The notes under the pieces are model-generated. The model worked only from the letters and a program-made list of their open reading frames with translations. It had not been told where the DNA came from and ran no database searches. The position numbers and the translations under genes were made by a program. 64,000 bases of DNA, taken from contig CAVTKL010000013.1 in the NCBI GenBank assembly GCA_963735345.1, positions 193,130-257,129 of the forward strand. Reading direction: 5' to 3'. Shown here one piece after another: positions 1 to 64,000 of the stretch (positions within the stretch are counted from its first letter, which is position 1; the number at the start of each line of letters is the position of its first letter). This DNA comes from an uncultured Thermoleophilia bacterium. Its GTDB lineage: Bacteria; Actinomycetota; Thermoleophilia; UBA2241.

Positions 1-470
1 ATCATGGCCGCGAGCAGCACCAGCGAGACGAGCTCGAACGGCAACACGTACCGGTTGAACAAGAGAGAAGAGAGCTCCCTGACGCCCGGATTGAGCGTCT
101 TCTCGCCGATCGGGCCGATGTCCGCCGCGACGATCGTCACGCTGATCGCGGCGGCGGCGAGCGCGGCCAAGACGGCGGCGGCGATGGCTTGCCGGTTGAA
201 GAACTGCCGATACTCGCCGTCCTGCACCTCGGTGAGCATGATCGCGAAGAGGATGACGATCGAGATGGCCCCGACGTACACGAGGATCTGCATGATGGCG
301 ATCAGCTCGGCGTGCAGCAGCGCATAGGCGAAAGCCACGCCGAGGAAGCACAGCACCATCGACACGGCGGAGTACATGACCTTCTTGGAGGCGACGACGC
401 CGAGCGCGCACACGAGCACCCACGCGGCGACGATGACGAACAGCCAAGGATGGAAGTCGCCGCCCGGCAT
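1..470 (-). CDS. nuoJ: NADH-quinone oxidoreductase subunit J (NuoJ), 5' portion; the gene continues past the window start
   Basis: Reverse translation from 470 gives MPGGDFHPWLFVIVAAWVLVCALGVVASKKVMYSAVSMVLCFLGVAFAYALLHAELIAIMQILVYVGAISIVILFAIML..., a multi-TM NuoJ-like sequence. There is an AAGGAG RBS 7 nt upstream. The start overlaps the stop of the upstream gene (TGATG). Confidence 0.7.
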   Translation of the reverse strand, partial: MPGGDFHPWLFVIVAAWVLVCALGVVASKKVMYSAVSMVLCFLGVAFAYALLHAELIAIMQILVYVGAISIVILFAIMLTEVQDGEYRQFFNRQAIAAAVLAALAAAAISVTIVAADIGPIGEKTLNPGVRELSSLLFNRYVLPFELVSLVLLAAM

Positions 471-2953
471 CAGTCTCCTTCGCCGTCAAGGTCGACCGGA
501 TCGCCCTTGATCGGCTCCCAGACGAAGCCGAGACCGAGCTGGGCCTCAAGGACGTGGGGGACCAGGTCGGTGACCGTCTCGCGCAGCACGTCGACGGGCT
601 GTGGCTTCCGCACGTAGAGCGACTCGCCCGCCAGGGCCGTACGGCTGAATCCGGCGAGCTCGAAGAGGCTGGTCTGCTCCAAGGCGTTGTACGGGCAGAC
701 CTCGACGCACTCCCCGCAGAACATGCAGCGGCTCTCGTCGAGCCCATAGCGCTCGAGCTGCCGTGGATTGGTGACGATCGCCCCCGTCGGACACGTCTCG
801 GCGCACTTGCCGCACGACACGCAGCCGACCATCTGCAGAGGCAGGTTGTCGGCCGTACTGACGATCATGTCGAAGCCACGGCCCATGTTGTCGTAGCAGC
901 TCGCGCCCACCTCGCTCCGGCAGACGCGGACGCAGCGTCCGCAGTCGATGCAGCGGTTGGGCTCGCGCATGATGAAATCGTGACGGAAGTCGGCGGCGTA
1001 GTCGTGGGCGTCGCCGCCGTGGAAGCGGTTGCGGAACACCTCGTACTCGATGCCGTGCCGCTGCAGCCAGCAGCTTCCGTTGCTGGGGCAGTAGCAGTCG
1101 AGACAGCGCGCCGCACCCTCCACGGCGCTCGCTTCGCTGAAGCCGAGCTCGACTTGGGCGAAGGTCCCGCGCCGCTCCTCAGGGGCAAGCTTGGGCATCT
1201 CCGACGGCGGGCACGGCTTGCTCACGTCGGTGGTCATGTCGATGAACACCGGGGGGATCTCCGCCATGCGCGCGATGCGCGGGTCGATGTCGCCCTTGGC
1301 GGTCAGGGCGTCGACGAACGGCGTCGCCCGCAGACGCGCGAGCTGCTCGGAGACGGCCGCCATGTCGGCGCCACGCAGGAAGGCGTCGATGCTCCAGGCC
1401 GCCTTCTTGCCCTGCGCCACCGCCTGGATCACGGTCTGCGCGCCGAGCACCGCGTCACCGCCGGCGAAGACGCGCGGATCGGCGGTCTGATAGGTCCAGT
1501 CGTCCACCTTGATGGTGCGCCACTTGGTGCGCTTCACGCCCTGCGCCTCGCTGGTGCCGTCGAGGGCGGGGTAGTGGCCGATGGCGGCGATGACTTGATC
1601 GCAGGCGACGATGAACTCGGAGCCCTCCACGGGCACCGGACGGCGCCGCCCGGAGGCGTCTGGCTCGCCCAGCGCCATGCGCTGCATCTCGATGCCGGTC
1701 ACTCTGTCCGCGGCATGGCGGTGAAGACGGTCGGTGATGATCCTCACGGGTGCGCACAGCAGCTCAAGCTTGACGCCCTCTTCCTCGGCCTCGTCGACCT
1801 CGCTTTCGTGGGCGGGCATCTCCTTGCGCGACCTGCGGTACAGACAGATCACCTCCCTGGCGCCCCTGCGCACTGCGGTGCGACAGGCGTCCATGGCGGT
1901 GAAGCCGCCGCCGATGACGACGACCCTCTCGCCCACGTGCACATCGCCATCGCGCTCCAGGTCCCCGAGGAGACCAGCAGCGGAGACGACCCCGTCCGCG
2001 TCCTCGCCTGGGATGCCCAACGCGTTGCTGCCGCAGGCGCCCAACGCCAGGAAGACGGCGTCGTGGTCCTCGAGCAGGCTCTCGAGCTCATAGTCGACGC
2101 CGAGCCGGATGCCCGCCTGCAGCTTGACGCCCATGCGCCACAGGACATTGATCTCCTTGTCGAGGATCTCGCGCGGCAGACGATAGCTGGGGATGCCGTA
2201 GCGCAACATGCCGCCCGGTTTGGGCATCGCCTCGAAGATCGTGACTGCATGTCCCTCGAGCCGGGCGTAGAAGGCAGCGGCGAGGCCAGACGGCCCGCCG
2301 CCCACGATCGCCAGGCGCTTGCCTGAATCCGGCTTGGGATCGACCGGCAGCAGCAGCTCGCCGTCCTGCTCCTCATCGAGGCACTGGTCGGCCATGAAGC
2401 GGTGGAGCTGGCAGATCGTGATGGACTGGTCGACCAGCTGACGGCGACACGGTCCTTCGCAGGGCCGCGGGCAGACGCGCCCGAGGATGGCCGGGAAAGG
2501 CAGGTCCTCGCGCAGCTTGCGCACACCGTTCTTGTAGTCTTGGTGCGCCACGAAGTCGAGGAACTGCGGGATCTTGATGTGCGTCGGGCAGGCGTCGCGG
2601 CAGGGTGGCGTGCAGAACGAGTTGTGGCTGCTGAGGAGCAGTTCGAGGTACAGATGGCGCATGGCGCGCACTTTGTCGGTGTTGGTGCGCACGACCATGC
2701 CCGCCGCGACGGCGGTCGTGCAGCTCGTCATGACCTTGCGCGCGCCCTCGACCTCGACGATACACAGGCGGCAGGCGCCCGAGGCGGGAAGCCGCGGCTC
2801 GTAGCACAGGGTCGGGATGTGGATGCCGACGCGGCGCGCCGCCTCGAGGACGGTCTCGCCGGGACTGCAGACCACGTCCTGATCGTCGATCGTCACCACG
2901 ATCTCGGTGGATCGGGACTGACTGCGCACGGTCGTGTCGGTGGGAGCGGCCAT
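470..2953 (-). CDS. NuoG/HoxU-like Fe-S subunit lacking the molybdopterin-like domain. Domain order is NuoG-type 2Fe-2S ferredoxin, a complete glutamate-synthase-small-subunit (GltD/NfnB)-like NAD(P)H flavoprotein module, the NuoG His/Cys-cluster and 4Fe-4S region, and a C-terminal NuoI-like 2x[4Fe-4S] ferredoxin
   Basis: 827 aa. N-terminus: CSPGETVLEAARRVGIHIPTLCYEPRLPASGACRLCIVEV (NuoG 2Fe-2S). GltD motifs follow: CTPPCRDACPTHIKIPQF, ILGRVCPRPCEGPC and GKRLAIVGGGPSGLAAAFY...VVVIGGGFTAMDCARTA. NuoG-like segments: CLDCYCPSNGSCWLQ and RCIDCGRCVRVC...GFDMIVST...GCVSCGKCAETCPTGAI. Final RCMFCGECVEVCPYNAL...SLFELAGF...SLY resembles the NuoI C-terminus. The stop overlaps the nuoJ start. Confidence 0.85.
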   Translation of the reverse strand: MAAPTDTTVRSQSRSTEIVVTIDDQDVVCSPGETVLEAARRVGIHIPTLCYEPRLPASGACRLCIVEVEGARKVMTSCTTAVAAGMVVRTNTDKVRAMRHLYLELLLSSHNSFCTPPCRDACPTHIKIPQFLDFVAHQDYKNGVRKLREDLPFPAILGRVCPRPCEGPCRRQLVDQSITICQLHRFMADQCLDEEQDGELLLPVDPKPDSGKRLAIVGGGPSGLAAAFYARLEGHAVTIFEAMPKPGGMLRYGIPSYRLPREILDKEINVLWRMGVKLQAGIRLGVDYELESLLEDHDAVFLALGACGSNALGIPGEDADGVVSAAGLLGDLERDGDVHVGERVVVIGGGFTAMDACRTAVRRGAREVICLYRRSRKEMPAHESEVDEAEEEGVKLELLCAPVRIITDRLHRHAADRVTGIEMQRMALGEPDASGRRRPVPVEGSEFIVACDQVIAAIGHYPALDGTSEAQGVKRTKWRTIKVDDWTYQTADPRVFAGGDAVLGAQTVIQAVAQGKKAAWSIDAFLRGADMAAVSEQLARLRATPFVDALTAKGDIDPRIARMAEIPPVFIDMTTDVSKPCPPSEMPKLAPEERRGTFAQVELGFSEASAVEGAARCLDCYCPSNGSCWLQRHGIEYEVFRNRFHGGDAHDYAADFRHDFIMREPNRCIDCGRCVRVCRSEVGASCYDNMGRGFDMIVSTADNLPLQMVGCVSCGKCAETCPTGAIVTNPRQLERYGLDESRCMFCGECVEVCPYNALEQTSLFELAGFSRTALAGESLYVRKPQPVDVLRETVTDLVPHVLEAQLGLGFVWEPIKGDPVDLDGEGD

Positions 2954-2959
2954 GATCGT

Positions 2960-4873
2960 CTACTCGCCAGGGCCGGCGATCGCCGCCGCCTGCTCGCTGC
3001 CGGTCCAGACCTTGACCGCGCCGAACTTGCACACCTGCCGGCAGGTGTCGCACTTGATGCAGGCGCTGGTGTCGATGACGTGCGGCAGCTTCTTCTCGCC
3101 GGCGATGCAGGAGGTTGGGCATTTGCGGGCGCAGAGCGTGCAGCCGGTACAGGCGTCGGCGTCGATGTAGTACGTGATGAGCGCCTTGCAGCGACCGGCC
3201 GGGCAGCGCTTCTCGTTGATATGCGCCTCCAGCTCATCGTGGAAGTAGCGCAGCGTGGTGAGCACCGGGTTGGGCGCCGTGCCGCCGAGCGCGCACAGCG
3301 AGCCCTCGATGACGTACGCGGAAAGCTCCTCGAGCAGTTCGATGTCTCCCTCGCGCCCGTCGCCGGCGGTGATACGCATGAGCGTCTCGAGCATGCGCTT
3401 GGTGCCCAGACGGCAGGGCACGCACTTGCCGCACGATTCGTCCTGCGTGAACTGCAGGAAGTAGCGTGCCAGGTCGACCATGCAGGTGGTGTCGTCGACC
3501 ACGACCAGGCCGCCGGATCCGACGATCGCGCCCGAGGCGGCCAGCACCTCGTAGTCGACCTGCGTGTCGAGCATCTCGCCGGGCAGGCAACCGCCCGAGG
3601 GCCCGCCGAGCTGCACGGCCTTGAAGGAGCGGCCCGGCAGCATGCCCCCACCGATGTCGAAGATGATGTGCCGCAGCGTGGCGCCCATCGGCACCTCCAC
3701 CAGGCCGCCGTTGGCCACCTTGCCGGTGAGCGAGAAGATCTTGGTGCCGCGCGAGTCGCCCATGCCCATCTCGGCGAAGGCCTCGGCGCCGTGCCGCACG
3801 ATCCAGGGAATGTTGGCGAACGTCTCGACGTTGTTGATGTTGGTCGGCCGACCCCACAAGCCCGACACGGCCGGGAACGGCGGACGCGTGCGCGGCATGC
3901 CGCGCTTGCCCTCGATGCTGGCGATCAGGGCTGTCTCCTCGCCGCAGACGAACGCGCCGGCGCCCTCGCTGATGAACACGTCGAAGGCGAAGCCCGAGCC
4001 GAGGATGTCGGCGCCCAGCAGACCGCGCTCGCGCGCCTGGACGATGGCGGCGCCCAGGCGCTCGACGGCGAAGGGGTACTCGGCGCGCACGTAAACGTAG
4101 CCTTCGTGTGCGCCGATCGCGTACGCCGCGATCGTCATGCCCTCGAGGATCACATGTGGGTTGCCTTCGAGGACCGACCGGTCCATGAAGGCGCCCGGGT
4201 CGCCCTCGTCGGCGTTGCAGATGACGTACTTGATGTCGCCCTTGGCCTTGCGCGCGAAGTCCCACTTCGTCCCGGTGGAGAATCCCGCGCCACCGCGTCC
4301 GCGCAGGCCCGAACGCGCGACCACGGCGATGACTGCCTCGGGATCGTCGTCGGCGAGCGTCTCGGCCAGAGCGGCGTACCCGCCGTTCACGAGATAGTCG
4401 TCGATCGAGTAGGGATCGATCTTGCCGTTGAGCGCCAGCACGAGGCGACGCTGCCCTTTGTAGAAGGGTATGTCGGCCTCGTTGGCCAGCGCCTCGCCGC
4501 TCACGGGATCACGGTAGAGGATCTTGTCGGCCGCGCCCTCGACGCCTTGCACGCCCGCCGCGATGATGGCGGGCACGTCCTGCGGGCGCACGTGCGGGTA
4601 GAAGAGACCCTTGGGATGGACGACGACGATGGGGCCTTGCTCGCAGAAGCCGTGACAGCCCGTCTCGACGATGGGGACGGCATCGGTGAGGCCCAGGGCA
4701 GCCAGCTCCGTTTTGATCGCCTCACGCACCGCCAGGCGCCCCGAGGCGTGGCAGGCGGTGCCGGCGCAGATGCGCAGCTCGAGGGCGCCCTCGTGCGCCA
4801 CGACGCTCTCGGGTCGCAGAGCCCGGCACAGGGCTTCGTCCACAGCCGCGGCCCGTGGCGTGACGGGGCTCAC
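2960..4873 (-). CDS. nuoF: NADH dehydrogenase flavoprotein subunit of HydB/HoxF/FdsB type: NuoF core with an N-terminal thioredoxin-like [2Fe-2S] domain and a C-terminal 2x[4Fe-4S] ferredoxin domain
   Basis: 637 aa (canonical NuoF is ~440 aa). N-terminal CAGTACHASG...CHGFCEQGP (NuoE-like). Core GRGGAGFSTGTKW...ICNADEGDPGAF (FMN/NADH site), SCGKCVPCR (N3 cluster). C-terminal CTGCTLCARKCP...CIKCDTCRQVCKFGA. GTG start overlaps the upstream stop (GTGA). Confidence 0.9.
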   Translation of the reverse strand: MSPVTPRAAAVDEALCRALRPESVVAHEGALELRICAGTACHASGRLAVREAIKTELAALGLTDAVPIVETGCHGFCEQGPIVVVHPKGLFYPHVRPQDVPAIIAAGVQGVEGAADKILYRDPVSGEALANEADIPFYKGQRRLVLALNGKIDPYSIDDYLVNGGYAALAETLADDDPEAVIAVVARSGLRGRGGAGFSTGTKWDFARKAKGDIKYVICNADEGDPGAFMDRSVLEGNPHVILEGMTIAAYAIGAHEGYVYVRAEYPFAVERLGAAIVQARERGLLGADILGSGFAFDVFISEGAGAFVCGEETALIASIEGKRGMPRTRPPFPAVSGLWGRPTNINNVETFANIPWIVRHGAEAFAEMGMGDSRGTKIFSLTGKVANGGLVEVPMGATLRHIIFDIGGGMLPGRSFKAVQLGGPSGGCLPGEMLDTQVDYEVLAASGAIVGSGGLVVVDDTTCMVDLARYFLQFTQDESCGKCVPCRLGTKRMLETLMRITAGDGREGDIELLEELSAYVIEGSLCALGGTAPNPVLTTLRYFHDELEAHINEKRCPAGRCKALITYYIDADACTGCTLCARKCPTSCIAGEKKLPHVIDTSACIKCDTCRQVCKFGAVKVWTGSEQAAAIAGPGE

Positions 4874-5628
4874 TCGACGCCCTCCCGCCGACGCAGGTCG
4901 ATGACTGTCTTGCGCGCCTTGTCCGGGGTCATGCGGCCGAGCGTCTCGCTCTCACCCACGCGCACCACCGGCGCCAGCGCGCAGGCGCCGACGCAGCTCA
5001 CGGCCTCCAGGGTGAAGAGGCCGTCCTTGGAGGTCTTGCCGACCTCCACGCCGATCACCTCCGAGAAGGCCGCGGTGATGAGCGGCGCCCCCGCCACGTG
5101 ACAGGCCGTGCCCTGGCAGACAGTGATGATGTGCTTGCCCACAGCCGAGAGGCGGAACTGATTGTAGAAGCTGACGACGCCGTAGATCTGCGAGAGCGAC
5201 ATCCCGGTCTGCAGGGCGATCTCGTGGATGGCCACGCGCGGCAGGAAGCCGTACACGTCCTGCGTGTTCTGCAGGATGGCGATGAGGCCGGTGCCGCGCT
5301 CGTAGTAGTCGTCGAGCACCGGGCGCAGCAACTGGAGGTCGATGCCGGGCTGCGCGTCCAGACGGGCGCGCGAGATGCGCGCCACGTTGGGCGCCGGGAG
5401 ATGGTACTTGCTGGAGTGCTCGACGCGGATCACCTGCACGGGGCAGTTGGTCTCGCACAGCGTGCACGAGCGACAGCGCGGCGCGCCGGTCTGCGGGTCG
5501 ACGACGACGCTGAAGAGGCCGCGGCTGCGCTCGGGCAGCGTCTCGCGCTGCTCGGGATACTGCACGGTGAGCTTCTTGGTCGGCAGGTGGCGCAGCGTCG
5601 TGCGCATGGCTTTGAGCATGCCGAGCAT
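4870..5628 (-). CDS. In-frame fusion of the N-terminal half of NuoI (one CxxCxxCxxxCP motif) with a complete NuoE/HydC-like thioredoxin-fold [2Fe-2S] domain
   Basis: Starts MLGMLKAMRTTLRHLPTKKLTVQYPEQRETLPERSRGLFSV...CRSCTLCETNCP (NuoI N-terminal signature). It then runs directly into LLRPVLDDYYERGTGLIAILQNTQDVYGFLP...SQIYGVVSFYNQFRL...ITVCQGTACHVAG...VSCVGACALAPVV (NuoE). The ATG overlaps the nuoH stop (TGATG) and the stop overlaps the nuoF-like GTG. Confidence 0.8.
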   Translation of the reverse strand: MLGMLKAMRTTLRHLPTKKLTVQYPEQRETLPERSRGLFSVVVDPQTGAPRCRSCTLCETNCPVQVIRVEHSSKYHLPAPNVARISRARLDAQPGIDLQLLRPVLDDYYERGTGLIAILQNTQDVYGFLPRVAIHEIALQTGMSLSQIYGVVSFYNQFRLSAVGKHIITVCQGTACHVAGAPLITAAFSEVIGVEVGKTSKDGLFTLEAVSCVGACALAPVVRVGESETLGRMTPDKARKTVIDLRRREGVE

Positions 5629-6749
5629 CAGGCGCTCATGACCGACACGCGGGACCGCTGCCGGCGCAGCCGCCACTTGAGGACGGGATCGAGCAGCAGG
5701 ACGAACGCCAGGAGCGCGAGCCAACTGAAGACGGCCAAGCCGTACTTCCACTGCGGCACCCAGAGCATGACGGCGCCGGTGGCCAGGATGTTGAGCAGGC
5801 CGAGGGGGATGAGGATCTTCCAGGCGAAGGCCATGAGCTGGTCGACCTGCAGCCGCGGGAGAGAGAGCCTGATCCAGACCAGCATGAACACCAGGACGTA
5901 CGTCTTGACGAGGAACCAGACGAGCGGCATCCAGGAGACGCCCCAGAAGCTGACCGCGTCCTCGAAGGGGCCGTGCCACCCGCCGAAGAACAGCGTCACG
6001 GTCACCATCGACATGATCGTCAGGCCCGCGTACTCGTTGAGGAAGAACATACCGAAGCGCATGCCTGAGTACTCCGTGCCGTAGCCGGCGACGAGCTCGG
6101 ATTCGGACTCCGGCAGGTCGAACGGGCCACGGTTCAGCTCGGCGATCGAGGCGACGTAGAAGATGAAGAACGTGAACGGCGCATAGAAGGCGATCCACTG
6201 GTAACCGGCCTGCGCCGCGACGACGTCGTCGAGGCGCAGCGAGCCGACGACCATGGCGACGACCAGCAGGGCGAGGATCATCGGGATCTCGTAGCTGATC
6301 ATCTGCGCGGCGCCGCGCAGGGCGCCGACCAGTGAGTACTTGTTGTTCGACGACCAGCCGCCGAGCAGGATCGCCAGTGTCGTGAATCCGGTGATGGCGA
6401 CGATGAAGATGAGGCCGACGTCGAGGTCGGTGGCCACCAGGCCCTTCGCGTAAGGCACGACACTCTGGATCGCCACGGCGCCGACCATGACCATGATCGG
6501 CGCCAGGGTGAAGAGGTAGGGGTCGGCCAGCGTGGGGCGGAAGTCCTCCTTGCCCATCATCTTGATGGCGTCGGCGACACTCTGCAGCATGCCCTGGGGC
6601 CCGGTACGGTTGGGGCCCAGACGATCCTGCATGAGGGCCAGGACGCGGCGCTCGTAGACGATGTTGACGAGCGCCGACACCATCACGACCGTATAGGCGA
6701 TGAGCACGAAGAGGACGGCGCGCAGGACGCCCATGAGGAGGTCGCTCAT
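5628..6749 (-). CDS. nuoH: NADH-quinone oxidoreductase subunit H
   Basis: MSDLLMGVLRAVLFVLIAY...GPNRTGPQGMLQSVADAIKMMGKEDF...EYSGMRFGMFFLNEYA...; polytopic membrane protein. Start chosen at the internal Met that gives an ATGA overlap with the nuoD stop. Confidence 0.9.
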   Translation of the reverse strand: MSDLLMGVLRAVLFVLIAYTVVMVSALVNIVYERRVLALMQDRLGPNRTGPQGMLQSVADAIKMMGKEDFRPTLADPYLFTLAPIMVMVGAVAIQSVVPYAKGLVATDLDVGLIFIVAITGFTTLAILLGGWSSNNKYSLVGALRGAAQMISYEIPMILALLVVAMVVGSLRLDDVVAAQAGYQWIAFYAPFTFFIFYVASIAELNRGPFDLPESESELVAGYGTEYSGMRFGMFFLNEYAGLTIMSMVTVTLFFGGWHGPFEDAVSFWGVSWMPLVWFLVKTYVLVFMLVWIRLSLPRLQVDQLMAFAWKILIPLGLLNILATGAVMLWVPQWKYGLAVFSWLALLAFVLLLDPVLKWRLRRQRSRVSVMSA

Positions 6750-7960
6750 CGGTCGATGCCCCCGAGGACGAGGTCCATGCTGCCCGATATCGCCACGGCG
6801 TCGGCGATCTTGTTGCCGCGCAGGAGCTTGGGGAAGATCTGCAGGTTCATGAAGCAGGGGTCGCGGAACTTGAGGCGGTACGGGTAGCGCGACCCGTCGC
6901 TGATGATGTAGGTGCCGTACTCGCCGCGCGGGTTCTCCTGCGCCGTGTAGCACTCGCCGGGGGGCGGCGTGATGGCGTAGGGGGCGCGCAACGAGCCGTT
7001 CTGGACCGCCCCCTTGGGCAACATGTCGAGCGCCTGCTCCACGATCTTCACGGACTGGCGCATCTCGTCCATGCGCACCTGGTAGCGATCGTAGACGTCG
7101 CCGTGCCGGCCCAGCGGCAGCTCGAAGTCGAGCTCCGGGTAGACGGAGTACGGGCGCGTGCGGCGCAGGTCGTGAGCGACCCCCGAGGCGCGCGCGTTGG
7201 GCCCGGTGATGGCGTAGTCGACCACGTCCTGCTGGGTGATGACGCCCTTGCCCATGCAGCGCTGCAGAAAGATCGCGTTGCGCTGCACCAGGGCCTCGTA
7301 CTCGTCGATGAGTCTGGGCATCTTGCGCATGACCTCGCGGCAGTCCTCGACCCAGCCGTCCGGCAGGTCGTAGCGGACCCCGCCGAAGCGGAAGTAGTTG
7401 AACATCATGCGCGCGCCGCTCACCTCCTCGAGCAGATCGAGGATGGGCTCGCGATCACGGAACATGTAGAAGAGCATGGCCGTCCCCAGCGGCGCCAGAT
7501 CGGCGGTGAACGTGCCGACGGCGACCAGATGGCTGGCGATGCGGTTGAGCTCGGCCATGATCACGCGGATGAACTCCGCCCGCCGCGTCGGCCGTATTCC
7601 GGCCAGCCTCTCGACGGTCATGACGTAGCCCCACTCGCAGTTCATCCCCGCCAGGTACTCCGTGCGATCGACGATGGGGATGTACTGGTAGTAGGTGCGC
7701 TTCTCGGCGATCTTCTCTTTGCAGCGGTGGAGATAGCCGACCACCGGGATCACGTCCTTGACGAGCTCTCCGTCAAGGGTGACGACGAGCCGCAGGACTC
7801 CGTGCGTCGAGGGATGCTGCGGCCCCATGTTGACGATGACCTCGTTGAACGTGAGGCCCTCCAGGTTCGAGCCCTCGCCGAGGGCGTACGCCTCGTCGAT
7901 GCGCCGCTGCGCGAGCTTGACGGCCTCGTCGGGAAGGGCTGTGGCGAACTGGTCAGACAT
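6746..7960 (-). CDS. nuoD: NADH-quinone oxidoreductase subunit D
   Basis: 404 aa; NMGPQHPSTHGVLRL..., NCEWGYVMTVERL..., RxxDPCF... Confidence 0.92.
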   Translation of the reverse strand: MSDQFATALPDEAVKLAQRRIDEAYALGEGSNLEGLTFNEVIVNMGPQHPSTHGVLRLVVTLDGELVKDVIPVVGYLHRCKEKIAEKRTYYQYIPIVDRTEYLAGMNCEWGYVMTVERLAGIRPTRRAEFIRVIMAELNRIASHLVAVGTFTADLAPLGTAMLFYMFRDREPILDLLEEVSGARMMFNYFRFGGVRYDLPDGWVEDCREVMRKMPRLIDEYEALVQRNAIFLQRCMGKGVITQQDVVDYAITGPNARASGVAHDLRRTRPYSVYPELDFELPLGRHGDVYDRYQVRMDEMRQSVKIVEQALDMLPKGAVQNGSLRAPYAITPPPGECYTAQENPRGEYGTYIISDGSRYPYRLKFRDPCFMNLQIFPKLLRGNKIADAVAISGSMDLVLGGIDR

Positions 7961-8447
7961 GCGGGTGGTTCTCGATGAGGTCGACGTAGTCCTTGCGCAG
8001 CGGATACCCGACGAAGTCGTCCTTGAGCAGGATGCGGCGCAGGTCGGGATGATCCGTGAAGCGGATGCCGAACATGTCCCACGCCTCGCGTTCGAGCCAC
8101 TCGGCGGCCGGCCACACGTCGCAGACGGTCACCACCTCGGCGTCCGTGGACGGCAGCTCCACGTACAGCTGGAAGTACGTGTTGGTCTTCCAGCTGTAGA
8201 GGTGGTACACGCTTTCGAGACGCGTGACCCGGTCGACCCCGGCGATCCAATTGAGCGTCTCATAGCCGATCTCGGCTTCAGCCTTGAGCCGGCGCGCCAC
8301 GTCCTTGAGCTTCGCCTTGTCGCAACGCGCCACGACCGTGTCCGGTTCCTGCACGCGCACGTCCTCGAGGTCGCCGGCGAAAGCGGCCGCCAGACGCTCG
8401 GCGATCGCATCCATCGCCATGAGGTTCGCGCCGATCTCCAGCGCCAT
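7953..8447 (-). CDS. nuoC: NADH-quinone oxidoreductase subunit C
   Basis: 164 aa; ...YHLYSWKTNTYFQLYVELP...EREAWDMFGIRF... Confidence 0.88.
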   Translation of the reverse strand: MALEIGANLMAMDAIAERLAAAFAGDLEDVRVQEPDTVVARCDKAKLKDVARRLKAEAEIGYETLNWIAGVDRVTRLESVYHLYSWKTNTYFQLYVELPSTDAEVVTVCDVWPAAEWLEREAWDMFGIRFTDHPDLRRILLKDDFVGYPLRKDYVDLIENHPHV

Positions 8448-8452
8448 GCGCG

Positions 8453-9001
8453 TCAGCCCCTTTCGGCGTCGGTCGCCGACGGCAGGATCGGCACGAAGGA
8501 GTGCCGCTCGATCTTCTTCTGCAGTTCGAGAAGGCCCTGGAACAGGGCCTCAGGGCGGGGCGGGCAGCCGGGGATGTAGACATCGACCGGTACCACCTTG
8601 TCGACCCCGTTGACCACGTTGTAGCCATCGTAGAACGGGCCCCCGCTGTTGGCGCAGGCGCCCATGCTCATGACCCACTTGGGCTCGGACATCTGATCGT
8701 AGAGCCGCTTGAGCACGGGAGCCATCTTCTCGTTGAGCGTACCGGCGACGATCATCAGGTCGCACTGGCGCGGGGTCGGCCGGAAGATCTCCATGCCGAA
8801 GCGCGCGATGTCGTAGCGGGCGAACCCGGAGCTGAGCATCTCGATGGCGCAACAGGCGAGCCCGTACTGAAACGGGAAGACGGAGTGCGACCGCGCCCAG
8901 CTGAAGATGAGATCGGTGGTCGTGGTGATGACGTTGGGCTGCTGGAAGTGCTCGAGCTTGGGGTAGCGGATCCGGGCTTGACGGGAGCTGTCGGCGCTCA
9001 T
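8453..9001 (-). CDS. nuoB: NADH-quinone oxidoreductase subunit B
   Basis: Starts at the internal Met MSADSS... (ATGA overlap with nuoA). [20 protein letters not shown] and PGCPPRPEA are the N2 cluster ligand motifs. Confidence 0.9.
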
Positions 9002-9366
9002 GCCCACTCGAGGGCACCCTTGCGCCACGCATAGACCAGGCCGAAGCCCAGCACGGCGACGAAGATCACCATCTCGACGAACCCCGCCGTCCCCAGGCCG
9101 CGGAACACGAGCGTCCACGGGAAGAGAAACACGGCTTCGACGTCGAACACGAGAAAGAGCAAGCCGAACACGAAGTAGCGCACGGCGAACGGCGACCAAG
9201 GGCGCCCGACCGGGGGGATCCCGCACTCGTAGGACGCGAGCTTCTCAGGCGTGAGGTGCTCCGGGTTCACCAGCTTCGAGAACAGAAGGATGAGCACGAC
9301 GAGGGCACCGCCCGCAGCGATGAAGAGCCCGATGTACACCCAATTGATGAGGTATGCGTCAGTCAT
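8998..9366 (-). CDS. nuoA: NADH-quinone oxidoreductase subunit A
   Basis: 122 aa; ...[53 protein letters not shown]... Confidence 0.9.
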
Positions 9367-9436
9367 CCGAACCCGCCACGAGAAAAGTCAAGGACCCGCA
9401 CACCGGAAGGAACCCGGGGCGAGTCGCTGGAGCGTC

Positions 9437-9466
9437 AATATACCAAAAGCGGCTTCGGCCACGCAA
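9437..9466 (-). promoter_or_regulatory. Candidate sigma-70-type promoter for the nuo operon
   Basis: The minus strand reads TTGCGT-18 nt-TATATT about 75-100 nt upstream of the nuoA ATG. Confidence 0.3.
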
Positions 9467-9551
9467 ATTAACCGGCTCCGCGGAGACCGCCGACGCCGCA
9501 TGAGTGACTTGCAGGTGTTTTCCAGCACCGCCCCGCCGCGGCGACGCCGCG

Positions 9552-9580
9552 TTGACCGCCCCTTCCGCCCCGCCTAAGAT
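9552..9580 (+). promoter_or_regulatory. Candidate sigma-70-type promoter for tatA-tatC
   Basis: TTGACC-17 nt-TAAGAT, 35 nt upstream of the tatA GTG; AAGGAA RBS follows. Confidence 0.45.
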
Positions 9581-9614
9581 GGGTTGACTCATTCCCGGCG
9601 CAAGGAACCACCCC

Positions 9615-10172
9615 GTGAACATCGGCCCCATGGAGATCGCGATCGTGCTCATCCTCGCGCTCCTCGTCTTCGGCCCCAAGCGCCTGCCACAGGCGGGCCG
9701 CAGTTTGGGCCAGGCGCTGCGTGAGCTCAAGAAGGCGACGTCATCGGCGCGCTCCGAGCTCGGTCTCGACGACGTCGCCGCGGATGTCAAGGATCTCAAG
9801 TCCAGCCTCACCATCGACCTCAAGGCGACCGACGCGCCCGCACCGCCGCGGCCCGTCGACAGCCCCGCCGGAATGGCCGCTGCCGCTACGACCGCGGCCG
9901 TCGTCGACGTGCTGCCCGCCGCCGCGGCCCCGCCGGAGGCGGAGGCCGCGACCGCTGAGGCACCGGACGAGACCGAGCCCGCCACCCCGGACACGGCCGA
10001 GCTCGTCGCCCCGGAGGAGACCGAGCCCGTCGCCCCGGACACGGCAGCCGCGCCCGCCGAGGCCCCCGAAGCCGTGGTGGGACCGGAGGCGGAGGCGACC
10101 CTCGCCACGGAGACCGCGCCGCCGGAGCCCGAAGACGCATCTACGACACCCTCCGGGCAAAGCGCGCTCTGA
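9615..10172 (+). CDS. tatA: Twin-arginine translocase TatA/TatB-family protein with a long acidic Ala/Pro/Glu-rich C-terminal tail
   Basis: MNIGPMEIAIVLILALLVFGPKRLPQAGRSLGQALRELKK is the TatA/E signature. The tail carries repeated ETEP(A/V)(T/A)PDTA segments. Confidence 0.85.
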   Translation: MNIGPMEIAIVLILALLVFGPKRLPQAGRSLGQALRELKKATSSARSELGLDDVAADVKDLKSSLTIDLKATDAPAPPRPVDSPAGMAAAATTAAVVDVLPAAAAPPEAEAATAEAPDETEPATPDTAELVAPEETEPVAPDTAAAPAEAPEAVVGPEAEATLATETAPPEPEDASTTPSGQSAL

Positions 10173-10180
10173 GGCGCTCT

Positions 10181-10972
10181 GTGGCGGCCTCCCCCGAAGA
10201 CACCTTCACCGTCCTCGAACACCTGGACGAACTGCGCAAGCGCATGTTCTGGGTGATCGTGGTGCTGATCGCCGGCGTCATCGGGGCGGCCATCTTCAAC
10301 GACCGCCTCTTCGATCTGCTGCTCTATCCGCTCAATCAGGTGTCGGGCCTCGATGTCGACTCATACAAGATCATCACGCTGAGCCCGACTGAGCCATTCA
10401 TGGTCAGCCTCAAGGTCTGGGTCGTGGCGAGCCTGCTCATCACCTCTCCGTTCCTCATCTGGCAACTCTGGGCGTTCGTCGGGCCGGCGTTCACGAGCAC
10501 CGAGAAGCGCTATTTCTATCCCGTGGTGCTGGCGACCATCGCCCTGTTTCTCGGCGGGGTGGCCTTCGGCTACCTCATCGTGCTTCCCAAGGGCCTCTCG
10601 TTCCTGCTCAACTTCGGCGGTTCGACCTTCAACGTGCAGAACCGCGCCTCGGAGTACTTCACCTTCGTGGCTCTCTTCATCCTCGCCTTCGGCGCCATCT
10701 TCGAGCTGCCGGTCATCCTCGTGCTGCTTGCCAAGGTCGGGGTGATCGACGACAAGTTCCTGCGCAAGAACCGCCGCTATGCGATCGTCATCAGCGCCCT
10801 CGTGGCGGCCATCCTCACCCCGGGCCAGGATGCGTTCTCGATGGTCGCGATGCTCGTCCCTCTCCTGGTCCTCTACGAGGTCTCGATTCCTATCGCGCGT
10901 CTCGTGCAGCCCAAGCCGGAGGGATCAGCAGGCGCGAAAGACGCGGACGACCTCGCCGCGGGGGCGACCTGA
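10181..10972 (+). CDS. tatC: Twin-arginine translocase subunit TatC
   Basis: 263 aa, 6-TM; LEHLDELRKRMFWVI...; adjacent to tatA. Confidence 0.88.
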   Translation: MAASPEDTFTVLEHLDELRKRMFWVIVVLIAGVIGAAIFNDRLFDLLLYPLNQVSGLDVDSYKIITLSPTEPFMVSLKVWVVASLLITSPFLIWQLWAFVGPAFTSTEKRYFYPVVLATIALFLGGVAFGYLIVLPKGLSFLLNFGGSTFNVQNRASEYFTFVALFILAFGAIFELPVILVLLAKVGVIDDKFLRKNRRYAIVISALVAAILTPGQDAFSMVAMLVPLLVLYEVSIPIARLVQPKPEGSAGAKDADDLAAGAT

Positions 10973-11122
10973 CCCTTCGCGACGTTCTGCCGCGGCGCGT
11001 GGCCGGGATGCGTCTCGCGCCGGCGAAGCGAACGCCGGCGGACGCTCGCGCGTCTCATGAAGGACCGGCGTTCGAGCGCCGCACGCAGGTGCGCGCCGCC
11101 ACATCGAGTACAATGAGGATAC

Positions 11123-13348
11123 ATGGCTGATCAGGAGCGACATCGCGACACCCCTGAAGAGCTCCGGCGCCAGCATCGGCAGCGCGAACGACGCCGGCCC
11201 AAGCCGCGCAAGCGGGTGTGGCTCAGGGTCATCTTCCTTGTGTTCGCGCTACTCGTCATCGCCGCGATCGGGATGGGCGCCGGCGGCATCTTCGCCCTCT
11301 CGCGCAACTTGCCGTCCCTCGAGAATCTCGAGCGCCGACCGAACGCCGTCAACACGACGATCTACGACCGCAACGGCGTGAAGTTCGCCGAACTGCACGG
11401 CGCCGAGAACCGTGTCATCGTCGCGAGCACCAAGATCCCCGACGCGATGAAGCAGGCGACGGTCGCCACCGAGGACGCGCGCTTCTACACCCATCACGGC
11501 GTCGACATGCAGGGCATCGCCCGCGCCCTCGTCGAGAACCTGCGGGCCGGCGGCATCGTCCAGGGCGGTTCGACCATCACCGAGCAGTACGTCAAGAACG
11601 CCTATGTGGGCAACGAGCGCACGTACACACGCAAGCTGCGCGAGGCGGTGCTCGCGTGGGAACTGGAAGACAAGTGGTCGAAAGACAAGATCCTCACCGA
11701 GTACCTCAACACCGTCTACTACGGCGCCGGCGCCTACGGCGTCGAGGCGGCGGCGCGCACCTACTTCCACAAGCGCGCCTCACAGCTCACGCTGGAGGAG
11801 TCGGCCCTGCTCGCGGCGCTGCCGAAGTTCCCGACCCGCTACTCTCCGACGACCGACCCCAAAGAGGCCAAGAAACGCCGCAACATCGTCCTCGACCTCA
11901 TGGCCACGCACGGCTACATCACCGCCGAGAAGGCGGCCTCCGCCAAGAAGCGCAAGCTGGGCGTCTACAAGCACCCGCCCTCGCTGAACAACAGTCTGGC
12001 CGACTACTTCACCGACTACGTGACGCGCGTGCTCACCAAGCGCTACGGCACGCGCCAGGTGTTCGAGGGCGGTCTCAAGGTCTATACCAGCATCGACTTG
12101 AAGTGGCAGCAGGAAGCTATCGACATCATCAAGGGCACCACCGACCCACTGAACTTCGGATTCAAGCCTTCAGCGGCACTGGTGGCGATCGACCCCAAGA
12201 ACGGCTACATCCGCACGATGGTCGGCGGTCTCGACTACAAGAAGCAGAAGTTCAACCTGGCCTGGCAAGCCAAGCGCCAACCGGGGTCGTCGATGAAGCC
12301 CTTCGTGCTCACCGCCGCCGTGCTCCAGGGTATGAACCCTGACACCACGTACTACTCGTCACAGAGCCCGATCGTCATCCCGATGGGGTACGCGGCGCCG
12401 TGGATCGTGAACGGTGACGGCCCCGGCGGGCCGGAGACCGTGTCGCAGGCCACGACCATCTCCGACAACGTCGTCTACGCTCAACTCTCAGTCGATGTCG
12501 GCCCTGCGAACACGGCCGCGATCGCCCGCAAGATGGGCATCACCAGCAAGCTCGATGAGGTACCCTCCATCACGCTCGGAACCTCCGTCGTGAGCCCGCT
12601 CGAGATGGCCGACGCCTACGCCACGCTGGCGAGCGGCGGCATCCATCACCCACCGCAGGCGATCGTCAAGGTCGTGCTGCCCAACGGCCGCGTCGACTGG
12701 AGGCCCAAGACGAAGGGCAAGCGCGTTCTTCCGGCCGGCGTCGCCTCAGTCGTCACACAGTGCCTCGAGCGCGCCGCCACGAGCGGTACCGGCGCGCCCT
12801 CCGGGGCGTACTACCCGTACCCGCGCGCCGGCAAGACCGGCACCACCGAGAACGGCTGGGACGTCTGGTTCTGCGGCTACACGCCACAACTCGCCGCCGC
12901 GGTCTGGATGGGCGACTCGGAGAAGAACTCGCCCATGGACGGTGCTTACGGCGGAACGTACTGCGCGCCGATGTGGGCCAAGTTCTTCGCCAACGCGTTC
13001 GCAAACCAGGCGCACCCGGGGTTCACATACACACCCTGGTCCTTCAGCCCTTGGGACGGGGCATACTCCAAGATGTCGCCGTCCGCCTCACCGTCACCGT
13101 CGGGGAGTGGCGCGCCGACGCCGACGCCGACACCGACCAAGACGATCAAGCCGACACCGACCAAGACCCCGACGCCGACACCGACGCCGACACCGACCAA
13201 GACCCCCACGCCGACCCCGACGCCGACCCTCTCCGCGCCGGCGCGCGGCGAGGGCAAGGCCATCGCCGTCGAGTCGCGGACGGGTGACGGCTCGACCGGG
13301 ATCACGGGAGCCTTCGCCGGCTGGCTCTCGAGCCTCTTCGGCTTCTGA
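11123..13348 (+). CDS. Class A penicillin-binding protein (PBP1A): GT51 transglycosylase plus transpeptidase, with a C-terminal Pro/Thr repeat tail
   Basis: EDARFYTHHGVD...GGSTITEQYVKN (GT51); SSMKPF (SxxK); PT/PTK repeats at the C-terminus. Confidence 0.9.
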   Translation: MADQERHRDTPEELRRQHRQRERRRPKPRKRVWLRVIFLVFALLVIAAIGMGAGGIFALSRNLPSLENLERRPNAVNTTIYDRNGVKFAELHGAENRVIVASTKIPDAMKQATVATEDARFYTHHGVDMQGIARALVENLRAGGIVQGGSTITEQYVKNAYVGNERTYTRKLREAVLAWELEDKWSKDKILTEYLNTVYYGAGAYGVEAAARTYFHKRASQLTLEESALLAALPKFPTRYSPTTDPKEAKKRRNIVLDLMATHGYITAEKAASAKKRKLGVYKHPPSLNNSLADYFTDYVTRVLTKRYGTRQVFEGGLKVYTSIDLKWQQEAIDIIKGTTDPLNFGFKPSAALVAIDPKNGYIRTMVGGLDYKKQKFNLAWQAKRQPGSSMKPFVLTAAVLQGMNPDTTYYSSQSPIVIPMGYAAPWIVNGDGPGGPETVSQATTISDNVVYAQLSVDVGPANTAAIARKMGITSKLDEVPSITLGTSVVSPLEMADAYATLASGGIHHPPQAIVKVVLPNGRVDWRPKTKGKRVLPAGVASVVTQCLERAATSGTGAPSGAYYPYPRAGKTGTTENGWDVWFCGYTPQLAAAVWMGDSEKNSPMDGAYGGTYCAPMWAKFFANAFANQAHPGFTYTPWSFSPWDGAYSKMSPSASPSPSGSGAPTPTPTPTKTIKPTPTKTPTPTPTPTPTKTPTPTPTPTLSAPARGEGKAIAVESRTGDGSTGITGAFAGWLSSLFGF
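13116..13233 (+). repeat. Tandem CCGAC(N)CCGAC-type repeats encoding a (PT)n/PTK low-complexity tail within the PBP gene
   Basis: Direct inspection: ccgacgccgacaccgaccaagac... is reiterated. Confidence 0.7.
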
Positions 13349-13354
13349 CGCAGA

Positions 13355-13398
13355 GACGGCGACGGGCCGGGCAGTACTCAGCCCGGCCCGTCGCCGTC
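13355..13398. terminator. Perfect 18-bp GC-rich hairpin with an 8-nt loop between the convergent PBP and paaK genes; a probable bidirectional terminator (no U-tail)
   Basis: gacggcgacgggccgggc-agtactca-gcccggcccgtcgccgtc. Confidence 0.5.
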
Positions 13399-13424
13399 CA
13401 TTCGCGCCTGTCGAGCTACGTCTG

Positions 13425-14771
13425 TCAGAGAGCCGTGCGCCGGTCGACGACGCGCACGGCTTTGCCCTCAGAACGCTGGATCGTGCGCGGCTCCTTCAGC
13501 TTGACCGCCACCTGGATGTTGAGCACGCTGAAGATCCGCGACTGCACCTTTCTCTGGAAGCGTTCGAGGTCCCCCATGGTCTCCGGGAAGACGCCCTCGC
13601 CCACTTCCACCCAGACCTCGATGACGTCCAGGAAGCCCTCGCGATCGACCACGATCTGATAGTGCGGCTCGATCTCCGGTATGCTCATCAGGACTTCCTC
13701 GATCTGACTCGGGAAGACGTTGACGCCTCTGATGATGAGCATGTCGTCGCTGCGCCCGATGGGCTTGCTCATGCGCAGGGACGTGCGCCCGCAGGCACAC
13801 GGGCTCGAGTCCAGACTGCAGAGGTCGCGCGTACGGTAGCGGATGAGCGGCTGCGCCTGACGCGAGAGGGTCGTGAAGACGAGCTCGCCGACCGTTCCCT
13901 CGGGCAGAGGCTGCAGCGTCTCGGGGTCGATGATCTCGGCAAGGTAGTGGTCTTCGTTCACGTGCATGCCGGCCTTGCAGAGGCATTCGAAGGCCACGCC
14001 CGGGCCGCCCATCTCAGAGAGACCGTAGATATCGAGAGCATCGATGCCGAGCGCGGCCTCGATGAGCGTACGCATCTCGTTGGTCCAGGGCTCGGCGCCG
14101 TGGAAGCCCACGCGGATCGGCAGATCCTCCGGCCGCAGGCCGCGGTCGCGGGCGGCGTCGCCCAGATACATCGCGTACGACGGCGTGCAGCTGAGCGCCG
14201 TGGCGCCGAAGTCGCGCATGATCTTGAGTTGACGCTCGGTGTTGCCCCCCGAGATCGGCACCACCGTGCAGCCCAGCCTCTCGGCGCCGAAGTGGAGGCC
14301 GAGGCCGCCCGTGAAGAGCCCATAACCGTAGGCGTTCTGAAGCAGATCGCCCGGCTGGATCCCTCCGGCGGCCAGCGTACGCGCGATCAGATCACCCCAC
14401 GTGTCGATGTCGGCGCGAGTGTACCCGACGGTGGTCGGGTTCCCGGTCGTGCCCGATGAGGCGTGTACTCGCACGATCTGCGCGCGCGGCCGGGCGAACA
14501 TGCCGAACGGGTAGTGGTCGCGCAGGTCGGTCTTGGTGGTGAAGGGCAGACGCGAGACATCGGCGCGCGAGGCCACGTAGTCGGGGGCGATCCCGGCCTG
14601 CTCCAGGCTCTTGCGATAGAACGGTACGTTCGCGCGGGCGTTCTCGAGGACGGCCCGCAGACGCTCCATCTGCACCTCGGCGAGCGCCTCACGCGGCAGT
14701 GTCTCGGCCTCCGGCTCCCACATCAAGCCGCCGCAGAGGTCGGGGAGGAGATGCTCGTCGTGAGCGCTCAC
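13425..14771 (-). CDS. paaK: Phenylacetate-CoA ligase family protein (PaaK / arylacetate-CoA ligase)
   Basis: ...VPFYRKSLEQAGIAPDYVASRADVSRLPFTTKTDLRDHYPFGMFA...SSGTTGNPT...; ATGA overlap with the upstream ACT gene. Confidence 0.85.
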   Translation of the reverse strand: MSAHDEHLLPDLCGGLMWEPEAETLPREALAEVQMERLRAVLENARANVPFYRKSLEQAGIAPDYVASRADVSRLPFTTKTDLRDHYPFGMFARPRAQIVRVHASSGTTGNPTTVGYTRADIDTWGDLIARTLAAGGIQPGDLLQNAYGYGLFTGGLGLHFGAERLGCTVVPISGGNTERQLKIMRDFGATALSCTPSYAMYLGDAARDRGLRPEDLPIRVGFHGAEPWTNEMRTLIEAALGIDALDIYGLSEMGGPGVAFECLCKAGMHVNEDHYLAEIIDPETLQPLPEGTVGELVFTTLSRQAQPLIRYRTRDLCSLDSSPCACGRTSLRMSKPIGRSDDMLIIRGVNVFPSQIEEVLMSIPEIEPHYQIVVDREGFLDVIEVWVEVGEGVFPETMGDLERFQRKVQSRIFSVLNIQVAVKLKEPRTIQRSEGKAVRVVDRRTAL

Positions 14772-15181
14772 AGCGCGCGCACCTCCTCGTCGCTCAGCAG
14801 TGTCACCTTGCCGCGCAGCAAGTCGATGGCGCGGTCGATGTCGTGCACCGCGAAGCAGATGTTCTGGAAGGAGATGCTGTAGAGATAGTCGATGGAGACG
14901 CCGGCGGCGGCAAGCGTGTCGAGCACCTCCGCGAGGCCGCCCGGCTGGTCAGGCACGCGCACGCACAGCACCTGCGAGAAGTGGGTCGTGAAGCCGGCAT
15001 CGTGCAGGAGCGCCCGCGCGGTTGCGGGATCGGTCACGATGAGCCGCAGAATGCCGTACTCGGCGGCTTCCGTGGTGGAGAACCCGCGGATGTTGATGCC
15101 CGCCTTCCCCAGAAGGTCGGCCACCTCAGCGAGACGGCCACTTCGATTCTCGAGAAACAGGGTGAGCTGTGTGACCTTCAC
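14768..15181 (-). CDS. ACT-domain protein (small regulatory partner common in ior/paaK clusters)
   Basis: Only the C-terminal 137 aa of the 340-aa ORF is protein-like (VKVTQLTLFLENRSGRLAEVADLLGKAGINIRGF...). The GTG start overlaps the iorB stop. Confidence 0.65.
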   Translation of the reverse strand: MKVTQLTLFLENRSGRLAEVADLLGKAGINIRGFSTTEAAEYGILRLIVTDPATARALLHDAGFTTHFSQVLCVRVPDQPGGLAEVLDTLAAAGVSIDYLYSISFQNICFAVHDIDRAIDLLRGKVTLLSDEEVRAL

Positions 15182-15771
15182 TGGCTGACCTCCTCGCTGC
15201 CGAAGGCGCGCCCAAGAGCGAACGCCCGCTGATTGACGGTCAGGATCTTCGCCGGGACGGCGGCCGCGAGGCCGCGCTGCCAGGACTCCTCGCTGAAGGG
15301 CAGCACAGCGCTGGCCGCCCCAAGAAGTGCGACATTGGCGGCCTTCTCCGTGCCGGCCTGCCGCGCCAGGTCCGTGGCGTCGACCGCGATGACGCGCACG
15401 CCGCGTTGCTCGGCGGCCGCGGCGAGATCCTCTGGGTACTCGGCCTCGCGCCGCAGGACGCAGCCCGGAGCGATGCGGGTGGTCACGGCGCAGACGAGCG
15501 TCCCGTGCGGCCCCAGGAGGTCGAGACCGCGATGCCCCTCCAGCAACTCGACACCGATGACCACGTCGGCGTGACGCGAGACGGGCGACCACACATGATC
15601 GCCGAAACGCACGGAGCTGAGCACGCTGCCGCCGCGCTGCGACATGCCCTTGACCTCGCTGGCCTTCACGTCGAAGCCCTCGGCGGCCGCGGCCGCGGCA
15701 AGGACGGCGGAAGCCAGGAGGATACCCTGCCCGCCGACGCCGACCAGCGAGACCGTCGTGACCCCGCTCAT
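15178..15771 (-). CDS. iorB: Indolepyruvate:ferredoxin oxidoreductase beta subunit
   Basis: MSGVTTVSLVGVGGQGILLASAVLAAAAAAEGFDVKASEVKGMSQRGGSV...; ATGA overlap with iorA. Confidence 0.85.
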   Translation of the reverse strand: MSGVTTVSLVGVGGQGILLASAVLAAAAAAEGFDVKASEVKGMSQRGGSVLSSVRFGDHVWSPVSRHADVVIGVELLEGHRGLDLLGPHGTLVCAVTTRIAPGCVLRREAEYPEDLAAAAEQRGVRVIAVDATDLARQAGTEKAANVALLGAASAVLPFSEESWQRGLAAAVPAKILTVNQRAFALGRAFGSEEVSQ

Positions 15772-17594
15772 CCCAGGCCTTCGTCGCCATCTACGGACCC
15801 GGCGACGAAGCTCAGAGAGCCGCGCCGGCAGACCTCGACGCAGAGCGCGCAACCTGTGCACGCCGCGGAGATGGAGATCGACGTCTCACCGGGGACGAGC
15901 GCCGGACAACCCAGCTTGAGGCAGACGCCGCAGAGGTTGCAGCGATCCTCGTCGACGAGGATCGCGCCGCGCTTCTCGCGCACCGCGAGCACGCACGGCG
16001 CCAGCGCCACGATGACCCCCAGCCCGGGCGCGTCGATCGCGTCTCTGATGGCGCGCTCGAGCGCCGTGTAGTCGTTGGCGTCGACGGTCTCGCAGCGGAC
16101 GCCGATGCCCTCGCACAACCGCTGGATATCCGTCGCCGGACCGTACGTTCCCTGCGCCTGCAGACCGGTGCCGGGGTGACCCTGGTGACCAGTCATGGCC
16201 GTCGTGCGGTTATCGAGCACCATGACCAGGCCCTCGGCTTGGTTGTAGAGCGCGTCGATGAGGGCGGTGATGCCGGAGTGGAAGAAGGTCGAGTCGCCGA
16301 TGACCCCCACGGCCGCCTTGCGGCCCAACGCCTTGTTGAACCCGGCCATCATCCCGATGCTGGCGCCCATGCACAGGCAGGTGTCGAGCGCCAGGACGGG
16401 CGGCAGCGCGCCCAGGGTGTAGCAGCCGATGTCGCCCATGGAAGCGAGCTTGTGACGGCGCAGCGCGGTATAGACGGAGCGATGAGAGCACCCCGGGCAC
16501 AAGACGGGTGGACGGACGGGAAGAGCCGCCGGCGGCGGCGCGGCCGATACCCTCGGCGGTGCCGGCAGCTGCACGCGGCGGCGGCGCGGCGGGCGGCGCA
16601 GCAGGAAAGGCTCCAGGGCGTTGAACACGATCTCCTGATCCAGCTCTCCGTCGGCGGGGATGGCCTGCTTGCCGACCACGGGCAGGTTGAGAGCCCGCAC
16701 CTGATCTTCGATGAACGGGTCCAGCTCCTCGACCACAGCCACGCGTGACACATGCTGATACAGGTCTGCGACCTTCCTGTAGGGCAGCGGGTGCGACATC
16801 CCCAGCTTCAGGAACCACGCCTGTGGGAAGGCCTCCCGGCAGTAAGCGTAGGCGATGCCGGAGGCGATGATGCCGAGGTCGGCGCTGCCGGCCTCGAGGA
16901 CGTTCAGCGGCGATTCCTCGGAGCGCGCGCGAAGCCTCTCGAGGCGCTCCAGGACGACCCGGTTGCGCGCCCGGGCATGCGCCGGGATCATCACGTACTT
17001 GCCGCCGTCGCGCTCGTAGTCGCGCGGCTCCAGATCGATCGGCACGCGCGGCAGAACACGGCCACGGCCGTGGGAGATCCGCGTGGTCGTACGCAGCAGG
17101 ACCGGGGTGTCGAACTCCTCGGAGAGAGCGAAGGCCTCCGCGAGGAAGTCGTACGCCTCCTGGCTGTCTGACGGTTCCAGCATCGGCACTCTGGCGAACT
17201 TGGCGTAGGCCCGATTGTCCTGCTCGTTCTGCGAGGAGTGCATGCCCGGATCGTCGGCGTTGACGATGACGAGGCCGGCGTTCACTCCGGTGAGCGACAG
17301 GGTCATGAGCGGATCGGCGGCGACATTGAGCCCGACATGCTTCATCGTGACGAGGCTGCGAACCCCGGCCAAGGAAGCGCCCACCGCCGTCTCAAGCGCG
17401 ACCTTCTCGTTGATGCACCACTGCGCGTGGATGCCGTCTATCTTGGCGGCCGTCTCGATGATCTCGGTCGACGGCGTGCCCGGGTAACCGCAAGCGAAAC
17501 CCGCCCCGGCGCGCACGGCTCCGTAGGCGATGGCTTCGTTACCGGAATAGAAAAGGGCTCTCTCCACGGGGCACCTATTATAGCGAGCGGTCAT
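15768..17594 (-). CDS. iorA: Indolepyruvate:ferredoxin oxidoreductase alpha subunit (TPP and 2x[4Fe-4S])
   Basis: ...ALFYSGNEAIAYGAVRAGAGFACGYPGTPSTEI...; C-terminal CxxCxxCxxxC ferredoxin motifs. Start at MTARYN (an alternative GTG 27 nt downstream has an AGGTG SD). Confidence 0.85.
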   Translation of the reverse strand: MTARYNRCPVERALFYSGNEAIAYGAVRAGAGFACGYPGTPSTEIIETAAKIDGIHAQWCINEKVALETAVGASLAGVRSLVTMKHVGLNVAADPLMTLSLTGVNAGLVIVNADDPGMHSSQNEQDNRAYAKFARVPMLEPSDSQEAYDFLAEAFALSEEFDTPVLLRTTTRISHGRGRVLPRVPIDLEPRDYERDGGKYVMIPAHARARNRVVLERLERLRARSEESPLNVLEAGSADLGIIASGIAYAYCREAFPQAWFLKLGMSHPLPYRKVADLYQHVSRVAVVEELDPFIEDQVRALNLPVVGKQAIPADGELDQEIVFNALEPFLLRRPPRRRRVQLPAPPRVSAAPPPAALPVRPPVLCPGCSHRSVYTALRRHKLASMGDIGCYTLGALPPVLALDTCLCMGASIGMMAGFNKALGRKAAVGVIGDSTFFHSGITALIDALYNQAEGLVMVLDNRTTAMTGHQGHPGTGLQAQGTYGPATDIQRLCEGIGVRCETVDANDYTALERAIRDAIDAPGLGVIVALAPCVLAVREKRGAILVDEDRCNLCGVCLKLGCPALVPGETSISISAACTGCALCVEVCRRGSLSFVAGSVDGDEGLG

Positions 17595-17640
17595 TCGGCT
17601 GCCAGCCGGCCGACGCCGACCCGCCTTCCCAGCCCGTCCT

Positions 17641-18711
17641 TTGAAGGGGATGACGCGGCGCGCCAGAACTCTTCTGCATGCACTGCGCCTCCTCCAGCCA
17701 AAGCCCGATCCGCACGGTCGCGCGTTGAGTCGCCCTCCGCGCCGACGCCGCAGCCAGGCGCTTCTGCGCAGCCGCTTCCGTACGTTCTTCTTCCCGTTGC
17801 TCGCCGTCCTCGCCTGCGCCGTCGGCCATCCGGCGGCGGCGGCGCCGGCGGTTCTCGGCGTCCTCATCGGCCTTCTTTCCGGCGCCGTCGCCCGTCGCCA
17901 AGGGCAACGCCTCGCGCTCAGCTTCGCCGTGCTCGACTGGCTCCTGCTGGGCTGCGTCCTGGCACTGGCAGGAGGCGTCCACAGCTGGCTGCTGGGGGCC
18001 GTGCCCATCCTGACGGCGGGTCAACTGGGGGTTTCCCCTCACCATGACTGGCCGTATCTCCTCGCCCCAGCGTCCCTCCTGGTCATCGTCCTCGCCATCG
18101 CCGACCCCAGCCTCGGCGGCAACAAGATGGTCAGCGTCGCGGTGTTTCTCCTTCTCGTGATTGGTGGCGTGGCCGCGGCGTACCGCATCGACCCGACTCG
18201 CGCGCGGCGCGCGCGGACGGCCCGCACCGACGCGGTCACCGGCTTCCATACCGCACGGCGCCTGAAGGAGATGGCGGCGCCGCGCCTGCAGGTCGCCGCG
18301 GCCGAACAACAGCCTCTCAGCCTCGTCTACGTTCAGCTCGAGCATTTCGAGGGCGGCCGTGGCTTCCTCGGCGCCCGCGGCGGCGAGGCTCTCATCAAGG
18401 GCGTGGCCCAGCGCCTGCGCAGCCAGCTCGGGCCCGATGACCTCGCATTCCGGCTGGCCCCGGACGCGTTCGCGCTCGTCTTGCCTGGACGCTCGCTGTC
18501 CGAGGCCCGCGCCCTCGCCGCAGCCGCGGCACACGAGGTCTCCGGCGGCCTGATCGCGGGCCGCCGGCAGACCTTGGCGACCGGCGCCGCAGCCTTCCCC
18601 GCGGTGGGCTCCGTCGACGGATTGCTGTCCGCCGCGCGCAGTGCAACGCGACGCGCAGCGCTCGATGAGCAGTCGAGTCCGCAGGTCGCCAAGCTGGCCG
18701 CTGCGCAGTGA
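17641..18711 (+). CDS. Membrane protein with a degenerate GGDEF domain (RLAPDAF in place of RYGGDEF)
   Basis: DAVTGFHTARRL...LSLVYVQLEHFEGGRGFLGARGGEALIKGVAQRLRSQLGPDDLAFRLAPDAFALVLPG aligns to the GGDEF fold (PleD-like). N-terminal TM helices. Exact start uncertain. Confidence 0.6.
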   Translation: MKGMTRRARTLLHALRLLQPKPDPHGRALSRPPRRRRSQALLRSRFRTFFFPLLAVLACAVGHPAAAAPAVLGVLIGLLSGAVARRQGQRLALSFAVLDWLLLGCVLALAGGVHSWLLGAVPILTAGQLGVSPHHDWPYLLAPASLLVIVLAIADPSLGGNKMVSVAVFLLLVIGGVAAAYRIDPTRARRARTARTDAVTGFHTARRLKEMAAPRLQVAAAEQQPLSLVYVQLEHFEGGRGFLGARGGEALIKGVAQRLRSQLGPDDLAFRLAPDAFALVLPGRSLSEARALAAAAAHEVSGGLIAGRRQTLATGAAAFPAVGSVDGLLSAARSATRRAALDEQSSPQVAKLAAAQ

Positions 18712-19073
18712 GGCAACGGCCCCCCGAGGGCCCCGTCTTGCCAGCTCTCACGCGCCTCGCTACTCTTCGTGATGTGGAGATTGACATCGCCAAAGAGCCG
18801 CTCCATCACGGAGTGACGGTTCGCGTGCAGGTCAGGCTCACGGGACGCGAGTCCAGCCGCCTCTTCCTGGCCGGCGACTCACTCATCCAGCTGCCGCTGG
18901 ACGGCGCCTTGGCGGAGACCGAGCGGGCGCCGCTGCCGCGCGCAAGCATCTACCTCAGCGAGCTGGTGGGCACGCGCCAGGGCCTCACGCGTGCCTTCAG
19001 CGACGAGGCGTCGGCCGATAGCTTCGCCGCAGCCGTGCGCGCCCACCTCGAGACTGCCTTGGAGGAGTCGTGA
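18708..19073 (+). CDS. Hypothetical protein (121 aa), translationally coupled between the degenerate-GGDEF gene and the roadblock gene
   Basis: ORF with 4-nt overlaps at both ends; no recognisable family. Confidence 0.45.
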   Translation: MRQRPPEGPVLPALTRLATLRDVEIDIAKEPLHHGVTVRVQVRLTGRESSRLFLAGDSLIQLPLDGALAETERAPLPRASIYLSELVGTRQGLTRAFSDEASADSFAAAVRAHLETALEES

Positions 19074-19411
19074 CCGATCAAGTCGACACCCTGGCTCGCA
19101 CCCTGGCTTCCTACCGGCAGACGCCCGGGATGGTCGCCGCCCTCCTCGTTTCGCGCGACGGGTTCGTGATCGCCGCCGACGCCGATCCGGGGTTTGACGT
19201 CGCCGCCTTCGCCGCCCAAGCGGGCGGAGTCATCAGCTATGTGGCGACCCTGGGCGCCGAGCTTGGCGAACACGCCGCCAAGTACGTCTCGGTCGAGTTC
19301 GAGGGGGTGACCATGGTCCTGGCGCCGTTCGGCGACGAGCTCCTGCTCGCACTGCTGGGACATCCCTCGGCCCTCATCTGTCAGTACCGGCTCAACAACA
19401 CCGTCGCATGA
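19070..19411 (+). CDS. Roadblock/LC7 (MglB-like) domain protein
   Basis: LARTLASYRQTPGMVAALLVSRDGFVIAADADPG...AAQAGGVISYVATLGAELGE...VSVEFEGVTMVLAPFGDELLLAL is the roadblock pattern. Confidence 0.7.
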   Translation: MTDQVDTLARTLASYRQTPGMVAALLVSRDGFVIAADADPGFDVAAFAAQAGGVISYVATLGAELGEHAAKYVSVEFEGVTMVLAPFGDELLLALLGHPSALICQYRLNNTVA

Positions 19412-19466
19412 CAGCGCCGGCCTCGCCGCAGCGCGGCCTTGCCGGCACCTCAAACAGAAGGGACCC

Positions 19467-20063
19467 ATGATGGAAGACGCAGCCGAACAGCTCGACAAGC
19501 TGGCGCTGAGCGTCGGTGAGTGCGTCCGATGCCAGGAGCTCGTCGCTCAGCGCCTGCGTGCCGTCCCCGGAGGAGGTCACCCGCACTGCACCGTGATGGT
19601 CGTCTCCCTGGATCCCGACCCCGCCGACGAAGCAGAGGGGAAGCGAGCCGGCGCGACCCGCGTCGAGCAGCTCTCCGAGTTCATGCCGGCGCTTACCGAC
19701 GCCGGCGACAAGGTCTACGTGACGACGCTGCTCAAGTGCGTCGCGCGCAGCGCCGACGGAGCGCGATCGCCCGAGACTGAGGAGCTCGACAGTTGCTTCC
19801 CGTACCTCTCGAAGGAGCTCTCCATCACCACGCCGCACTACATCCTCACTGTGGGGGAGCAAGCCACGCGCTACATGCTGCATCGGCTGTTCAAGGATCA
19901 GCCCTACCGGGAAGGCGATTCGCTGGAGCTCCGCGTCTTCGACAACCCGGCCTTCAGGATCGTCCCCGTCGCCGACCCGGATGAACTGCGGGCGCGCAGC
20001 GCCGACGAGCGCAAGGAGTACGGCGATCGTCTCAAGACACTCGCGCAACTGATGGGCATCTAG
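19467..20063 (+). CDS. Uracil-DNA glycosylase superfamily protein, family-4-like with a non-canonical motif A (SLDPD in place of GEAPG)
   Basis: GECVRCQEL...VPGGGHPHCTVMVV...KVYVTTLLKCVARS...CFPYLSKELSITTPHYILTVGEQA. Confidence 0.6.
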   Translation: MMEDAAEQLDKLALSVGECVRCQELVAQRLRAVPGGGHPHCTVMVVSLDPDPADEAEGKRAGATRVEQLSEFMPALTDAGDKVYVTTLLKCVARSADGARSPETEELDSCFPYLSKELSITTPHYILTVGEQATRYMLHRLFKDQPYREGDSLELRVFDNPAFRIVPVADPDELRARSADERKEYGDRLKTLAQLMGI

Positions 20064-20067
20064 GGTC

Positions 20068-20958
20068 TTACGGAACCACGACGAGCAACGCGCGAGGCAC
20101 GATCCCGCAGCTGAGGGGGAGACGACCGGCAGCCTCGCCGTCCACCTGCACCGGGACTTCTCTGCTCTCGTCCAGGCAGGTGACCGTGGCATGCTCCGTG
20201 CGGAAGTACTCGACCTTCGGGTGTTTCATATGCGCGCTGAGTAGCGCCGCGCTCCAGAACGTGGCGGTGCTGAAGAACGACTTGTCCTTGAGCACGCAGA
20301 CGTCGAGCAAGCCGTCGCGCATGTCGGCCAGCGGCGTGATGCCGAAGGCGCCGGCGTAGTTCGGCGAGTTGCCGAAGACCACGAAGTAGCCCTCGACCGT
20401 GCGCTCCTCCGCGACGACGCGGAGGCGCGGGTCGTTCGAGCCGATGACGTGCGCCACCCCCTGCAGGGCGAAGGCCGCCTCCTTGAACGCTCGCTTCATG
20501 GTGGGATGCGGTGAGGCGACGACGGCAGCGTCCATGCCCACGCCGGCCATGAGGCCGAAGTAGCGATCGTTCGCCAGGCCGAGATCGATGGACGTGATGT
20601 TCCCAGCCTCGAGCAGCCGCACCGCATCCGGCGGGTCGAGAGGGATGCCGAGTTCCATGGCGAGCACATTGACGGTGCCGGTGGGAATGATGGCAAGCGG
20701 CACGTCACTGCCGACCAGACCGTTGAGCACCTCGTTGACGGTGCCGTCGCCACCGATCGCGCAGACGACGTTGAAGCCCTCGCCGGCGGCCTCCCGCGAG
20801 AGTGCTGTCGCGTGCCCGACCGCCTCGGTCTCGCGCTCCTCGACCTCGTAGCCGAGCCCGCGAAGAGCGTCGATGATGAGCGGGAGGTCGCGCCTGTACC
20901 CGCCTCCGGAGGCGTGCGGGTTGTGGATCACCATCAGACGTCGGCCGGCACCTATCAT
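20068..20958 (-). CDS. Diacylglycerol kinase catalytic-domain lipid kinase (YegS/DagK family)
   Basis: LMVIHNPHASGGG...VCAIGGDGTVNEVLNGL...LAIIPTGTVNVLA. Confidence 0.85.
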   Translation of the reverse strand: MIGAGRRLMVIHNPHASGGGYRRDLPLIIDALRGLGYEVEERETEAVGHATALSREAAGEGFNVVCAIGGDGTVNEVLNGLVGSDVPLAIIPTGTVNVLAMELGIPLDPPDAVRLLEAGNITSIDLGLANDRYFGLMAGVGMDAAVVASPHPTMKRAFKEAAFALQGVAHVIGSNDPRLRVVAEERTVEGYFVVFGNSPNYAGAFGITPLADMRDGLLDVCVLKDKSFFSTATFWSAALLSAHMKHPKVEYFRTEHATVTCLDESREVPVQVDGEAAGRLPLSCGIVPRALLVVVP

Positions 20959-21755
20959 GGCAGCATCTCCACCATGCCGCTGGAGAGACGCAGGACGCCG
21001 GCGTAGCCGCACTCTCGCGCCAGCGTCGCGGCCCGGGCGAAGTCGGCGCCGACATCGGCCGGATGATGGGCATCGGAGCCGAAGGCGAGCGGGATGCCCA
21101 GCGCAGCGGCCTGAGCCAGCAGATCCGGCGCCGGGTAGGCTTCGCCGACCGGCTTGCGCCAGCCGGCGGTGTTGAGCTCGATGGCGACACCGGCCGCCTT
21201 GATCGCCCTCAGGGTCGCGGCCGCCGCGGCGGCGACACCCTCCGTATCGACCGGCCGATGGCCGTGCTTCTTGGCGAGGTCGAGATGCCCGATGATGTGG
21301 AACAGGCCGGTCGCGGCGGCCTTGGCGGCGAGCTCGTAGCTGGCCCGATACACGCTGTCGATGCCGTAGCGCCCGAACTGATCGCGGCTCCTGGGATGAT
21401 CGTAGGCGAAGCCGTCTCCGACGAAGTGCACGGACCCGATCGCATAGACGAAGGGGTACTCGGCGAGGAGCGCCGCATCCTTCTCCACGGACTGCTCGAA
21501 GAAGTCGACCTCCGCGCCGAGAAGGACACGGATCTGCGGCGCGTACTCTCTGGCCAAGGCCTGCACGGTCGTGACGTATCCCTCGACCTCGTCGCGGCGC
21601 ATCGCGTACCCCGGCTGCTCGTACATGGAGAGCGGCAGGTGATCGGCGAAGCCCATCTCGGTGATGCCGAGCTCGATGGCGCGCTCGACATACTCGCGTG
21701 GCTCACCGTCGGCGTGCCCACAGAGGGCTGTGTGAATGTGATAGTCGGCGATCAT
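20955..21755 (-). CDS. hisK: PHP-family histidinol-phosphatase (HisK type)
   Basis: MIADYHIHTALCGHADGEPREYVERAIELGITEMGFADHLP...; ATGA overlap with the downstream kinase gene. Confidence 0.65.
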   Translation of the reverse strand: MIADYHIHTALCGHADGEPREYVERAIELGITEMGFADHLPLSMYEQPGYAMRRDEVEGYVTTVQALAREYAPQIRVLLGAEVDFFEQSVEKDAALLAEYPFVYAIGSVHFVGDGFAYDHPRSRDQFGRYGIDSVYRASYELAAKAAATGLFHIIGHLDLAKKHGHRPVDTEGVAAAAAATLRAIKAAGVAIELNTAGWRKPVGEAYPAPDLLAQAAALGIPLAFGSDAHHPADVGADFARAATLARECGYAGVLRLSSGMVEMLP

Positions 21756-21902
21756 GGATGGAGTGGATACTACCTCCCGCGCCGTATGGTTACACCTCAG
21801 CTGCGCCCACCCGGTCGGCATCATGCGCGTGCCGGGCGGCCACTTGCCCCATGCACGTTACTACGGTAGCATGACGTTTCGGTATCCGAAGTAAGGTGAT
21901 TC

Positions 21903-22382
21903 GTGGCACACCCACTGCAGAACCAGGAACGCCCGGCCGACAGCGTCATGGAGCTCGTGCGCATGCTGCCCGACTTGGCCGTGACCCTCTATCAGGCCGT
22001 TCCGCACGACCATCACGGGCTGCCCGCCGCGGCGGCGCTCACGAGCGGGCAGATGAGGGCCGTCGTCCACCTCGCTCATCACGGCAGAATGACGATGGGC
22101 CAGTTTGCCGGCGGCCTTGCGATCAGTCCGGCCGCCGCCACCGAGCTCATCGCGCGGCTCTCCGAGAAAGGCTTCGTGCGCCGCGAGCACGACGACGCCG
22201 ACCGGCGCATCGTCTTCGTAAGCCTCGCCGGCCGCGCCGAAGGATACGCCGACACGATGCTCGCGGAGTGGCGAGAGAACGTGGAGGCGACCTTGAGGGG
22301 TTTCCCGGAGATAGACGCCGCGACCTTGGTCGCCTTCCTCAGCGCCCTCGTGCTGCGCTGGAAGACCGCGGCGGGAGCATGA
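21903..22382 (+). CDS. MarR-family transcriptional regulator
   Basis: ...LTSGQMRAVVHLAHHGRMTMGQFAGGLAISPAAATELIARLSEKGFVRREHDDADRRIVFVSLAGRAEGY... Confidence 0.8.
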   Translation: MAHPLQNQERPADSVMELVRMLPDLAVTLYQAVPHDHHGLPAAAALTSGQMRAVVHLAHHGRMTMGQFAGGLAISPAAATELIARLSEKGFVRREHDDADRRIVFVSLAGRAEGYADTMLAEWRENVEATLRGFPEIDAATLVAFLSALVLRWKTAAGA

Positions 22383-24040
22383 GCGCCCGCCACGCCAGCA
22401 CCCGCGCCGCCGGCGGCGAGCGAAGCCCCTGGGCGATCCTCGCCGTGCTCTGCATCGGTCTCTTCATGATCCTGCTGGACGGCACGATCGTGAACATCGC
22501 CATCCCGCACATCATGACGTCGCTCGACACAGGCCTGAGCGGTGTCGAGTGGGTCATGAACGCGTACATCCTCGCCTTCGCGGTCACGCTGGTGACCTTC
22601 GGGCGGCTCGGCGACTTGTACGGGCGGCGCAGGCTCTACGTGACCGGCATGGCGCTGTTCACGCTCGCCTCGCTGGCCTGCGGTCTGGCGCCGAGCATCT
22701 CTTGGCTCATCGTCTTCCGCGTGGTACAGGGGCTTGGTGGAGCCGCGATGATGCCGGCCACGCTCAGCATCGTGGCCGCAGTGTTCCCCCCCGGCAGACG
22801 CGGCGCCGCTATGGGCGTCTGGGGAGGCGTCTCCGGGCTGGCAACGGCCATTGGGCCAAGCCTCGGGGGCCTTATCGTCGACAGCGCGAGCTGGCGCTGG
22901 ATCTTCCTCATCAACATCCCCATCGGCATGCTGGGCGTGCTCCTCGCCCTGCGTATCGTGCCCGAGAGCAAGAACCGTGGCGCCGTGGAGACCCTCGATC
23001 TTCCCGGAGTGGGTCTCTTCTCCGTCGCCCTCTTCTGTCTGACCTTCGCGCTGATCGAGGGCCAGAACTACGGGTGGACCTCGCTCACCATCCTCGGCTT
23101 GTTCGCGGCAGCGCTCGTCGGACTCTTGCTCTTCTACCTGCAGGAGCGCCGTGTGCGCCAGCCTCTCATCGACTTCTCGCTGTTTCGCAAGATCGACTTT
23201 CTCGCCGGCAACATCACCGGCCTGCTGCTGAGCGCCAGCATGATGGGCGTGTTCTTCATGATCCCGATCTTCCTGCAGACGGTGCTCGGCTTCAGCGCCC
23301 TCAAGGCAGGCCTCGTGATGAGCCCCATGTCCGTGGTCATCATCTTCGCGGCGCCCCTCGCCGGCATGATGTCCGACAGAGTCGGCAGCAAGTGGATCGT
23401 CGCCCTCGGCATGCTGTTGCTCGCCTTCGGCATCGCGTGGATGGCCGGCCTCACACCGTGGCACGAGCAACTCAACCCCGACACCACGCCGATGATGCTG
23501 CTCTTTCCCTTCATCGTCGCCGGCATCGGCATCGGTTTCGCGGTCGCCCCAGTCACCTCGGCGGTCATGGCCACGGCGCCTCCTGAGCGTGTCGGCAACG
23601 CCTCGGGTGTGCTCAGCACCATGCGCCAGGTGGGCAGTCTGATGGGGATCGCCATCCTTGGGGCGGTGCTGCAGAACCGCATCACCGCCAACGTCACGGC
23701 GGGCCTTGAGACAGTGAAGGGGCTTCCCGAAGCTCTCAAGCAGACCATTCTCGATGGTCTCTCCGCGGGCGGCATGCAGATGGGCATGCCCGGCGCGGAT
23801 ACCGCGCCGGGCGCCGTGCAGCAGGTGATGGCGACGCTGTTCAAGACCTGGTTCACGGACGCCATTAACACGACGTTCATCGTCGGCGTGGCGTTCGCCC
23901 TCGGCGGCGCTTTCTGCGCGCTGCTGCTGCGCGGACAGCCGCAAAGGGCGTCGCAGAACACGAGCTCGGCGGAGACGCAGGGCGCAGCCTCACCTCCCAG
24001 CACGGAGAGTGCGCCCGTTGTCATGCCTGACCACACTTGA
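22379..24040 (+). CDS. MFS drug:H+ antiporter, 14-TMS (EmrB/QacA, DHA2 family)
   Basis: ATGA overlap with marR. LDGTIVNIAIPHI...GRLGDLYGRRRLY...; 14 hydrophobic segments. Confidence 0.88.
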   Translation: MSARHASTRAAGGERSPWAILAVLCIGLFMILLDGTIVNIAIPHIMTSLDTGLSGVEWVMNAYILAFAVTLVTFGRLGDLYGRRRLYVTGMALFTLASLACGLAPSISWLIVFRVVQGLGGAAMMPATLSIVAAVFPPGRRGAAMGVWGGVSGLATAIGPSLGGLIVDSASWRWIFLINIPIGMLGVLLALRIVPESKNRGAVETLDLPGVGLFSVALFCLTFALIEGQNYGWTSLTILGLFAAALVGLLLFYLQERRVRQPLIDFSLFRKIDFLAGNITGLLLSASMMGVFFMIPIFLQTVLGFSALKAGLVMSPMSVVIIFAAPLAGMMSDRVGSKWIVALGMLLLAFGIAWMAGLTPWHEQLNPDTTPMMLLFPFIVAGIGIGFAVAPVTSAVMATAPPERVGNASGVLSTMRQVGSLMGIAILGAVLQNRITANVTAGLETVKGLPEALKQTILDGLSAGGMQMGMPGADTAPGAVQQVMATLFKTWFTDAINTTFIVGVAFALGGAFCALLLRGQPQRASQNTSSAETQGAASPPSTESAPVVMPDHT

Positions 24041-24138
24041 TGGCCCGCTGAGGCCCCTCCCAAGGAGATCCAGCCGTCTGCGGCGAATCCCGCCGTATGC
24101 GCGGTGCTAATCTGATGATGTGTCAGAGGAGGTGGGAC

Positions 24139-24396
24139 ATGTCCGCGACGACACAGAGCGCCCAGACCCGAACACTGGTGATCCCGTGTCAGCTTGAGGA
24201 GTTCTTCTACGAGCGTCTGACGCGGCGTTTCGCGGGGCGCGACGACGTGCGCGTGATCGTCGATCGTCGCGCCGGACAGCGGCGGCGTCAGCGCTGGATC
24301 AGCGGTCACGGCCCTCTCACCGACCGCCGCCGCCATGAGCGGCGCGAGGCCGGCCCCAGCTGGAGACTCGCCGACATGCCGGTCGCGACGTCCTGA
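24139..24396 (+). CDS. Hypothetical small basic protein (85 aa)
   Basis: Strong SD GAGGAGGTG 7 nt upstream of the ATG; no family recognised. Confidence 0.35.
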   Translation: MSATTQSAQTRTLVIPCQLEEFFYERLTRRFAGRDDVRVIVDRRAGQRRRQRWISGHGPLTDRRRHERREAGPSWRLADMPVATS

Positions 24397-24408
24397 GCGC
24401 GCCCGCGC

Positions 24409-25044
24409 CTACCACGTGACGATGGTGACCGCCACAGGGATGTCGTACACGTAGTAGGCGGTCGTGAAGCCCGTGTAGGTGACCGTCAGCAGGACGTGCG
24501 GACGGTAGGTCTGACCGACGACCCATCCGGTGCCGCTCGCCCTCATGCGGATGTTGGCCTGACGCTGAAGGCTGCGGGCGACCGCCAGCGGGTTGCTGCC
24601 GCCGGTGGTCGTGGTGGCGCTGAAGCGCACATCGTAGATCGGCTGCTTGCCCGTTGCCGCGTCGGCGACGTACGTCGCCGTGATCGTGACTTGAGTCACG
24701 GCAGCGTCGGGGAAGGCGGCCGGAGTCCGGACCGTGAAGGCGCGGTTGAACGTGTACGTCGTGGTACCGACCTTGATGCCCCCCATGGCGAGCGCCAGCG
24801 TCTCGTCCAAGCCGGTGGCGCACAGCGGGGCGACCCCGGACTGCACACGCTGCGTCGCGTATGCGGTCGTCCCGGCGGGATCGGTGGACTGCGAGTACAG
24901 GCGCAGCCAGCTGTGCACGTGGGCCGCGGTGGCGGCGATCTGTGTCTGGCTGGTCGTCGTGAAGGACGCCCCGGAGAAGCCGGTCAACCCCACAGCGAGT
25001 GCGGTGAGGGCGAGAGCGAGCAGCAACAGGAGGCGTCGGTTCAC
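24409..25044 (-). CDS. TasA/camelysin-like exported protein with a SipW-cognate-class signal peptide (paralog 1)
   Basis: N-terminus LLLLLALALTALAVGLTGFSGASFTTTSQTQ...; GTG start overlaps the sipW stop. Confidence 0.7.
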   Translation of the reverse strand: MNRRLLLLLALALTALAVGLTGFSGASFTTTSQTQIAATAAHVHSWLRLYSQSTDPAGTTAYATQRVQSGVAPLCATGLDETLALAMGGIKVGTTTYTFNRAFTVRTPAAFPDAAVTQVTITATYVADAATGKQPIYDVRFSATTTTGGSNPLAVARSLQRQANIRMRASGTGWVVGQTYRPHVLLTVTYTGFTTAYYVYDIPVAVTIVTW

Positions 25045-25595
25045 GCCTGACTCCCAGCATCGTCCGGATCGGCCTCGAATTCCCGCCTCGCCAGCTCGTC
25101 ACCAGCCTGACTCCACAACGACCAGAGCATCGAGATGGCGATGACGAGCGCGGGCAGACCGATGAGCACGATGCGCACTTCACGGATGGCCAGAGCGGCC
25201 AGGGCGTAACCGACGTAAGGGATGTGCAACACGTAGCGCGCCTGCTGGGGCTCGACGAGATGGACGCTCCACGGATCGGCGGCCTCGTTGAAGTCTCCCT
25301 TGGTGCGATAGACGGACCTGCCGTCCTGGCCTGGGACGATGTCGATGATGCGGTGCGTCAGCGTCGATTCGTACCCTGGCGGACGGAACGTGATGATGTC
25401 GCCCACCCGGAGCTGGTCTGTCGGCGTGCGATCGCAGTAGATGACCGAGCCTTTGGCGATGGTCCCGGTCATCGACCCGCCCGTGATCACGTAGCGCTGC
25501 ATGCCCAGCAGCGCCGGCACGACGATGACCACAACGACGATCGCCAGCGCGACGCCATAGAGCACAGTGACGAGCGCCCTGAAGACGCGCCTCAC
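25041..25595 (-). CDS. sipW: Signal peptidase I, SipW (archaeal/ER type, S26B)
   Basis: VITGGSMTGTIAKGSVIY...GDIITFRPPG...THRIIDI...; N-terminal TM. Confidence 0.85.
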   Translation of the reverse strand: MRRVFRALVTVLYGVALAIVVVVIVVPALLGMQRYVITGGSMTGTIAKGSVIYCDRTPTDQLRVGDIITFRPPGYESTLTHRIIDIVPGQDGRSVYRTKGDFNEAADPWSVHLVEPQQARYVLHIPYVGYALAALAIREVRIVLIGLPALVIAISMLWSLWSQAGDELARREFEADPDDAGSQA

Positions 25596-26140
25596 GGCGT
25601 CATTCCCCTGAACTGAAGCTGGACGGACATGCTCGCGCCCTGCAGGCTCCGAGTCGCCGAGGCAGCCGGGAACGTCAGGGTGAAGCGGTACTGCCGCGTG
25701 GCGCCTGGGGCGATGCTGCCCAGGCTGACCGTGGCGAAGGCCGCGACCGTCCCGCTGAACAGCGTCGCGGGCGTGCCCGTCGTGTCTTCGATCAGCAGCG
25801 TGAGCGTGTTGGAGAGGCCCGGTGAGGCCGGCGCATCGACCACGGCGGCCTTCGACAGCGTGTATGCCCCAGCGACGTCCCCGCCGCCGGCGAGCGATAG
25901 CGTCCCCTGCGAGCTCTGGCCGGGCCGCAGATCGGCGGCGCTGATCACGAAGGCGCCGCTCTTGCTGTTGACGTGCGTGAGGGTGCCGGCCGCGAATGCG
26001 TTGACGGGGTTCCCCCTCGCGACCGTGAAGCTGGCGCCCGAGAACACGAGTGACTGGAGCACGACGGCGAGCAGAGCGAGCACGAGCAGTGTCAGAAGGG
26101 CCTTCTTCGCCTTTGTCCGCGCTGTCGTCCTACTCGTCAC
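25592..26140 (-). CDS. TasA/camelysin-like exported protein with a SipW-cognate signal peptide (paralog 2)
   Basis: GTG start with a GGAGGGG RBS. ...KKALLTLLVLALLAVVLQSLVFSGASFTVARGNPVNAFAAGTL...; the ORF upstream of the GTG overlaps paralog 3 and is an artefact. Confidence 0.7.
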   Translation of the reverse strand: MTSRTTARTKAKKALLTLLVLALLAVVLQSLVFSGASFTVARGNPVNAFAAGTLTHVNSKSGAFVISAADLRPGQSSQGTLSLAGGGDVAGAYTLSKAAVVDAPASPGLSNTLTLLIEDTTGTPATLFSGTVAAFATVSLGSIAPGATRQYRFTLTFPAASATRSLQGASMSVQLQFRGMTP

Positions 26141-26216
26141 GTGCCACCCCTCCCCGGAGGACCGGGGGCGGACCACAGGTGCGGTCCGCCCCCATCGCAG
26201 TTTCCCGTCAGGAGGG

Positions 26217-26774
26217 TCAGTTGATCGTGCTGTTGGCGATCGCCGTCCAGTCGAAGCGATAGGTGCAGGCCTTGCCCATGAGGGCGGTGTCGGCGGCGTC
26301 GCTGGTCGGGGGGTCGTTCGGCCAAGTGACCGTGAACGTATACGTGTGACTGCCTGCCGGCTGCCAGATGCCCAGGCCTTGCGTCCCCATCGCACTCAGT
26401 TTGCCGCTGTAGATCGTCGTCGACCCCTCCTTGACTGCAAGGTCAAGAGCCGCGCCGAGATTGTCCGGGTCGGAGGTGGCCGTCTTGGAGAGCGAGAACT
26501 GGCCGGGGACATCACCTGTGTTCGAGAGCGTGACGGTGCCGCTCGAGACGTCTCCGGGACGCATCTTTGAGGGTGTACTGAGGAAGATCGCGCCTGGGGC
26601 GGCACTGTTGCTCATACTGAGCGCGCCGGCGGTGAACGCGTTGCCGGCGTTGGCCGAAGTGGCCGTGAAGTTGGCTCCGGATCCGATGGTCACGCCTGCC
26701 GCGACGAGCAACCCCGCCAAGGCGACCAACGTATGCAGGCGGCGTGGTCCGAACAGGATCTTCATGCGCTTCAT
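26217..26774 (-). CDS. TasA/camelysin-like exported protein with a SipW-cognate signal peptide (paralog 3)
   Basis: GGAGG RBS. ...AGVTIGSGANFTATSANAGNAFTAGALSMSNS...MRPGDVSSGTVTLSNTG... parallels mature TasA (AFNDIK...ATFASGTLDLS...LKPGD...). Confidence 0.75.
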   Translation of the reverse strand: MKRMKILFGPRRLHTLVALAGLLVAAGVTIGSGANFTATSANAGNAFTAGALSMSNSAAPGAIFLSTPSKMRPGDVSSGTVTLSNTGDVPGQFSLSKTATSDPDNLGAALDLAVKEGSTTIYSGKLSAMGTQGLGIWQPAGSHTYTFTVTWPNDPPTSDAADTALMGKACTYRFDWTAIANSTIN

Positions 26775-27202
26775 TCTTGCCTCCGCTGTGCCCCGCTCTC
26801 GCTACCCGGGCCCTTCCGGGGGCTTCCCATGCCCCGTTGACCCCCGCTCGAGCGTCACCTTTCCTCCCGCGCTCGGCGTTTCCCGCCGGCGCCGGAGCAT
26901 GACCAGGCCGATCTGCATCGACCCCGTGCACCGCTGATCTGCCCCCTCGTCCCGTGGACGACCCGAAGCAGATGGAGGGCGGAAGGCGACAAGACGTCTC
27001 CACCCCTGACAACGACGCCTGAAGGGTATCGGCCCCCCTGCTCGCAACTTGAGCAGAAAAGGTCCGCATTAGCGAAGGGACCAGATGCCCGCGCGACGCG
27101 AGGGCAAGGAGGCAGCAGATCAGCAGGCCGGTCCACCGCGCCGCCGAACGGCCGCTTCGCCCGCGCGGCGGCAAGCGTGCGCATGGTCGCTCCCCGCCTC
27201 CT

Positions 27203-28156
27203 TCAGCCGCGCGGCGGGACCCCGTCGGCAGGCTTCCCGCCGCGCGGCGGAGCAGCGCTACCGTGCCGCCGCCGCGACCCCGGAGACATCCCGCCGCGGC
27301 GGGGCTGGCACGCTGGGCAGTAGTGGGTGCCGCGACCGCCCACCTCGAGTCTCAGGATCGTCGCGCCGCACACCCGGCACGGCTCGCCTGTCCGTTGGTA
27401 GACGTTGAGGATCTCCTGGAAGCTGCCGCGCATCCCGGCGGGGTCGACGAAGCTCTCGATCGACGAGCCCTCGTGGTCGATGCTGGCCTGCAGAGTCTCA
27501 AGCAGGGCCGCGTGCAGCCGCTGCGCCTGCAGCGGCCTAACGCTCCCGGCGGCGCGCAACGGGTGCAGACGCGCCCGGAAGAGCGCCTCGTCGGCGTAGA
27601 TGTTGCCGACGCCGGCGAGGCGCCGCTGATCGAGGAGGAACGACTTGAGCGGCGCCGTCCGCCCGCGCAGTTCCTCGATCAGATACGCGACAGTGAACTC
27701 AGCGCCGAATGGCTCGGGCCCCATGCGCGCGAAGAAGTCGTCCTCGGCCGCCGGCCGCAGAGCCCACAGGCGACCGAAGCGTCTGACGTCCTGGAAGTGC
27801 AGATACGCTTGCGGCTCGAGGCGCCAGACGAAGCGCGGCGGCCGCTCCGCCGGCCCCGGATCGAACAGCAGCTGACCAGTCATGCGCAGGTGGATGATCG
27901 CCATGGAGGGGCCGACGGACAGTTCGTCTGCCGCGCGGCTTGCGGCACTCGATTCCGCGGCGCTCAGATCGACGATCAGGTACTTGCCGCGGCGACGCAA
28001 GCCCAAGATCCGCCGATCGACGAGCAAGGCGCGTAGCTGCGCCTCGTCCTGCGCGCTGACGCTCGCATCGTTGACGACGACGTCGCGCAGCACCCGCCCG
28101 GTCAGGCAAGCGACCAGCCTGCGGCGCACCGTCTCGACTTCCGGCAACTCAGGCAT
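27203..28156 (-). CDS. mutM: Formamidopyrimidine-DNA glycosylase (Fpg/Nei family)
   Basis: MPELPEVETVRRRL... with catalytic Pro2/Glu3; zinc finger CRVCG...CPACQ. Confidence 0.88.
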   Translation of the reverse strand: MPELPEVETVRRRLVACLTGRVLRDVVVNDASVSAQDEAQLRALLVDRRILGLRRRGKYLIVDLSAAESSAASRAADELSVGPSMAIIHLRMTGQLLFDPGPAERPPRFVWRLEPQAYLHFQDVRRFGRLWALRPAAEDDFFARMGPEPFGAEFTVAYLIEELRGRTAPLKSFLLDQRRLAGVGNIYADEALFRARLHPLRAAGSVRPLQAQRLHAALLETLQASIDHEGSSIESFVDPAGMRGSFQEILNVYQRTGEPCRVCGATILRLEVGGRGTHYCPACQPRRGGMSPGSRRRHGSAAPPRGGKPADGVPPRG

Positions 28157-28169
28157 CAGATGTCCTCAC

Positions 28170-29621
28170 TCACGGATCGGCGTCGCTCGAGTGCGCCAAC
28201 CGCCATTCGCGCAGGAAGACCCGTGCCTCGGTGGCCGTCGTGATCTCGCCCGCCCCGACCTCCTCTTCGAGGGCATGGAGGGCGGCGCCGACGGCGGGGC
28301 CCGGCGGCAGATCGAGCAGCTCCATCACGTCCTCACCGCTGAGGAGCCTCGGCACTGGCGCCTTGCTCACCGTCGTCCACATCGAGCGCGCCAGCCGATA
28401 GTGACGCGCGATCGAGACGCGCGATGTCTTGTCCCCCCGTGTGGCCAGGCGGTCGCAGAGCGACACCACGACGGATTCGAGCACCCACGGGCTGACGTCG
28501 CGCTGATACCGGGTCACGGCGCGCTGCGTCAGGGGCTGCTCGCGCACGAGGAACCCGAGGCGCAGATGCTGGCGCACGAGTGTACTCAGATAGGAGGCGA
28601 ACCGGCTGCTCATGCGCAAGCGCCGCGCGAGGGCGCCGACCATACGGCTGCCGATCTCATCGTGATACCAGAACCCGATCCGTCCGTCGGCGCCGACCGC
28701 CCGCGCCGTCGGCTTGCCGATGTCGTGGAGCAGCACGGCCCAGGAGAGTGGCACGAGCGGCCCGACGCCGGGCAGGCCGGCCTCCACTGGGGAGGCAAGG
28801 TGCTCCCGGCCGCCAAGCTGCTCCACCACGCCGCGCACGTACCCAAGTGCCTCAAGCGTGTGCTCGAACACGTCCCGATGATGGTACTCGTTCTGACCCA
28901 CTCCCTTGAGCCCGTCGACCTCGGGGAGAACGACGGCCAGCGCACCCCAGTCGGCCAGATCGCGCAGCGCGGAGGCGCCGTCCTTGAGGGCAAGCAGCAA
29001 CGACAGTTCCTCGCGCAGCCGCTCGCCGCTGACCCGCGCCAAGCCGGGAGCGGCGCCGGACGCAGCGGCGAGCGCCGCCTCCTCCGGCGCCAGGCCATGC
29101 CCACGAGCCAGGCGCGCCAGGCGCAGGATGCGCAGCGGATCGTCGTCCAAGGCGTCCGGCGAGCACAGGCGCAGGCGGTGGGCGCGCAGATCGTCGCAGC
29201 CGCCGAGCGGGTCGATGAGGGTGCCGCCGGCGAGCGGCCGCGCCATCGCATTGACGGTGAAGTCCCGCCCCAGGAGGTCGCCGGTGAGACGCTCGTCGGG
29301 TCCGCCGCCTCGACCTGCATCCGCGACGGGCCTCAGCGCCGCCACGTCCACGTGCAGTTCGCCGACGACGACACGCCAGGCGCCGAACGCGTCTGACGCC
29401 ATGTAGGCGCTGCCGCCGAGCCGGTCCGCGAGTGTCCGCGAGAACCCCTCAGCGTCACGTTCGACGACGACGTCGATATCGCGTACGGGGAGACCCAGCG
29501 CCTCGTCGCGCAGGCAACCGCCGACGAGCCAGGCGGCGGCGCCGGGCGGCAGGGACGCGCGCGCCGCCGTGAGGAGGTCGTGCGACGACGGCAGTCTGTT
29601 GCTCTGCCGGCGAGTACTCAT
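28170..29621 (-). CDS. cca: CCA-adding tRNA nucleotidyltransferase / poly(A) polymerase-family protein with an HD domain
   Basis: GGCLRDEALGLPVRDIDVVVE... (polymerase beta head domain); LLHDIGKP (HD domain). Start at the internal Met MSTRRQ. Confidence 0.8.
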   Translation of the reverse strand: MSTRRQSNRLPSSHDLLTAARASLPPGAAAWLVGGCLRDEALGLPVRDIDVVVERDAEGFSRTLADRLGGSAYMASDAFGAWRVVVGELHVDVAALRPVADAGRGGGPDERLTGDLLGRDFTVNAMARPLAGGTLIDPLGGCDDLRAHRLRLCSPDALDDDPLRILRLARLARGHGLAPEEAALAAASGAAPGLARVSGERLREELSLLLALKDGASALRDLADWGALAVVLPEVDGLKGVGQNEYHHRDVFEHTLEALGYVRGVVEQLGGREHLASPVEAGLPGVGPLVPLSWAVLLHDIGKPTARAVGADGRIGFWYHDEIGSRMVGALARRLRMSSRFASYLSTLVRQHLRLGFLVREQPLTQRAVTRYQRDVSPWVLESVVVSLCDRLATRGDKTSRVSIARHYRLARSMWTTVSKAPVPRLLSGEDVMELLDLPPGPAVGAALHALEEEVGAGEITTATEARVFLREWRLAHSSDADP

Positions 29622-29628
29622 GATGGCG

Positions 29629-30789
29629 CTAGGATCTCGACCGATCGGTGGGCGCGCCTGACGCCACGCCGCGATAGCGACGCACGACGCGCGGCGCCAC
29701 GTGGCAGACGACCTCGTAGTTGATCGTCTCCAGCAGTCGCGCCGTCTCCTCGCAGAGGATGCGCGGCGCGGCAGAATCCAGGTCTCCGGCGGGGACGTCG
29801 CCGGACGGACCGAAGAACACGACCTCGTCGCCGGCCCTCCCCCAGTCGGCGGGCAGACGCACGGTGAGCTGATCCATGCTGATGGTGCCGGCGATGCGAC
29901 AGCGACGTCCCGCGACCAGCACATCGCCACGGTTCGTGAGAAGCCGGTTCACGCCGTCGGCGTACCCGATCGGCACGATGCCGACTCTCGTCGGCTCGTC
30001 GGCCACGAAGCGCCGACCATACCCTACGGACTCCCCGGGGGCCACGACGCGCACCCCGGCGATGTACGAGCTGAGCTTCATCGCCGGCCGCAGTCCATGT
30101 CGGGACGGATCGTCGTTGGCCGGCGCCAGCCCGTACATGGCGATGCCGGTACGCACCATGCCGAAGTGAGAGCGCGGCCCACGCAGCGTCGCCGCGCTGT
30201 TCGCCGTGTGGCAGAGGAGATCCGGGTAGGTCCCCGCCAGATCCCCGGCAAGCGCCCCGAAGCGCCCAAGCTGGTACTCGAAGAACGCGGTGTCCTCTTC
30301 GTCGGCCGTCGCGAAGTGACTCATGAGGCCGCTGAGGAGCCCGCCCGCCGCCGCCCGCGCGCACAGCGCGCGCGCCTCCGCCTCAGTGACGCCAAGGCGG
30401 CCCATCCCCGAGTCGAACTTGATGTGCATGCGGGCGCCGAGCTGCAGCGCGGCATCCAGGAAGGATGCCGACCACACGACGACCTCGGCGCCGGCCGCGA
30501 CCGCGCGCCCCAGTTCCACGCCGGTCATGGGGCCGAAGATCAGGATCGGCGCCGCAAACCCGGCCGCGCGCAACTCCTCGGCCTCTCCGGGAGTCGCGAC
30601 ACCCAGCCATGTGGATCCGGCCGCGAGGGCGGCGCCGGCGACCGGCACCGCGCCGTGTCCATAGCCGTTGGCCTTCACGACGGCGCAATGCACGGCCCCA
30701 TCCGGCAGGTCGCGCATGAGCCGGCGCACGTTCGCACGGACGGCCTCGAGATCGACCTCGGCCAGCGCGCGCTCGCGGCCGGCCAGCAT
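29629..30789 (-). CDS. alr: Alanine racemase
   Basis: AVVKANGYGHG (PLP Lys) ...; start chosen at MLAGRERALAEVDL. Confidence 0.85.
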   Translation of the reverse strand: MLAGRERALAEVDLEAVRANVRRLMRDLPDGAVHCAVVKANGYGHGAVPVAGAALAAGSTWLGVATPGEAEELRAAGFAAPILIFGPMTGVELGRAVAAGAEVVVWSASFLDAALQLGARMHIKFDSGMGRLGVTEAEARALCARAAAGGLLSGLMSHFATADEEDTAFFEYQLGRFGALAGDLAGTYPDLLCHTANSAATLRGPRSHFGMVRTGIAMYGLAPANDDPSRHGLRPAMKLSSYIAGVRVVAPGESVGYGRRFVADEPTRVGIVPIGYADGVNRLLTNRGDVLVAGRRCRIAGTISMDQLTVRLPADWGRAGDEVVFFGPSGDVPAGDLDSAAPRILCEETARLLETINYEVVCHVAPRVVRRYRGVASGAPTDRSRS

Positions 30790-30790
30790 C

Positions 30791-31270
30791 TCAGAGCTCC
30801 AGGAGCTTGATGATGTCGTGCCGCGAGACGACGCCCACCACCTTACCGTCGTCCTCGACGGGGACGCGATCGAACCCATGCCTCGACATCAGCGTCGCCG
30901 CCGCGCGCGCCGGATCGTCCGGCTTCACCGTGAGCGGCGCCGGCGTCATGAGGTCCGCCACGGTCGCGGCGACGGCCTTCTGCAGGTGCTCCTTGAACTT
31001 CTTCTGGCTGCCCAGATAGATGATGCTGTCGAAGAGCTCGAAGTAGTGGGGCATCGGCACGTCTGAGTCCAGCGCCATCAGGTCGCCTTCGGTCACGATG
31101 CCGACCAACTCATCTTTCGCGTTGACGACGGGGACGCCGCCCACGCGATGCTCCCGGAACACGGCGACGAGCTCCTTGACGCTCAACTCGGGGTGAACGG
31201 TGATGGCCGGCGTGGTCATGATATCGCGGGCCAGGACCTCGCCCGGACCAGGTTTGTCAGTGGTGGACAT
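30791..31270 (-). CDS. CBS-domain pair protein
   Basis: Two CBS motifs (ARDIMTTPAITVHPE..., VADLMTPAPLTVKPD...). Confidence 0.8.
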   Translation of the reverse strand: MSTTDKPGPGEVLARDIMTTPAITVHPELSVKELVAVFREHRVGGVPVVNAKDELVGIVTEGDLMALDSDVPMPHYFELFDSIIYLGSQKKFKEHLQKAVAATVADLMTPAPLTVKPDDPARAAATLMSRHGFDRVPVEDDGKVVGVVSRHDIIKLLEL

Positions 31271-32838
31271 GTGCCTCCTCCTGTGGGCCGGCCTTGAGCC
31301 GCTCGACGGCGGCCGGCAGGAACTGGAACAGATCGCTGGCGATCATGCCTTCGGTGCCCACCGCGTTCTCGGCGGCGAGGTCGGCGGCGAGCCCGTGCAG
31401 GTACGCTCCGAGGCAGGCCGCGTCGGTCGCGGCAAGCCCCTTGGCCAGCTGCGCGGTGATGACCCCGCTGAGCACGTCGCCCGTACCGGGCGTCGCCAGG
31501 CCGGGGTTGCCGGTCGGGACGACGAAGGCCCGTCCCGACGGATCCGCGACGATCGTCCCCTCGCCCTTGAGGACCACCGTCGCGCCACTGCGCTGCGCCG
31601 CCGATCGGGCACACGTGAGGCGCTGGGCCGAGACATCATCGGCGGGCAGACCCAGCAGGCGGCCCAGTTCGCCCTCGTGCGGCGTGAGCACCGTGGGCGC
31701 CGTACGGTCCGCCAGCAGCTCCGGCCGGTCGCCCAGCGCGTACAGCGCGTCGGCGTCGAGCAGCAGCGGACGCTCGACGGCGACGAGCTCCCGGACCAGC
31801 AGTTGCGCCGCGTCGGCCCGGCCCAGGCCGGGGCCCATGGCCACGGCCTGCAGCCCCGCCGTCTCGGCGAACAGCGCGCTCCGCCCGGCCATCGCGAACT
31901 GCCCGTCGGCGCCGGGCACCTCGACGGTGATGACCTCCGGGTAAGGCTTCTCGCCGCCCGCCCCCTGCGGGCAACGCGACGTGCACGAGGCCGGCGCCGC
32001 TGCGCAACGCCGCCATGGCGGTCATGTGGGCGGCGCCGGTCATGCCGCGCGAGCCGCCCACCACGAGCACCGTGCCGACCGAGCGCTTGTGGTCCAGCGC
32101 GCCCTTCGGCACGATCAGGTCCTCGAGCCCGTCCTCCGTGAGCAGCAGGACCTCGGCGTCGCGGTCGCAGCACGACGGGATGCCGATGGACACGACCATC
32201 ACTTCCCCGCTGAAGATACCGCCCGGCGTCACGAAGTGGCCGATCTTGGCGGCGTGCAGCGCCACCGTGAGATCGGCGATGACGGCCGGCCCGTGCACGG
32301 TGCCGGAGCCGGCCCCCACGCCGCTGGCGATGTCGATGCTCACGACCGTGCCCGGCGCCTCGTTGATGAGCTCGATGGCCGCCGCCGCCGTCCCCTTGGC
32401 GGCGCCGGTGAAGCCGGTGCCGAAGAGCGCGTCGACGACCACGTCGGCGCTGAGAAGAGCCTCGAGGGCCTCAGGGGCCAAAGCGCACTCGGCGTCGAAG
32501 CACGCGAGGACGTCGACGCCGATCGCGTCGAGGATCTCGCGGTTCAGCCGCGCGTCGCCGCTCAAAGCGCCGGCGTCCGGCAGCGTCAGAACGCTGACGT
32601 CCACGCCGGCCTCATGCAACTCCCGGGCGACGACGAAGCCGTCGCCGCCGTTGTTGCCCTTGCCGGCCACGACGACCGCAGCCTCCGGCTCGTAGCGCTC
32701 GAGGATCTCGCGGGCCACCGCCATCCCGGCGCGCTCCATGAGGTGGCCGCCGGGGATGCCCACCCCTTGGATGGCGGCAGTGTCGATCTGTCGCATGGCG
32801 TCGGCGGTGTGCAGGCCGATCAGCAACGACTCATCCAT
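31257..32838 (-). pseudogene. nnr: Bifunctional NAD(P)H-hydrate repair enzyme Nnr (YjeF-N epimerase plus YjeF-C dehydratase) interrupted by a 1-nt frameshift in a G-run near 31955
   Basis: The N-terminal part runs to ...SGAGLVHVALPAGG in one frame. The C-terminal part ...EKPYPEVITVEVPGADGQ...GPGLG...LLDADAL...GTGDVLSG... is in another frame. The junction lies in gcagggggcgggcgg. Confidence 0.7.
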
Positions 32839-33265
32839 TGGCGCTCTCCTTCAGAGCGGCGGCCACGGCGTACGCCATGCCGCCGGTATGGCTCAGCGAG
32901 ACCTCGACGCGCGTGACGCCCAAGCGGCGCGCCACCTCGGCGACATCTCCGTGCAGCGCGATCCGCGGCTTACCTCCCGAGAGGACCTCGATGTCGCGCC
33001 ACACAAAACCGATGATACCGATTCCCAGGGCTTTGCCGACAGCTTCCTTCGCGGCAAACCGCGCCGCGTAGCGGGGGAACGGATCGGCGAACCCGTCCGC
33101 GTAAGCGCGCTCCTGCTCGCTGAAGAGCCTCTCGTAGGCTCTGGGCAGACGCTGCAGCAGGCGAGCGATGCGCGCAGCCTCCACAACATCGATGCCGAGT
33201 CCCAGCAGCAGGCCCCCGGGTGGGATGACTGGAACGAACGAACGCCTCGCGTCAGCGCCGCTCAC
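32831..33265 (-). CDS. acpS: Holo-[acyl-carrier-protein] synthase (4'-phosphopantetheinyl transferase)
   Basis: LLGLGIDVVEAARIARLL...FSEQERAY...; the true start is probably an internal GTG/TTG near LLLGLGIDVV. Confidence 0.75.
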   Translation of the reverse strand: MSGADARRSFVPVIPPGGLLLGLGIDVVEAARIARLLQRLPRAYERLFSEQERAYADGFADPFPRYAARFAAKEAVGKALGIGIIGFVWRDIEVLSGGKPRIALHGDVAEVARRLGVTRVEVSLSHTGGMAYAVAAALKESANG

Positions 33266-33271
33266 GCCGCA

Positions 33272-35098
33272 TCACTCGACCGTGACTGTCTTGGCGAGGT
33301 TGCGCGGCTGATCCACGTTGAGCCCCTTGATGACGGCGATGTGATAGGCGAGCAGCTGCAGGGGCACCACCGTGAGAATCGGCGCCAGATGGTAGTCGCT
33401 CTTCGGCACCCAGAGGACGTCGCGCGAGAGCTCGGCGATGGTCTCGTTGCCGTCGCTGGCAACCGCGATGATGTCGGCGCCACGCGCCCGCACCTCTTCG
33501 ATGTTGCTCACCAGCTTCGCGAACACGGGGCTGTCGTCGGCGACCACGACCACCGGCGACTCCTCGTCCAGGAGGGCGATCGGTCCGTGCTTCATCTCAC
33601 CCGCCGCGTAGGCCTCCGTGGGGATGTAGCTGATCTCCTTGAGCTTCAGGGCGCCCTCGAGGCACACGGCGAACCCCATGCCGCGCCCCAGGTAGAGGAA
33701 GAAGCGTTCGTCGTGGTAGCGCTGCGCCACCGCGGTCACCGCGCTGTCACGCTCGAGGAGTTGCGCCACCTTGTTGGGGATGGAGCGGAGCTCACGGCCG
33801 AGACGCTTGAGCTCGGCCTCGGGCTGCATGCCGCGAGCCCACGCGAGGCGCAGGGCCAGGAGCAGCATGGCGGCGACCTGTGCGGTATGCGTCTTGGTCG
33901 CCGCCACCCCGATCTCGAGCCCGGCGCGGGTGTACAGCACGTAGTCGGCGTCGCGCGACGCCTGGCTGCCCATCACATTGGTGAGAGCCAGCACGGGCGA
34001 GCCCGCCTGCCGGGCGAGCCGCATCGCCGCCAGCGTGTCCGCGGTCTCTCCCGATTGCGTGATGCCGATCACCAGCGTCTCGGGGTCGAACACCGGCTCG
34101 CGGTAGCGGAACTCGCTGGCCACGTCGATCTGGACCGGCACGCGGGCGAGCTGTTCGATGGCGTAGCTGACGATCAGACCGGCGTGATAGGACGTGCCGC
34201 AGGCGACGATGAAGACGCGCCGCAGGCGACGCAGCATCTCGTCGCTGATCCCCACCTCGCCGAGGTCGACCGTGCCGTCGGCGAGAAGGCGGCCGGCAAG
34301 CGTCTCCTGCAGAGCCGCCGGCTGCTCGTGGATCTCCTTGAGCATGAAGGTCTCGAAGCCGCCCTTCTCGGCGGCGGCTTCGTCCCAGTCCACGACCGAG
34401 TGCGGGCGCTCCAGCGGTTGGCCGGCGACGTCACAGATGGCGACGCCGTCGGCGTCGATGGTGGCGACGTCGCCGTCATCCAGGATGACGATGGTCCGCG
34501 TGTGCGCCATGAAGGCGGGGATCGCCGACGCGAAGAACATCTCATGGTCGCCCACGCCCACGACGAGCGGAGCCTGCTTGCGCGTACCGACGATGATGTC
34601 GGGCTCGTCGGCGGAGACCGCACAGAACGCGTAGTAGCCTTCGAGCCTCCCCAGGATCACCCGCACGGCGGCTGTAAGACCGTCCGCAAGATTCTCCTCG
34701 ATGAGGTGCGCGATGACCTCGGCGTCGGTCTCGCTGTGGAGCGTGTGGCCACGCCCGCGGAGCTCGGCGCGCAGCTCCTTGTAGTTCTCGACGATGCCGT
34801 TGACGACGATCGACACACGCCCAGTGCAGTCCTCGTGGGGATGGGCGTTCTCTTCACTGGGTCGGCCGTGTGTCGCCCAGCGCGTATGGCCGAGACCCGT
34901 GGTGGCCTGCGAGCCGTTCGGGCCCGCTGCCGCGAAGAGCGCGTCGAGGTTGCCCACGGCGCGCACCGCGTCGAGACCCTCATGGTCGACCAGCACAAGG
35001 CCCGCGGAGTCATAGCCGCGGTACTCGAGCCGACGCAGTCCGTCGAGGAGGATTGGCTTGCTCGGGCGCCGCCCGGCGTAGCCTACGATGCCGCACAT
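33272..35098 (-). CDS. glmS: Glutamine--fructose-6-phosphate aminotransferase
   Basis: MCGIVGYAG... (N-terminal nucleophile Cys); 608 aa with SIS domains. Confidence 0.95.
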   Translation of the reverse strand: MCGIVGYAGRRPSKPILLDGLRRLEYRGYDSAGLVLVDHEGLDAVRAVGNLDALFAAAGPNGSQATTGLGHTRWATHGRPSEENAHPHEDCTGRVSIVVNGIVENYKELRAELRGRGHTLHSETDAEVIAHLIEENLADGLTAAVRVILGRLEGYYAFCAVSADEPDIIVGTRKQAPLVVGVGDHEMFFASAIPAFMAHTRTIVILDDGDVATIDADGVAICDVAGQPLERPHSVVDWDEAAAEKGGFETFMLKEIHEQPAALQETLAGRLLADGTVDLGEVGISDEMLRRLRRVFIVACGTSYHAGLIVSYAIEQLARVPVQIDVASEFRYREPVFDPETLVIGITQSGETADTLAAMRLARQAGSPVLALTNVMGSQASRDADYVLYTRAGLEIGVAATKTHTAQVAAMLLLALRLAWARGMQPEAELKRLGRELRSIPNKVAQLLERDSAVTAVAQRYHDERFFLYLGRGMGFAVCLEGALKLKEISYIPTEAYAAGEMKHGPIALLDEESPVVVVADDSPVFAKLVSNIEEVRARGADIIAVASDGNETIAELSRDVLWVPKSDYHLAPILTVVPLQLLAYHIAVIKGLNVDQPRNLAKTVTVE

Positions 35099-35104
35099 AC
35101 GTGC

Positions 35105-35290
35105 TCCCTTCCCTGGGTGCGAACGCAGGCAGACGCGTCGCGGACGGCACCTTCGAGCCTTTTTGTGCCGCCGTTACCGGCGGGTTTTGTGGGCTCGATC
35201 ACGACCGTGCCGGGCCGGGAGGCATCCGCCGAACTCTTCGATGAACCTCCACCTCGTCGCCCAGATGTGGTCCTGGGCCTGGCGCTCGGG
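35105..35290 (-). ncRNA. glmS ribozyme (GlcN6P-responsive self-cleaving riboswitch) in the glmS 5' leader
   Basis: The minus-strand RNA reads ...A|GCGCCAGGCCCAGGACCACAUCUGGGCGACGAGGUGGAGGUUCAUCGAAGAGUUCGGCGGAUGCCUCCCGGCC.... This matches the conserved glmS core GACGAGGAUGGAGGUUAUCGAAUUUUCGGCGGAUGCCUCCCGGCUG, and the AGCGCC cleavage-site motif is present. Confidence 0.8.
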
Positions 35291-35352
35291 TTGCCTGCGG
35301 GTGTCCGCTCCGCCGCTCTGCGTGTGTGCGGCTATAGTACAGGTTCGGCGGG

Positions 35353-36690
35353 TCAGCCGAGGTGCTCGTCGACGAGCTCGGCGAGACGTCCGCAGACGTC
35401 CTCGACCTCGGCGTCGGTAGGCGCCTCCACCATGACCCTCACCAGCGGCTCGGTACCGGAGGGACGCACCAGCACGCGGCCGCGCCCGTCCAGGCGGTGG
35501 GACTCCTCGTCGACCGCTGCCCACACCTGCGTCGCGCCCTCCAGCGCGCCCATATCGCGCACCCGCACGTTGACGAGCTTCTGCGGCAGGCGGGTCATGA
35601 CGCGCGCCGCCTCGGCAAGGGGCGCCCGCATCTCGCTGAGCGCCTGAAGAAGCAGGAAGGCGGTCGCAAGGCCGTCACCAGTGCTGCAGACGTCGCGATT
35701 GATGATGTGCCCCGACTGCTCGCCGCCGAGGACGTGGTCGCCCCTGAGCATCTCGGCGACCACATAGCGGTCGCCCACCGCCGTGACCAGCACCTCGATG
35801 CCCTCCCGCCGCATGGCGTGATGGAAGCCGAGGTTCGTCATGACCGTGGTCACCACCGTGTCGTTGCGCAGCATGCCGCGAGCCTTGAGATGCCGGGCGA
35901 GGATGGCGATGATGAAATCGCCGTCGACCAGTTCGCCCCCGGCATCGACGGCCAGGACGCGGTCGCCGTCGCCGTCGAAGGCGAGACCAAGATCGTAGCC
36001 GTCGCCGGCCACCATGGTCTGCAGACCGGCGATGTGCGTGCTGCCGCACCCCGCATTGATGTTGATGCCGTCCGGGGCGGCGCACACCACGGTGACGTCG
36101 GCGCCCGATTGAGCCAGAGCCATTGGCGCTGCCTGCGACATGGCGCCGTTGGCGCAATCGACGGCAATGCGCATGCCGCGCAGATCGAGCGGGATGCGCC
36201 GCACGATCTCCTCGACATAGCTGTCGAGAGCTCCATCGAGCATCGAGTGCGAGCCGAACCCGCGACCGACAAGAGACTGTAGGTCGTGATAGGCGATGTG
36301 CGCCTCGATCTCCGCCTCTTCCTCGTCGCTGAGCTTGAGCCCAGCTGAGGAGAAGAACTTGATGCCGTTGTCGGCGAAGGGGTTGTGCGAGGCGCTGATC
36401 ACGACGCCGGCCTGCGCACCACGCCGGCCGACGAGCATCGCAAGGCCTGGCGTGGGGATCACTCCGGCGAGTTCGACCCGGGCTCCGCCACTGGTGAGGC
36501 CGGCGGTGAGCGCCGCCTCGAGCATGGGCCCGGACAGGCGCGTGTCGCGGCCGATCACGAAGAGCGGCGGCCGGCCGGACGTCTTGCCCACGACCACGGC
36601 TGCGGCGCGGCCGACCTGCACGGCGAACTCCGGAGTCAGCAGTTCGCCGGCGATGCCGCGGATGCCGTCCGTGCCGAAGAGTGTTCCCAT
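35353..36690 (-). CDS. glmM: Phosphoglucosamine mutase
   Basis: MGTLFGTDGIRG...; phosphoserine loop SHNP (SASHNPF...). Confidence 0.9.
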   Translation of the reverse strand: MGTLFGTDGIRGIAGELLTPEFAVQVGRAAAVVVGKTSGRPPLFVIGRDTRLSGPMLEAALTAGLTSGGARVELAGVIPTPGLAMLVGRRGAQAGVVISASHNPFADNGIKFFSSAGLKLSDEEEAEIEAHIAYHDLQSLVGRGFGSHSMLDGALDSYVEEIVRRIPLDLRGMRIAVDCANGAMSQAAPMALAQSGADVTVVCAAPDGININAGCGSTHIAGLQTMVAGDGYDLGLAFDGDGDRVLAVDAGGELVDGDFIIAILARHLKARGMLRNDTVVTTVMTNLGFHHAMRREGIEVLVTAVGDRYVVAEMLRGDHVLGGEQSGHIINRDVCSTGDGLATAFLLLQALSEMRAPLAEAARVMTRLPQKLVNVRVRDMGALEGATQVWAAVDEESHRLDGRGRVLVRPSGTEPLVRVMVEAPTDAEVEDVCGRLAELVDEHLG

Positions 36691-36875
36691 AGAAGTGCGA
36701 TCCCGGTGTTCGCGGATGGACGACGCCTCGACGCCGCTGACTCGCGTCATGCTACGCGGCCACTCCAGTGGCCGCAAACCCACCGCGCCGCGAGCGCACG
36801 CAGGGCTCCGTCACGCCCCATGGTATCCTCTCGGCAGCTCCTCACACCGCCTCCGGAGCCGAAAGAGATCAGCCA

Positions 36876-39035
36876 ATGGCGCTTGTCCCATCGGATATGA
36901 GGTCACCGATCCCCGAGACGGCGCGGTTCTCGCGTGCGCCGGTGGTGCTCGCCTTCGCGGCCATCATCGCGCTCGCTCTCATCAGCACCGTCTCGTACAT
37001 GCTCTTCCACACCTTCGCCGAGGTCCTCTACGCAGTCATCGGCTTGGGCATCTTCCTCATGTCCTGGACCTTGCGCCAATTCCAGGACGACGACTTCGCC
37101 GCCTTCATCGGCATCGCGCTTCTGGCCACCTCGCTGCTGCACCTCGTGCATGCCGTCGACTTCCCCGGGATCGACATGATCAGCACGAGCCTCGACCCGC
37201 CGACCCAGATCTGGGTGGCGGCGACGCTCATCCAGGCACTGTCGTTCGCCGCGGCGCCCTTCGTGCTGGGGCGCCGCCTTCCACTGCGCCCGCTGCTGGT
37301 CGCCTATCTCCTCCTGGACGTGCTCGTCCTGGCCAGCATCTACGTGTGGCCGGTCTTTCCCGCAGACGCTCACCAGTGTGGGCCTCACGCACCTTCAAGA
37401 TCGCCGCCGAGTACGCCGCCTGCGGCATTCTTGTGGTCGCCATCTTACTGCTCTCTCGCAAGCGCACCGCGCTGCAAGGCGCCGCCTTCCCGCTCCTGAC
37501 GGCTGCTTGGACGCTCAACATCGCCGCGGAGCTGGCCCTCACGCTCTACTCAGGCCCTCAGACATGGGCGAACATGCTCGGTCACATCCTCCTGGTCGCT
37601 TCCATGGTGTTCATCTACTTCGCGGTGGTCCAGGACACGCTGGCGCGCCCGCACGCCCTGAGGGTCGCGAACCTGGAGTTGAGCGAGAGAGCGGAGCGCC
37701 TGGCGCGGCGGCAGGAACAGCTCATGCGCGAAGCGCTCGAGCAACTGCTCAGCCTCACCCCCTCGTTCCACGACGAGAAGGGCGAGCCCGAGATCGCGCG
37801 CGCCGTCTGCCGCGCTGCGCGCGACGTCTTCGGCGCCGATCAGGCGACGTTGTACGACGTCGACGTCGCCGAACTTGGTCGTTCTGGGGCAGGACCCCCT
37901 CGAGCAGTCGATCCGCCCCGGCCTGAGGCTGCCACTCGCCGCCGACGTGGAGGCACGGCGAGCCATCGAACAACGACAGCCCGTCTTTCGCGCCCTCGCC
38001 GCCGACGACGAGTCGGCGGCTCGCGAGGGCGTCGACGACAGCGCAGATGAGGATGCCGGGCAAGGACTCCGGGCGCTGCTGACGGCGCCTATCGGGCTGG
38101 CGCCTTCGCCGACACGCCTCTTGGTGCTCGGCTGGGCCAACGATCATGAGAAGCCTGACGCCCGCCTTCTCGCCATGGTCCAGAGATTCGGCGACCACGT
38201 GGATGTGGCGCTCACCCAGGCCCGCCGGCGCGCCGTGCAGACCGAGGCCGAAGACCTGCACCGGAGTTTCGAGCGCAGCCTCCTCCCGACCATGCCGGTC
38301 TCCCTTCCCGGCCTGCACGTGCATTTCCACTCCCGGCCGGGAGAGCACCGTCTCGAGTTGGGCGGCGACTTCATCGACGTCCTCGAGCGGAACGACCGGA
38401 GCCTCTCTATCATCGTCGGCGACGTCACCGGGCACGGCCCGAGCGCGGCGGCGCTGGGCGCGACGCTGCGCGCCGCCTGGCAGGCCCTCGAGACGGCCGG
38501 GGTAGAGCCCCTCGCAGTCGTCGACAGCCTGCGACAGGTCCTGCGCCGGGAGCGCAGCGGCCCCGACATCTTCGCCACGCTGTGTCTCGCATGGATCGAC
38601 CCCACGGACGATCACGTGTCGCTGCTCAACCTCGGCCACCCGCCGCCGCTTCTCGTCGCCGGCGACGTCCGCCGCCTCGAGGCGCCCTCACAACCGCCAC
38701 TCGGAGCGTTCGACCTGCCCCTGGAGGACGTCGTGCGCCTGCGTCTGCCCGAGAGCTGGAACCTGTTCTTCTACACGGACGGACTCATCGAGGGTCGCCT
38801 GCGGCCCGGCTCGGCGGAGCGCTTCGGAGAGATGCGGCTGGTGCACGCGCTGGAAGGGCTGCCGCATGGCCCTCTGGATGAGGCAGCCCTCGCGTCGCTG
38901 ATCTCGGATGTCGAAGCGGCGGGGGCCGAGCCGTTCGGCGACGACGTGACGGTGGTGGTCGTCACACGGACGAACACCACCGTCACGACGTCGCCAGATC
39001 CCGGCCTGCAGCGCTTCGCTGCTGCCCCGCGATAG
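36876..39035 (+). pseudogene. Membrane sensor (multi-TM MASE-like domain)-GAF-PP2C/SpoIIE phosphatase (RsbU-like), requiring two compensating frameshifts (0 to 2 near 37378; 2 to 0 near 37872)
   Basis: Frame 0: MALVPSDM...FHTFAEVLYAVIGLGIFLMSW...VWPVFPADAH. Frame 2: FKIAAEYAACGILVVAILLL...ATLYDVDVAELG. Frame 0 again: LVVLGQDPLEQS...GGDFIDVLERNDRSLSIIVGDVTGHGPSAAALGA... Confidence 0.65.
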
Positions 39036-39045
39036 CAGGCCGCCC

Positions 39046-39861
39046 TTGCCGATCATCGACATGCACACGCACGTCTTCCCTGACCAGCTCGCGGCGACCG
39101 CCGTCGCCGGCGTATGCAGGGCCTGCGCCATCGCCCCCTGCTTCGACGGCACACTCAGTGGGCTGCACTCCTTCATGCGCCACGCGGGCATCGCGCGCAG
39201 CGTCGTCCAGCCGGTGGCGAGCAAGGCCACCCAGGTGCGATCGATCAACGACTGGGCGGCCGCCCTCGCCGACGACTCGATCATCCCGTTCGGGGCGATG
39301 CACCCCGACCTCCCGGACCTCGTGGCGGAGGTTGAGCGCCTCGTCGCGCTCGGTATCCGCGGCTTCAAACTGCACCCCGAATACCAGTCATTCAGCCCGG
39401 ATGAGGAGCGCCTGGACCCGCTCTATGTCGCGGCCACGGAGCACGGGCTCATCGTCTACTTCCACGCCGGCGAGGACATCGCCCTGCCGGATGTGCATTC
39501 GACGCCACAGGCCTTCGCTCGCCTGCTGGATCGGCACCCGGACCTCATCGTCGTGCTCGCCCACATGGGGGGCTGGCGGCAATGGGATGAAGTGCTGCAC
39601 CACCTCGCGGGGAGAGACGTGTACCTGGACACGTCGTTCACGCTCCCGTACCTCGACGAGGAACGCTTCGTGGAGCTCGTGGCGGCGCACGGGGCCCACA
39701 GGATCCTCTTCGGCAGCGACGGGCCCTGGGGCGACCTCAGCCGCGACGTGGCGCAACTGAGAGCCATGCCCTTCTCAGATGATGCCCTCGACGCCATCCT
39801 CTGGGGCAACGCCGCGCGCCTGCTCGGGCTGCCGGCGGAGGCGCTGCTGACGTCGGACTGA
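39046..39861 (+). CDS. Amidohydrolase-2 family metal-dependent TIM-barrel hydrolase
   Basis: MPIIDMHTHVFPD...FKLHPEYQSF...VYFHAGE...VLAHMGG...ILFGSDGPW. Confidence 0.65.
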   Translation: MPIIDMHTHVFPDQLAATAVAGVCRACAIAPCFDGTLSGLHSFMRHAGIARSVVQPVASKATQVRSINDWAAALADDSIIPFGAMHPDLPDLVAEVERLVALGIRGFKLHPEYQSFSPDEERLDPLYVAATEHGLIVYFHAGEDIALPDVHSTPQAFARLLDRHPDLIVVLAHMGGWRQWDEVLHHLAGRDVYLDTSFTLPYLDEERFVELVAAHGAHRILFGSDGPWGDLSRDVAQLRAMPFSDDALDAILWGNAARLLGLPAEALLTSD

Positions 39862-39991
39862 CCTCGGGGGGCAGCCACGCCACATGGCGTGGCGTGGCGA
39901 TGACCCGCAAGGGCTGCCACGTCCGCCTCCGCGGTCTCCCTTGACGGTCGCCGAGATGCGCCGCGCCTCTCATCCGTGTACGGTGCATCCT

Positions 39992-40990
39992 ATGTTCGCG
40001 ATCCTCACTCGATGCGCCCTTGCCGGAGCCGTCCTCCTCTTGGCTTTCGCAGCCGGCGTCGCGGCCGTGGAAGGCGCCCCGGCCTGGGCTGCAGGACCCG
40101 CGGTCGTCGCGGTCGCGAGTGAGTCCGGCGACGAAGCCGCCAAGCCCCAGCCTCTCGGCCCTTTCGACGCCATCATCCTCGGCGTGGTCGAGGGCGTCAC
40201 CGAGTACCTGCCGGTCAGCTCCACGGGGCATCTTCTGTTCACCGAGCACCTGCTCGGCATCTCCGATGATCCCCAGCTGAAGACAGCCGCTGACTCCTAC
40301 GCCATCGCCATCCAGTTCGGCGCCATCATGGCAGTCGTCATCCTGTACTGGCGCCGCCTCATGTCGATCCTGCGCGGCATCCTGGGACGCGACCGCGACG
40401 GCAGACGGCTCGCGGTCGTCCTCGTCTCCTCGTTCGTGCCCGCGGCTGTGATCGGGCTGCTGGGCGAGAAGCTCATCAAGGGGTATCTGTTCGCCCTGTG
40501 GCCGATCACGGCCGCCTGGCTGGTCGGCGGCGTCGTCATCCTCCTGGTCGCGCGCCACGATCGAAAAGGCGGCTTGCGGCCCAACGAAGGCGCCGGCATG
40601 GAGGATCTCACCATCGGCCGGGCCATCATCGTCGGCCTCCTGCAGTGCATCGCCATGTGGCCGGGGGTGAGCCGCAGCCTCGTCACCATCCTCGGCGGGC
40701 GGCTCGTCGGCCTGAGCACGATCGCCGCCGTCGAGTACAGCTTCCTTCTGGGGCTTGTCACCCTGACCGCCGCGACGGTGTTCGAAGCCGCCAGCGAGGG
40801 GGGGACGATCATCGCGACCTTCGGGATCGTGACCCCGCTCATCGGCATGATCGCCGCCTTCATCTCCGCGGCTCTGGCGGTGAAGTGGATGGTGGGCTAC
40901 CTCAGCAGGCACACCCTCGCGATCTTCGGCTGGTACCGCCTCGGGCTGGCGCTCGTCGCCGCCGGACTCATCCTCAGCGCGACCGTCTGA
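39992..40990 (+). CDS. uppP: Undecaprenyl-diphosphatase (UppP/BacA)
   Basis: EGVTEYLPVSSTGHL...; GVSRSL...; 8 TM. Start uncertain (ORF opens at 39884). Confidence 0.85.
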   Translation: MFAILTRCALAGAVLLLAFAAGVAAVEGAPAWAAGPAVVAVASESGDEAAKPQPLGPFDAIILGVVEGVTEYLPVSSTGHLLFTEHLLGISDDPQLKTAADSYAIAIQFGAIMAVVILYWRRLMSILRGILGRDRDGRRLAVVLVSSFVPAAVIGLLGEKLIKGYLFALWPITAAWLVGGVVILLVARHDRKGGLRPNEGAGMEDLTIGRAIIVGLLQCIAMWPGVSRSLVTILGGRLVGLSTIAAVEYSFLLGLVTLTAATVFEAASEGGTIIATFGIVTPLIGMIAAFISAALAVKWMVGYLSRHTLAIFGWYRLGLALVAAGLILSATV

Positions 40991-40993
40991 CCC

Positions 40994-42718
40994 TCAGCTG
41001 TGTGTGGTCACGCTTCGTGTGGACGTCGCCGGACGCTCCGAGAGCGCCGCCGGCGAGGCGAGCGGCGGGACGGCGATCAAGGGTTTCGCTGTCTGCAGCG
41101 GCGCCAGGGCCACGCGATTGCGACCGTCGCGCTTCGCCTTATAGAGGGCGCCGTCCGCCGCCTCGATGAGGCCGCTCACCGTGCTCGGGGCACGAACCCC
41201 CGCGACCGCCACTCCGACACTGACGGTCACGCGGAGCAGCTTGTCGTCGCACCAGACTGACAACCCGGAGACGACGGCGCGCAGACGCTCGGCCACGACA
41301 AGCGCCTGGTCGGCATCGAGGCCCGGCATGAAGGCGCACATCTCGTCGCCGCCGTAGCGGCCAAGCCGGTCAAAGGCGCGCAGTTGCTCACTACAGGCAG
41401 CCGCGACGGCGCGCAGGACCTGATCGCCGGCGGCGTGACCGTGCAGATCGTTGACCAGCTTGAAGTGGTCGAGGTCGATGACGAGGACCGCCAAGGGCCG
41501 AGCCTCGCGCTGGCAACGCGCGACCTCTTCGTCGCCAAGCTGGAGAAGCTGGCGTCGTGCGAGCAGGCCGGTCAGATCGTCCGTGGTCGCCAGGCGACGC
41601 ACGCTGCGGAAGAGTTCGACGCGACTGGTCACGTCGTGCAACACAAGAGCCTCCCCGACACAACGTCCGTTGCGTCGCAGCACCGATGCCACGCGCACAC
41701 TGAAGTGGCGCACTTCACAACTCGCGGGGAACGCTGGGTCGGCGACCTCAAGCGTCAGCGTGTCCTCGTCGTCGCCCACCCGCCGGTCCTGGGAAGCCAG
41801 ATGCCGCGTGTGCTGCTCAGTCGCGAGGCGCGCCGCTGCGCGTGCCGTGGAAAACCCCTCACGGCCGGCAAGCAGTGTGTCCAGCGGACTGCCGAGCGCC
41901 GCCGACGTGATCTCCGGAAGGATCGCGTGAGCGGCGGGGTTGAAGTCGACGAGGAGGCCGGCGGCGTCACTCACGATGATCCCGTCCATGAGCTGTTCGA
42001 TGATCGTGTCACGCGCCAGGGGGGTCAGCTCCAGCAGTCGATATCGCAGCAGCGCGACGGCACAGAAGACGGCGGCCACGGAGAGACTGGCCACGGCCGG
42101 GTTGAAGTTGCGCCAAGGGAGGAGCCCCGCGGCGTAGAGGACGCCGGCGACCATCGGCAGCAGCGTGGCCACGAGCAACAGCCGGCTGCGCCCGCGCACC
42201 AGTACGTTGTCGTGGCGCACCCCGCGGATGAGAACGAACAGCGAGGCCAGGAGGAGACCCCAGGCGAACGGCGCCCAGCCGAAGTAGTACGCGACGCCGT
42301 AATCGGCGGCGACGAAGGGGATCGGCCCCGTCGTGTCGAGACTCGGTTGCCCCCTGAAGAGCCGGCCGGGATTCACGTAGACGCAGGCGATGATGGCGAA
42401 GGCGGCCAGCCAGATGCCACCGATGAGCCATCGGGGCAGCGGCGGAGCTCCGGCGGCGATGCGCATGGTCAGGAGCCACAATACCGGCAGGATCGTCGCC
42501 GCGATGAATTGCACGTTGGCCCAGAAGAGCTTGTCAGAGAGCCCGGCGGCGGCCAATTCGAGCGCGTAGGCGACGGTCCACAACAGCAACACCCCGAAGA
42601 CACCGCCCAGCCATGGCGCCACGGACTCGCGCCGATTGACGAGGACGAGGGTCAAGAGCGCGACGAGTGCGACCCCCGAAGCGGTGTGCAACAGCAGCAG
42701 GAATGTGTACTCAGACAA
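40994..42718 (-). CDS. Membrane-anchored diguanylate cyclase (multi-TM sensor, PAS-like, GGDEF with a GGDEM variant)
   Basis: DDLTGLLARRQ...LAVLVIDLDHFKLVNDLHGHAAGDQVL...RYGGDEMCAFMPG. Confidence 0.8.
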   Translation of the reverse strand: MSEYTFLLLLHTASGVALVALLTLVLVNRRESVAPWLGGVFGVLLLWTVAYALELAAAGLSDKLFWANVQFIAATILPVLWLLTMRIAAGAPPLPRWLIGGIWLAAFAIIACVYVNPGRLFRGQPSLDTTGPIPFVAADYGVAYYFGWAPFAWGLLLASLFVLIRGVRHDNVLVRGRSRLLLVATLLPMVAGVLYAAGLLPWRNFNPAVASLSVAAVFCAVALLRYRLLELTPLARDTIIEQLMDGIIVSDAAGLLVDFNPAAHAILPEITSAALGSPLDTLLAGREGFSTARAAARLATEQHTRHLASQDRRVGDDEDTLTLEVADPAFPASCEVRHFSVRVASVLRRNGRCVGEALVLHDVTSRVELFRSVRRLATTDDLTGLLARRQLLQLGDEEVARCQREARPLAVLVIDLDHFKLVNDLHGHAAGDQVLRAVAAACSEQLRAFDRLGRYGGDEMCAFMPGLDADQALVVAERLRAVVSGLSVWCDDKLLRVTVSVGVAVAGVRAPSTVSGLIEAADGALYKAKRDGRNRVALAPLQTAKPLIAVPPLASPAALSERPATSTRSVTTHS

Positions 42719-42834
42719 CGAGGCGGCCCCCAGAACCCCTGGACGAACGGCGCCCCAAGGCGCCTGCAGGCTCCTATCGGCCAGAAACGGGGAGTGCTTG
42801 AACCCGCGTCGGCAACGTCGCCGCTGACGGATGC

Positions 42835-43416
42835 CTAAACGCTGGTGTCAGGCGCGGGCGGCCACACACGCTGTTCGCGTGCGCGCCGGCGGCGCCGCGA
42901 ATGGGTCGTCAGGATCCTCTGAGACACGGCGATGACGACAGCCATCAGCACCACGCTCGCGGTCGTCACGTAGAGCGGTCTGGATGCATCAGTGCCTGCC
43001 AGGGCCCCGTGGATGGTCGTCAGCCAGAACGTCGCGTAGCTCGCGAGATGGACGCCCCGCCACCACCTTCGGGGAAGCCGCTTCACGGCCACGGAGGTCA
43101 GCGCCACAGCGATCACGAGCCAGAAGGCGATGATGCCCAGCGCCACCGCCACCGGTCGCCACTGGCTGGCGAAGGGGAGCAGGATGTCGAGAGGGCCAAA
43201 CTGCACGTAGCTGTCCGCCAGAAGTGAGACGAGGTGGACCCCGAGGAATGCGACCGTGAGCCCGCCGAGCCAGCGGTGCAGGTCGAGGAGCCACGCCGCG
43301 CGACGCTTGAGCAGCCCATCCGCAAGGACGATGCCCCAGAGCACCGTGGCGGTCAGCAGCAGCCACGCCACGATCCCCGAGGCCCGCGACATGTACCACC
43401 AGATCTCGGGACTCAT
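42835..43416 (-). CDS. Ferric-reductase-like transmembrane domain protein (MsrQ/YedZ-like haem-binding 6-TM protein)
   Basis: 193 aa, about 6 TM, with conserved His in TM helices (LDLHRWLG, VHLVS, VHLASY, TIHGA). Confidence 0.55.
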   Translation of the reverse strand: MSPEIWWYMSRASGIVAWLLLTATVLWGIVLADGLLKRRAAWLLDLHRWLGGLTVAFLGVHLVSLLADSYVQFGPLDILLPFASQWRPVAVALGIIAFWLVIAVALTSVAVKRLPRRWWRGVHLASYATFWLTTIHGALAGTDASRPLYVTTASVVLMAVVIAVSQRILTTHSRRRRRAREQRVWPPAPDTSV

Positions 43417-44312
43417 GCCGTACTCCTCTCAGCGACGAGGGCGCTCTCCAGCGCCGGGCTCATTGTGGTGGTGCCGTTCAGGGTCGTCGCGATGCCGGAA
43501 AGCGCGTGGCCGCCGAGGTAATCCAGCGCCTTATCGGCGCCGCAGAGAAGGGCGGCGGTGGCCTGCACCTCCGCCTCCCACCCGGTGCCGGCGATCACAG
43601 TCACAGCGGCGAGATCGGTCGTGGCGCAGGTGCTCGTTGCGGGATCGATGACGTGATGGCGGCGACGCCCATCCTGGAACCAAGCCCGCGAGAGAGTGCT
43701 GGAGGTGGCGACTCCGCCGGCGTCGATCGCCAGCGCCACGATGCTGCAGGAGGGGTCGGCCGGATCCTCGACGAGGACGCACCACCCCTCGACTGCCGGC
43801 GCACGGCCTCCCGCCGAGAGGTCACCGCCCAGGCTGACCAGAGCGCCTCCCGTGCCCTCTTCGAGCAACTCAGTCACGACGATGTCCGCCGCGAGGCCCT
43901 TGCCGATCCCGCCGGGGTCAAGACCGAGACCGGCGGGGAGGATCACCGCCGAGAGCGCGCTGTCGATCGTCATATCCTCGAGCGAGGCCTTGGCGGCGGC
44001 CGGCCCAGCCTGCACGCTCACTCGGCCGGACCCATCGACGCTCCGCGTGTATCCCGCCGCGTTGATCGCGCCGAGCACCGTCGGATCGTAGCGACGATGC
44101 GTGAGACGCCACGCCCGACGCATCGCCGTGAGAAGCGTGATGGTGTCCGACGAGACGGGTACCCAGGCCTCCGTCGCGGTGGTGAGTCGCGCGATCTCGC
44201 TGTCCGGACGGAACCGGCTCCAGCGACGCTCAAGTTCCTCCAGGCGGCTGCGGGCGTGGTCGGCAGCGCCCGGCGCAGGGTCGACGAGGATCACCTGCGC
44301 CGCGCTGGCCAT
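43413..44312 (-). CDS. apbE: FAD:protein FMN transferase (ApbE family)
   Basis: ...YDPTVLGAINAAGYTRSVDGSG...IDAGGVATSSTLSRAWFQDG..HHVIDPATS... is the ApbE pattern. Start uncertain (ORF opens at 44432). Confidence 0.75.
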   Translation of the reverse strand: MASAAQVILVDPAPGAADHARSRLEELERRWSRFRPDSEIARLTTATEAWVPVSSDTITLLTAMRRAWRLTHRRYDPTVLGAINAAGYTRSVDGSGRVSVQAGPAAAKASLEDMTIDSALSAVILPAGLGLDPGGIGKGLAADIVVTELLEEGTGGALVSLGGDLSAGGRAPAVEGWCVLVEDPADPSCSIVALAIDAGGVATSSTLSRAWFQDGRRRHHVIDPATSTCATTDLAAVTVIAGTGWEAEVQATAALLCGADKALDYLGGHALSGIATTLNGTTTMSPALESALVAERSTA

Positions 44313-44328
44313 GACCCGGAACCGCAGC

Positions 44329-44790
44329 TCACTGACTGCCACTGGTCGTCGCCGTAGGGGTGGAGGCGGCCGGCGGAGCGGAGTAGGCGCGCACCGCAGG
44401 GCCGCTCGACATCGACGCGACCGCTGAACCACTGACCGCGCCGGTCACGGTGTGCACCACACGGCGCGCCGTCAGAGCGATCGGACCGGCTGAGGGAGCG
44501 TGGTCGGGACCAGCCTTCTCCTGACTCGCACGATGAACGACCACCACGTGCTGAGGAGCAGCGGCCGGCGCAGGGGCGAGGTTCGTCGTCTTGGCTTCCG
44601 GACTCACGGCGCCCATGCCGGCCATCAAGCCCAGCATCGCCGTGACGCCGATGCCGGCAGCGGCGACGCGCGAACCTCCGGCGGGGCGCCGCCGCGCCCG
44701 ACGAGCCGGATGCGAGCCCGCTTCGGCGATCACGCGAGCTTGTTCCTCACTCAAGGCCGGAGCAGGCCTCGGTGTGCCGTCAGTCATCAT
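44329..44790 (-). CDS. Hypothetical single-TM protein
   Basis: ORF with one hydrophobic helix (VAAAGIGVTAMLGLMAGMGAV). The start is placed after the stop of the upstream gene. Confidence 0.3.
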   Translation of the reverse strand: MMTDGTPRPAPALSEEQARVIAEAGSHPARRARRRPAGGSRVAAAGIGVTAMLGLMAGMGAVSPEAKTTNLAPAPAAAPQHVVVVHRASQEKAGPDHAPSAGPIALTARRVVHTVTGAVSGSAVASMSSGPAVRAYSAPPAASTPTATTSGSQ

Positions 44791-45364
44791 CGCCGCCTCC
44801 CTCATGGTCCTGGGCTTCGTCATCGTGGGCGTCACCGTGGCCGGCGTCGGTACTCGTCGAAGGTGGAACCGGAATGATGACCCTGGTCGTCGAACTCGCC
44901 GGCCCGCCGGCCCCCGCAGTCCCAACGGTTCTCGTGACCGGCTGGACGACCCGAGCCGTGAGCTTGCCGTCCGCACCGAGGATGGCGACGAACCTGTAGG
45001 TGATGGACCTGGACTTGAAGGTCACGGTCAACCGCTTCTGAGCGTTCTGTACCAACGTCCACTTCCAGCCCGGCTTCACAGATACATCGTCCAGACGCAC
45101 GCCCTTCTTCGTCGCCACGACGCCGATCGTGCCGGCCTTCTCGACCTTGTACTGCTGGGAGGTGGTCCCCTTGGTGTCGTCGATGTAGACGTCGACGACC
45201 TCCGGGCCATTCGCCCGGGGCGCAACCGCGGTCGCCGAGAGATCTCCGACCGGCCCTGCGTCGGCGACAGTGAGAATGCCGAGGTTGGCTCCCACGGCGG
45301 CGGCGCTGGCGAGGACGACAGCGACGATGGAGACTGCGGTGATCAGGGCGGTCCTGTGGGCCAT
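44780..45364 (-). CDS. Hypothetical exported/anchored protein with an acidic His/Asp-rich C-terminal tail
   Basis: N-terminal signal-anchor ALITAVSIVAVVLASAAAVGA; tail GHGDAHDDEAQDHEGGGDDD. Confidence 0.5.
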   Translation of the reverse strand: MAHRTALITAVSIVAVVLASAAAVGANLGILTVADAGPVGDLSATAVAPRANGPEVVDVYIDDTKGTTSQQYKVEKAGTIGVVATKKGVRLDDVSVKPGWKWTLVQNAQKRLTVTFKSRSITYRFVAILGADGKLTARVVQPVTRTVGTAGAGGPASSTTRVIIPVPPSTSTDAGHGDAHDDEAQDHEGGGDDD

Positions 45365-45554
45365 GCGTCATTCCCTCTCTTCGTATCGAGGATGAGGCTC
45401 GTTGGCACGGAGCGTAGAGACCGGCGAGCAAGGGCGCCGCCAACACGAGGCAAAGGTTTGGCAAAGACCGGCGGCTCCCGAGTACACTGAGGGCGCCGAC
45501 CACCAAGGACTCGACCGATGGAGACCCATGCTTCCCAGCGCCGCCGGAGAGAAC

Positions 45555-46235
45555 ATGCCCGTGCGCCTGCTGATCGTCGAGGATGACCCGACCATCGCCG
45601 AGCCGCTCCGCACGGGCCTGCGGCGCGAGGGGTTTGCGGTCGCGGTCGTCGACACCGGGGCGGCGGCGCTCGAAGCCGCCGATTGCGAACTCGTCCTCCT
45701 CGACCTCGGTCTTCCCGACCTCGACGGACGCGTCGTGTGTCGGCGTCTGCGCGAGCACTCGCGCGTCCCGATCATCGTGGTCACCGCCCGTGGTGACGAG
45801 ATCGACCGCGTGAGTCTTCTCGAGCTTGGCGCCGACGACTATGTCGTGAAACCGTTCGGGTTCCGCGAGCTCGTCGCACGGATCCGCGCAGTTCTGCGGA
45901 GAAGCGGCGACCAGACGGCTGACGAACGAGCGTGCGCCCAGATCGATGTCGGGCTCCTCGGGATCGACACGCGCACGCGAGCCGTGACGTACGACGGCCG
46001 ACCCGTCGCGCTCACCCCAAAGGAATATGATCTGCTCGTCTACCTCGCGCGTGACCCGGAGGCCGTCCACACGCGCGAGCAGATCATCGACCACGTCTGG
46101 GACGAGAACTGGTGGGGTTCCACCAAGACCCTCGACGTCCACGTCGCGTCGTTGCGCAAGAAGCTCGCCCCTGAGATCGTCGAGACCGTGCGCGGCGTGG
46201 GATTCCGCCTCGTCGCCAGCCCTGCCTCCTCGTGA
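45555..46235 (+). CDS. OmpR-family response regulator
   Basis: MPVRLLIVEDDPTIAEPL...LLDLGLPDLDG... with a winged-helix C-terminus. Confidence 0.88.
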   Translation: MPVRLLIVEDDPTIAEPLRTGLRREGFAVAVVDTGAAALEAADCELVLLDLGLPDLDGRVVCRRLREHSRVPIIVVTARGDEIDRVSLLELGADDYVVKPFGFRELVARIRAVLRRSGDQTADERACAQIDVGLLGIDTRTRAVTYDGRPVALTPKEYDLLVYLARDPEAVHTREQIIDHVWDENWWGSTKTLDVHVASLRKKLAPEIVETVRGVGFRLVASPASS

Positions 46236-47602
46236 CACGGCGCGTCCTTCTCAGTTACCTCACGATCACCGTGATCGTGCTGCTCGTCCTCGAGATCCCC
46301 CTGGCCATCTTCTTCCAGCAACGCGAGACCGACCGCCTCGCGGTGAACGTGGAACGGGATGCGACTGCTCTGGCGTCTCTCTACGAAGACGCGCTCGAGC
46401 GCCGCCTGTCACTCGACGCGCAAGCTGCCTCTGATTATGCCGCCCGCACCGGGGCCCGCGTCGTGGTCGTGGGACCGAACGGGCTCTCTCAGGTCGACAC
46501 CGGCGCCGCGATCGATCGCGACTTCTCCACGCGGCCCGAGATCCAGGAGGCACTCCGCGGACAACGCGCCACGGGGATGCGCCGCTCGGACACCCTCGGG
46601 ACGGACCTCCTGTACGTGGCCGTACCCGTTGCCTCCGGCGGGACGGTGCACGGCGCCATTCGTGTGACCCTCGACGCCAAGGACGTGAACGCCACCGTGC
46701 GCCGCTTCTGGCTTGGTCTGGCAGGCGTGGCGGCCGTCGTCCTGACGGCCATGGCCGGCATCGGCTGGGCGATCGCCCGCTCCGTGACCCGGCCGCTCCG
46801 TACGCTCCGCGACATGGCGGATCGGTTCGCCACCGGCGACCTCACCCCCACCGCCGCAGACCCCGACGCGCCCCCCGAGATCGCCGCCCTGGAGGCGACC
46901 CTGAATGCAATGGCGCATCGTCTCGACCAGCTTCTCGCCGAGCAACGTGCCTTCGTCGCCGACGCCTCCCATCAGCTGCGCACGCCACTCACCGCTCTCA
47001 GACTGCGCCTTGAGAACCTGCAGAGCAGCCAAACCACGCTCGAGGGTGCGGAAGACCTCGGCGCAGCGATCGAGGAGACGAACCGGTTGGCCCACCTCGT
47101 CGGCGACCTCCTGAGACTTGCGCGCGCCGAGCAGACCGCGGCCCCGGAACCGGCAGATCTCGCGGAGATCGCCCGTGACCGCGTCGATACGTGGTCGGCG
47201 GTGGCCGATGCTGCCGGCGTCAGCCTCGACTTCGTATCGCCGGCCGTGCCGGTGCTCGTGAGCGCGGTACCCACGGGCATCGAACAGATCCTCGACAACC
47301 TCATTGACAACGCGATCACGGCTTCACCACCGGGCGCGAGCGTCACCGTGACCGTCACGTCCGGTCAAGAGCACCATCACCTCACGATCGCCGATGCGGG
47401 ACCCGGGCTCAGCGACGAGCAGAAGGCCCGTGCGCTCGACCGATTCTGGCGTCTCGGGGGAGTCACACCGGGCACTGGTCTGGGACTCCCCATCGCCTGC
47501 GCCCTCGCTGTAGCCTCCGGGGGATCTCTTCGACTGGGTGACAGTCCGGCGGGCGGCCTCGCCGTCACGGTCGCCCTGCCGGTGGCCGCTGCCCGTCCTT
47601 GA
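46232..47602 (+). CDS. Sensor histidine kinase (TM-HAMP-HisKA-HATPase)
   Basis: GTGA overlap with the RR gene. ...FVADASHQLRTPLTAL... (H-box); ...DNAITASPPG...GTGLGLPI... Confidence 0.85.
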   Translation: MTRRVLLSYLTITVIVLLVLEIPLAIFFQQRETDRLAVNVERDATALASLYEDALERRLSLDAQAASDYAARTGARVVVVGPNGLSQVDTGAAIDRDFSTRPEIQEALRGQRATGMRRSDTLGTDLLYVAVPVASGGTVHGAIRVTLDAKDVNATVRRFWLGLAGVAAVVLTAMAGIGWAIARSVTRPLRTLRDMADRFATGDLTPTAADPDAPPEIAALEATLNAMAHRLDQLLAEQRAFVADASHQLRTPLTALRLRLENLQSSQTTLEGAEDLGAAIEETNRLAHLVGDLLRLARAEQTAAPEPADLAEIARDRVDTWSAVADAAGVSLDFVSPAVPVLVSAVPTGIEQILDNLIDNAITASPPGASVTVTVTSGQEHHHLTIADAGPGLSDEQKARALDRFWRLGGVTPGTGLGLPIACALAVASGGSLRLGDSPAGGLAVTVALPVAAARP

Positions 47603-47649
47603 GCCGGAGCGTGGTCGCGGCGGGACAGTCGCGATACCGCCGGCTGCCG

Positions 47650-48123
47650 TCAGTGGTGCCCGTGAGTGCCGACGATCACCACCGGGACTCTCGCGTTTCT
47701 CGCGACCTTCTCGGCGATGCTGCCGCCGCCCAGAAAGCCTTCCAGGCGACCCATCCCCCTGGCCCCGATGACGATGAGGTCGGCGTTCGTCTCCTGGGCG
47801 TACTCCAGGATCTCCGCCGTCACGTCCCCGCGCCGCACGGCCATCTGCGCCTTGGGCGCAGCACCAGACGCGTATGATCGCTCCATGTGGCCGAGTGCCG
47901 TGGATTCCTCGAGCTCTCTCTGCGTCTCCGGTACCGCTCGCGCCGTCTCGCCGAGGCCCGCATGGATCACATGGAGCAAGGACAGGGAGGCGCCCGCCAG
48001 GCTCGCGATGTACGCGGCCTCCTCGAACGCGACATCCGCATTGTGCGAGAAGTCCGTGCAGAAGAGGATGTTCGAGTATTCCGGCAAGTCGCCCCCCTCG
48101 TCGTGACGCGCCAAGCCTAGCAC
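47650..48123 (-). CDS. Universal stress protein (UspA family)
   Basis: ...ILFCTDFSHNADVA...LLHVI...IVIGARGMGRLEGFLGGGSIAEKVARNARVPVVIV. The start is an uncertain internal GTG. Confidence 0.7.
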   Translation of the reverse strand: MLGLARHDEGGDLPEYSNILFCTDFSHNADVAFEEAAYIASLAGASLSLLHVIHAGLGETARAVPETQRELEESTALGHMERSYASGAAPKAQMAVRRGDVTAEILEYAQETNADLIVIGARGMGRLEGFLGGGSIAEKVARNARVPVVIVGTHGHH

Positions 48124-48199
48124 CGGATGCTCGGGGGTCAACGTTGAGGGCCGGGCCGAGTGCCGGCGGCGCCGGCCGGGCCGACGTCGGCGCGGCTCG

Positions 48200-49360
<1,161 letters not shown>

Positions 49361-49562
49361 GAGGATGGCCAGTGCGGTGGCGACGGACCAACGCCACGCC
49401 GGGGCCAAGCGAATCTCCAGTATAGCAGAGGAGGCTGCAGATCGTCGGGGAGCGCCGCTCGCTGAGGCGGCATCGAAGGCGCGCGCGCATGCACGACCCG
49501 CGACGATGCAGCCGTTCACGAGCGGCGGCGGCGCCGACCGCGCCGCGACCGCGGGGGCGAGG

Positions 49563-51641
49563 TCAGCCGCGCACGAGCTCCAGGAAGCGCCTGGCGTCGA
49601 CATGCAGCGCCAACTGCCGGCGTGCCGGCAGGCTCGAGCGTTCGAAACGAGGTTTGCCGCTCAAGGTACTCATCTCGACGATGGCCTGCATGGAGCGCGC
49701 GCCGTGAATGTACTCGTCGATGGCAAGAAAGGCGCGCAGCACCCCTTCATCGATCTCGAGACGCGGCCCCTCTGCGTCGCCGCGCATCATCTGCGGCGCC
49801 CGGCGCGCGATCAGCGAGCGCAGCAACAGCGCCCGGCGCAGCGGCCAGGCGACGTCGGCGGGGCCCCGCCGGTTCGGGCCCGTGACGTCCACGTAGCCGC
49901 GCAGCCGGCTGACGAAGTCAGGCTTCTTCGCGGCGCGCTCGGCGCGCTCGTCTCCGTACGAGATGAAGTCCTCGAAACGCGCGACGGTGCCCCCGGCGAA
50001 AACGAAGATCGCGCCGCCCAGGGGATGGAAGCTCGCCCCGTCACGAAAGCGTCCGTCCTCCATAGGGGCGAGAAAGTGCTGGAGCCAGCCCAACGGCACG
50101 CCGTCAAGGGGTGCGTCGAACTCGTCCCAGAAGACCAGCGGCAGATCGCCTTCAAGAGCGACGTCGCGCACCTCGTGGAAGGCCAGCCCCAGGTCTGCCG
50201 CCGAGCGCAGCTGTGAGAGGTTGAACTCCAGGGTACGGAGCTGGCCGGAAAGCAGTACCGTGGCCAGCTGCCGAACGGCGAACGTCTTACCCGCCCCTGG
50301 AGGGCCGAACACGGCCACGGGCAGGGGCCGATAGACGGGGCCGCCGTGCAGCCTCTGCTGGATGTACTCCTCGAGGATGTTGCGCACGCTCCTCAGGCTC
50401 TGGATCTCGATCCTGTCGACAGAGGCCCACTCACCGACGGTCTCCACTGGGATGCCTGCCGGCAGGCTCGCGATCCCGCGTACCGCGGCGGCCGCGGCGA
50501 CCGCCGCGAGTTCCTCCTCGGCGTAGGTCTGCGCGAGGATGGAGGCGCCCGCAGCCGGCCGATAGGCGATGCTCGCGAACTGATCGGTGTCATCGACGAG
50601 CGCCCGAGCCACCACGTCGAACGGAAACGGCTCGGCGCGCGCCGTGAGATCGAAGTCCACCACGAAGCCTGTGATGTGAGCGGCGCGGGCGGCGGCGAGG
50701 CCGCGCCTGACGGAGTCGACCAGCGCGGCCTCGCCGGCCGTCGCCAGCCCCAAGGCCACGGCGGCGTCGATGCACTGCCCGTACGCCGCGCCGACGCCGG
50801 GGTGACGCTTGCCCCAGTCGCCTTCTTGTGACCGAGGGTCGAAGACGAGAGTGTCCTCCCCGTCGCGCTCGACGATCACGGCGCCGGCGGCGCCGACGAT
50901 GACGATGACGCGCCGCGCGCGCGAGACCGGATTGGCGCGGACCGCGACAAGGATCTCCTCCGTGAGTTGCTCCCAGGACAGCGCGTAGCTGACCTGCTCA
51001 CCCGTCTTGCGCAGCTCGTCGGACGAGGTGATGACGGTCAGCTTGTCGGCGTACTCATCGAGCAGCGTGTCGGCGAGCGCCGACCCGGCAAGCGGTGCCC
51101 CGGTCTGCCAGACGATGGAGCGCGGCTGCTTCGCCAGCAGTTCCTGCAGCCCGACAGGGTGATGACGGAAGCCCAATTCGTGGTCGACGATCATCAGCGT
51201 GTCGACAGTCTGCGGCGCCGGGACGCCTGCGGCGACCGGCGCCTCTCGTGCCGGATTGGTCCCCAGGAACTGGGCGATGCGCCAGGCGCGTGCGTCGCCG
51301 CCGCGTCTGCAATCCCGTTCGAACTGCCGGATGCTCGCGAACGTGTGCGTGTACCCGGGATGGAAAGGCGAAGCCAGCGCCCCGGCAGGCACCGCCGGCC
51401 CGACCACGAGCACGTCGCGCAGACCCGCCTCTGAGACGGCCGCGCGAAGGATCTCCGCGTGCGAGGCGGCGCCACCGCTGCTCGAAAGCGCACGGCACGT
51501 GTAATCGCCGCCCCACATCCAGATGAAGTCGACGGCGCCGCGACCCTCGTCGGCGGAGGACAGCAGCATCCAGTCGATGCTGAGGTCGCCGGTCACGGCG
51601 ATGGTGCGCGTCTGGCTGGGCATGGCATCAGCTCCACTCAT
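49563..51641 (-). CDS. AAA+ ATPase with a large (~480 aa) uncharacterised N-terminal domain (possibly a degenerate PfkB/ribokinase-like fold)
   Basis: Walker [16 protein letters not shown]; Walker [10 protein letters not shown]. The N-terminal region is not assignable. Start at MSGADAM or MPSQTRT. Confidence 0.6.
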
Positions 51642-51720
51642 CGGGGTCGGACTCACGGCAGTGTACCCGGCGTCATCGGGGTCGACACGAGCGACGCCGT
51701 CGATGACCGGCGTGCCTCGT

Positions 51721-53073
51721 TCATGGCCGCGCGTCGGCTTCGGCATAGGCCAGCTCGGGACGACCGGCTCGTCCGGTCCCGAGCGCATGCCTGGGCGCCA
51801 TGTCGCGGCTCGCGGCCGCGACGTCGCGGGCGGCGCGGAGGCGGCGCAGCGCAAGGCCGGCCGCGACCGCGGTGAGGACTGTGGCCACACCGCCCAGGGC
51901 CAAGGCCAGACGCACGCCGAACTGCGCCGCGACGAAGCCCGTCAGCGGGGCGCCGATCGGCGTCGAACCGAGGAAGACCATGGCCCACAACGCCATCACC
52001 CGGCCACGCATGGCGTCGCTGGAGTTGAGTTGCAGCAGCGAGTTGACGGTGGTCATGAAGAAGACACTGACAGCCCCCAGGGGCGCCACCAGGAGCATCA
52101 TGAGCGGCAACGACGGCGCCCAGGCGACGGCGACGAGACACACGCCGAAGGCCAGCGCGATGACCACGAGCTGACGGTAGCTGGGCCGATGCCGGGCGGC
52201 GGCGGCCAGGGCGCCGACGAGGGCGCCGCCGCCCATCGCGGTCATCAGAGCGCTGTAGCTGCCGGCGCCGCGGTGAAAGAGCTGCGCGAGGAGCGGCAGC
52301 GTGACTGTGAAGTTGTAGGCGAGCGCGCTGATCACGGCCACCATGAGCAGCGGGATGCGCAGCTCCCACGCCGCCCACGCGTAGTGGAAGCCGGCGCGGA
52401 TCTGGCCCTTGGCCCGGGGGAGCCGCGGCGCCGGATGCAGATCGGCGGGGCGCATGACCCAAAGAGCGGCCAGCACGGCGAGAAAGGACGCCGCGTTGAG
52501 CAGGAATGTCCATGACATGCCGACCGTGACGATCAGGAGGCCGGCGATCGCAGGCCCCACCATGCGTGACGCATTGACGATGACGCTGTTGAGGCCGACG
52601 GCGTTGGTCAGGGCATCGGGGCCGACCATCTCCCCGACGAAGCTCTGCCGAGCCGGGGCGTCGATCGCGTTGATGGTCCCCATGAGCAGCGCGAGCAGCC
52701 ACACCATCCAGAGTTGCGCCGAGCCACTCGCGACCAGGAGTCCCAGCGCCAGGGCCTGCGCCGCGAAGCTGGCTTGGGTGAACAGCAGCAACCGGCGCCT
52801 GTCGAAGCGGTCCGCCAGAAGTCCGCCGACGGAGCCCAACACCAGCACCGGTCCGAACTGGAGGGCGGCGGTGATGCCGAGGTCGAGGGCGCTGCCGTGA
52901 AGCTGGAAGAGCACGAGCGCGTTCTGAGCGATCGCCTGCGTCCAGGTGCCGCACTGAGAGACCGTCTGGCCGAAGAACCAGAGACGGTAGTTGCGCGTGC
53001 GCAACGAACCGAAGAGACGCCCGACGAGGACCCGTGGACCCCGGGTGAGTCGCGCGAGGCCGAGGCTGCTCAA
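51721..53073 (-). CDS. MFS transporter, 12-TMS (EntS/MFS_3-like)
   Basis: 450 aa, 12 hydrophobic segments; ...GLLADRFDRRRLL... Confidence 0.8.
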   Translation of the reverse strand: MSSLGLARLTRGPRVLVGRLFGSLRTRNYRLWFFGQTVSQCGTWTQAIAQNALVLFQLHGSALDLGITAALQFGPVLVLGSVGGLLADRFDRRRLLLFTQASFAAQALALGLLVASGSAQLWMVWLLALLMGTINAIDAPARQSFVGEMVGPDALTNAVGLNSVIVNASRMVGPAIAGLLIVTVGMSWTFLLNAASFLAVLAALWVMRPADLHPAPRLPRAKGQIRAGFHYAWAAWELRIPLLMVAVISALAYNFTVTLPLLAQLFHRGAGSYSALMTAMGGGALVGALAAAARHRPSYRQLVVIALAFGVCLVAVAWAPSLPLMMLLVAPLGAVSVFFMTTVNSLLQLNSSDAMRGRVMALWAMVFLGSTPIGAPLTGFVAAQFGVRLALALGGVATVLTAVAAGLALRRLRAARDVAAASRDMAPRHALGTGRAGRPELAYAEADARP

Positions 53074-53552
53074 GGTTCGTCCTCGAGCAGCTGCTCGAGG
53101 ATCGGCAGAGCGTCGCGCAGCACGGCGAGCTGCCCAGCGTCGAGCGTGCGCAAGCGTTGGGCAAGGTAGGCCGTCTTGCGGGTGCGCGTGCGGCAGAGGG
53201 CGCGGCGCCCATGCGCCGTAAGACTGATGCGGGCGATGCGGCGGTCGACGGCGTCCGCCGCGCGCCGCACCAGGCCATGCTCCTCGAGCGCGGCGACCAT
53301 GCGCGTCACGCTCGGCGGGGTGACCATCTCGTGAGCCGCAAGCTGCCCCAAGGTCATCGACCCGTGAAGCTCGATGCTGGCGAGCGCGGAGACGAGAGAA
53401 GGACTCAGATCATCGCCGGCCTGGCGACGAAGTCGTCGCGCCAGGCGGCCCAGGACGAGGCGCAAGCGCGCCGCAAGCTCAGGATCGGCGCCGGGAAGCG
53501 ACATCATTCCCGCCGGCGCCGTCGCAGTCCTCTTCTCCTGTGCCCTCTTCAC
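53070..53552 (-). CDS. MarR-family transcriptional regulator
   Basis: ...LSPSLVSALASIELHGSMTLGQLAAHEMVTPPSVTRMVAALEEHGLVRRAADAVDRRIARISLT... Confidence 0.8.
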   Translation of the reverse strand: MKRAQEKRTATAPAGMMSLPGADPELAARLRLVLGRLARRLRRQAGDDLSPSLVSALASIELHGSMTLGQLAAHEMVTPPSVTRMVAALEEHGLVRRAADAVDRRIARISLTAHGRRALCRTRTRKTAYLAQRLRTLDAGQLAVLRDALPILEQLLEDEP

Positions 53553-53781
53553 GAAAGATAGTTTACCACACTAACCATCTAAGCGGGCGAAGCCCGGCGG
53601 GGACGAGACCCACCTCTGCCTCCCGCACCGCGCCCTCCTGAGCCGGCCGCCGCTGTGGGGTTCGCTCGCCCCCGCTCACGCGCGGGGGCGGCTACGCACT
53701 ATCATAGGAAGCAGACCAGCGAATGGGAACAGATCGCGGGCGACGTGGGCGATCTGGTCCGGGGCGAAGGAGACGGCAGCG

Positions 53782-54558
53782 GTGGACATCAAGGACTTCA
53801 CAATGGGCTGCTTCTCCCTCGAGGGCAAGAACAGCATCGTGACCGGCGGCAACACGGGACTCGGGTGCGCGTTTGCCCTGGCGCTCGCCAAAGGCGGCGC
53901 CAACGTCTTCGTCCCGAGCATCATCGACGACGACGGCTCCACCCGGGAGATGATCGAGGCCGAGGGCGTCCGCTACGAGTTCATGAAGACCGACATCACG
54001 GCGCCGGGCGCCCCCGCGCAGATCGTCGACGCCTGCGTGGACAAGCTCGGTTCACTCGACATCCTCATCAACAGCGCGGGCATCTGCCCCCTCGCCGGCG
54101 TCCTCGACTTCGGCCGTCCACAGTGGGATGCGACGGTCGCCGTCAATCTCACCGCCGCCTTCGAGATGGGCCACGAGGCGGCCAAGAGGATGATCCCTCA
54201 GGGCAGTGGCAAGATCATCAACATCTGCTCGCTCTTCTCCTACCTCGGCGGTCAGTGGTCGGCGGCCTACGCGGCCACCAAGCACGGCCTCGCCGGCTTC
54301 ACCAAGGCCTACTGTGACGAACTCGCCCAGTACAACGTCCAGGTCAACGGCATCGCCCCCGGCTACTACGCGACTGAGCTCACGACGGCGACGCGCAGCG
54401 ACCCGGAGACCAACAAGCGCGTGCTCGACCACATCCCGGCGGAGCGCTGGGGCGAACCTCAGGATCTGATGGGCGCGGTGGTCTTCCTCGCCAGCCGGGC
54501 ATCGGATTACGTCAACGGCCACGTCTTGGTGGTGGACGGCGGCTACCTCGTGCGCTAG
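53782..54558 (+). CDS. Short-chain dehydrogenase/reductase, KduD-like (2-dehydro-3-deoxy-D-gluconate 5-dehydrogenase family)
   Basis: LEGKNSIVTGGNTGLGCAFALALAKGGANV...NSAG...YAATKHGLAGFTKA... Confidence 0.8.
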   Translation: MDIKDFTMGCFSLEGKNSIVTGGNTGLGCAFALALAKGGANVFVPSIIDDDGSTREMIEAEGVRYEFMKTDITAPGAPAQIVDACVDKLGSLDILINSAGICPLAGVLDFGRPQWDATVAVNLTAAFEMGHEAAKRMIPQGSGKIINICSLFSYLGGQWSAAYAATKHGLAGFTKAYCDELAQYNVQVNGIAPGYYATELTTATRSDPETNKRVLDHIPAERWGEPQDLMGAVVFLASRASDYVNGHVLVVDGGYLVR

Positions 54559-54598
54559 CGAAAGCCGCCGCACAGCACGGAAAGAGAGCAACGACGCG

Positions 54599-56037
54599 AT
54601 GTCGGGTAAGTACATCATCGGCGTGGACGGGGGCTCCCAGAGCTCGAAATTCGTCATCTTCGATCTTGAGGGAACCGTCGTCTGCCAAGGCCGGCAGACC
54701 CTGCGCCCCATGAGCCGCCCCCGCTATGGGATCGTGGAGCACCCAGACGACGACCTCTGGGACTCGATCGTGACGGCGAGCCGGCAGGCCATGGCCAAGT
54801 TCACCGGCGACCCGAGAGACATCGTCGCCGTCGGGCTGTGCACGATCCGCTGTGAGCGCGCCTTCCTCAAGGCTGACGGGTCGCTGGCGGCGCCGGTCAT
54901 GAGCTGGATGGACAGCCGCGCCTACCGGCCGTATGTGCAGGAGAACCCCGAGACCGCCTATGTGACCACGTCGTCGGGGTACATCACCCACCGCTTCACC
55001 GGACGCTTCCGCGATTCCGCCGCCAACAACATCGAGGGGCAGTGGCCCATCGATACCGACACCTGGCAGTGGAGTGAGGATCCCGCGACCCTCGCGCGCT
55101 GGAACATCCCCCGGGAGATGCTCTTCGAACTGCAGATGCCGGGAGACATCGCGGGGTACGTGACCCCGGAGGCCGCCGTCGCGCTGGGCATTCCCGCAGG
55201 GCTCCCCGTGGTCGCCACCGCGAACGACAAGGCGACCGAGGCCCTGGGTTCCGGGGCCCTCGACGAGACCACGGCGCTGATCTCTCTGGGCACGTACATC
55301 TCCGCGATGGTGCACGGGCACGAGAACCGCGAGGCGCCCGTCGATTTCTGGACGAACTTCGCCTGCATCCCCGGCAAGTACCTCTACGAGAGCCACGGCA
55401 TCCGCCGGGGGATGTGGACGCTCACCTGGTTCCTGGACCTTCTGGGTGAGGAGTTCGCGGACGCCGCGGCCGCCAAGGGGATCTCCAGAGAGCTGTACCT
55501 CGAGCGCGAGGCGGAGAAGGTCGCCCCGGGCAGCGACGGCCTGATGACCGTTCTGGACTGGCTCGCCCCGGACGACAAGCCCTTCCGCAAGGGCGTGATG
55601 ATCGGGTTCGATGCGCGCCACACCAGAGGCCACGTCTGCCGCTCGATCCTTGAAGCTATCGCCCTGACGATGAAGAACTACGTCGACACGATGTGCGAGG
55701 AGCTCGGCATCACCCTCGAGCAGATCGTCATCTCGGGGGGCGGCGCCGGCAGCGAGTTGTTCATGCGCATCTTCGCGGACGTCTTCGAGATCCCGGACGT
55801 CGCGCAGCGTGGCCAGCGGTGGGGCGAGCCTCGGCGCGGCCATCTGCGCGGCGGTGGGAACGGGTGATCTACCCGGACTTCCCGACCGCCGTGGCCCTGA
55901 TGACGAAGCCTCGCGAGTCGTTCGCCCCTGACGCCGCCAACACCGATGTGTACCTGCGGATGAACGAGACGGTCTACCAGACGATCAGCACCGCCACCGA
56001 TGACCTCCTCGAGCGCTCCTACCCGATCTTCCACTGA
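54599..56037 (+). pseudogene. FGGY-family carbohydrate kinase with two +1 frame changes within ~60 nt near the 3' end (~55797 and ~55857)
   Basis: MSGKYIIGVDGGSQSSKFVIFD...; the conserved C-terminus ...RSVASGGASLGAAICAAVGTG / VIYPDFPTAVALMTKP... is spread over three frames. Confidence 0.7.
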
Positions 56038-56050
56038 AAAGGATCACCTC

Positions 56051-57494
56051 ATGGACCTGAGCAGAGCCGCCCTCGTCGAGAGGCCTCCAGCGCATCGCCG
56101 GAGCGGAGAACGTCATCACCGACGAGACCGTGCTCAGGGAGAGCAGCATCGACAACTTCCGCAAGCTGGAGCACATCTTCGGCGTCTACACCCGGCCGCT
56201 GCCGGCCGCCGTGGTGATGGCGCAGAGCACGGCGAAGGTGGCCGAGATCCTCGCCTTCGCCGACGAACACCGCGTCAACGTGATCCCTCGCACGGGAGCG
56301 ACGGCGACCGAGGGCGGTCTTGAGTCTGTCGTGGCCGACTCCATCGTCCTCGACGGCTCGGCCATGGATCAGATCCTGAGCATCGACGCCTGCAACATGC
56401 AGGCCACGGCGCAATGCGGCGTGCCGCTCCAGGTGCTGGAGGACCGCGCCCGCGAACAGGGGCTCACCACGGGGCACTCTCCGCAGTCGAAGCCCGTGGC
56501 CCACATGGGCGGCCTCGTGGCCACCCGCAGCATCGGCCAGTTCTCGACGCTCTACGGCGGCATCGAGGACATGGTCGTGGGCCTCGAGGCCGTCTTCCCC
56601 GGCGGTCAGGTGACGCGCATCAAGAACGTCCCCCGCCGCGCGGCGGGCCCCGACATCCGCCACGTCGTCATCGGCAACGAAGGCGCCCTGTGCTTCATCA
56701 CCGAGGTCACGGTGAAGCTCTTCCCGTACTTCCCCGAGAACAACACGTTCCTCGGCTGGACCTTGAAGGACATGAAGACCGGCTTCGACGTCTTGCGCGC
56801 GGTCATGGTGAGCGGCTACAAGCCGTCGGTGGCGCGCGTCTACGACCCGGGCGACGCCGGCCTGCACTTCTCCCACTTCGCCGCGGAGGACGACTGCGTC
56901 CTGCTCTTCATGGTCGAGGGACCGGCCGGCATCGTCACGGCGACGGCCGAGGGCATCGCGGCCATCGTCGCAAACCATCCGGAGTGCAAGCAGGTCGACA
57001 GCGAGTACATCGCCACCTGGTTCAACGACCTGTGCTGGGGCCCTGAGAAGATCACCCAGGAGGACGAGCGCATCCGCCAGACCCACAACGTCAATCGCAC
57101 CACCGAGATCTCGGCCGGCTGGAGTTGCATCAACGACATCTACCAGGCCGCCCGGGCGCGCATCGTCAGCGAGATCCCCGACATCACCATGGCCGGCGGC
57201 CATTCCTCCCACAGCTACATCAACGGCACCAACATGTACTTCAACTACTTCTACAACGTCGTCGGCTGCGGGCCGGAGGAGGAGGTCACCAAGTACTACC
57301 TCCCGATCATCGGCATCATCTGCGAGGAGACACTCAAGCGCGGCGGCTCGATCGTCCACCACCACGGCATCGGCAAGGCGCGCACCCCGTGGGTCAAGGA
57401 GGAGTACGGCTCCTCGTACTGCGTCCTCGAGACGCTCAAGCACGCCTTCGACCCCAACGGCATCATGAACACGGGGACGATCATCCCCAGGTGA
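56051..57494 (+). pseudogene. FAD-linked oxidase (GlcD/D-lactate dehydrogenase-like, FAD_binding_4) with a 1-nt frameshift near 56075
   Basis: MDLSRAALVER is in one frame and LQRIAGAENVITDETVLRESSIDNFRKLEH...VIPRTGATATEGG... in the next. An extra C in aggcctcc explains the shift. The rest of the 454-aa frame is intact. Confidence 0.7.
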
Positions 57495-57499
57495 GCGCC

Positions 57500-58322
57500 A
57501 TGAGGATCCTCGTCTCGTTCAAGGTCACCCCCGACTTCGAGGCGCTGCGCGAGGCGGATTGGGCTGCCGGAGCGGCGGACGGCGTGCGGACCCGCTACGT
57601 CCGCCGTATCCTCAACTGCTTCGACGAGAGCGCTCTGGAGCTGGCGCTGCGCTTGTCCGAGGCGCTCGCCGGTCAGGGAGACGCGACGGACCTCAGCGCC
57701 TTGTCGGTCGGCGGCAGAGAGACCGATCCGTACCTCAAGACGCTGCTGGCGCTGGGCTACGGACGGGCGACCCGGGTGGAACCTGAGGCCGCCCTGGACT
57801 TCGCCCCTGCCGTCACGGCAGAGCTCATCGCGCGCTACGTGCAGCAGATCGACCACAGCGATCTCCTGCTGGTCGGCTGCCGCAGCGGCCCCGGAGACGG
57901 CGGGACCATGCCCTTCCGGGTGGCCGAGAACCTGGGCTGGCCGTGCCTGACGCAGGTGGTCGACATGGCGCCGCTGGCTGACGACCGCGTCCGTGTGGCC
58001 TGCATGGTCGAGGAGGGTCTTCTGCGGGCGACCATCCGGCCGCCTTGCGTGCTGGCCGTCGGCAACGCCGTCGTGTCGCGCCTGCGCGTGCCGACGCTGA
58101 CGGATCGGCTCGCGCAACGGGGAAAGCCCATCACCGTCCTGTCGGCCGGGGATCTCGGCGTCGACATCGCCGAGGAGCTGAGCCGCGAGACCTGTGCGCT
58201 CACGGGACTCGACGGTGATCGATCGCGCCCGTCCAGGCGTCGTCGTCGATGGGGAGACGCCGCGCGCGAAGGCGCAGTCCCTCTTCGCGGCGCACCTCAA
58301 GACCAGGATCGAGAAACGATGA
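57500..58322 (+). pseudogene. Electron transfer flavoprotein beta-subunit-like protein (divergent EtfB) with a frameshift near 58190
   Basis: MRILVSFKVTPDFEAL...; after ...AEELSRET the C-terminus ...VIDRARPGVVVDGETPRAKAQSLFAAHLKTRIEKR continues in another frame and ends in an ATGA overlap with etfA. Confidence 0.65.
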
Positions 58323-59287
58323 GGTCCGCCGCGATCCTGGACGGGACGCTCGGCACGGCGGCCCGGCAGGCCCAAGCCCTCGCGGGCTTTCTGCGCGAGG
58401 GCCTCAGCGGCGACCCGGTCGCGGAGACGCTGATCCTCTACCACGACGAATGCGACCGGACACGGCTCGTGGAGCTGGCGCCGACCCGCGACGTGCGGCT
58501 CGTCAAGACGACGGCGCGGCGCCCCGACCGGATCGTCGAGATCCTCGCCGCGGCCGCGACGGACGAGCAGACCGAGTTCCTTCTCTTTGCAGGCGGCGCC
58601 GCGGGAACGGAGACGGCCACGCGCGTCGCCTGTCGCGCCGGCGGCGCCGTGCTGACAGACGCTTTGAGCATCGAGGTGCGGCCGGGTCTTCTGGTCGGCC
58701 GCAAGAACGTCTACTCGAATCACCTCGTGGGGCGCTTTGAGCTCTCGGCGCGCCCCCGGTGCGTCAGCATCGACGCCGGCTGGAGCGACGCGGGACGTCC
58801 CGCCAGCCTCGAACACCGCGTCCTCTCCGACACCGACGCGACAGACGGGGCGGGCCCGGCGCCGTTTGAGGACCTGGAGCTCGTTGCCGCGCCCTCGAAT
58901 GGGGATCTCGCGGAGAGCCGGTTCCTCGTGGTCGCGGGATACGGCGCCGGCAGGCGCGAGCACGCAGACCGCATCGCGTCGGCGGCCCGGAGCATGGGTG
59001 CCGCCTTCGGCGTCACGCGCCCCGTGGCCATGAACGCCTGGGCTCCGATGGACCGGCTGATCGGCGTCTCGGGCGTCCGCACCGCCCCTGATCTGTGCGT
59101 CGTCGTGGGAGCCTCGGGCGCGCCGGCCTTCTTCTGGGGCATCGAGAAGGCCGGGTTCATCGTCGCGATCAACCCGGATGCGCAGGCGCCGATCGTCCGC
59201 AACGCGGATGTGGCGGTCCTCGACGACGGCGTGGCCATCATCGAGGAGCTGGCGCGGATCGTCGGCGAGGACCGCGGGGACCCATGA
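58319..59287 (+). CDS. etfA: Electron transfer flavoprotein alpha subunit (EtfA), copy 1
   Basis: ...VAGYGAG...AFGVTRPVAMNAWAPMDRLIGVSGVRTAPDLCVVVGASGAPAFFWGIEKAGFIVAINPD... (FAD-binding C-terminal domain). Confidence 0.8.
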   Translation: MRSAAILDGTLGTAARQAQALAGFLREGLSGDPVAETLILYHDECDRTRLVELAPTRDVRLVKTTARRPDRIVEILAAAATDEQTEFLLFAGGAAGTETATRVACRAGGAVLTDALSIEVRPGLLVGRKNVYSNHLVGRFELSARPRCVSIDAGWSDAGRPASLEHRVLSDTDATDGAGPAPFEDLELVAAPSNGDLAESRFLVVAGYGAGRREHADRIASAARSMGAAFGVTRPVAMNAWAPMDRLIGVSGVRTAPDLCVVVGASGAPAFFWGIEKAGFIVAINPDAQAPIVRNADVAVLDDGVAIIEELARIVGEDRGDP

Positions 59288-60705
59288 CTCGGCAGGTGAT
59301 GCACGAGCTCGACGAGCGGTACCAGACCTACCTGTGCGACGAGTCCCGCCTGCTCGGCGCCGCGGAGAGCGTCTCGTTCCCGGAGCGTGAAGACGAGATC
59401 GTCGCGGTCATCGCCGAGATGCGGCGCGAGCGGGTCTCTGTCACCGTCCAAGGCGGGCGGACAGGCCTCGCCGGCAGCGCCGTACCGCTGAGGGGACACG
59501 TCATGAACCTCTCCCGCATGAACCGGGCCGAAGCACCCCAGCGCCGCAAGGACGGCACGTGGGTCATGACGGTCGAGCCCGGAACGACCCTGATGGACCT
59601 CCGCCGCGCGATCGAGGGGGCGAAGGTCGAAGCCCCGCTGTTCTGGCCCCCCGACCCGACCGAGACCACGGCGACCGTCGGCGGCGTGGTCTCCTGTAAC
59701 GCCCGGGGGCTCACCGCCATGCGCTACGGCAGCACCCGGGATCATGTCGAGGCGCTGCGCCTGGTGTCGGCGGATGGCGCCGCGAAAGCGGTCGTCCGGG
59801 GAGAGGGGGCGTTTCAGCCAGACTGCGGTCTGGGTGCCCTCGATCTCGCCGTCGGCGGCGAGGGCATGTTCGGGGTCATCACGGCGCTCACGCTGCGCCT
59901 CGTCCCGAAGCCGCCGGAGATGTGGGGGATCTGCTTCTTCTTCGGCGGTCGGCAGAGCCTCTGCGCCTTCGCCGACCGCCTCGCGAGCGTCCCCCCGCAC
60001 GCGGGTGCGAGCCTCGCCGCCATGGAGTACCTCGACCGGCGAGCCATCACCATGGTCGAGGAGCGCAAGACCACCGTCACCAGCATCCAGGGCCTTCCCG
60101 CCGTCGACCCGGCGGCGCTGGCCATGGTGTACGTCGAACTGCACGGGGACGACGAGGAAGCGGTCGCGGAGCTCGCCACAAGCCTCATGGAGATCGCCGT
60201 CGAGGCCGGCGCCGATCCCGACAGGGCCTGGGCGGTCTCCGGCGAGGCGGAGGTCGAGCGCCTGCGCGCGTTCAGGCATGCGGCGGCCGAAGCGGCCAAC
60301 CTGCTGATCGAGCGCGCCCGCCGGTCCGATCCGTCGATCGTGAAGTTGAGCACGGACATGAGCCTGCCCGGACTGCCGTTCTCCGCCGCCCTCGATCTGT
60401 ACGAGTCTGGTCTGGCGCGGGAGGAGCTTGACGCCTGTGTGTTCGGCCACCTCCGCGAGAACCGCCTCAACGTGAACCTGCTGCCCAGGGATGCGGACGA
60501 GTACCTCCGGGGACGGCGTCTCATCGCAGAATGGGCCGCGCAGGTGATCGCCCTGGGGGGGCAGCCGGTGAACGAACACGGGGTCGGCAAGCTGAAGAAG
60601 GACCTCGTGGCCGAGGGCTCCGCGGGAACGAGATGGCGTGAGTTGCGCCGCTGCAAGACGGCCCTCGACCCCGAGGAGTTCTGGAACCCCGGCAACATGT
60701 TCTGA
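59284..60705 (+). CDS. FAD-linked oxidase (GlcD/D-lactate dehydrogenase-like), copy 2, intact
   Basis: ATGA overlap with etfA. ...VSVTVQGGRTGLAGSAVP... (FAD_binding_4); ...HGVGKLKKDLVAE... in the C-terminus. Confidence 0.8.
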   Translation: MTRQVMHELDERYQTYLCDESRLLGAAESVSFPEREDEIVAVIAEMRRERVSVTVQGGRTGLAGSAVPLRGHVMNLSRMNRAEAPQRRKDGTWVMTVEPGTTLMDLRRAIEGAKVEAPLFWPPDPTETTATVGGVVSCNARGLTAMRYGSTRDHVEALRLVSADGAAKAVVRGEGAFQPDCGLGALDLAVGGEGMFGVITALTLRLVPKPPEMWGICFFFGGRQSLCAFADRLASVPPHAGASLAAMEYLDRRAITMVEERKTTVTSIQGLPAVDPAALAMVYVELHGDDEEAVAELATSLMEIAVEAGADPDRAWAVSGEAEVERLRAFRHAAAEAANLLIERARRSDPSIVKLSTDMSLPGLPFSAALDLYESGLAREELDACVFGHLRENRLNVNLLPRDADEYLRGRRLIAEWAAQVIALGGQPVNEHGVGKLKKDLVAEGSAGTRWRELRRCKTALDPEEFWNPGNMF

Positions 60706-60723
60706 GGCGAGGAGACCAGCACG

Positions 60724-61527
60724 GTGGTGCGGATAGCGGTGTGCGTGAAACAGGTGCCGGCCCGGTCGGAGGGGATGATGGATCCCGCGACGGGGACGAT
60801 CCGTCGCGAGGGCCTCGCGGCCGTCATCAACTCCTGCGACCTGCCGGCCATCGAGACCGCCCTGCGCGTGAAGCAGGCGGTCACCGCGGAGGTCGACGTC
60901 TTCACCATGGGACCCATGAAGGCGGCCGCCGTGGTCCGGGAGGCCCTCAGCATGGGGGCGGATCGCGGCTATCTGCTGAGCGATCCCCGCTTCTCGGGCG
61001 CCGACGTGTACGCCACCGCCTACACCCTGGTCCAGGGCATGCGCACGGTCGGCGCCTACGATCTGCTCGTCTGCGGGAAGCAGACCACCGACGGCGGAAC
61101 GTCACAGGTGGGCGGGACGATCGCCCAGATGCTGGGCGTACCGCACATCGGCCGGGTGACGAAGCTGGTCGAGGCCGACGGGCAGGGGGTCACGATCGTG
61201 CAGGAGCTTGAGCGGGAGCTCCTGACTCTGCACGTCGGCTTCCCCTGCGTCGTCTCGGTCGAGCCCGGCATCTTCACGCCGCGCCTGCCCAGTCTGAAGT
61301 CGAAGCTGGCCGCCGGCAGGCAGCAGGTGACGGTCCTGTCACTGGAGGATCTCAGCGACACAGACCCGACACACTACGGCGTCAAGGGCTCTCCGACCAA
61401 GGTCGAGAAGGTCTACCCGGCGGCGCTCACGCCACGCCGCGACCTGAGCGCCATGGACGCCGAGGCGGCCACCGACCTCATCCTCAGTCAGGTACGGCGC
61501 TTGACGCATCCCGGGGGCACCAGATGA
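60724..61527 (+). CDS. etfB: Electron transfer flavoprotein beta subunit (EtfB/FixA), copy 2
   Basis: GTG start; VRIAVCVKQVP... Confidence 0.85.
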   Translation: MVRIAVCVKQVPARSEGMMDPATGTIRREGLAAVINSCDLPAIETALRVKQAVTAEVDVFTMGPMKAAAVVREALSMGADRGYLLSDPRFSGADVYATAYTLVQGMRTVGAYDLLVCGKQTTDGGTSQVGGTIAQMLGVPHIGRVTKLVEADGQGVTIVQELERELLTLHVGFPCVVSVEPGIFTPRLPSLKSKLAAGRQQVTVLSLEDLSDTDPTHYGVKGSPTKVEKVYPAALTPRRDLSAMDAEAATDLILSQVRRLTHPGGTR

Positions 61528-62600
61528 CGCCGCCGCCGCTGCCACCGCCGCCTGCACCGGCGGCGCTCCACGGCCTAGACGACTTGGACGAGTGGAAGCG
61601 CCAGTGGAAGCACATCCTGATATACCTCGAGTGCCGCGATGGGGCCGTCCACCCCGCGAGCCTTCAGGTGCTGAGCAAGGCCCGTGAGCTCGCGCTCGAG
61701 GCCGGCTTCGAGGTCCACGGCATCGCGATCGGCGAGGATCGCGAGCTCCTGCGCGCGCTGCTCGCTCCCTATCCGCTGGAGAGCGTGTACCTTTGCCAGA
61801 CCAAGGAAGGGCACTTCCTGACGGAGGCGCACAGCGAACCCTTCATCCGGTGCGTGCGGCGACTCCGACCCTCAGTCGTCCTCCTCGCCGCCACCCCTGT
61901 GGGCAAGGCCATCGCTTCACGCGTGGCGACCGCGCTCGGCAGCGGCCTGACCGCCGACTGCACCGGTCTTGGGATGCGGGAGAACACCGATCTGGTGCAG
62001 GTTCGCCCCGCCTACGGCGGCGACATCATGGCGCGCATCGTCACGACCCGCTCGCGGCCTCAGTTCGCCACGGTGCGCCCGGATGGCAAGCCGGCGCGGG
62101 CCGCGCCGACCCATCCGGGCGTCGAGTTCGTGCTCGAGGAGTCCGACTCGTCGCGCCAGACGGCCGTGACGCTGCTCAAGGCGGAGCCGCGACGAGAGAC
62201 GCACGACATCGCGCGCTCGCAGATCCTCGTCGTGGCAGGCAAGGGGCTGCGTCACTTGGAGGACCTCGACGTACTCCGCGAGTTGGCCGAGCTCCTGGGC
62301 GGCGAGCTGGCCGCGACCCGGGGCATCGTGGAGCGGGGATGGCTGCCCGCCGACAGACAGATCGGGCTGTCGGGAAAGAGCGTGACCCCTGAGCTACTGA
62401 TCGCCTGCGGGGCCTCGGGGTCGGTGCAGTTCCTGGAGGGAGTACGGCAGGCGAAGACCATCATCGCGATTGACTCGGACCCCGACGCGCGCATCCTCGC
62501 CGTCGCCCACTACCCCATCCTTGGCGACCTCTACGAGATCGTGCCGGCGCTGATCGCGCGACTCAAGACGAATGGCGAGCGCCTTGACGCTGCGCCCTGA
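61524..62600 (+). CDS. etfA: Electron transfer flavoprotein alpha subunit (EtfA/FixB), copy 2
   Basis: ...VVAGKGL...LAELLGGELAATRGIVERGWLPADRQIGLSGKSVTPELLIACGASGSVQFLEG... Confidence 0.85.
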   Translation: MTPPPLPPPPAPAALHGLDDLDEWKRQWKHILIYLECRDGAVHPASLQVLSKARELALEAGFEVHGIAIGEDRELLRALLAPYPLESVYLCQTKEGHFLTEAHSEPFIRCVRRLRPSVVLLAATPVGKAIASRVATALGSGLTADCTGLGMRENTDLVQVRPAYGGDIMARIVTTRSRPQFATVRPDGKPARAAPTHPGVEFVLEESDSSRQTAVTLLKAEPRRETHDIARSQILVVAGKGLRHLEDLDVLRELAELLGGELAATRGIVERGWLPADRQIGLSGKSVTPELLIACGASGSVQFLEGVRQAKTIIAIDSDPDARILAVAHYPILGDLYEIVPALIARLKTNGERLDAAP

Positions 62601-62781
62601 GCCGCGCACCCAGCCCTTGGCGCCGTTTGCGCCGGTCCGCTCATCGAAACGCCGGCGTGCCTAGCGGTCATCAAGCCCTTCGTAGAGGGCTTCGATCTGC
62701 GGCTCGGTACGCGGGATGGTTGGACGGCTGCATGCGGAAAGGCGGGCGTGTCCGACATCGACGAGGCTGGCCAGAAGTCTG

Positions 62782-63264
62782 CTAGATGAAGAGGTTGACG
62801 TTGGCCTCGTCGGCCTCGCCCAGGTAGGAGGCCACGCCGGCATACTCGAGACCTGGGATCATCTCTTCTTCCTTGAAGCCCAGGATGTCCATGGAGAGGG
62901 TGCAGGCGACGAACTTGACGCCCTGCTCGCGCGCGGTCCGGAAGAGCTCCTCGAGCGACATGCCGCCGACGTCCTTCGTCGCCTTCCTCATCATGGGAGC
63001 GCCCATGCCGGCGAAGTTCATCTTCGACAGACCGAGCTTGCGCGTGCCCTTGGGCATCATCTTGCCGAACATCGACTGCAGCGTGCTCTTCTTGGCCTCC
63101 GACTCGACCTTCCCCGCCTTGCGAAGGATGTTGAGGCCCCAGAACGTGGCGAAGATGGTGACGTCGTCGCCCATCGCGGCGGCGCCGTTGGCGATGATGA
63201 GCGCCGCCATCACTCGGTCGAAGTCCCCGCTGAACAGGATGATCGTCTTCTTGGTCGTATCCAC
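62782..63264 (-). CDS. DsrE/DsrF-like (DrsE_2, COG2210) family protein
   Basis: MDTTKKTIILFSGDFDRVMAALIIANGAAAMGDDVTIFATFWGL... Confidence 0.6.
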   Translation of the reverse strand: MDTTKKTIILFSGDFDRVMAALIIANGAAAMGDDVTIFATFWGLNILRKAGKVESEAKKSTLQSMFGKMMPKGTRKLGLSKMNFAGMGAPMMRKATKDVGGMSLEELFRTAREQGVKFVACTLSMDILGFKEEEMIPGLEYAGVASYLGEADEANVNLFI

Positions 63265-63310
63265 CCCAGCACCTCCAGTGATGCTCAGTCGTGGGCCGGC
63301 CGTCCCGGGC

Positions 63311-63991
63311 TCAGGACGCGTAGGCCTCGCGCAAATAGTACGAAATGTCTTTGAAGCGCATCGTCTCGCCGGCCGCTTGGCTCAGGTTCACGAAGCACAT
63401 CGGGCACATGGTCACGGCGTCGGGTGCCGCGACGCGGAGCTGCGCGACGCGCTTCCCCGCGTTGGCGGCCGCTTTGGCCGGGTAGAGCGACTCGATGGGG
63501 CCACCGCAGCACCAGGTCTGCCGACCCGCGTTCTCCGGGTCGCGGATGGTGACCCCGGTGGCCGCCAGCAGCTCACGCGGCTCGTCGACGATGCCCTCGT
63601 AGCGGGCGAAGACGCACGAGTCGTGAAAGGCGACGTCGCCGGAGAGCGTCGTGCTCGGCGTCAACCCCTTCTCGGCCAGCACCTCCAGGTAGCTGCGCAC
63701 TTCGACGTCGTAGCCCTTCAGGATCTTGGGGTAGACGCTGCGCAGCATGGTCGTGGTGTGCGGGTCGATGGTGATCACGGTCTTGACGTTGTGCTTCTTG
63801 AACATCGCATGGACGCGCCGCGCATGAGCGGCGACCACTTCGTCGGCGCCCAGGTCGTAGGCGAGGGCGCCCGAGTACAGGTCGTCCTCGTAGAGAGCGC
63901 CGAACTCGACGCCGGCCTTGCGCAACAGGTGGACGACGTTGATCGGCACCTGGCTGTAACGAGCGCGCTCCGCTGCCGACGGGCGCGCCAT
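63311..63991 (-). CDS. CCG-domain (cysteine-rich) Fe-S oxidoreductase, HdrB/GlcF/LutA-like
   Basis: ...FHDSCVFARY...TWCCGGPIESLY...CPMCFVNL... is a CCG-domain Cys pattern. Confidence 0.6.
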   Translation of the reverse strand: MARPSAAERARYSQVPINVVHLLRKAGVEFGALYEDDLYSGALAYDLGADEVVAAHARRVHAMFKKHNVKTVITIDPHTTTMLRSVYPKILKGYDVEVRSYLEVLAEKGLTPSTTLSGDVAFHDSCVFARYEGIVDEPRELLAATGVTIRDPENAGRQTWCCGGPIESLYPAKAAANAGKRVAQLRVAAPDAVTMCPMCFVNLSQAAGETMRFKDISYYLREAYAS

Positions 63992-64000
63992 GAAGGCCGA

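Follow-up and report, generated by a model that had tools for sequence, protein, structure and literature searches.

The 11-subunit 'headless' complex I (NUO11) is encoded by nuoABCDHIJKLMN (Degli Esposti 2015, PMC4758237) and is devoid of a module that oxidises NAD(P)H. In the Mbx-like operons described in the same work a GltD-related flavoprotein replaces NuoI, and their products are not quinone reductases. A bifurcating-type complex I, 'Nuo-Bfu', was predicted for Geobacter, Deferribacteres, Planctomycetes and Nitrospirae (Schut et al. 2022, PMC9304861). In it, NuoEFG of the 14-subunit enzyme is replaced by an NADH module of the bifurcating BfuABC type, whose genes occupy the middle of the nuo cluster. 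The paper mentions neither a GltD/NADPH module nor a split NuoI. It also presents Por-Bfu, where a Bfu module lies in the pyruvate:ferredoxin oxidoreductase gene cluster of Dehalococcoides and others. Among solved structures the soluble NfnABC/StnABC enzymes (Bfu family, type 1; 9bov, 8oh5, 9n5u) resemble the module found here best, with the same three subunits and domain order. In their BfuA a GltD-like FAD/NADPH insert separates the [2Fe-2S] domain from the Cys-cluster region, and the C-terminus is an FdhF-like domain of ~470 aa, resembling formate dehydrogenase but inactive. In Stn this domain mediates tetramers, and the clusters C1/C2 are described as a non-functional remnant (PMC10482914). 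The Nfn clusters A4/A5 are called 'overflow' clusters (PMC11829005).

The window analysed here, i.e. the whole 64-kb stretch of DNA from an uncultured Thermoleophilia (Actinomycetota) bacterium of soil origin, holds the part of a complete 14-gene nuo operon that encodes the input module; the backbone of this operon has the 11-subunit order A-B-C-D-H-I-J-K-L-M-N. Gene calls and Pfam matches confirm the originally predicted arrangement nuoA-B-C-D-H-[I'::E]-F*-G*-nuoJ, tightly packed on the minus strand, to which all coordinates below refer. The backbone genes are nuoA (8998..9366, 122 aa; Oxidored_q4, 7.4e-36), nuoB (8453..9001, 182 aa; Oxidored_q6, 1.6e-28), nuoC (7953..8447, 164 aa; Complex1_30kDa, 2.9e-39), nuoD (6746..7960, 404 aa; Complex1_49kDa, 8.6e-94) and nuoH (5628..6749, 373 aa; NADHdh, 5.6e-113). 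The translation of nuoB has all N2-cluster motifs (CCxxE, GACxxxG, GCPP). Then follow the gene for the NuoI N-half::NuoE-like fusion I'::E (4870..5628, 252 aa), F* (2960..4873, 637 aa), G* (470..2953, 827 aa) and the 5' part of nuoJ, recognised from its translation and cut at the window edge (1..470). Downstream of nuoJ, nuoK, L, M and N are found by gene calls and Pfam in a 99%-identical contig (L081), and also in a related one (L004). As had been noted, nuoD adjoins nuoH directly, by an ATGA overlap and with no E/F/G between them, which is the NUO11-type order. The claim that every junction is coupled was nearly right: six of the eight overlap (ATGA twice, GTGA once, TGATG twice, and one by 8 nt), whereas nuoB/nuoC and F*/G* are separated by gaps of 5-6 nt. 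Further copies of nuoI, E, F, D or H are absent from the window, as are a canonical nuoEFG and an additional intact nuoI. The operon is surrounded by a housekeeping chromosomal region with tatAC, PBP1 and rpoD.

The NuoE/BfuC-like part of I'::E (aa 95-252, 4873..5346) is a [2Fe-2S] thioredoxin-like domain (2Fe-2S_thioredx, 2e-41), and its top PDB matches are NfnC 9bov_C (1.3e-45) and StnA 8oh5_A. By its domain content F* is a full BfuB/HydB-type flavoprotein. It consists of an N-terminal [2Fe-2S] domain (aa 28-105, 4559-4792; 2Fe-2S_thioredx), the FMN/NADH domain (3806-4321; Complex1_51K, 4.7e-47), the [4Fe-4S] region (3221-3475; NADH_4Fe-4S, 7.7e-32) and a C-terminal 2x[4Fe-4S] ferredoxin-like domain with two Fer4 motifs (3014-3172), whose Cys motifs are kept in 12 related species. 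Solved BfuB subunits align over aa 33-620 (7t2r_B 2.6e-244, 9bov_B 9.2e-235, 8oh5_B 1.8e-222), while canonical Nqo1 covers aa 143-556 only (1.7e-117). Together, F* and the E part are ~60% identical to proven bifurcating enzymes and keep, across 12 species, every element of the Bfu core, namely the N-terminal [2Fe-2S], FMN, the [4Fe-4S] region, the C-terminal 2x[4Fe-4S] and the BfuC [2Fe-2S].

By its domains G* belongs to the NfnA/StnC type: it carries a GltD-like NADPH/FAD insert and lacks the molybdopterin-like domain. It starts with a NuoG/HydA-type [2Fe-2S] domain (aa 16-92, 2678-2908; Fer2_4, 8e-20), continues with a GltD/NfnB-like module of 2x[4Fe-4S], FAD and an NADPH Rossmann fold (aa 114-535, 1349-2614; Fer4_20 1.8e-19, Pyr_redox_2 1e-30), and proceeds to the Cys-cluster region and a HydA-type 2x[4Fe-4S] domain (770..1105, aligned to NfnA and StnC). 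The Cys-cluster ligands C617, C620, C622 and C628, and all Cys of motif A (668-678) and motif B (711-721) of the HydA-type domain, are invariant. Pfam further reports a Fer4 dicluster and, weakly, Fer4_Nqo3, and finds no match to Molybdopterin or Molydop_binding in G* at E<=0.01. PDB matches include C. saccharolyticus NfnA (9bov_A, 2.5e-186), S. ovata StnC (8oh5_C, 1.5e-156) and an archaeal NfnA (9n5u_A), plus 5jca_L for the N-terminal part (1349..2908). CxxxCxxxCP, GRVCPxxCExxC and the two Rossmann motifs are present and invariant in 26 family members; in the N-terminal part the Cys ligands are invariant and the YRR motif is >90% conserved. The Pfam E-values place the triad domains far beyond chance matches. 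Hence the original prediction is borne out for the 637-aa HydB-like F* with its extra thioredoxin-like [2Fe-2S] and C-terminal 2x[4Fe-4S] domains, for G* with its GltD-like module, quoted motifs and missing molybdopterin-like domain, and for the triad as a bifurcating-type, Stn-like one, since E, F* and G* match NfnABC/Stn structures best.

The same prediction put the cassette between nuoH and nuoJ. These genes do flank it, but it actually sits within nuoI, whose C-half forms the last ~95 aa of G*. The original prediction missed the split of nuoI, with its N-half as the N-terminus of the NuoE-like protein and its C-half as the C-terminus of G*. The N-half (aa 1-77 of I'::E, 5398..5628) comprises the NuoI N-terminal helix and the first CxxCxxCxxxCP motif (C52, C55, C58, C62, invariant in 25 sequences); the C-half (aa 729-827 of G*, 473..769) comprises the second motif (C743, C746, C749, C753) and the NuoI C-terminal tail. 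On the NCBIfam NuoI profile TIGR01971 (121 positions, family cut-off 113 bits) positions 2-66 correspond to I'::E aa 8-74 (48 bits) and positions 69-114 to G* aa 729-774 (57.5 bits; also NdhI, 3e-10). The joined halves score 100.5 bits over positions 2-115, just under the cut-off, and align as aa 4-118 with residues 23-136 of NDUFS8 with no net indel (E 4.3e-19; the N-half alone, aa 4-72, gives about 1e-7). With three CxxCxxCxxxC(P) motifs in G* and one in I', all invariant, two complete dicluster domains result, and all eight NuoI Cys are invariant. The cassette occupies the loop between the two 4Fe-4S motifs of NuoI with both junctions in frame, so that NuoI exists as two pieces, and the C-half stands where NfnA/StnC have the FdhF-like domain. 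This has the appearance of an Nfn cassette that entered nuoI within an operon of the 11-subunit type. For both halves dN/dS is below 1 in 18/18 comparisons (0.19-0.59; NuoD baseline 0.09-0.32). AlphaFold2 run from a single sequence gave a pLDDT of 39 for the joined NuoI, and G* aa 616-827 stayed below 50.

Eleven species-level Thermoleophilia MAGs have the complete order A-B-C-D-H-I'E-F-G*-J, and five more show it as far as the contig goes, which makes 16, many on independent long contigs; all genomes compared are MAGs. Among the best 120 clusters listed, relatives of I'::E are 66-95% identical and nearly all 245-265 aa long (one has 340), and those of G* are 69-99% identical with 807-880 aa. 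This recurrence in 16 MAGs and >100 protein clusters speaks against the misjoin considered at the outset: the arrangement is no assembly artefact. A rare second lineage (L082, 49% GC) has nuoH-I'::E-[F::GltD]-[short G::NuoI C-half]-nuoJKLMN with the same NuoI breakpoint (profile 1-71 and 69-114). Here GltD is fused to F where the first lineage has the ferredoxin-type 2x[4Fe-4S] domain, which is absent from this F, yet the GltD module and the split NuoI are kept. We count this as pointing to a single origin of the split and to NADPH as the selected input.

We infer that the enzyme most likely works as a proton-pumping NADH/NADPH (possibly ferredoxin):menaquinone oxidoreductase. The NuoI halves would re-associate into a normal 2x[4Fe-4S] NuoI domain docked on NuoB, NuoD and NuoH, which would both anchor the flavoprotein module and wire it in. 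NADH electrons would enter at the FMN of F*, NADPH electrons at the FAD in the GltD-like module of G*, and reduced ferredoxin probably at the C-terminal 2x[4Fe-4S] domain of F*. Soluble Stn/Nfn have a cluster branch that leads nowhere; here this branch would run on via N6a/N6b-like clusters to N2 and menaquinone. The use of NADPH or ferredoxin, which we infer, gains strength from the second lineage with its GltD module and no ferredoxin-type domain on F. Since the first lineage conserves the entire bifurcation apparatus, catalysis may involve gating or coupling and not be a plain dehydrogenase reaction. A ferredoxin pool in the host is plausible in view of IorAB-like genes and an LDH/Etf-type cluster in the same window.

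Taken as a whole, an Nfn-type cassette within nuoI, reunited halves and a proton-pumping NAD(P)H (possibly ferredoxin):quinone oxidoreductase probably explain the locus. Obligate coupling is an unlikely alternative: quinone reduction would need NADH (or NADPH) and reduced ferredoxin to be oxidised together at the FMN/B1/C1 flavobicluster, or the enzyme would chiefly remain an Nfn transhydrogenase whose quinone branch serves as a regulated overflow. The intact Bfu core of F* and E speaks for it, and the Nuo-Bfu hypothesis already proposes it (PMC9304861). However, menaquinone lies far downhill of each of the three donors, which removes any thermodynamic need for coupling, and the second lineage keeps its split-NuoI design and GltD without the ferredoxin-type domain.

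Operation in reverse, with pmf and menaquinol reducing NADP+ and/or ferredoxin, seems less probable still; the respiratory chain would then drive the supply of NADPH for biosynthesis or of low-potential electrons. Complex I can run in both directions, and so can Nfn/Stn. For Stn this is described in PMC10482914, and a Por-linked cassette copy in the same genomes could consume or produce low-potential electrons. Against this, the operon is seemingly the sole complex I at these loci and lies in the housekeeping region, which fits a primary forward dehydrogenase. That there is no physical union, because a soluble NfnABC operon destroyed nuoI on insertion or the assembly is chimeric, leaving the parts separate or nuo defunct, is very improbable. 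Close stand-alone cassette relatives do exist, such as L050, with a 154-aa E without I' and F and G 76-80% identical. This reading is strongly disfavoured by the in-frame junctions shared by the 16 MAGs and >100 clusters, the invariant NuoI Cys, the retained NuoI-specific helix and tail, the dN/dS below 1, the common breakpoint of the second lineage and the absence of an intact nuoI from the operon and the window.

With canonical 14-subunit complex I the locus shares the 11 core subunits, the NuoB N2 ligands and NuoE/F/G homologues of the same superfamilies. Unlike there, E, F and G do not lie between nuoD and nuoH, NuoI is on two polypeptides, NuoF is extended by Fe-S domains at both ends, and NuoG lacks the molybdopterin-like domain, the normal dock of the N-module. 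The backbone order is identical to NUO11 once the cassette is removed and the nuoI halves are rejoined, but the operon has acquired an NAD(P)H-oxidising module. Mbx-like operons likewise attach a GltD-type NAD(P)H flavoprotein to a complex-I-like enzyme where NuoI would be, but they have neither a NuoE/NuoF-type module nor a split NuoI (PMC4758237). In contrast to NfnABC/StnABC, the NuoI C-half replaces the FdhF-like domain, BfuC carries the NuoI N-half and the genes form part of a nuo operon, which predicts a membrane-attached module with quinone as a further substrate. Unlike in Nuo-Bfu, the cassette lies within nuoI after nuoH and its BfuA is of the Nfn type without the molybdopterin-like domain; the actinobacterial host class is not among the clades named (PMC9304861). 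The earlier statement was that its author was not aware of such a Nuo arrangement. The general idea had already been predicted in 2022 as Nuo-Bfu; new, as far as we found, are the Nfn-type BfuA, the cassette position and the split NuoI, a combination for which we found no description in the literature. With the flavoprotein cassette inside nuoI, complex I has seemingly gained an electron-input head a second, independent way, held by the halves of a split iron-sulfur subunit. In the same genomes a paralogous (tier-2) cassette lies in a pyruvate:ferredoxin oxidoreductase operon. It belongs to the same general kind as Por-Bfu, but it is of the Nfn type, including the GltD insert; its BfuA is fused to PorB, and it contains remnants of a split ferredoxin derived from NuoI.

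In the window, a complex I operon runs on the minus strand in the order nuoA (8998-9366), nuoB (8453-9001), nuoC (7953-8447), nuoD (6746-7960) and nuoH (5628-6749), continues with three genes of another kind, I'::E (4870-5628, 252 aa), F* (2960-4873, 637 aa) and G* (470-2953, 827 aa), and reaches the start of nuoJ, which extends from 470 down to the window edge. The genes were placed by ORF listing and translation, and those upstream of nuoJ also by Pfam. Six of the eight gene junctions overlap (ATGA, GTGA, TGATG or 8 nt) and the other two are gaps of 5-6 nt. nuoD and nuoH are joined by an ATGA overlap, and nuoE-F-G are absent from their canonical slot between these two genes. GC and GC3 are even over the whole block.

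The core genes A, B, C, D, H and the 5' part of nuoJ are inside the window according to Pfam and translation. An exact-sequence look-up of G* gave no match; its relative at 99% identity led to the contig L081 from another sample, where independent gene calls give the same preceding genes followed by nuoJ, K, L, M and N. The nuoJ-K-L-M-N order is also present in the more distant relative L004. Hence, 11 core subunits (A, B, C, D, H, I, J, K, L, M, N) are encoded together, with NuoI only as two halves. Read from the translations, NuoB has a 13-residue motif (letters not shown) and GCPPRPE, which would carry the N2 ligands, and NuoD has the putative quinone-site motif QHPSTHG. The original prediction of a complex I operon with a bifurcating-type module was correct in essentially every detail that could be compared with the ORFs, Pfam, L081 and L004.

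The three inserted genes encode subunits of a bifurcating-type flavoprotein. Pfam finds the full BfuB/HydB architecture in F*: a thioredoxin-like [2Fe-2S] domain at the N-terminus, then the FMN domain Complex1_51K and the NADH_4Fe-4S region, and at the C-terminus a 2x[4Fe-4S] domain. Residues 33-620 align with solved bifurcating B subunits (7t2r_B, E 2.6e-244; 9bov_B, NfnB, 9.2e-235; 8oh5_B, StnB, 1.8e-222), whereas canonical Nqo1 covers only residues 143-556 (E 1.7e-117); the predicted HydB-type protein with extra Fe-S domains at both ends is therefore confirmed. The C-terminal 155 aa of I'::E match NfnC and StnA best. The Bfu BC core is complete, with the FMN domain, [4Fe-4S] region, N-terminal [2Fe-2S] and C-terminal 2x[4Fe-4S] of BfuB and the [2Fe-2S] of BfuC, and its Cys ligands are conserved.

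G* starts with a NuoG/HydA-type [2Fe-2S] domain, followed by the GltD/NfnB-like FAD-NADPH insert of Nfn/Stn-type BfuA as a complete module (Fer4_20 and Pyr_redox_2, aa 114-515), a cluster region rich in Cys, and motifs of ferredoxin type. G* aligns over aa 19-751 with residues 5-700 of the 1178 in Caldicellulosiruptor NfnA (9bov_A, E 2.5e-186), and also with Sporomusa StnC (8oh5_C, 1172 aa, 1.5e-156) and archaeal NfnA (9n5u_A, 2.3e-148). The alignment to NfnA and StnC ends near residue 700 of those chains, and G* itself terminates at aa 827. No molybdopterin-type domain is matched by Pfam in G*, nor in the best 120 family members listed. The Pfam scan and the alignments to 9bov_A and 8oh5_C thus bear out the expected GltD module and the lack of a molybdopterin-like domain. 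Nfn/Stn-type subunits are among the best solved relatives of all three proteins, and E-F*-G* belongs by homology to the NfnABC/Stn type within the Bfu family of Schut et al. 2022 (PMC9304861). In an AlphaFold2 model of G* built with 26 homologues, the [2Fe-2S] and GltD parts have pLDDT of 75-94, and aa 616-827, with the NuoI C-half, are below 50 and thus too poor to be interpreted.

The cassette lies inside nuoI. Residues 4-72 of I'::E, within its first ~75 aa, match NDUFS8/NuoI (E ~1e-7), and the last ~100 aa of G* match the C-terminal halves of NdhI/NuoI (3e-10). Against the NuoI profile (NCBIfam TIGR01971, 121 positions, cut-off 113 bits), aa 8-74 of I'::E cover positions 2-66 with 48 bits and aa 729-774 of G* cover positions 69-114 with 57.5 bits; the joined halves reach 100.5 bits over positions 2-115, below the cut-off. 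The joined halves also align with plant NDUFS8 (7ar7_I) as one continuous block, free of net indels (aa 4-118 with residues 23-136, 4.3e-19). As a single sequence they gave a pLDDT of 39 in AlphaFold2. Three CxxCxxCxxxC(P) motifs are found in G*, two of which make up the HydA-like dicluster domain that NfnA has as well, and one is found in I'. The third motif of G* and that of I' make up one further complete 2x[4Fe-4S] domain, and all sixteen motif Cys are invariant in the family alignments. No intact nuoI is present in the operon or in the rest of the 64-kb window. The original prediction listed the genes in their right order but overlooked this split, which the TIGR01971 halves on I'::E and G* reveal.

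The arrangement is not peculiar to this contig. A scan with one genome per species found it in 16 Thermoleophilia/'Actinomycetes' MAGs, all uncultured, several of them with contigs of 0.1-2 Mb; 11 have it complete from nuoA to nuoJ, and the remaining five show the same order up to the contig end. The flanking tatA-tatC-PBP1 synteny is kept in relatives as well. Among the best 120 listed 90%-identity clusters, I'::E relatives are 66-95% identical, nearly all 245-265 aa long (one is 340) and aligned over at least 95% of the query; for G*, the best 120 listed have identities of 69-99% and lengths of 807-880 aa. By the Nei-Gojobori method, dN/dS is 0.20-0.59 in the NuoI N-half, 0.19-0.45 in the C-half and 0.09-0.32 in NuoD, in comparisons where dS is compressed by a GC3 of ~0.9. 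A value of ~1 for the GltD segment was discarded, as indels broke its ungapped extraction. The same order in 16 species-level MAGs, several on long contigs, speaks strongly against misassembly, as do the invariant Cys, dN/dS below 1 and in-frame halves in relatives against a pseudogenised nuoI; both readings are rejected. By these comparisons, the split-NuoI arrangement is real and under selection. Public annotations name the proteins only in general terms, as 'FAD-dependent oxidoreductase', 'formate dehydrogenase major subunit' and 'NAD(P)H-dependent oxidoreductase subunit E'.

Respiratory complex I has NuoI as a single 2x[4Fe-4S] polypeptide; the window operon encodes all the core subunits but does not have it in this form. 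Unlike the canonical NuoEFG N-module, E-F-G are not between nuoD and nuoH, and G* does not have the C-terminal molybdopterin-like domain. The GltD-bearing BfuA is common to the window system and soluble NfnABC/Stn; however, G* ends without the C-terminal FdhF-like domain, which has a role in the tetrameric assembly of soluble Stn (PMC10482914). Nuo-Bfu, predicted for Geobacter, Deferribacteres, Planctomycetes and Nitrospirae, is a 14-subunit Nuo with BfuABC in place of NuoEFG and no described NADPH module (PMC9304861). The window cassette, in contrast, follows nuoH, is located within nuoI and has a GltD module, which excludes identity with canonical Nuo-Bfu. In Geobacter, BfuABC occupy the canonical E-F-G position. 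Mbx-like operons with a GltD-like flavoprotein in place of NuoI (Degli Esposti 2015, PMC4758237) offer a looser analogy. Going by its genes, the window system has the complex I core and the Bfu BC core, and is neither canonical NuoEFG, nor soluble Nfn/Stn, nor Nuo-Bfu as described.

In the literature searched we did not meet the term 'Nuo-Bfu' outside Schut et al. 2022. No description of an Nfn-type, GltD-bearing head of complex I was found in that literature, which included Schut 2022, Degli Esposti 2015, Spero 2015, and the Nfn-Bfu structure and Stn papers. The same complex I, Bfu, Nfn and Stn literature yielded no description of a cassette inside nuoI or a split NuoI, of the loss of the NuoG C-terminal domain in a Bfu-headed complex I, or of a Por-linked derivative. 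The remark that such an arrangement had not been described thus holds, within that literature, for the Nfn-type head and the split NuoI, but a Bfu-headed complex I as such was already predicted (PMC9304861).

When the cassette is taken out and the nuoI halves are rejoined, the order becomes A-B-C-D-H-I-J-K-L-M-N, the NUO11 order defined in Degli Esposti 2015 (PMC4758237). In the simplest history, the nuoI of a headless operon would have received, in the loop between its two motifs, one nfnC-B-A cassette cut off ahead of the FdhF-like domain; such a single event would yield both in-frame fusions at once. A stand-alone E-F-G is found in L050 (10067-13676), from a MAG labelled Coriobacteriia, where E has 154 aa and no I', and F and G, on a contig that stops short of the G C-terminus, are 76-80% identical to those of the window. 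This type of cassette is likely the soluble source of the nuo version. L057 (4725-20456), from a Coriobacteriales MAG, has a BfuC-B-A of formate-dehydrogenase type preceded by HdrA/GltD-MvhD-like and MetV/MetF genes. Directly downstream comes a nuoABCDHIJ operon of the 11-subunit type, in which NuoI (144 aa) is intact. The FdhA frame of L057 is broken at 13825/13838, possibly at a selenocysteine codon. Thermoleophilia MAGs (L066, 10001-12428; L073; L078) have an extra E-F pair of BfuC/BfuB type, beside which no NuoG-like gene was detected, and one MAG with such a pair (the same as that of L030) also carries the nuo version.

When 1.84 billion cluster representatives were searched exhaustively, one distant full-length I'::E was found, P0244, at 38% identity. 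Its locus L082, an 11.9-kb contig (Logan SRR22388304, 1-11858, 49% GC), has the order nuoD-nuoH-I'::E-[F::GltD, 1048 aa]-[G, 265 aa]-nuoJKLMN. P0244 contains NuoI profile positions 1-71, the same breakpoint as in the window-type lineage, and the short G terminates in the NuoI C-half (positions 69-114). Here, GltD is fused to the C-terminus of NuoF, where the window-type lineage has the ferredoxin-type 2x[4Fe-4S] domain; the L082 NuoF does not have that domain, and its GltD module shares only 30% identity with that of G*. This second lineage comprises only two clusters in a collection of 5.8 billion proteins, with Thermoleophilia proteins of ~40% identity as next relatives. Since the NuoF FMN module, the GltD NADPH module and the split NuoI are kept by two different domain solutions, the comparison argues that NADPH input would be a selected property and that ferredoxin coupling may be dispensable in at least one lineage.

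A paralogue of the cassette is linked to Por genes in 34 further actinobacterial loci (L021 and 33 others among L017-L055); in three cases the MAG has the nuo version too. The paralogue is ~45-65% identical to the nuo version and placed between porA and porB, in the order porG-porD-porA-E'-F-G. In the 30 loci with a sufficiently long contig, a PorB-like region runs on directly from G; in L021 (operon at 7593-15766) the G::PorB fusion is a single ORF of 1058 aa. The Por-type E' keeps the N-terminal single Fe-S motif and G keeps the third motif. Joined, these halves match NuoI best (80.5 bits, positions 34-120); outside the complex I/hydrogenase NuoI group no family scores above 33.8 bits, and the best 25 profile matches include no PorD-type ferredoxin. 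Because of this match, and because the eight Cys line up with their counterparts in the nuo version, the cassette appears to have moved into the Por enzyme together with the NuoI remnants.

Beyond the gene and domain anatomy, the conserved cofactor ligands and the NuoI split, which are direct observations, we suggest the following mechanism. NADH would enter at the FMN of F* and NADPH at the FAD of G*, whose YRR motif is more than 90% conserved; the C-terminal dicluster domain of F*, which is conserved, might serve as the entry for reduced ferredoxin. In Stn, the clusters adjoining the FdhF-like domain are regarded as a non-functional remnant (PMC10482914), and Nfn clusters A4/A5 as an 'overflow' (PMC11829005). 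The G* chain runs from the region of this dead-end branch directly into the NuoI C-half, with a spacing like that of polyferredoxins such as FwdF, and the branch was plausibly turned into a wire to N6a/N6b, N2 and menaquinone. The NuoI halves would co-fold on NuoB/D/H and replace the docking role of the absent NuoG molybdopterin-like domain. That the Nuo and Nfn-like parts form no physical union is very unlikely.

The complex is probably a forward NAD(P)H:quinone oxidoreductase, with or without ferredoxin. An obligately coupled confurcation, as proposed for Nuo-Bfu, would need NADH (or NADPH) and reduced ferredoxin at once and seems rather improbable; F* has the ferredoxin-type dicluster domain, which the NuoF of L082 lacks. 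Mainly reverse operation of the complex we consider more improbable still. We tentatively put forward, as a possibility below the forward reading, that E-F-G with the split-NuoI ends may be a portable redox 'plug' of bifurcating Nfn type that docks on unrelated enzymes via a ferredoxin connector in two pieces. A headless complex I would have gained its new head in this way first, and an oxoacid:ferredoxin oxidoreductase would then have received the plug together with the NuoI remnants. Attached to complex I, the plug would make a four-substrate machine (NADH, NADPH, ferredoxin, quinone) with bifurcation or confurcation mechanistically coupled to proton pumping, and if so, reversible, pmf-driven production of ferredoxin or NADPH could be possible.

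The system may represent an independent natural answer to how the membrane/quinone core of complex I gained a NAD(P)H-oxidising head. This head would derive from an Nfn/Stn-type enzyme, with another entry point into the operon and with attachment through fusion to NuoI halves, not through the NuoG molybdopterin-like domain. The predicted direct acceptance of NADPH, and possibly ferredoxin, by complex I would alter redox-balance models for widespread uncultured soil Actinomycetota. The system also lends itself to a test of the Nuo-Bfu proposal, as yet unproven, that proton pumping can be coupled to bifurcation chemistry. An Fe-S core subunit possibly working as two fragments on separate polypeptides, and seemingly re-used in a Por enzyme, would be an unusually clear instance of modular enzyme evolution, and the connector hints at a design principle for wiring redox modules. 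We expect high interest among complex I and bifurcation specialists in a case that rests wholly on sequence from uncultured organisms.

Elsewhere in the window, IorA-like (15768-18008) and IorB-like (15178-15861) genes of an indolepyruvate:ferredoxin oxidoreductase, on the minus strand, adjoin a PaaK-like aryl-acetate-CoA ligase gene (13425-14771, minus strand), which indicates ferredoxin-dependent metabolism in the putative host. The genes etfB (60724-61527) and etfA (61524-62600) come after two genes for GlcD/D-LDH-like FAD-linked oxidases (56130-57494 and 59095-60705), with DsrE-like and CCG-domain genes nearby; this region (56130-63991) resembles clusters of the LDH/Etf type, which are possibly bifurcating. 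With IorAB-like and LDH/Etf-type genes in the same window, a ferredoxin pool is plausible. A bifunctional NAD(P)HX repair gene (YjeF_N and Carb_kinase, 31257-32838, minus strand) consists of the overlapping ORFs 31636-32838 and 31257-31919, over which the Carb_kinase profile is shared out, maybe owing to a frameshift or sequencing error. The Rfam scan gave no RNA family besides a glmS ribozyme (RF00234, 90.4 bits) at 35143-35297 on the minus strand, directly upstream of glmS (33272-35098, minus strand).

Follow-up and report, generated by a model that had tools for sequence, protein, structure and literature searches.

Where does a complex I operon keep its NuoI subunit when it has no separate nuoI gene? 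The locus considered here lies in a window of 64 kb (the whole stretch of DNA that was analysed) from a soil actinobacterium of the class Thermoleophilia and forms part of an operon of 13 genes in the order A-B-C-D-H-[I'::E]-F-[G*::I'']-J-K-L-M-N. No separate nuoI is among them; E, F and G are absent from between nuoD and nuoH, and searches of the 64-kb window and of the 10 kb around each of 79 related loci found no intact nuoI. The usual place of nuoI, in the window as in the related loci, is taken by two open reading frames and the gene between them, I' following nuoH directly and nuoJ following I'' directly. The features are given below; nuoA, nuoB, nuoC, nuoD and nuoH were assigned from the open reading frames, from Pfam matches for the same order in a related locus (L001) and from tblastn synteny in related loci.

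8998-9366, minus strand: nuoA.
8453 to about 9000, minus strand: nuoB.
7953-8447, minus strand: nuoC.
6746-7960, minus strand: nuoD.
5628 to about 6750, minus strand: nuoH.
5395-5628, minus strand: I', the N-terminal half of NuoI, residues 1-78 of the 252-aa I'::E (TIGR01971, PDB matches).
4870-5316, minus strand: NuoE/HydC/StnA-like thioredoxin-fold [2Fe-2S] domain, residues ~105-252 and stop codon of I'::E (PF01257).
2960-4873, minus strand: F, NADH/FMN subunit of the HydB/StnB/NfnB (BfuB) type (Pfam, PDB matches).
470-2953, minus strand: G*, 827 aa in one open reading frame (list of open reading frames).
776-2953, minus strand: residues 1-726 of G*, the StnC/NfnA-like part (Pfam; colinearity with PDB chains).
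473-769, minus strand: I'', the C-terminal half of NuoI, residues 729-827 of G* (TIGR01971, PDB matches).
1-470, minus strand: start of nuoJ, which runs off the window (translation MPGGDFHPWLFVIV...; Oxidored_q3 after G* in related loci).

At the junctions H/I'E, I'E/F and G*/J the genes adjoin or overlap by one base, which fits a single operon. The start codon of I'::E is placed over the stop codon of nuoH by the coordinates of the reading frames, and the ATG of nuoJ (470-468) shares one base with the stop codon of G* (472-470).

The first-pass annotation had proposed that an N-terminal fragment of NuoI is fused to NuoE, and the profile searches bear this out. Within the first ~78 aa of I'::E (nt 5395-5628), residues 12-78 match positions 2-66 of the 121 positions of the NCBIfam NuoI model TIGR01971 (E 8.5e-13, 48.0 bits), and all 33 PDB matches are NuoI/NdhI/TYKY chains, each of them aligned in its first half. 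The feature that marks this part of NuoI/TYKY, an N-terminal segment in which TxxYPE and RxRG precede the first CxxCxxCxxxCP, is present in I' as TVQYPE (nt 5551-5568), RSRG (nt 5518-5529) and CRSCTLCETNCP (nt 5440-5475). A linker of ~30 residues leads to the NuoE-like domain (PF01257 over residues 109-246, E 2e-41), and the same fusion, at 251-255 aa, is common to more than 120 homologues.

The other end of the cassette, nt 470-886 on the minus strand, encodes residues 690-827 of G* and its stop codon, and had been read as a whole 2x[4Fe-4S] NuoI core with its tail. The strings on which that reading was based are all there: GCVSCGKCAETCPTGAIV (hereafter m2; residues 711-722, nt 788-823), RCMFCGECVEVCPYNALEQTSLFELAGF (m3; residues 743-754, nt 692-727) and a NuoI-like tail, FELAGF...SLY (residues 763-780, nt 614-667). 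The top profile for the last 138 aa is again TIGR01971 (E 7.9e-16, 57.8 bits), the best stretch of which, positions 69-115 of 121, aligns with residues 729-775. When the piece with m3 and the tail is taken by itself the NuoI models still rank first (E 2e-11 to 6.5e-11), so that by profile ranking it does not group with generic ferredoxins; its PDB matches are mainly NuoI/NdhI/TYKY chains, always in the second half, the others being a few polyferredoxin-type chains (multi-motif FwdF/MvhB, HdrA) that match through repeated motifs. I'' thus carries RYGLDESR, the second NuoI motif CMFCGECVEVCP (m3), a NuoI-type tail LFELAGFSRTALAGESLY and an acidic extension specific to the clade, and shows the second NuoI/TYKY feature, a CxxCxxCxxxCP followed by an FE(L/M)...Y tail. 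By these comparisons its likeness to NuoI is well above chance.

What did not hold is the assignment of m2. I'' is fused to the end of G*, m3 following exactly 20 residues after m2, and m2 is the last motif of the HydA-type dicluster of G*: m1 (CIDCGRCVRVC, nt 920-952) and m2 (CVSCGKCAETCP) form a pair of the HydA/HoxU/StnC type, for which [FeFe]-hydrogenase A6 gives 55.7 bits, HoxU 50.3 and NuoI only 26, and which is colinear with StnC (8oh5_C), 9bov_A and NfnA. As m2 is already paired with m1, m3 is left without a partner inside G*. The NuoI content of the G* end is therefore limited to m3 and the tail, and a complete NuoI dicluster core is not found there.

The missing partner would be supplied by I'. 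The two halves are complementary on TIGR01971 (I' at 2-66, I'' at 69-115), the break lying in the loop between the two cluster-binding motifs. Joined in silico, I' and I'' match positions 2-115 of 121 in one stretch with 103.3 bits, and the top nine families are all NuoI or NdhI. The curated NuoI cutoff of 113.05 bits is reached neither by I' (48.0) nor by the last 138 aa of G* (57.8) nor by the rejoined sequence; the rejoined Ktedonobacter and Limnocylindria-like versions score 101.7 and 90.1 bits. Solved NuoI chains are tiled by the two halves with 5-12 residues left uncovered, as in Thermus thermophilus 2fug_9 (7-73 and 86-129) and bovine 5lc5_I (30-97 and 103-140). The single chain of 140-200 aa with both motifs that characterizes NuoI/TYKY is replaced by the 252-aa I'::E and the 827-aa G*, with the F gene between them, and no close homologue in unsplit form turned up when the rejoined sequence was used as a query. 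Two AlphaFold2 models were unusable (mean pLDDT 32.6 and 35.8). The earlier proposal that NuoI is spread over two polypeptides flanking the insert is upheld by these alignments, whereas the term "permuted" does not apply, as the halves retain their N-to-C order.

It could be argued that m2 and m3 form a self-contained NuoI-like 2x[4Fe-4S] domain on G*, with I' being merely an anchor or a relic on NuoE. On sequence alone such an intramolecular dicluster may be compatible with what is seen: a 20-residue spacing is typical of clostridial-type diclusters, Pfam Fer4_7 spans m2 and m3 (residues 711-757, 49 bits) as an ordinary intramolecular dicluster, and phmmer aligns the two with both motifs of full-length NuoI chains. 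However, pairing m2 with m3 leaves m1 without a partner, against the HydA/HoxU/StnC-type scores and colinearity of m1 and m2; the native m2-m3-tail sequence reaches its 57.8 bits on NuoI in two stretches, compared to 103.3 in one for I' with I''; and 62 of 63 loci, from two phyla, retain the four cysteines of I', as does a cassette linked to pyruvate:ferredoxin oxidoreductase (POR). We consider this alternative unlikely.

The genes between the two halves are, judged by their domains and alignments, a cassette of the Stn/NfnABC type and not the canonical NuoEFG that the first-pass annotation took them for. F contains Complex1_51K, NADH_4Fe-4S, 2Fe-2S_thioredx and Fer4 domains, including two extras that are a BfuB feature, an N-terminal thioredoxin-like [2Fe-2S] domain (residues 28-105) and a C-terminal 2x[4Fe-4S] domain (Fer4, 568-619); it aligns over its full length with HydB, StnB and NfnB, its best PDB matches (7t2r_B, 9bov_B, HydB, StnB 8oh5_B and NfnB) scoring 734-816 bits as compared to 397 for Nqo1. 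G*, in which Pfam finds Fer2_4, Fer4_20 and Pyr_redox_2 among others, follows the StnC/NfnA order: first a [2Fe-2S] domain (nt 2678-2908), then, as an insertion, a FAD/NAD(P)H domain that resembles GltD/NfnB and has two [4Fe-4S] clusters (nt 1370-2614; GltD/NfnL-like FAD-NADPH in StnC/NfnA), and then HydA-type [4Fe-4S] motifs, with an all-Cys N5-like motif at nt 1070-1105. Residues 17-756 align with residues 3-702 of StnC 8oh5_C (526 bits), and residues 19-751 and 17-728 are colinear with 9bov_A (624 bits) and NfnA 9n5u_A (499 bits). The C-terminal formate-dehydrogenase/NuoG-like domain was not found in G*; I'' closes the protein at residue 827, and the alignments with PDB entries stop at chain position ~700.

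The full order A-B-C-D-H-[I'::E]-F-[G*::I'']-J-K-L-M-N is found again in both Thermoleophilia and Chloroflexota, and H-[I'E]-F-[G*I'']-J was seen in Thermoleophilia, Limnocylindria-like Chloroflexota and a fourth clade, with Oxidored_q3 (NuoJ) directly after G* in the related loci. In Ktedonobacteria, cultured strains among them, B-[I'::E]-F-[G*::I''] forms a separate cluster, and there are also orphan and tandem copies of G* without an adjoining I'E (loci L026, L035 and L038). The CxxCxxCxxxCP of I' is kept in 62 of 63 copies, the exception resembling a frameshift, and m1, m2, the 20-residue spacer and m3 in all 83 copies of G*. The motif cysteines are retained although identity of the rejoined sequences from one clade to another is no more than 32-39%, which indicates purifying selection. 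The clades differ in the cassette itself: F and E are of the Bfu type in Thermoleophilia, the F of Chloroflexota is plain (440-443 aa, lacking the N-terminal [2Fe-2S] and C-terminal 2x[4Fe-4S] domains), and the E of Ktedonobacteria also lacks the [2Fe-2S] domain; any bifurcation chemistry is thus not a common property.

These data bear on the idea that two separate enzymes are encoded at the locus, one a soluble transhydrogenase of the Stn kind and the other an 11-subunit complex obtaining NuoI from elsewhere, with the NuoI-like ends being remnants or an artefact of assembly or annotation. The search for nuoI covered the 64-kb window and 10 kb around the related loci, Stn and Nfn are soluble (PMC10482914, PMC11829005), and frameshifts do occur in the metagenome-derived assemblies (in locus L013 and in P0129, P0143 and P0155). 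Yet the same fused reading frames are found in ~60 independent assemblies, the isolates K. racemifer DSM 44963 and Thermogemmatispora aurantia included; the motif cysteines are kept despite the low identity between clades, G* lacks the Fdh-like domain by which Stn and Nfn tetramerise, and the genes adjoin or overlap at the junctions. We regard this idea as very improbable.

Based on our data we propose that nuoI was cut by an Stn/NfnABC-type cassette and that its halves reassemble, fastening E-F-G* onto an otherwise 11-subunit complex I, a reading to which we assign a probability of roughly 0.75. I' and I'' would associate non-covalently into one NuoI fold that holds clusters N6a and N6b. In all known ferredoxin folds of the 2x[4Fe-4S] type, each cluster is bound by three cysteines of one motif and the fourth of the other, and by this rule each cluster would be ligated across I'::E and G*. 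Reassembly would staple the E-F-G* module onto NuoB/C/D/H; electrons would enter from NADH through the FMN of F and probably from NADPH through the FAD of the GltD-like domain of G*, and would pass from the G* clusters through m1/m2 and N6a/N6b to N2 in NuoB and to quinone. In canonical complex I NuoE is located far from NuoI, so either the arm is arranged differently here or the ~30-residue linker stretches.

As for the origin, insertion into the nuoI of an 11-subunit operon would be expected to give H-[I'E]-F-[G*I'']-J, in agreement with the first annotation, and most likely the cassette entered nuoI in an A-B-C-D-H-I-J-K-L-M-N operon by insertion or recombination, an event that probably took place once and then spread between phyla. 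The reverse history, with the same mechanism today, would have the split ferredoxin as an ancestral connector of an Stn-like cassette that later recombined with nuoI. It draws on the POR operon (L083), in which the E of a related cassette (50% identity to I'::E) has a half-ferredoxin that keeps the cysteines of I', and its G* (40% identity) retains m3 and forms a fusion with PorB; this cassette has neither the N-terminus nor the tail of NuoI, and PorD is complete in a gene of its own. That the two NuoI halves travel together in this way also speaks for the proposed split. For both POR-linked halves, however, the best-scoring models are those of NuoI (positions 32-62 and 69-115), not those of PorD or of generic ferredoxins, the nearest relatives of G* outside the family, StnC/Fdh-like proteins of 1000-1260 aa, match only through m1-m2, and in the nuo operons the halves occupy the exact place of nuoI, from H to J. 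We therefore find the reverse history slightly less likely even than a self-contained domain on G*.

The POR operon hints that the two-piece connector is a reusable wiring device. We suggest, tentatively and at somewhat less than even odds, that the split NuoI-derived 2x[4Fe-4S] fold is a two-piece "plug" with cross-chain clusters, which wires an Stn-type NADH/NADPH module into different enzymes: complex I in Thermoleophilia and Chloroflexota, making it an NAD(P)H:menaquinone oxidoreductase, and pyruvate:ferredoxin oxidoreductase in another lineage. In Thermoleophilia the module possibly is ferredoxin-confurcating too. If the plug reading holds, an 11-subunit ancestor of complex I would have recruited its input module independently, with the junctions still visible.

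Complex I is thought to have arisen from an 11-subunit core to which an electron-input module was added. Here the attachment is recorded in gene structure, NuoI being broken and each half fused to a subunit of the module, and the module is a different one, of the Stn/Nfn kind, in which one domain is homologous to the part of StnC/NfnA that binds NADPH. If the halves reassemble, cross-chain ligation of N6a and N6b is possible in a complex I variant that lacks the C-terminal scaffold of NuoG, and the abundant soil Thermoleophilia and Chloroflexota may pass NADPH besides NADH to the quinone pool via a proton pump. The cultured carriers (Ktedonobacter racemifer, Thermogemmatispora, Dictyobacter and Thermosporothrix) make purification, cryo-EM and enzymology feasible.

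No published description of such a split NuoI was found in the literature. All diagnostic elements of NuoI/Nqo9/TYKY (NDUFS8; N6a, N6b) are present in the same order between nuoH and nuoJ, but they are spread over two polypeptides, each of which is a fusion with another subunit, and ~4.6 kb of coding sequence for E-F-G* separates them; the loop that joins the motifs in NuoI is absent, and the scores stay under the curated family cutoff. The cassette resembles the Bfu-type transhydrogenases StnABC of Sporomusa ovata (PDB 8oh5/8oh9; PMC10482914) and NfnABC of Caldicellulosiruptor (PMC11829005), the NfnA and NfnB chains of PDB 9n5u appearing to be of the latter type: G* is like StnC/NfnA over residues 17 to ~750, F like StnB/NfnB with its extra clusters, and E like StnA/NfnC. 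In StnC, residues 683-1172 form a C-terminal formate-dehydrogenase/NuoG-like domain, which mediates tetramerisation of Stn/Nfn (PMC10482914). In G* this inactive domain is replaced by one NuoI half, E bears the other, and a nuo operon surrounds the genes. The m1/m2 branch, a dead end in Stn/Nfn, would here likely be the exit towards quinone.

Nuo-Bfu, a predicted 14-subunit complex I with BfuABC for NuoEFG in Geobacter, Deferribacteres, Planctomycetes and Nitrospirae (Schut et al. 2022, PMC9304861), likewise encodes a HydABC/Bfu-type NADH module, not canonical NuoEFG, in the middle of a nuo cluster. Its 14 subunits (A-N) include a NuoG-like BfuA and imply a separate NuoI, and it has no GltD domain, no split and other host phyla, whereas here there are 13 genes without a separate nuoI, and G* has no NuoG C-terminal domain; neither Thermoleophilia nor Ktedonobacteria is mentioned in the text and one supplement of that paper. 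Por-Bfu is a predicted class in the same work (PMC9304861), and the POR-linked cassette described above belongs to the same E-F-G* family as the nuo-linked loci, with a half-ferredoxin on E and m3 on G*, differing from them in its PorB-fused G*, the absence of the NuoI N-terminus and tail, and its separate PorD. That the enzyme tolerates rearranged boundaries of its core subunits is known from the NuoC-NuoD fusion of Escherichia coli (PMC3144371); there whole subunits are fused, whereas here a small Fe-S subunit is broken within its cluster-binding fold.

In the window, the complex I genes lie on the minus strand in the order nuoA, nuoB, nuoC, nuoD, nuoH, I'::E, F, G*, nuoJ, where I'::E (252 aa) is an N-terminal NuoI half (I') fused to a NuoE-like domain, F (637 aa) is the NuoF-like subunit and G* is a StnC/NfnA-like protein that ends in the C-terminal NuoI half (I''). 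The nuoJ ATG overlaps the stop codon of G* by one base. No E, F or G genes lie between nuoD and nuoH in the window, and tblastn found neither a separate nuoI nor other nuoI-like sequence in its 64 kb; the probes were the NuoI of E. coli and the Nqo9 of T. thermophilus, used only to seek extra nuoI copies. The successive Cys motifs of G* (m1, m2, m3) and the sequence around them are as follows.

window 470-2953, minus strand: G*, a single ORF of 827 aa
window 470-886, minus strand: G* residues 690-827 plus the stop codon
G* residues 668-678: m1, CIDCGRCVRVC, upstream of m2
G* residues 711-722: m2, CVSCGKCAETCP
between m2 and m3: spacer of 20 residues, TGAIVTNPRQLERYGLDESR
G* residues 743-754: m3, CMFCGECVEVCP
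after m3: NuoI-like tail of G*, LFELAGFSRTALAGESLY

The first-pass annotation had read the end of G* as a relocated, complete NuoI dicluster, and all the strings it quoted are found there in the ORF translation. The likeness to NuoI is far above chance: for the last 138 aa of G* the top NCBIfam family is NuoI (TIGR01971, E 7.9e-16), with the best stretch at model positions 69-115 of 121. The completeness of the dicluster did not hold. A 66-aa piece with m1 and m2 scores best as [FeFe]-hydrogenase group A6 (55.7 bits) and HoxU (50.3) and reaches only 26 bits with NuoI, whereas for residues 729-827 NuoI models rank first (positions 71-115), as they do for the equivalent post-m2 pieces from Ktedonobacter and a Limnocylindria-like genome; against the PDB the post-m2 piece of G* matches the second half of NuoI/NdhI/TYKY chains. 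Generic ferredoxin models give these pieces only ~23 bits, and a coincidental match to the motifs of ordinary ferredoxins is rejected, the ranking being NuoI-specific and reaching into flanking non-Cys regions. Pfam also scores m2-m3 as an ordinary intramolecular dicluster, and m2, m3 and the tail as they stand in G* reach 57.8 bits on TIGR01971, in two stretches. By sequence comparison, m2 and m3 are best assigned to separate units, m1 and m2 to a HydA/HoxU-like dicluster and m3 to NuoI, such that G* holds only the C-terminal NuoI half and the N-terminal half resides on NuoE.

Indeed, the first ~78 residues of I'::E match TIGR01971 positions 2-66 (E 8.5e-13), the remainder being a NuoE-type [2Fe-2S] domain, and the first 100 aa match NuoI/NdhI/TYKY chains of the PDB only in their first half. 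The two pieces fall on residues 7-73 and 86-129 of T. thermophilus Nqo9, 23-79 and 92-133 of E. coli NuoI and 30-97 and 103-140 of bovine TYKY; by this coverage, the halves do not overlap and 5-12 loop residues are absent. Rejoined in silico, they align to TIGR01971 as one stretch (positions 2-115 of 121) and the nine top families are all NuoI or NdhI, at 103.3 bits, just below the curated cutoff of 113.05; neither half nor the rejoined sequence reaches curated NuoI cutoffs. Complementary halves, synteny and conservation thus support the earlier proposal that nuoI is split on both sides of an inserted cassette. Its suggestion of a permutation is rejected, as the N-to-C order of the halves is kept. 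A homologue search with the rejoined sequence showed no close unsplit relative among 120 matches listed of 182, and the matches of the G* C-terminus were mostly truncated gene calls. The contig index has no entry for the exact G* protein. AlphaFold2 gave a mean pLDDT of 32.6 for G* 600-827 (9-sequence alignment) and of 35.8 for the rejoined halves (single sequence), too low for either model to be used.

More than 120 close homologues, 251-255 aa long, share the I'::E fusion; the few among them with a source name are labelled Thermoleophilia. A scan with one genome per species confirmed 556 relatives, of which the best 80 yielded 79 loci. The order A-B-C-D-H-[I'E]-F-[G*I'']-J-K-L-M-N is found in Thermoleophilia and a Limnocylindria-like Chloroflexota group; in Ktedonobacteria nuoB-[I'E]-F-[G*I''] stands apart as a cluster of four genes, also in the cultured K. 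racemifer DSM 44963, Thermogemmatispora aurantia, Thermosporothrix hazakensis and Dictyobacter (the Ktedonobacterales bin_006 chromosome, CP126532.1, is a further carrier of the system), and in a fourth, more divergent clade nuoJ and then nuoK directly follow G*I''. In Ktedonobacteria (for example L050, the Ktedonobacter racemifer DSM 44963 locus, 6172-6912) I'::E joins the NuoI half to the helical N-terminal region of NuoE and lacks the Cys-bearing thioredoxin-like [2Fe-2S] domain, while F, a plain protein of 443 aa, has no Bfu-type extra domains. The identity of rejoined I' and I'' between clades is only 32-39%. The full I' motif is kept in 62 of 63 copies, the exception, locus L013, looking frameshifted, and m1, m2, the spacer of exactly 20 residues and m3 are kept in all 83 G* copies. 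By tblastn no intact nuoI lies within 10 kb at any of the 79 loci; as the searches cover the window and these 10 kb, a second nuoI elsewhere in a genome would escape them. Among 1.84 billion library representatives, a match at E <= 1e-30 is reached by about two dozen clusters (50% identity); the top-scoring ones reach through m3, and lower-ranked matches are 1000-1260-aa StnC/Fdh-like proteins aligned only through m1-m2. That the fused ORFs arose as an assembly artefact is rejected, since they occur in ~60 independent genomes. Several metagenome assemblies have frameshifts here, with a broken I' motif in L013 and predicted genes in which G* reads on into nuoJ (proteins P0129, P0143, P0144 and P0155), and these look like assembly errors rather than biology.

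Several other features of these loci were observed. Extra G* copies, all with m1, m2 and m3, occur in Ktedonobacteria (L035, L046, L026, L038 and L057); in L035 (Dictyobacter aurantiacus, 2938-13296) three tandem 802-aa G* genes follow B-I'E-F, in L046 there are two, and orphan G* genes lie among unrelated genes, which in L038 encode an NB-ARC/TPR regulator and an ABC-F ATPase. The Ktedonobacteria brp13 complete genome (AP024096.1) showed only an orphan G*. These orphan and tandem paralogues weigh against the split-NuoI reading. Past the NuoI-like tail, an acidic extension of the pattern DPLRETVxDLVPHVxD...GWxWxPIKDDPxxLD is conserved across Thermoleophilia G* and has no family match; Chloroflexota extensions differ, some being His- and Gly-rich. 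The extension and the other genes noted in the window are listed here.

window 473-610, minus strand: acidic extension, G* residues ~782-827
window 9615-10972 and 11123-13348, plus strand: TatA-like and TatC genes plus a gene for a class A penicillin-binding protein whose long tail is rich in Pro and Thr, divergent and upstream of nuoA, with the same neighbours in the related locus L001
window 13425-18008, minus strand, near the nuo operon: a 746-aa TPP enzyme (POR_N and TPP_enzyme_C, an IorA-like 2-oxoacid:ferredoxin oxidoreductase), an ACT-domain protein and a phenylacetate-CoA-ligase-like AMP-binding enzyme, which together suggest a ferredoxin-linked aromatic amino-acid pathway
window 57125-59287, plus strand: a 720-aa ORF in which an ETF (beta-like) domain and an ETF_alpha FAD-binding domain are combined; it represents a fused electron-transfer flavoprotein or else two neighbouring genes that the ORF list joins by read-through

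A relative of the cassette is found in a pyruvate:ferredoxin oxidoreductase (POR) operon, L083 (contig ena:ERZ27247713:k141_190188, 5052-13150), in the order porG-porD-porA-[half-ferredoxin::E]-F-[G*::m3::PorB]. Its G*-like protein, P0195 (1049 aa), shares 40% identity with G* across residues 11-777, m3 and the following "FE" included, and runs on into a PorB-like TPP domain. The E protein shows 50% identity to I'::E of the window from residue 26 onward and keeps one CxxCxxCxxxCP motif, the NuoI N-terminus being absent. The operon thus retains both halves derived from NuoI but neither its N-terminus nor its tail; the halves each score best against NuoI and, rejoined, span positions 33-115 in one stretch. 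With both halves in a POR operon, the pair has accompanied the cassette into the setting of another enzyme, which lends independent support to the halves working as a pair and suggests that the split dicluster is a portable connector.

The two clusters of a 2x[4Fe-4S] ferredoxin fold, Nqo9 being one example, are each held by three Cys of one motif and, as fourth ligand, by the "CP" Cys of the other motif. Beyond the gene structure, homologies, conservation and synteny of the split nuoI, which are direct observations, we infer that I' and I'' would reassemble as one NuoI fold in which each of the two clusters has ligands from both polypeptides, and that this reassembly would fasten E-F-G* onto NuoB/C/D/H. 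The geometry that places the NuoE N-terminus beside NuoI must then differ from that of canonical complex I. NADH (at the FMN in F), and probably NADPH as well (at the FAD in the GltD-like domain), would supply electrons that pass through the G* clusters to m1/m2. The corresponding side branch is described as a non-functional dead end in Stn and Nfn (PMC10482914; PMC11829005); in the split-NuoI complex it would lead to N6a/N6b, N2 and menaquinone. Confurcation with ferredoxin was proposed for Nuo-Bfu (PMC9304861), and it is speculation that the enzyme of Thermoleophilia does so too; Chloroflexota versions of the cassette are without Bfu-specific domains.

The best matches of F are HydB, StnB and NfnB (734-816 bits, compared with 397 bits for Nqo1), whose extra domains it shares.

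window 2960-4873, minus strand: F, with extra domains of the HydB/StnB type, [2Fe-2S] at the N-terminus and 2x[4Fe-4S] at the C-terminus

Such domains are unusual inside a nuo operon, and the extra F-subunit clusters mark the bifurcating Bfu enzymes in Schut et al. 2022 (PMC9304861). With F nearest to HydB, StnB and NfnB, E-F-G* is therefore a Stn/NfnABC (Bfu-type) cassette and not NuoEFG. G* is colinear from residue 17 to ~750 with 9bov_A (624 bits), StnC (8oh5_C, 526 bits) and NfnA (9n5u_A, 499 bits), and shares with them a [2Fe-2S] domain, an inserted GltD/NfnB-like FAD-NADPH domain and then HydA-type clusters, the layout given for StnC in PMC10482914. Where StnC and NfnA have an inactive formate-dehydrogenase-like domain, however, G* has the NuoI half. 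Stn and Nfn structures are soluble tetramers (PMC10482914; PMC11829005), and Nuo-Bfu, Mbh-Bfu and Por-Bfu complexes are predictions of Schut et al. 2022 (PMC9304861), the Mbh-Bfu type including a Dehalococcoides cluster with a NuoI homologue. Unlike the split-nuoI operons, Nuo-Bfu has 14 subunits A-N with a NuoG-like BfuA and is found in other phyla (PMC9304861). Searches of the literature, subscription-only papers aside, led to Nuo-Bfu, Mbh-Bfu, Por-Bfu, Stn and Nfn, and to no account of a NuoI in two pieces or of an operon like this one. Judged from its sequence, the window operon appears to encode a complex I with a non-canonical input module, of a kind already predicted, in a split NuoI form that is new to the searchable literature.

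Follow-up and report, generated by a model that had tools for sequence, protein, structure and literature searches.

How does a complex I operon manage with only part of a nuoI gene? Canonical NuoI is one protein of ~16–23 kDa, the 2x[4Fe-4S] subunit of complex I that carries clusters N6a and N6b and links NuoG with NuoB. In the stretch analyzed here (the window, 64,000 nucleotides from an uncultured Thermoleophilia bacterium), the gene that follows nuoH encodes the beginning of NuoI joined to a NuoE-like domain, and an earlier note on this DNA had treated the second NuoI half as absent. Our analysis locates that half two genes downstream and indicates that NuoI is split rather than lost.

A NuoI half ahead of a NuoE domain

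The gene singled out by the earlier note has three parts:

4870–5628 (−): whole gene, NuoI N-terminal half fused to NuoE (BfuC-like), 252 aa plus stop
5404–5628 (−): NuoI N-terminal half (IN), aa 1–75, matched by TIGR01971 and by NDUFS8 chains in the PDB
5317–5403 (−): linker between the NuoI half and the NuoE domain, aa 76–104, the least conserved segment
4873–5316 (−): NuoE/HydC/BfuC thioredoxin-like [2Fe-2S] domain, aa 105–252, supported by PF01257 and AF2

This frame had been described as a NuoI N-terminal half running into a complete NuoE domain, with a single CxxCxxCxxxCP motif, and matches to TIGR01971, the PDB, and PF01257 bear this out. In a profile search, aa 8–74 correspond to positions 2–66 of the 121-position TIGR01971 model (E 8e-13), and aa 4–72 match solved NDUFS8/TYKY/Nqo9 chains in the PDB (E 4e-10 to 1e-7); by these alignments, the first ~75 aa are NuoI-like. 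They comprise an N-terminal helix, a YPE/ERxRG region, and the first cluster motif, C52-x2-C55-x2-C58-x3-C62-P63 (bases 5440–5475), and no second CxxCxxCxxxCP motif was found in the 252-aa protein. We rejected a generic Fer4 motif as the explanation of IN, because the match covers the NuoI-specific N-terminal ~45 residues ahead of the motif. The ATG of the gene overlaps the nuoH stop codon as TGATG.

The NuoE domain (aa 105–242) scores 141.7 bits against Pfam 2Fe-2S_thioredx (PF01257, cut-off 24.8), and all four of its 2Fe-2S cysteines (C171, C176, C212, and C216) are in place and invariant. Against NF005722, the equivalog model of canonical complex I NuoE, it reaches 122 bits, below the cut-off of 141, and it scores similarly on the HoxE and FDH-gamma models. 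Among proteins without the fusion, its nearest relatives come from Firmicutes, where they are the E subunits of Stn-like trios. The fusion is not a NuoE extension described anywhere in the searchable literature. When the natural fusion was modeled by AF2 from a 43-sequence alignment, the NuoE domain was predicted confidently (pLDDT 75–91), the linker had low or intermediate pLDDT, and the IN half alone was not confidently modeled.

In 2x[4Fe-4S] ferredoxin folds, each cluster is bound by three cysteines of one motif and the Cys-Pro cysteine of the other. The earlier note had argued on this ground that a half-NuoI cannot ligate N6a or N6b alone, and this holds. The gene might encode a NuoE with a vestigial, NuoI-derived extension acting as a mere docking peptide, NuoI being truncated and a functional N6a/N6b pair missing. 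The single motif and the failure of AF2 to fold the IN part alone agree with such a truncation, but with N6a and N6b gone, electrons would have no way to reach N2, and the rest of the operon points elsewhere.

The second NuoI half and its conservation

The window holds these further genes of the cluster:

8998–9366 (−): nuoA (Pfam Oxidored_q4, E 7e-36)
8453–9001 (−): nuoB (Pfam Oxidored_q6, E 2e-28), start placed at MSADSS
7953–8447 (−): nuoC (Pfam Complex1_30kDa, E 3e-39)
6746–7960 (−): nuoD (Pfam Complex1_49kDa, E 9e-94)
5628–6749 (−): nuoH (Pfam NADHdh, E 5e-113)
2960–4873 (−): NuoF/BfuB-like flavoprotein, 637 aa (Pfam; PDB B-subunit matches)
470–2953 (−): NfnA/StnC-like subunit fused to the NuoI C-terminal half, 827 aa, here G' (Pfam, NCBIfam, PDB)
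473–769 (−): NuoI C-terminal half (IC), aa 729–827 of G' (TIGR01971), with its motif at bases 692–727
1–470 (−): 5' part of nuoJ, cut by the window start; the ATG and the stop of the gene before it overlap in TGATG

The 13-gene order is nuoA-B-C-D-H-[NuoI-N::NuoE]-NuoF-like-[NuoG/GltD-like::NuoI-C]-nuoJ(-K-L-M-N). The window itself contains nuoA, B, C, D, H, and J; nuoK, L, M, and N were seen in an orthologous locus (L014), where they follow a nuoJ ortholog that matches Pfam Oxidored_q3. NuoB retains the tandem-cysteine N2 motif (GLACCAIEM ... GACANSGG ... IPGCPP). As the earlier note had stated, the interval from nuoH to nuoJ contains no separate nuoI; a tblastn search of the 64-kb window found no other NuoI-like ORF either.

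What had been overlooked is the C-terminal tail of G', two genes downstream of the fusion and directly upstream of nuoJ. There, aa 729–774 correspond to TIGR01971 positions 69–114 (E 9e-16), with the sequence RYGLDESR-C743MFC746GEC749VEVC753P-YNALEQTSLFELA followed by a conserved tail. Taken singly, the halves fall short of the curated NuoI cut-off of 113 bits (48 for IN, 57.5 for IC), as would also be expected of a truncated NuoI, but the two halves lie in one operon and occupy exactly complementary model coordinates. An in silico IN+IC chimera aligns in a single stretch to residues 23–136 of 7ar7_I (E 3e-18) and to residues 7–129 of the Thermus chain 2fug_9; AF2 run on the chimera as a single sequence gave an uninformative pLDDT of 35. 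Like NuoI/Nqo9/TYKY (NDUFS8), the two pieces together provide the same N-terminal region and both CxxCxxCxxxCP motifs in colinear order, as well as the "RY.(I/L)D...C" strand and the "FE(L/F)A" segment, at the same place in the operon between nuoH and nuoJ. The difference is that the halves reside here on two polypeptides, with about 1,500 codons, amounting to three protein domains or genes, between the motifs.

IN and G' together carry four cluster motifs, two of which build the A3/A4 domain in the alignment to NfnA (9bov_A), so that motif 1 of IN and the motif of the G' tail are the only unpaired partners. The C-terminal region of G' could also be seen as a self-contained NuoI-like 2x[4Fe-4S] domain, with CVSCGKCAETCP as its first motif and CMFCGECVEVCP as its second, leaving the IN motif to bind something else or to pair with CIDCGRCVRVC. 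The 20-aa spacing, which resembles that of small clostridial ferredoxins, fits this idea, as does the ability of the NuoI HMM to span both motifs in the tails of two related proteins (L081 and L082; positions 45–114) when the preceding motif is included. However, CIDCGRCVRVC and CVSCGKCAETCP form the conserved A3/A4 ferredoxin-like domain by alignment to 9bov_A, and in the window protein the NuoI HMM matches the last motif only (positions 69–115). A self-contained domain would moreover leave two motifs unpaired and would explain neither the conservation of IN nor its constant co-occurrence with IC, and we consider it unlikely.

The earlier note had proposed looking for the fusion in related genomes, and it is widespread there. 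Twenty-eight Thermoleophilia/Actinomycetota MAG loci from different projects, each examined over ±10 kb around the match, carry IN, and the IN-E frame is uninterrupted in 26 of them. In all loci with enough downstream DNA (18/18), IC is fused directly after G' and nuoJ comes next; in these 18 loci, nuoK-L-M-N or nuoJ is directly adjacent and tblastn gave no nuoI match. The search gave 941 homologs of the fusion; the top 120 clusters listed cover nearly its full length, share 66–95% identity with it, have invariant cysteines, and measure 210–340 aa, almost all 251–253. Mean column identity is 0.887 in the IN core (118 homologs), 0.786 in the NuoE domain, and 0.686 in the linker, making IN the best-conserved part of the protein. 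C52, C58, C62, and P63 are invariant in the 43-sequence alignment, which includes the distant relatives P0124 and P0122, both of which also have C55. Across 17 orthologous loci, the IC motif does not vary. Judged from these alignments, the column identity of the IN core and the invariant IC motif reflect purifying selection.

Conservation of this kind also bears on whether the apparent fusion is an artefact, be it a chimeric assembly, a wrongly joined contig, or a pseudogene with frameshifts. The source is uncultured, and frameshifts do occur in some related long-read MAG loci (L027 and L048). Against this stand the recurrence of the same architecture in independent MAG loci with mostly intact frames, the near-full-length homologs, a GC3 of 0.9 and codon statistics typical of genuine genes, and translationally coupled stop/start overlaps (TGATG, GTGA) at every junction of the cluster. 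We therefore reject an artefact or pseudogene, which conservation effectively refutes. A vestigial docking peptide is likewise very improbable given the invariant IN cysteines and the IC half that accompanies IN in every testable locus; by sequence, NuoI is split around the three-gene cassette (E-F-G') and not truncated.

A second lineage (L081, 38% identity) has the order nuoH-[IN::E]-[NuoF::GltD]-[HoxU-like::IC]-nuoJKLMN, that is, the same NuoI split with the GltD domain attached differently, to NuoF. It lacks the BfuB ferredoxin domain, and bifurcation is thus not required for the split architecture.

The inner genes and a proposed electron route

The three inner genes resemble an NfnABC/Stn-like (Bfu-family) module and not canonical N-module genes; among solved structures, the module is closest to subunits of NfnABC/Stn and of bifurcating hydrogenases. 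The BfuB-like protein consists of an N-terminal thioredoxin-like 2Fe-2S domain (CAGTAC...GCHGFC), an FMN/NADH domain, an N3-type 4Fe-4S site, a CPAGRC site, and a C-terminal 2x[4Fe-4S] ferredoxin domain, which by Pfam and motif reading is the Bfu-family BfuB layout with sites B1–B5. Its best solved relatives are B subunits of bifurcating enzymes (7t2r_B, 9bov_B, 7q4v_B, 8oh5_B, and 9n5u_B; E 1e-219 to 1e-244). G' begins with a NuoG-like 2Fe-2S domain, followed by an inserted GltD/NfnL-like FAD and NADPH domain (GGGFTA...YRRSRKE), a HoxU/NuoG-like 2x[4Fe-4S] domain, and the NuoI C-half. It scores 614.8 bits against NF009454 over aa 17–680, and aa 19–751 match 9bov_A (E 2.5e-186), with further matches to 8oh5_C and 9n5u_A. 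The alignment to the 1178-aa 9bov_A ends at chain residue 700: the C-terminal Fdh/NuoG-like molybdopterin-type domain of NfnA is absent from G', and the NuoI C-half stands in its place.

Stn/NfnABC (Sporomusa-type Nfn), a Bfu-family enzyme, is an electron-bifurcating transhydrogenase acting on NADH, NADPH, and ferredoxin, and the module architecture found here agrees with its descriptions (Kremp 2020, PMC7483475; Li 2025, PMC11829005; Xiao 2025, PMC12018979). Shared with the solved enzymes (PDB 8oh5, 9bov, and 9n5u; E 1e-148 to 1e-244 for the chains) are three consecutive genes in C-B-A order, a BfuC-like 2Fe-2S subunit, a BfuB-like subunit with Trx-like, FMN, and C-terminal 2x[4Fe-4S] domains, and a GltD/NfnL domain inside a NuoG-like N-terminus with HxxxCxxxCxxxCP and CxxCxC motifs. 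In contrast to those enzymes, the NfnA-like subunit has none of the molybdopterin domain, which measures about 430 aa, and terminates with the NuoI C-half, the BfuC-like subunit bears the NuoI N-half, and the genes sit inside a nuo operon, which predicts an enzyme bound to the membrane and linked to quinone instead of a soluble one.

We favor, with a probability of about 0.8, a complex I that takes up electrons through an NfnABC/Stn-type flavoprotein trimer encoded inside nuoI, with NuoI rebuilt from two proteins. The insertion point would be the loop between the two CxxCxxCxxxCP motifs. The N-half, with the membrane-proximal helix and motif 1, would have become the N-terminus of the NuoE/BfuC-like subunit, and the C-half, with motif 2 and the tail, would form the end of the NuoG/GltD (NfnA)-like subunit, at the position of the molybdopterin-like domain in soluble NfnA/StnC. 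By the ligation rule of ferredoxin folds, N6a and N6b would each be ligated by both polypeptides. The NuoI domain would then form only when the two subunits associate, clasping the module onto NuoB/D/H, and the two-protein NuoI probably locks the flavoprotein module onto the proton pump.

Electrons would enter from NADH at the FMN of the BfuB-like subunit and from NADPH at the FAD of the GltD-like domain, and pass along an NfnA-type cluster chain to the HoxU-like A3/A4 clusters, N6a/N6b in the split NuoI, N2 in NuoB, and finally menaquinone, with proton pumping by NuoH/J/K/L/M/N; both the substrates and the pumping are deduced here from domain content. Since the BfuB-like subunit retains every site typical of bifurcating members, ferredoxin coupling is possible, either as confurcation of NADH and reduced ferredoxin or as Nfn-type transhydrogenation. 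An indolepyruvate:ferredoxin oxidoreductase is encoded nearby. NuoE lies far from NuoI in canonical complex I, so either the ~30-aa linker has to bridge a large gap or the module has to be docked in another way.

The trio could also be a soluble NfnABC transhydrogenase that merely resides within the nuo operon, next to an 11-subunit, ferredoxin-dependent complex I. In favor of this, Stn/NfnABC homologs are soluble enzymes that work as trimers (PMC7483475, PMC11829005), Firmicutes have stand-alone E-F-G' trios lacking IN and IC, and the indolepyruvate:ferredoxin oxidoreductase is encoded close by. Nevertheless, the first and last cassette proteins carry the NuoI halves covalently, which means that the module cannot be separate from NuoI, and the molybdopterin-like domain, through which NfnA oligomerizes in the soluble enzymes, is replaced by IC. 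A free transhydrogenase is thus highly unlikely. The split enzyme likely arose when a Bfu C-B-A cassette entered the nuoI gene of an 11-subunit-type nuoABCDHIJKLMN cluster.

A similar cassette-in-ferredoxin-domain topology occurs with the PorB-linked ferredoxin domain and with HdrA as hosts. We tentatively suggest, at somewhat less than even odds, that the enzyme is a membrane-bound, proton-pumping Bfu member linking NADH, NADPH, ferredoxin, and menaquinone and held together by two two-polypeptide [4Fe-4S] clusters, and more generally that Bfu C-B-A cassettes may spread via the inter-motif loops of host 2x[4Fe-4S] domains (NuoI, PorB-linked, HdrA), the split domain acting as an all-purpose connector between the flavoprotein module and new catalytic partners. 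The PorB and HdrA cases suggest a general route of redox-module recombination.

Relation to known complex I variants

It has long been asked how the ancestral 11-subunit complex I acquired its NADH-oxidizing N-module. This lineage would offer an independent and genetically explicit answer, in which a soluble, bifurcating-type NAD(P)H module was spliced into the ferredoxin-like entry-port subunit. If our reading holds, this complex I could use NADPH directly, and a natural cofactor-binding domain would be rebuilt from two subunits, the inter-subunit [4Fe-4S] clusters being both wire and assembly clasp. It would also be a membrane-anchored relative of NfnABC/Stn that could help settle where low-potential electrons exit Bfu enzymes. 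As the hosts are widespread uncultured Thermoleophilia of soil and peat, the enzyme may matter for energy metabolism there.

In the searchable literature we found background papers only and no description of a split NuoI with an inserted Nfn module; PMC4758237 and PMC5736913 mention GltD and Nuo in unrelated contexts. The nearest described systems are those of Schut et al. 2022 (PMC9304861), who described a Dehalococcoides "Mbh-Bfu" cluster and "Nuo-Bfu", a predicted 14-subunit complex I with BfuABC in Geobacter, Deferribacteres, Planctomycetes, and Nitrospirae; Thermoleophilia are not among the taxa reported for Nuo-Bfu. Nuo-Bfu and the present cluster are both complex I clusters with a Bfu-type N-module (BfuB with extra clusters), and both are predicted to pump protons and reduce menaquinone, possibly confurcating NADH and ferredoxin. 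In Nuo-Bfu, however, the module occupies the canonical nuoEFG position, the subunits A–N are 14 separate proteins, NuoI is intact, and BfuA is NuoG-like without an NADPH/GltD domain, whereas here an Nfn-type module is encoded within nuoI, with both NuoI halves covalently attached to it.

Known complex I fusions, NuoCD in E. coli and NuoBCD in some deltaproteobacteria, join whole subunits end to end. Like them, the present arrangement changes the subunit boundaries of the conserved core, but here the break falls inside the cofactor-binding domain of one subunit, whose halves are fused to two different partners. With the cassette removed, the order A-B-C-D-H-I-J-K-L-M-N is identical to that of 11-subunit complex I (NDH-1, Fpo-like).

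A NuoI half fused to NuoE in a conserved operon

The nuo operon has the following layout.

Genes of the nuo operon in the window
8998-9366, minus strand: nuoA
8453-9001, minus strand: nuoB, with a tandem-Cys motif
7953-8447, minus strand: nuoC
6746-7960, minus strand: nuoD
5628-6749, minus strand: nuoH
4870-5628, minus strand: NuoI N-terminal half fused to NuoE
2960-4873, minus strand: NuoF-like protein, 637 aa
470-2953, minus strand: NuoG/GltD-like protein, 827 aa
from 470, off the window start, minus strand: nuoJ, partial

The gene at 4870-5628 on the minus strand (252 codons plus stop; its ATG start and the stop of nuoH share TGATG) encodes, as the earlier note had claimed, an N-terminal half of NuoI joined in frame to a complete NuoE domain. 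Residues 8-74 align with the NuoI model TIGR01971 over 2-66 of its 121 positions (E 8e-13), several NuoI equivalog models also match this part, and the first 99 residues used as a query match solved NDUFS8/TYKY/Nqo9 chains over residues 4-72 (E down to 4e-10). Residues 105-242 form a complete thioredoxin-like [2Fe-2S] NuoE/HoxE/HydC domain (PF01257, 141.7 bits for a cut-off of 24.8). The same reading had counted only one CxxCxxCxxxCP motif (C52, C55, C58, C62-P63) and no separate nuoI between nuoH and nuoJ; both observations hold, and a tblastn search across the 64 kb of the window gave no further NuoI-like ORF. In an AF2 model of the natural fusion, pLDDT is 75-91 in the NuoE domain and below 50 in the NuoI half, which is consistent with a half-domain needing a partner but could equally reflect a shallow alignment.

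The fusion is also found in related genomes. A protein search returned 941 relatives, and the best 120 of the clusters listed match over nearly their full length (210-340 aa, 251-253 in almost every case) with 66-95% identity, several of them annotated as Thermoleophilia. Scanning one genome per species gave 28 loci, nearly all from Thermoleophilia or Actinomycetota MAGs. By tblastn, all of them keep the order nuoA-B-C-D-H, the fusion, the NuoF-like gene, the NuoG/GltD-like gene with its fused NuoI C-terminal half, and nuoJ. Beyond nuoJ come nuoK, L, M and N. The frame from NuoI to NuoE is uninterrupted in 26 of the 28, and the other two are long-read MAGs that are frameshifted elsewhere too. 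Among 118 homologs, conservation is highest in the NuoI-N core, which has invariant motif cysteines and a mean column identity of 0.887 (0.786 in the NuoE domain, 0.686 in the linker). These conservation data exclude an artefact or a pseudogene. Two loci labeled Deltaproteobacteria (L016) and Vicinamibacteria (L026) are short contigs of 3.8 and 2.0 kb, whose copies are 64-84% identical to Thermoleophilia-type genes; mis-binning, rather than lateral transfer, most likely explains these phylum labels.

The second NuoI half and the inserted module

Although the fusion described in the earlier note is real, the NuoI half that it took to be missing is present elsewhere in the operon, at the C-terminus of the 827-aa NuoG/GltD-like protein. 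The last ~100 residues of this protein include 'RYGLDESRCMFCGECVEVCPYNALEQTSLFELA', and NuoI model positions 69-114 match its residues 729-774 (E 9e-16), so that the tail supplies exactly the part absent from the flagged ORF. It is directly fused in all 18 loci with sufficient downstream DNA, and its motif 'SRC.FCGECVEVCPY.ALEQ' does not vary among 17 loci. When the two halves were joined in silico and compared with solved NuoI/NDUFS8 chains, they aligned as one stretch over nearly the whole chain (7ar7_I residues 23-136, E 3e-18; Thermus 2fug_9 residues 7-129); AF2, run on the chimera as a single sequence, gave a pLDDT of only 35. Since the join aligns in this way, NuoI is split, not truncated, with the three 'N-module' genes sitting between its two cluster motifs. 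We put the probability that NuoI is functionally rebuilt from both fused halves at about 0.8.

Judged by sequence, the three inserted genes have the architecture of NfnABC/Stn, a Bfu-family NADH-dependent ferredoxin:NADP+ oxidoreductase (PMC7483475), and not that of canonical nuoEFG. The 637-aa protein combines an N-terminal thioredoxin-like 2Fe-2S domain, an FMN/NADH domain, an N3-type cluster, a CPAGRC site and a C-terminal 2x[4Fe-4S] ferredoxin domain. Among solved structures, electron-bifurcating B subunits come closest to it (7t2r_B, 9bov_B, 7q4v_B HydB, 8oh5_B and 9n5u_B NfnB; E 1e-219 to 1e-244), and all sites of the bifurcating members are kept. In the 827-aa protein, the N-terminus is a 2Fe-2S region of the NuoG type, a GltD/NfnL-like FAD/NADPH domain (GGGFTA...YRRSRKE) is inserted, and there is a HoxU-like 2x[4Fe-4S] domain; the GltD insertion comes with its marker motifs, HxxxCxxxCxxxCP and CxxCxC. 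Residues 19-751 of this protein align with 9bov_A (E 2.5e-186), and 8oh5_C (S. ovata Stn) and 9n5u_A NfnA are further matches. However, soluble NfnA/StnC continues for ~430 further C-terminal residues as a molybdopterin-type domain, where the 827-aa protein has the NuoI C-terminal half instead.

The same insertion in other lineages and hosts

When 1.84 billion representatives of 50%-identity clusters were searched exhaustively with HMMER, full-length matches were limited to the main cluster and two distant relatives of the fusion, P0124 (38% identity) and P0122 (with a similar N-terminus). The P0124 locus (L081, 1321-6023 of a low-GC metagenomic contig from Logan SRR22388304) reads nuoH, the NuoI-N::NuoE fusion, NuoF::GltD, HoxU-like::NuoI-C and nuoJ-K-L-M-N. 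Here, GltD is placed on the C-terminus of a 1048-aa NuoF that lacks the BfuB-type C-terminal ferredoxin domain, and the HoxU-like protein is short (265 aa), keeps its HxxxCxxCxxxxxC motif intact and ends in 'GYRLDLSSCIYCGLCVESCPHDALETGSDYELA', the NuoI C-terminal half. This is a second lineage with the same split NuoI and a differently attached NADPH domain; it is rare, with 2 protein clusters only.

P0122 occurs in a 2-oxoacid:ferredoxin oxidoreductase cluster on ENA metagenome contigs (L082, 97-7726; L083), in the order PorD-like, PorA, a 280-aa fusion of a NuoI-N-like half-ferredoxin to BfuC, BfuB, and a 1060-aa NfnA-like::half-ferredoxin::PorB protein whose half-ferredoxin is 'FRVDESRCIMCRECVGVCP'. 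A further host is HdrA, in WOR-3 bacterium CP070686.1 (L031, 9677-15724) and similarly in L039, L053 (Stahlbacteria) and L060. In these WOR-3/Stahlbacteria loci, a 297-aa protein joins HdrA2 model positions 141-256, comprising the FAD-binding start and the first CxxCxxCxxxCP motif and ending right after it, to a BfuC domain. Next comes a BfuB-like gene, and then a 1116-aa protein resumes, after a NuoG/HoxU-like N-terminus, with HdrA2 positions 220-562 and beyond. In the window, the Por and the HdrA cases, a Bfu C-B-A cassette lies just behind cluster motif 1 of the host's 2x[4Fe-4S] domain, the Por-linked ferredoxin domain being the third host of this arrangement.

Proposed function and comparison with known systems

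In 2x[4Fe-4S] folds, including Nqo9, the ligands of each cluster are three cysteines of one motif plus the Cys-Pro cysteine of its partner motif. The fusion and the 827-aa protein together carry four cluster motifs. As 'CIDCGRCVRVC' and 'CVSCGKCAETCP' align with the A3/A4 domain of NfnA, the NuoI-N motif and that of the 827-aa tail are left as the sole possible partners; under the ferredoxin-fold rule, N6a and N6b would each be ligated by both polypeptides, and the NuoI domain would form in the assembled complex only. NADH at FMN and NADPH at FAD would feed an NfnA-type cluster chain, which in NfnABC runs FAD-A7-A6-A3-A2-A1-[B1-FMN-C1] (PMC11829005). Electrons could then pass from the A3/A4 domain to N6a/N6b, to N2 in NuoB and to menaquinone, with proton pumping via the membrane arm. 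We hold this putative NAD(P)H:menaquinone function with moderate confidence. Ferredoxin coupling is possible, as the BfuB-like subunit retains every site of the bifurcating members, but the second lineage lacks the BfuB-type ferredoxin domain. Bifurcation or confurcation is speculative; Schut et al. proposed confurcation of NADH and reduced ferredoxin for 'Nuo-Bfu' (PMC9304861).

The minus strand at 13425-17510, a few kb away from the nuo operon, encodes an indolepyruvate/2-oxoacid:ferredoxin oxidoreductase pair (POR_N plus TPP_enzyme_C, and POR gamma-type) along with an ACT-domain protein and an AMP-binding enzyme resembling phenylacetate-CoA ligase. Together these form a ferredoxin-reducing aromatic amino-acid pathway, a possible source of the low-potential donor. 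Divergent from nuoA, at 9615-13348 on the plus strand, are tatA, whose long C-terminal tail is rich in Ala/Pro/Glu, tatC, and a gene for a class A penicillin-binding protein that has a Pro/Thr-rich tail at its C-terminus. Removing the cassette leaves the order A-B-C-D-H-I-J..., which points to an 11-subunit-type ancestor that took up the cassette in nuoI.

The components are all familiar. Canonical NuoI has the same sequence elements, yet in one polypeptide, and NfnABC/Stn has the same module, but is soluble and carries a molybdopterin-type domain. Another Bfu-type complex I is 'Nuo-Bfu', predicted in Geobacter and other taxa, but its module is at the nuoEFG position, NuoI is intact, there is no GltD domain and the phyla are different (PMC9304861). 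Phrase searches of the literature found no split or fused NuoI, and related searches gave background papers only. What appears to be undescribed is a cofactor-binding subunit split around an inserted three-gene module, together with the inter-subunit clusters that this would entail and a predicted Nfn-type (NADPH) input to complex I.
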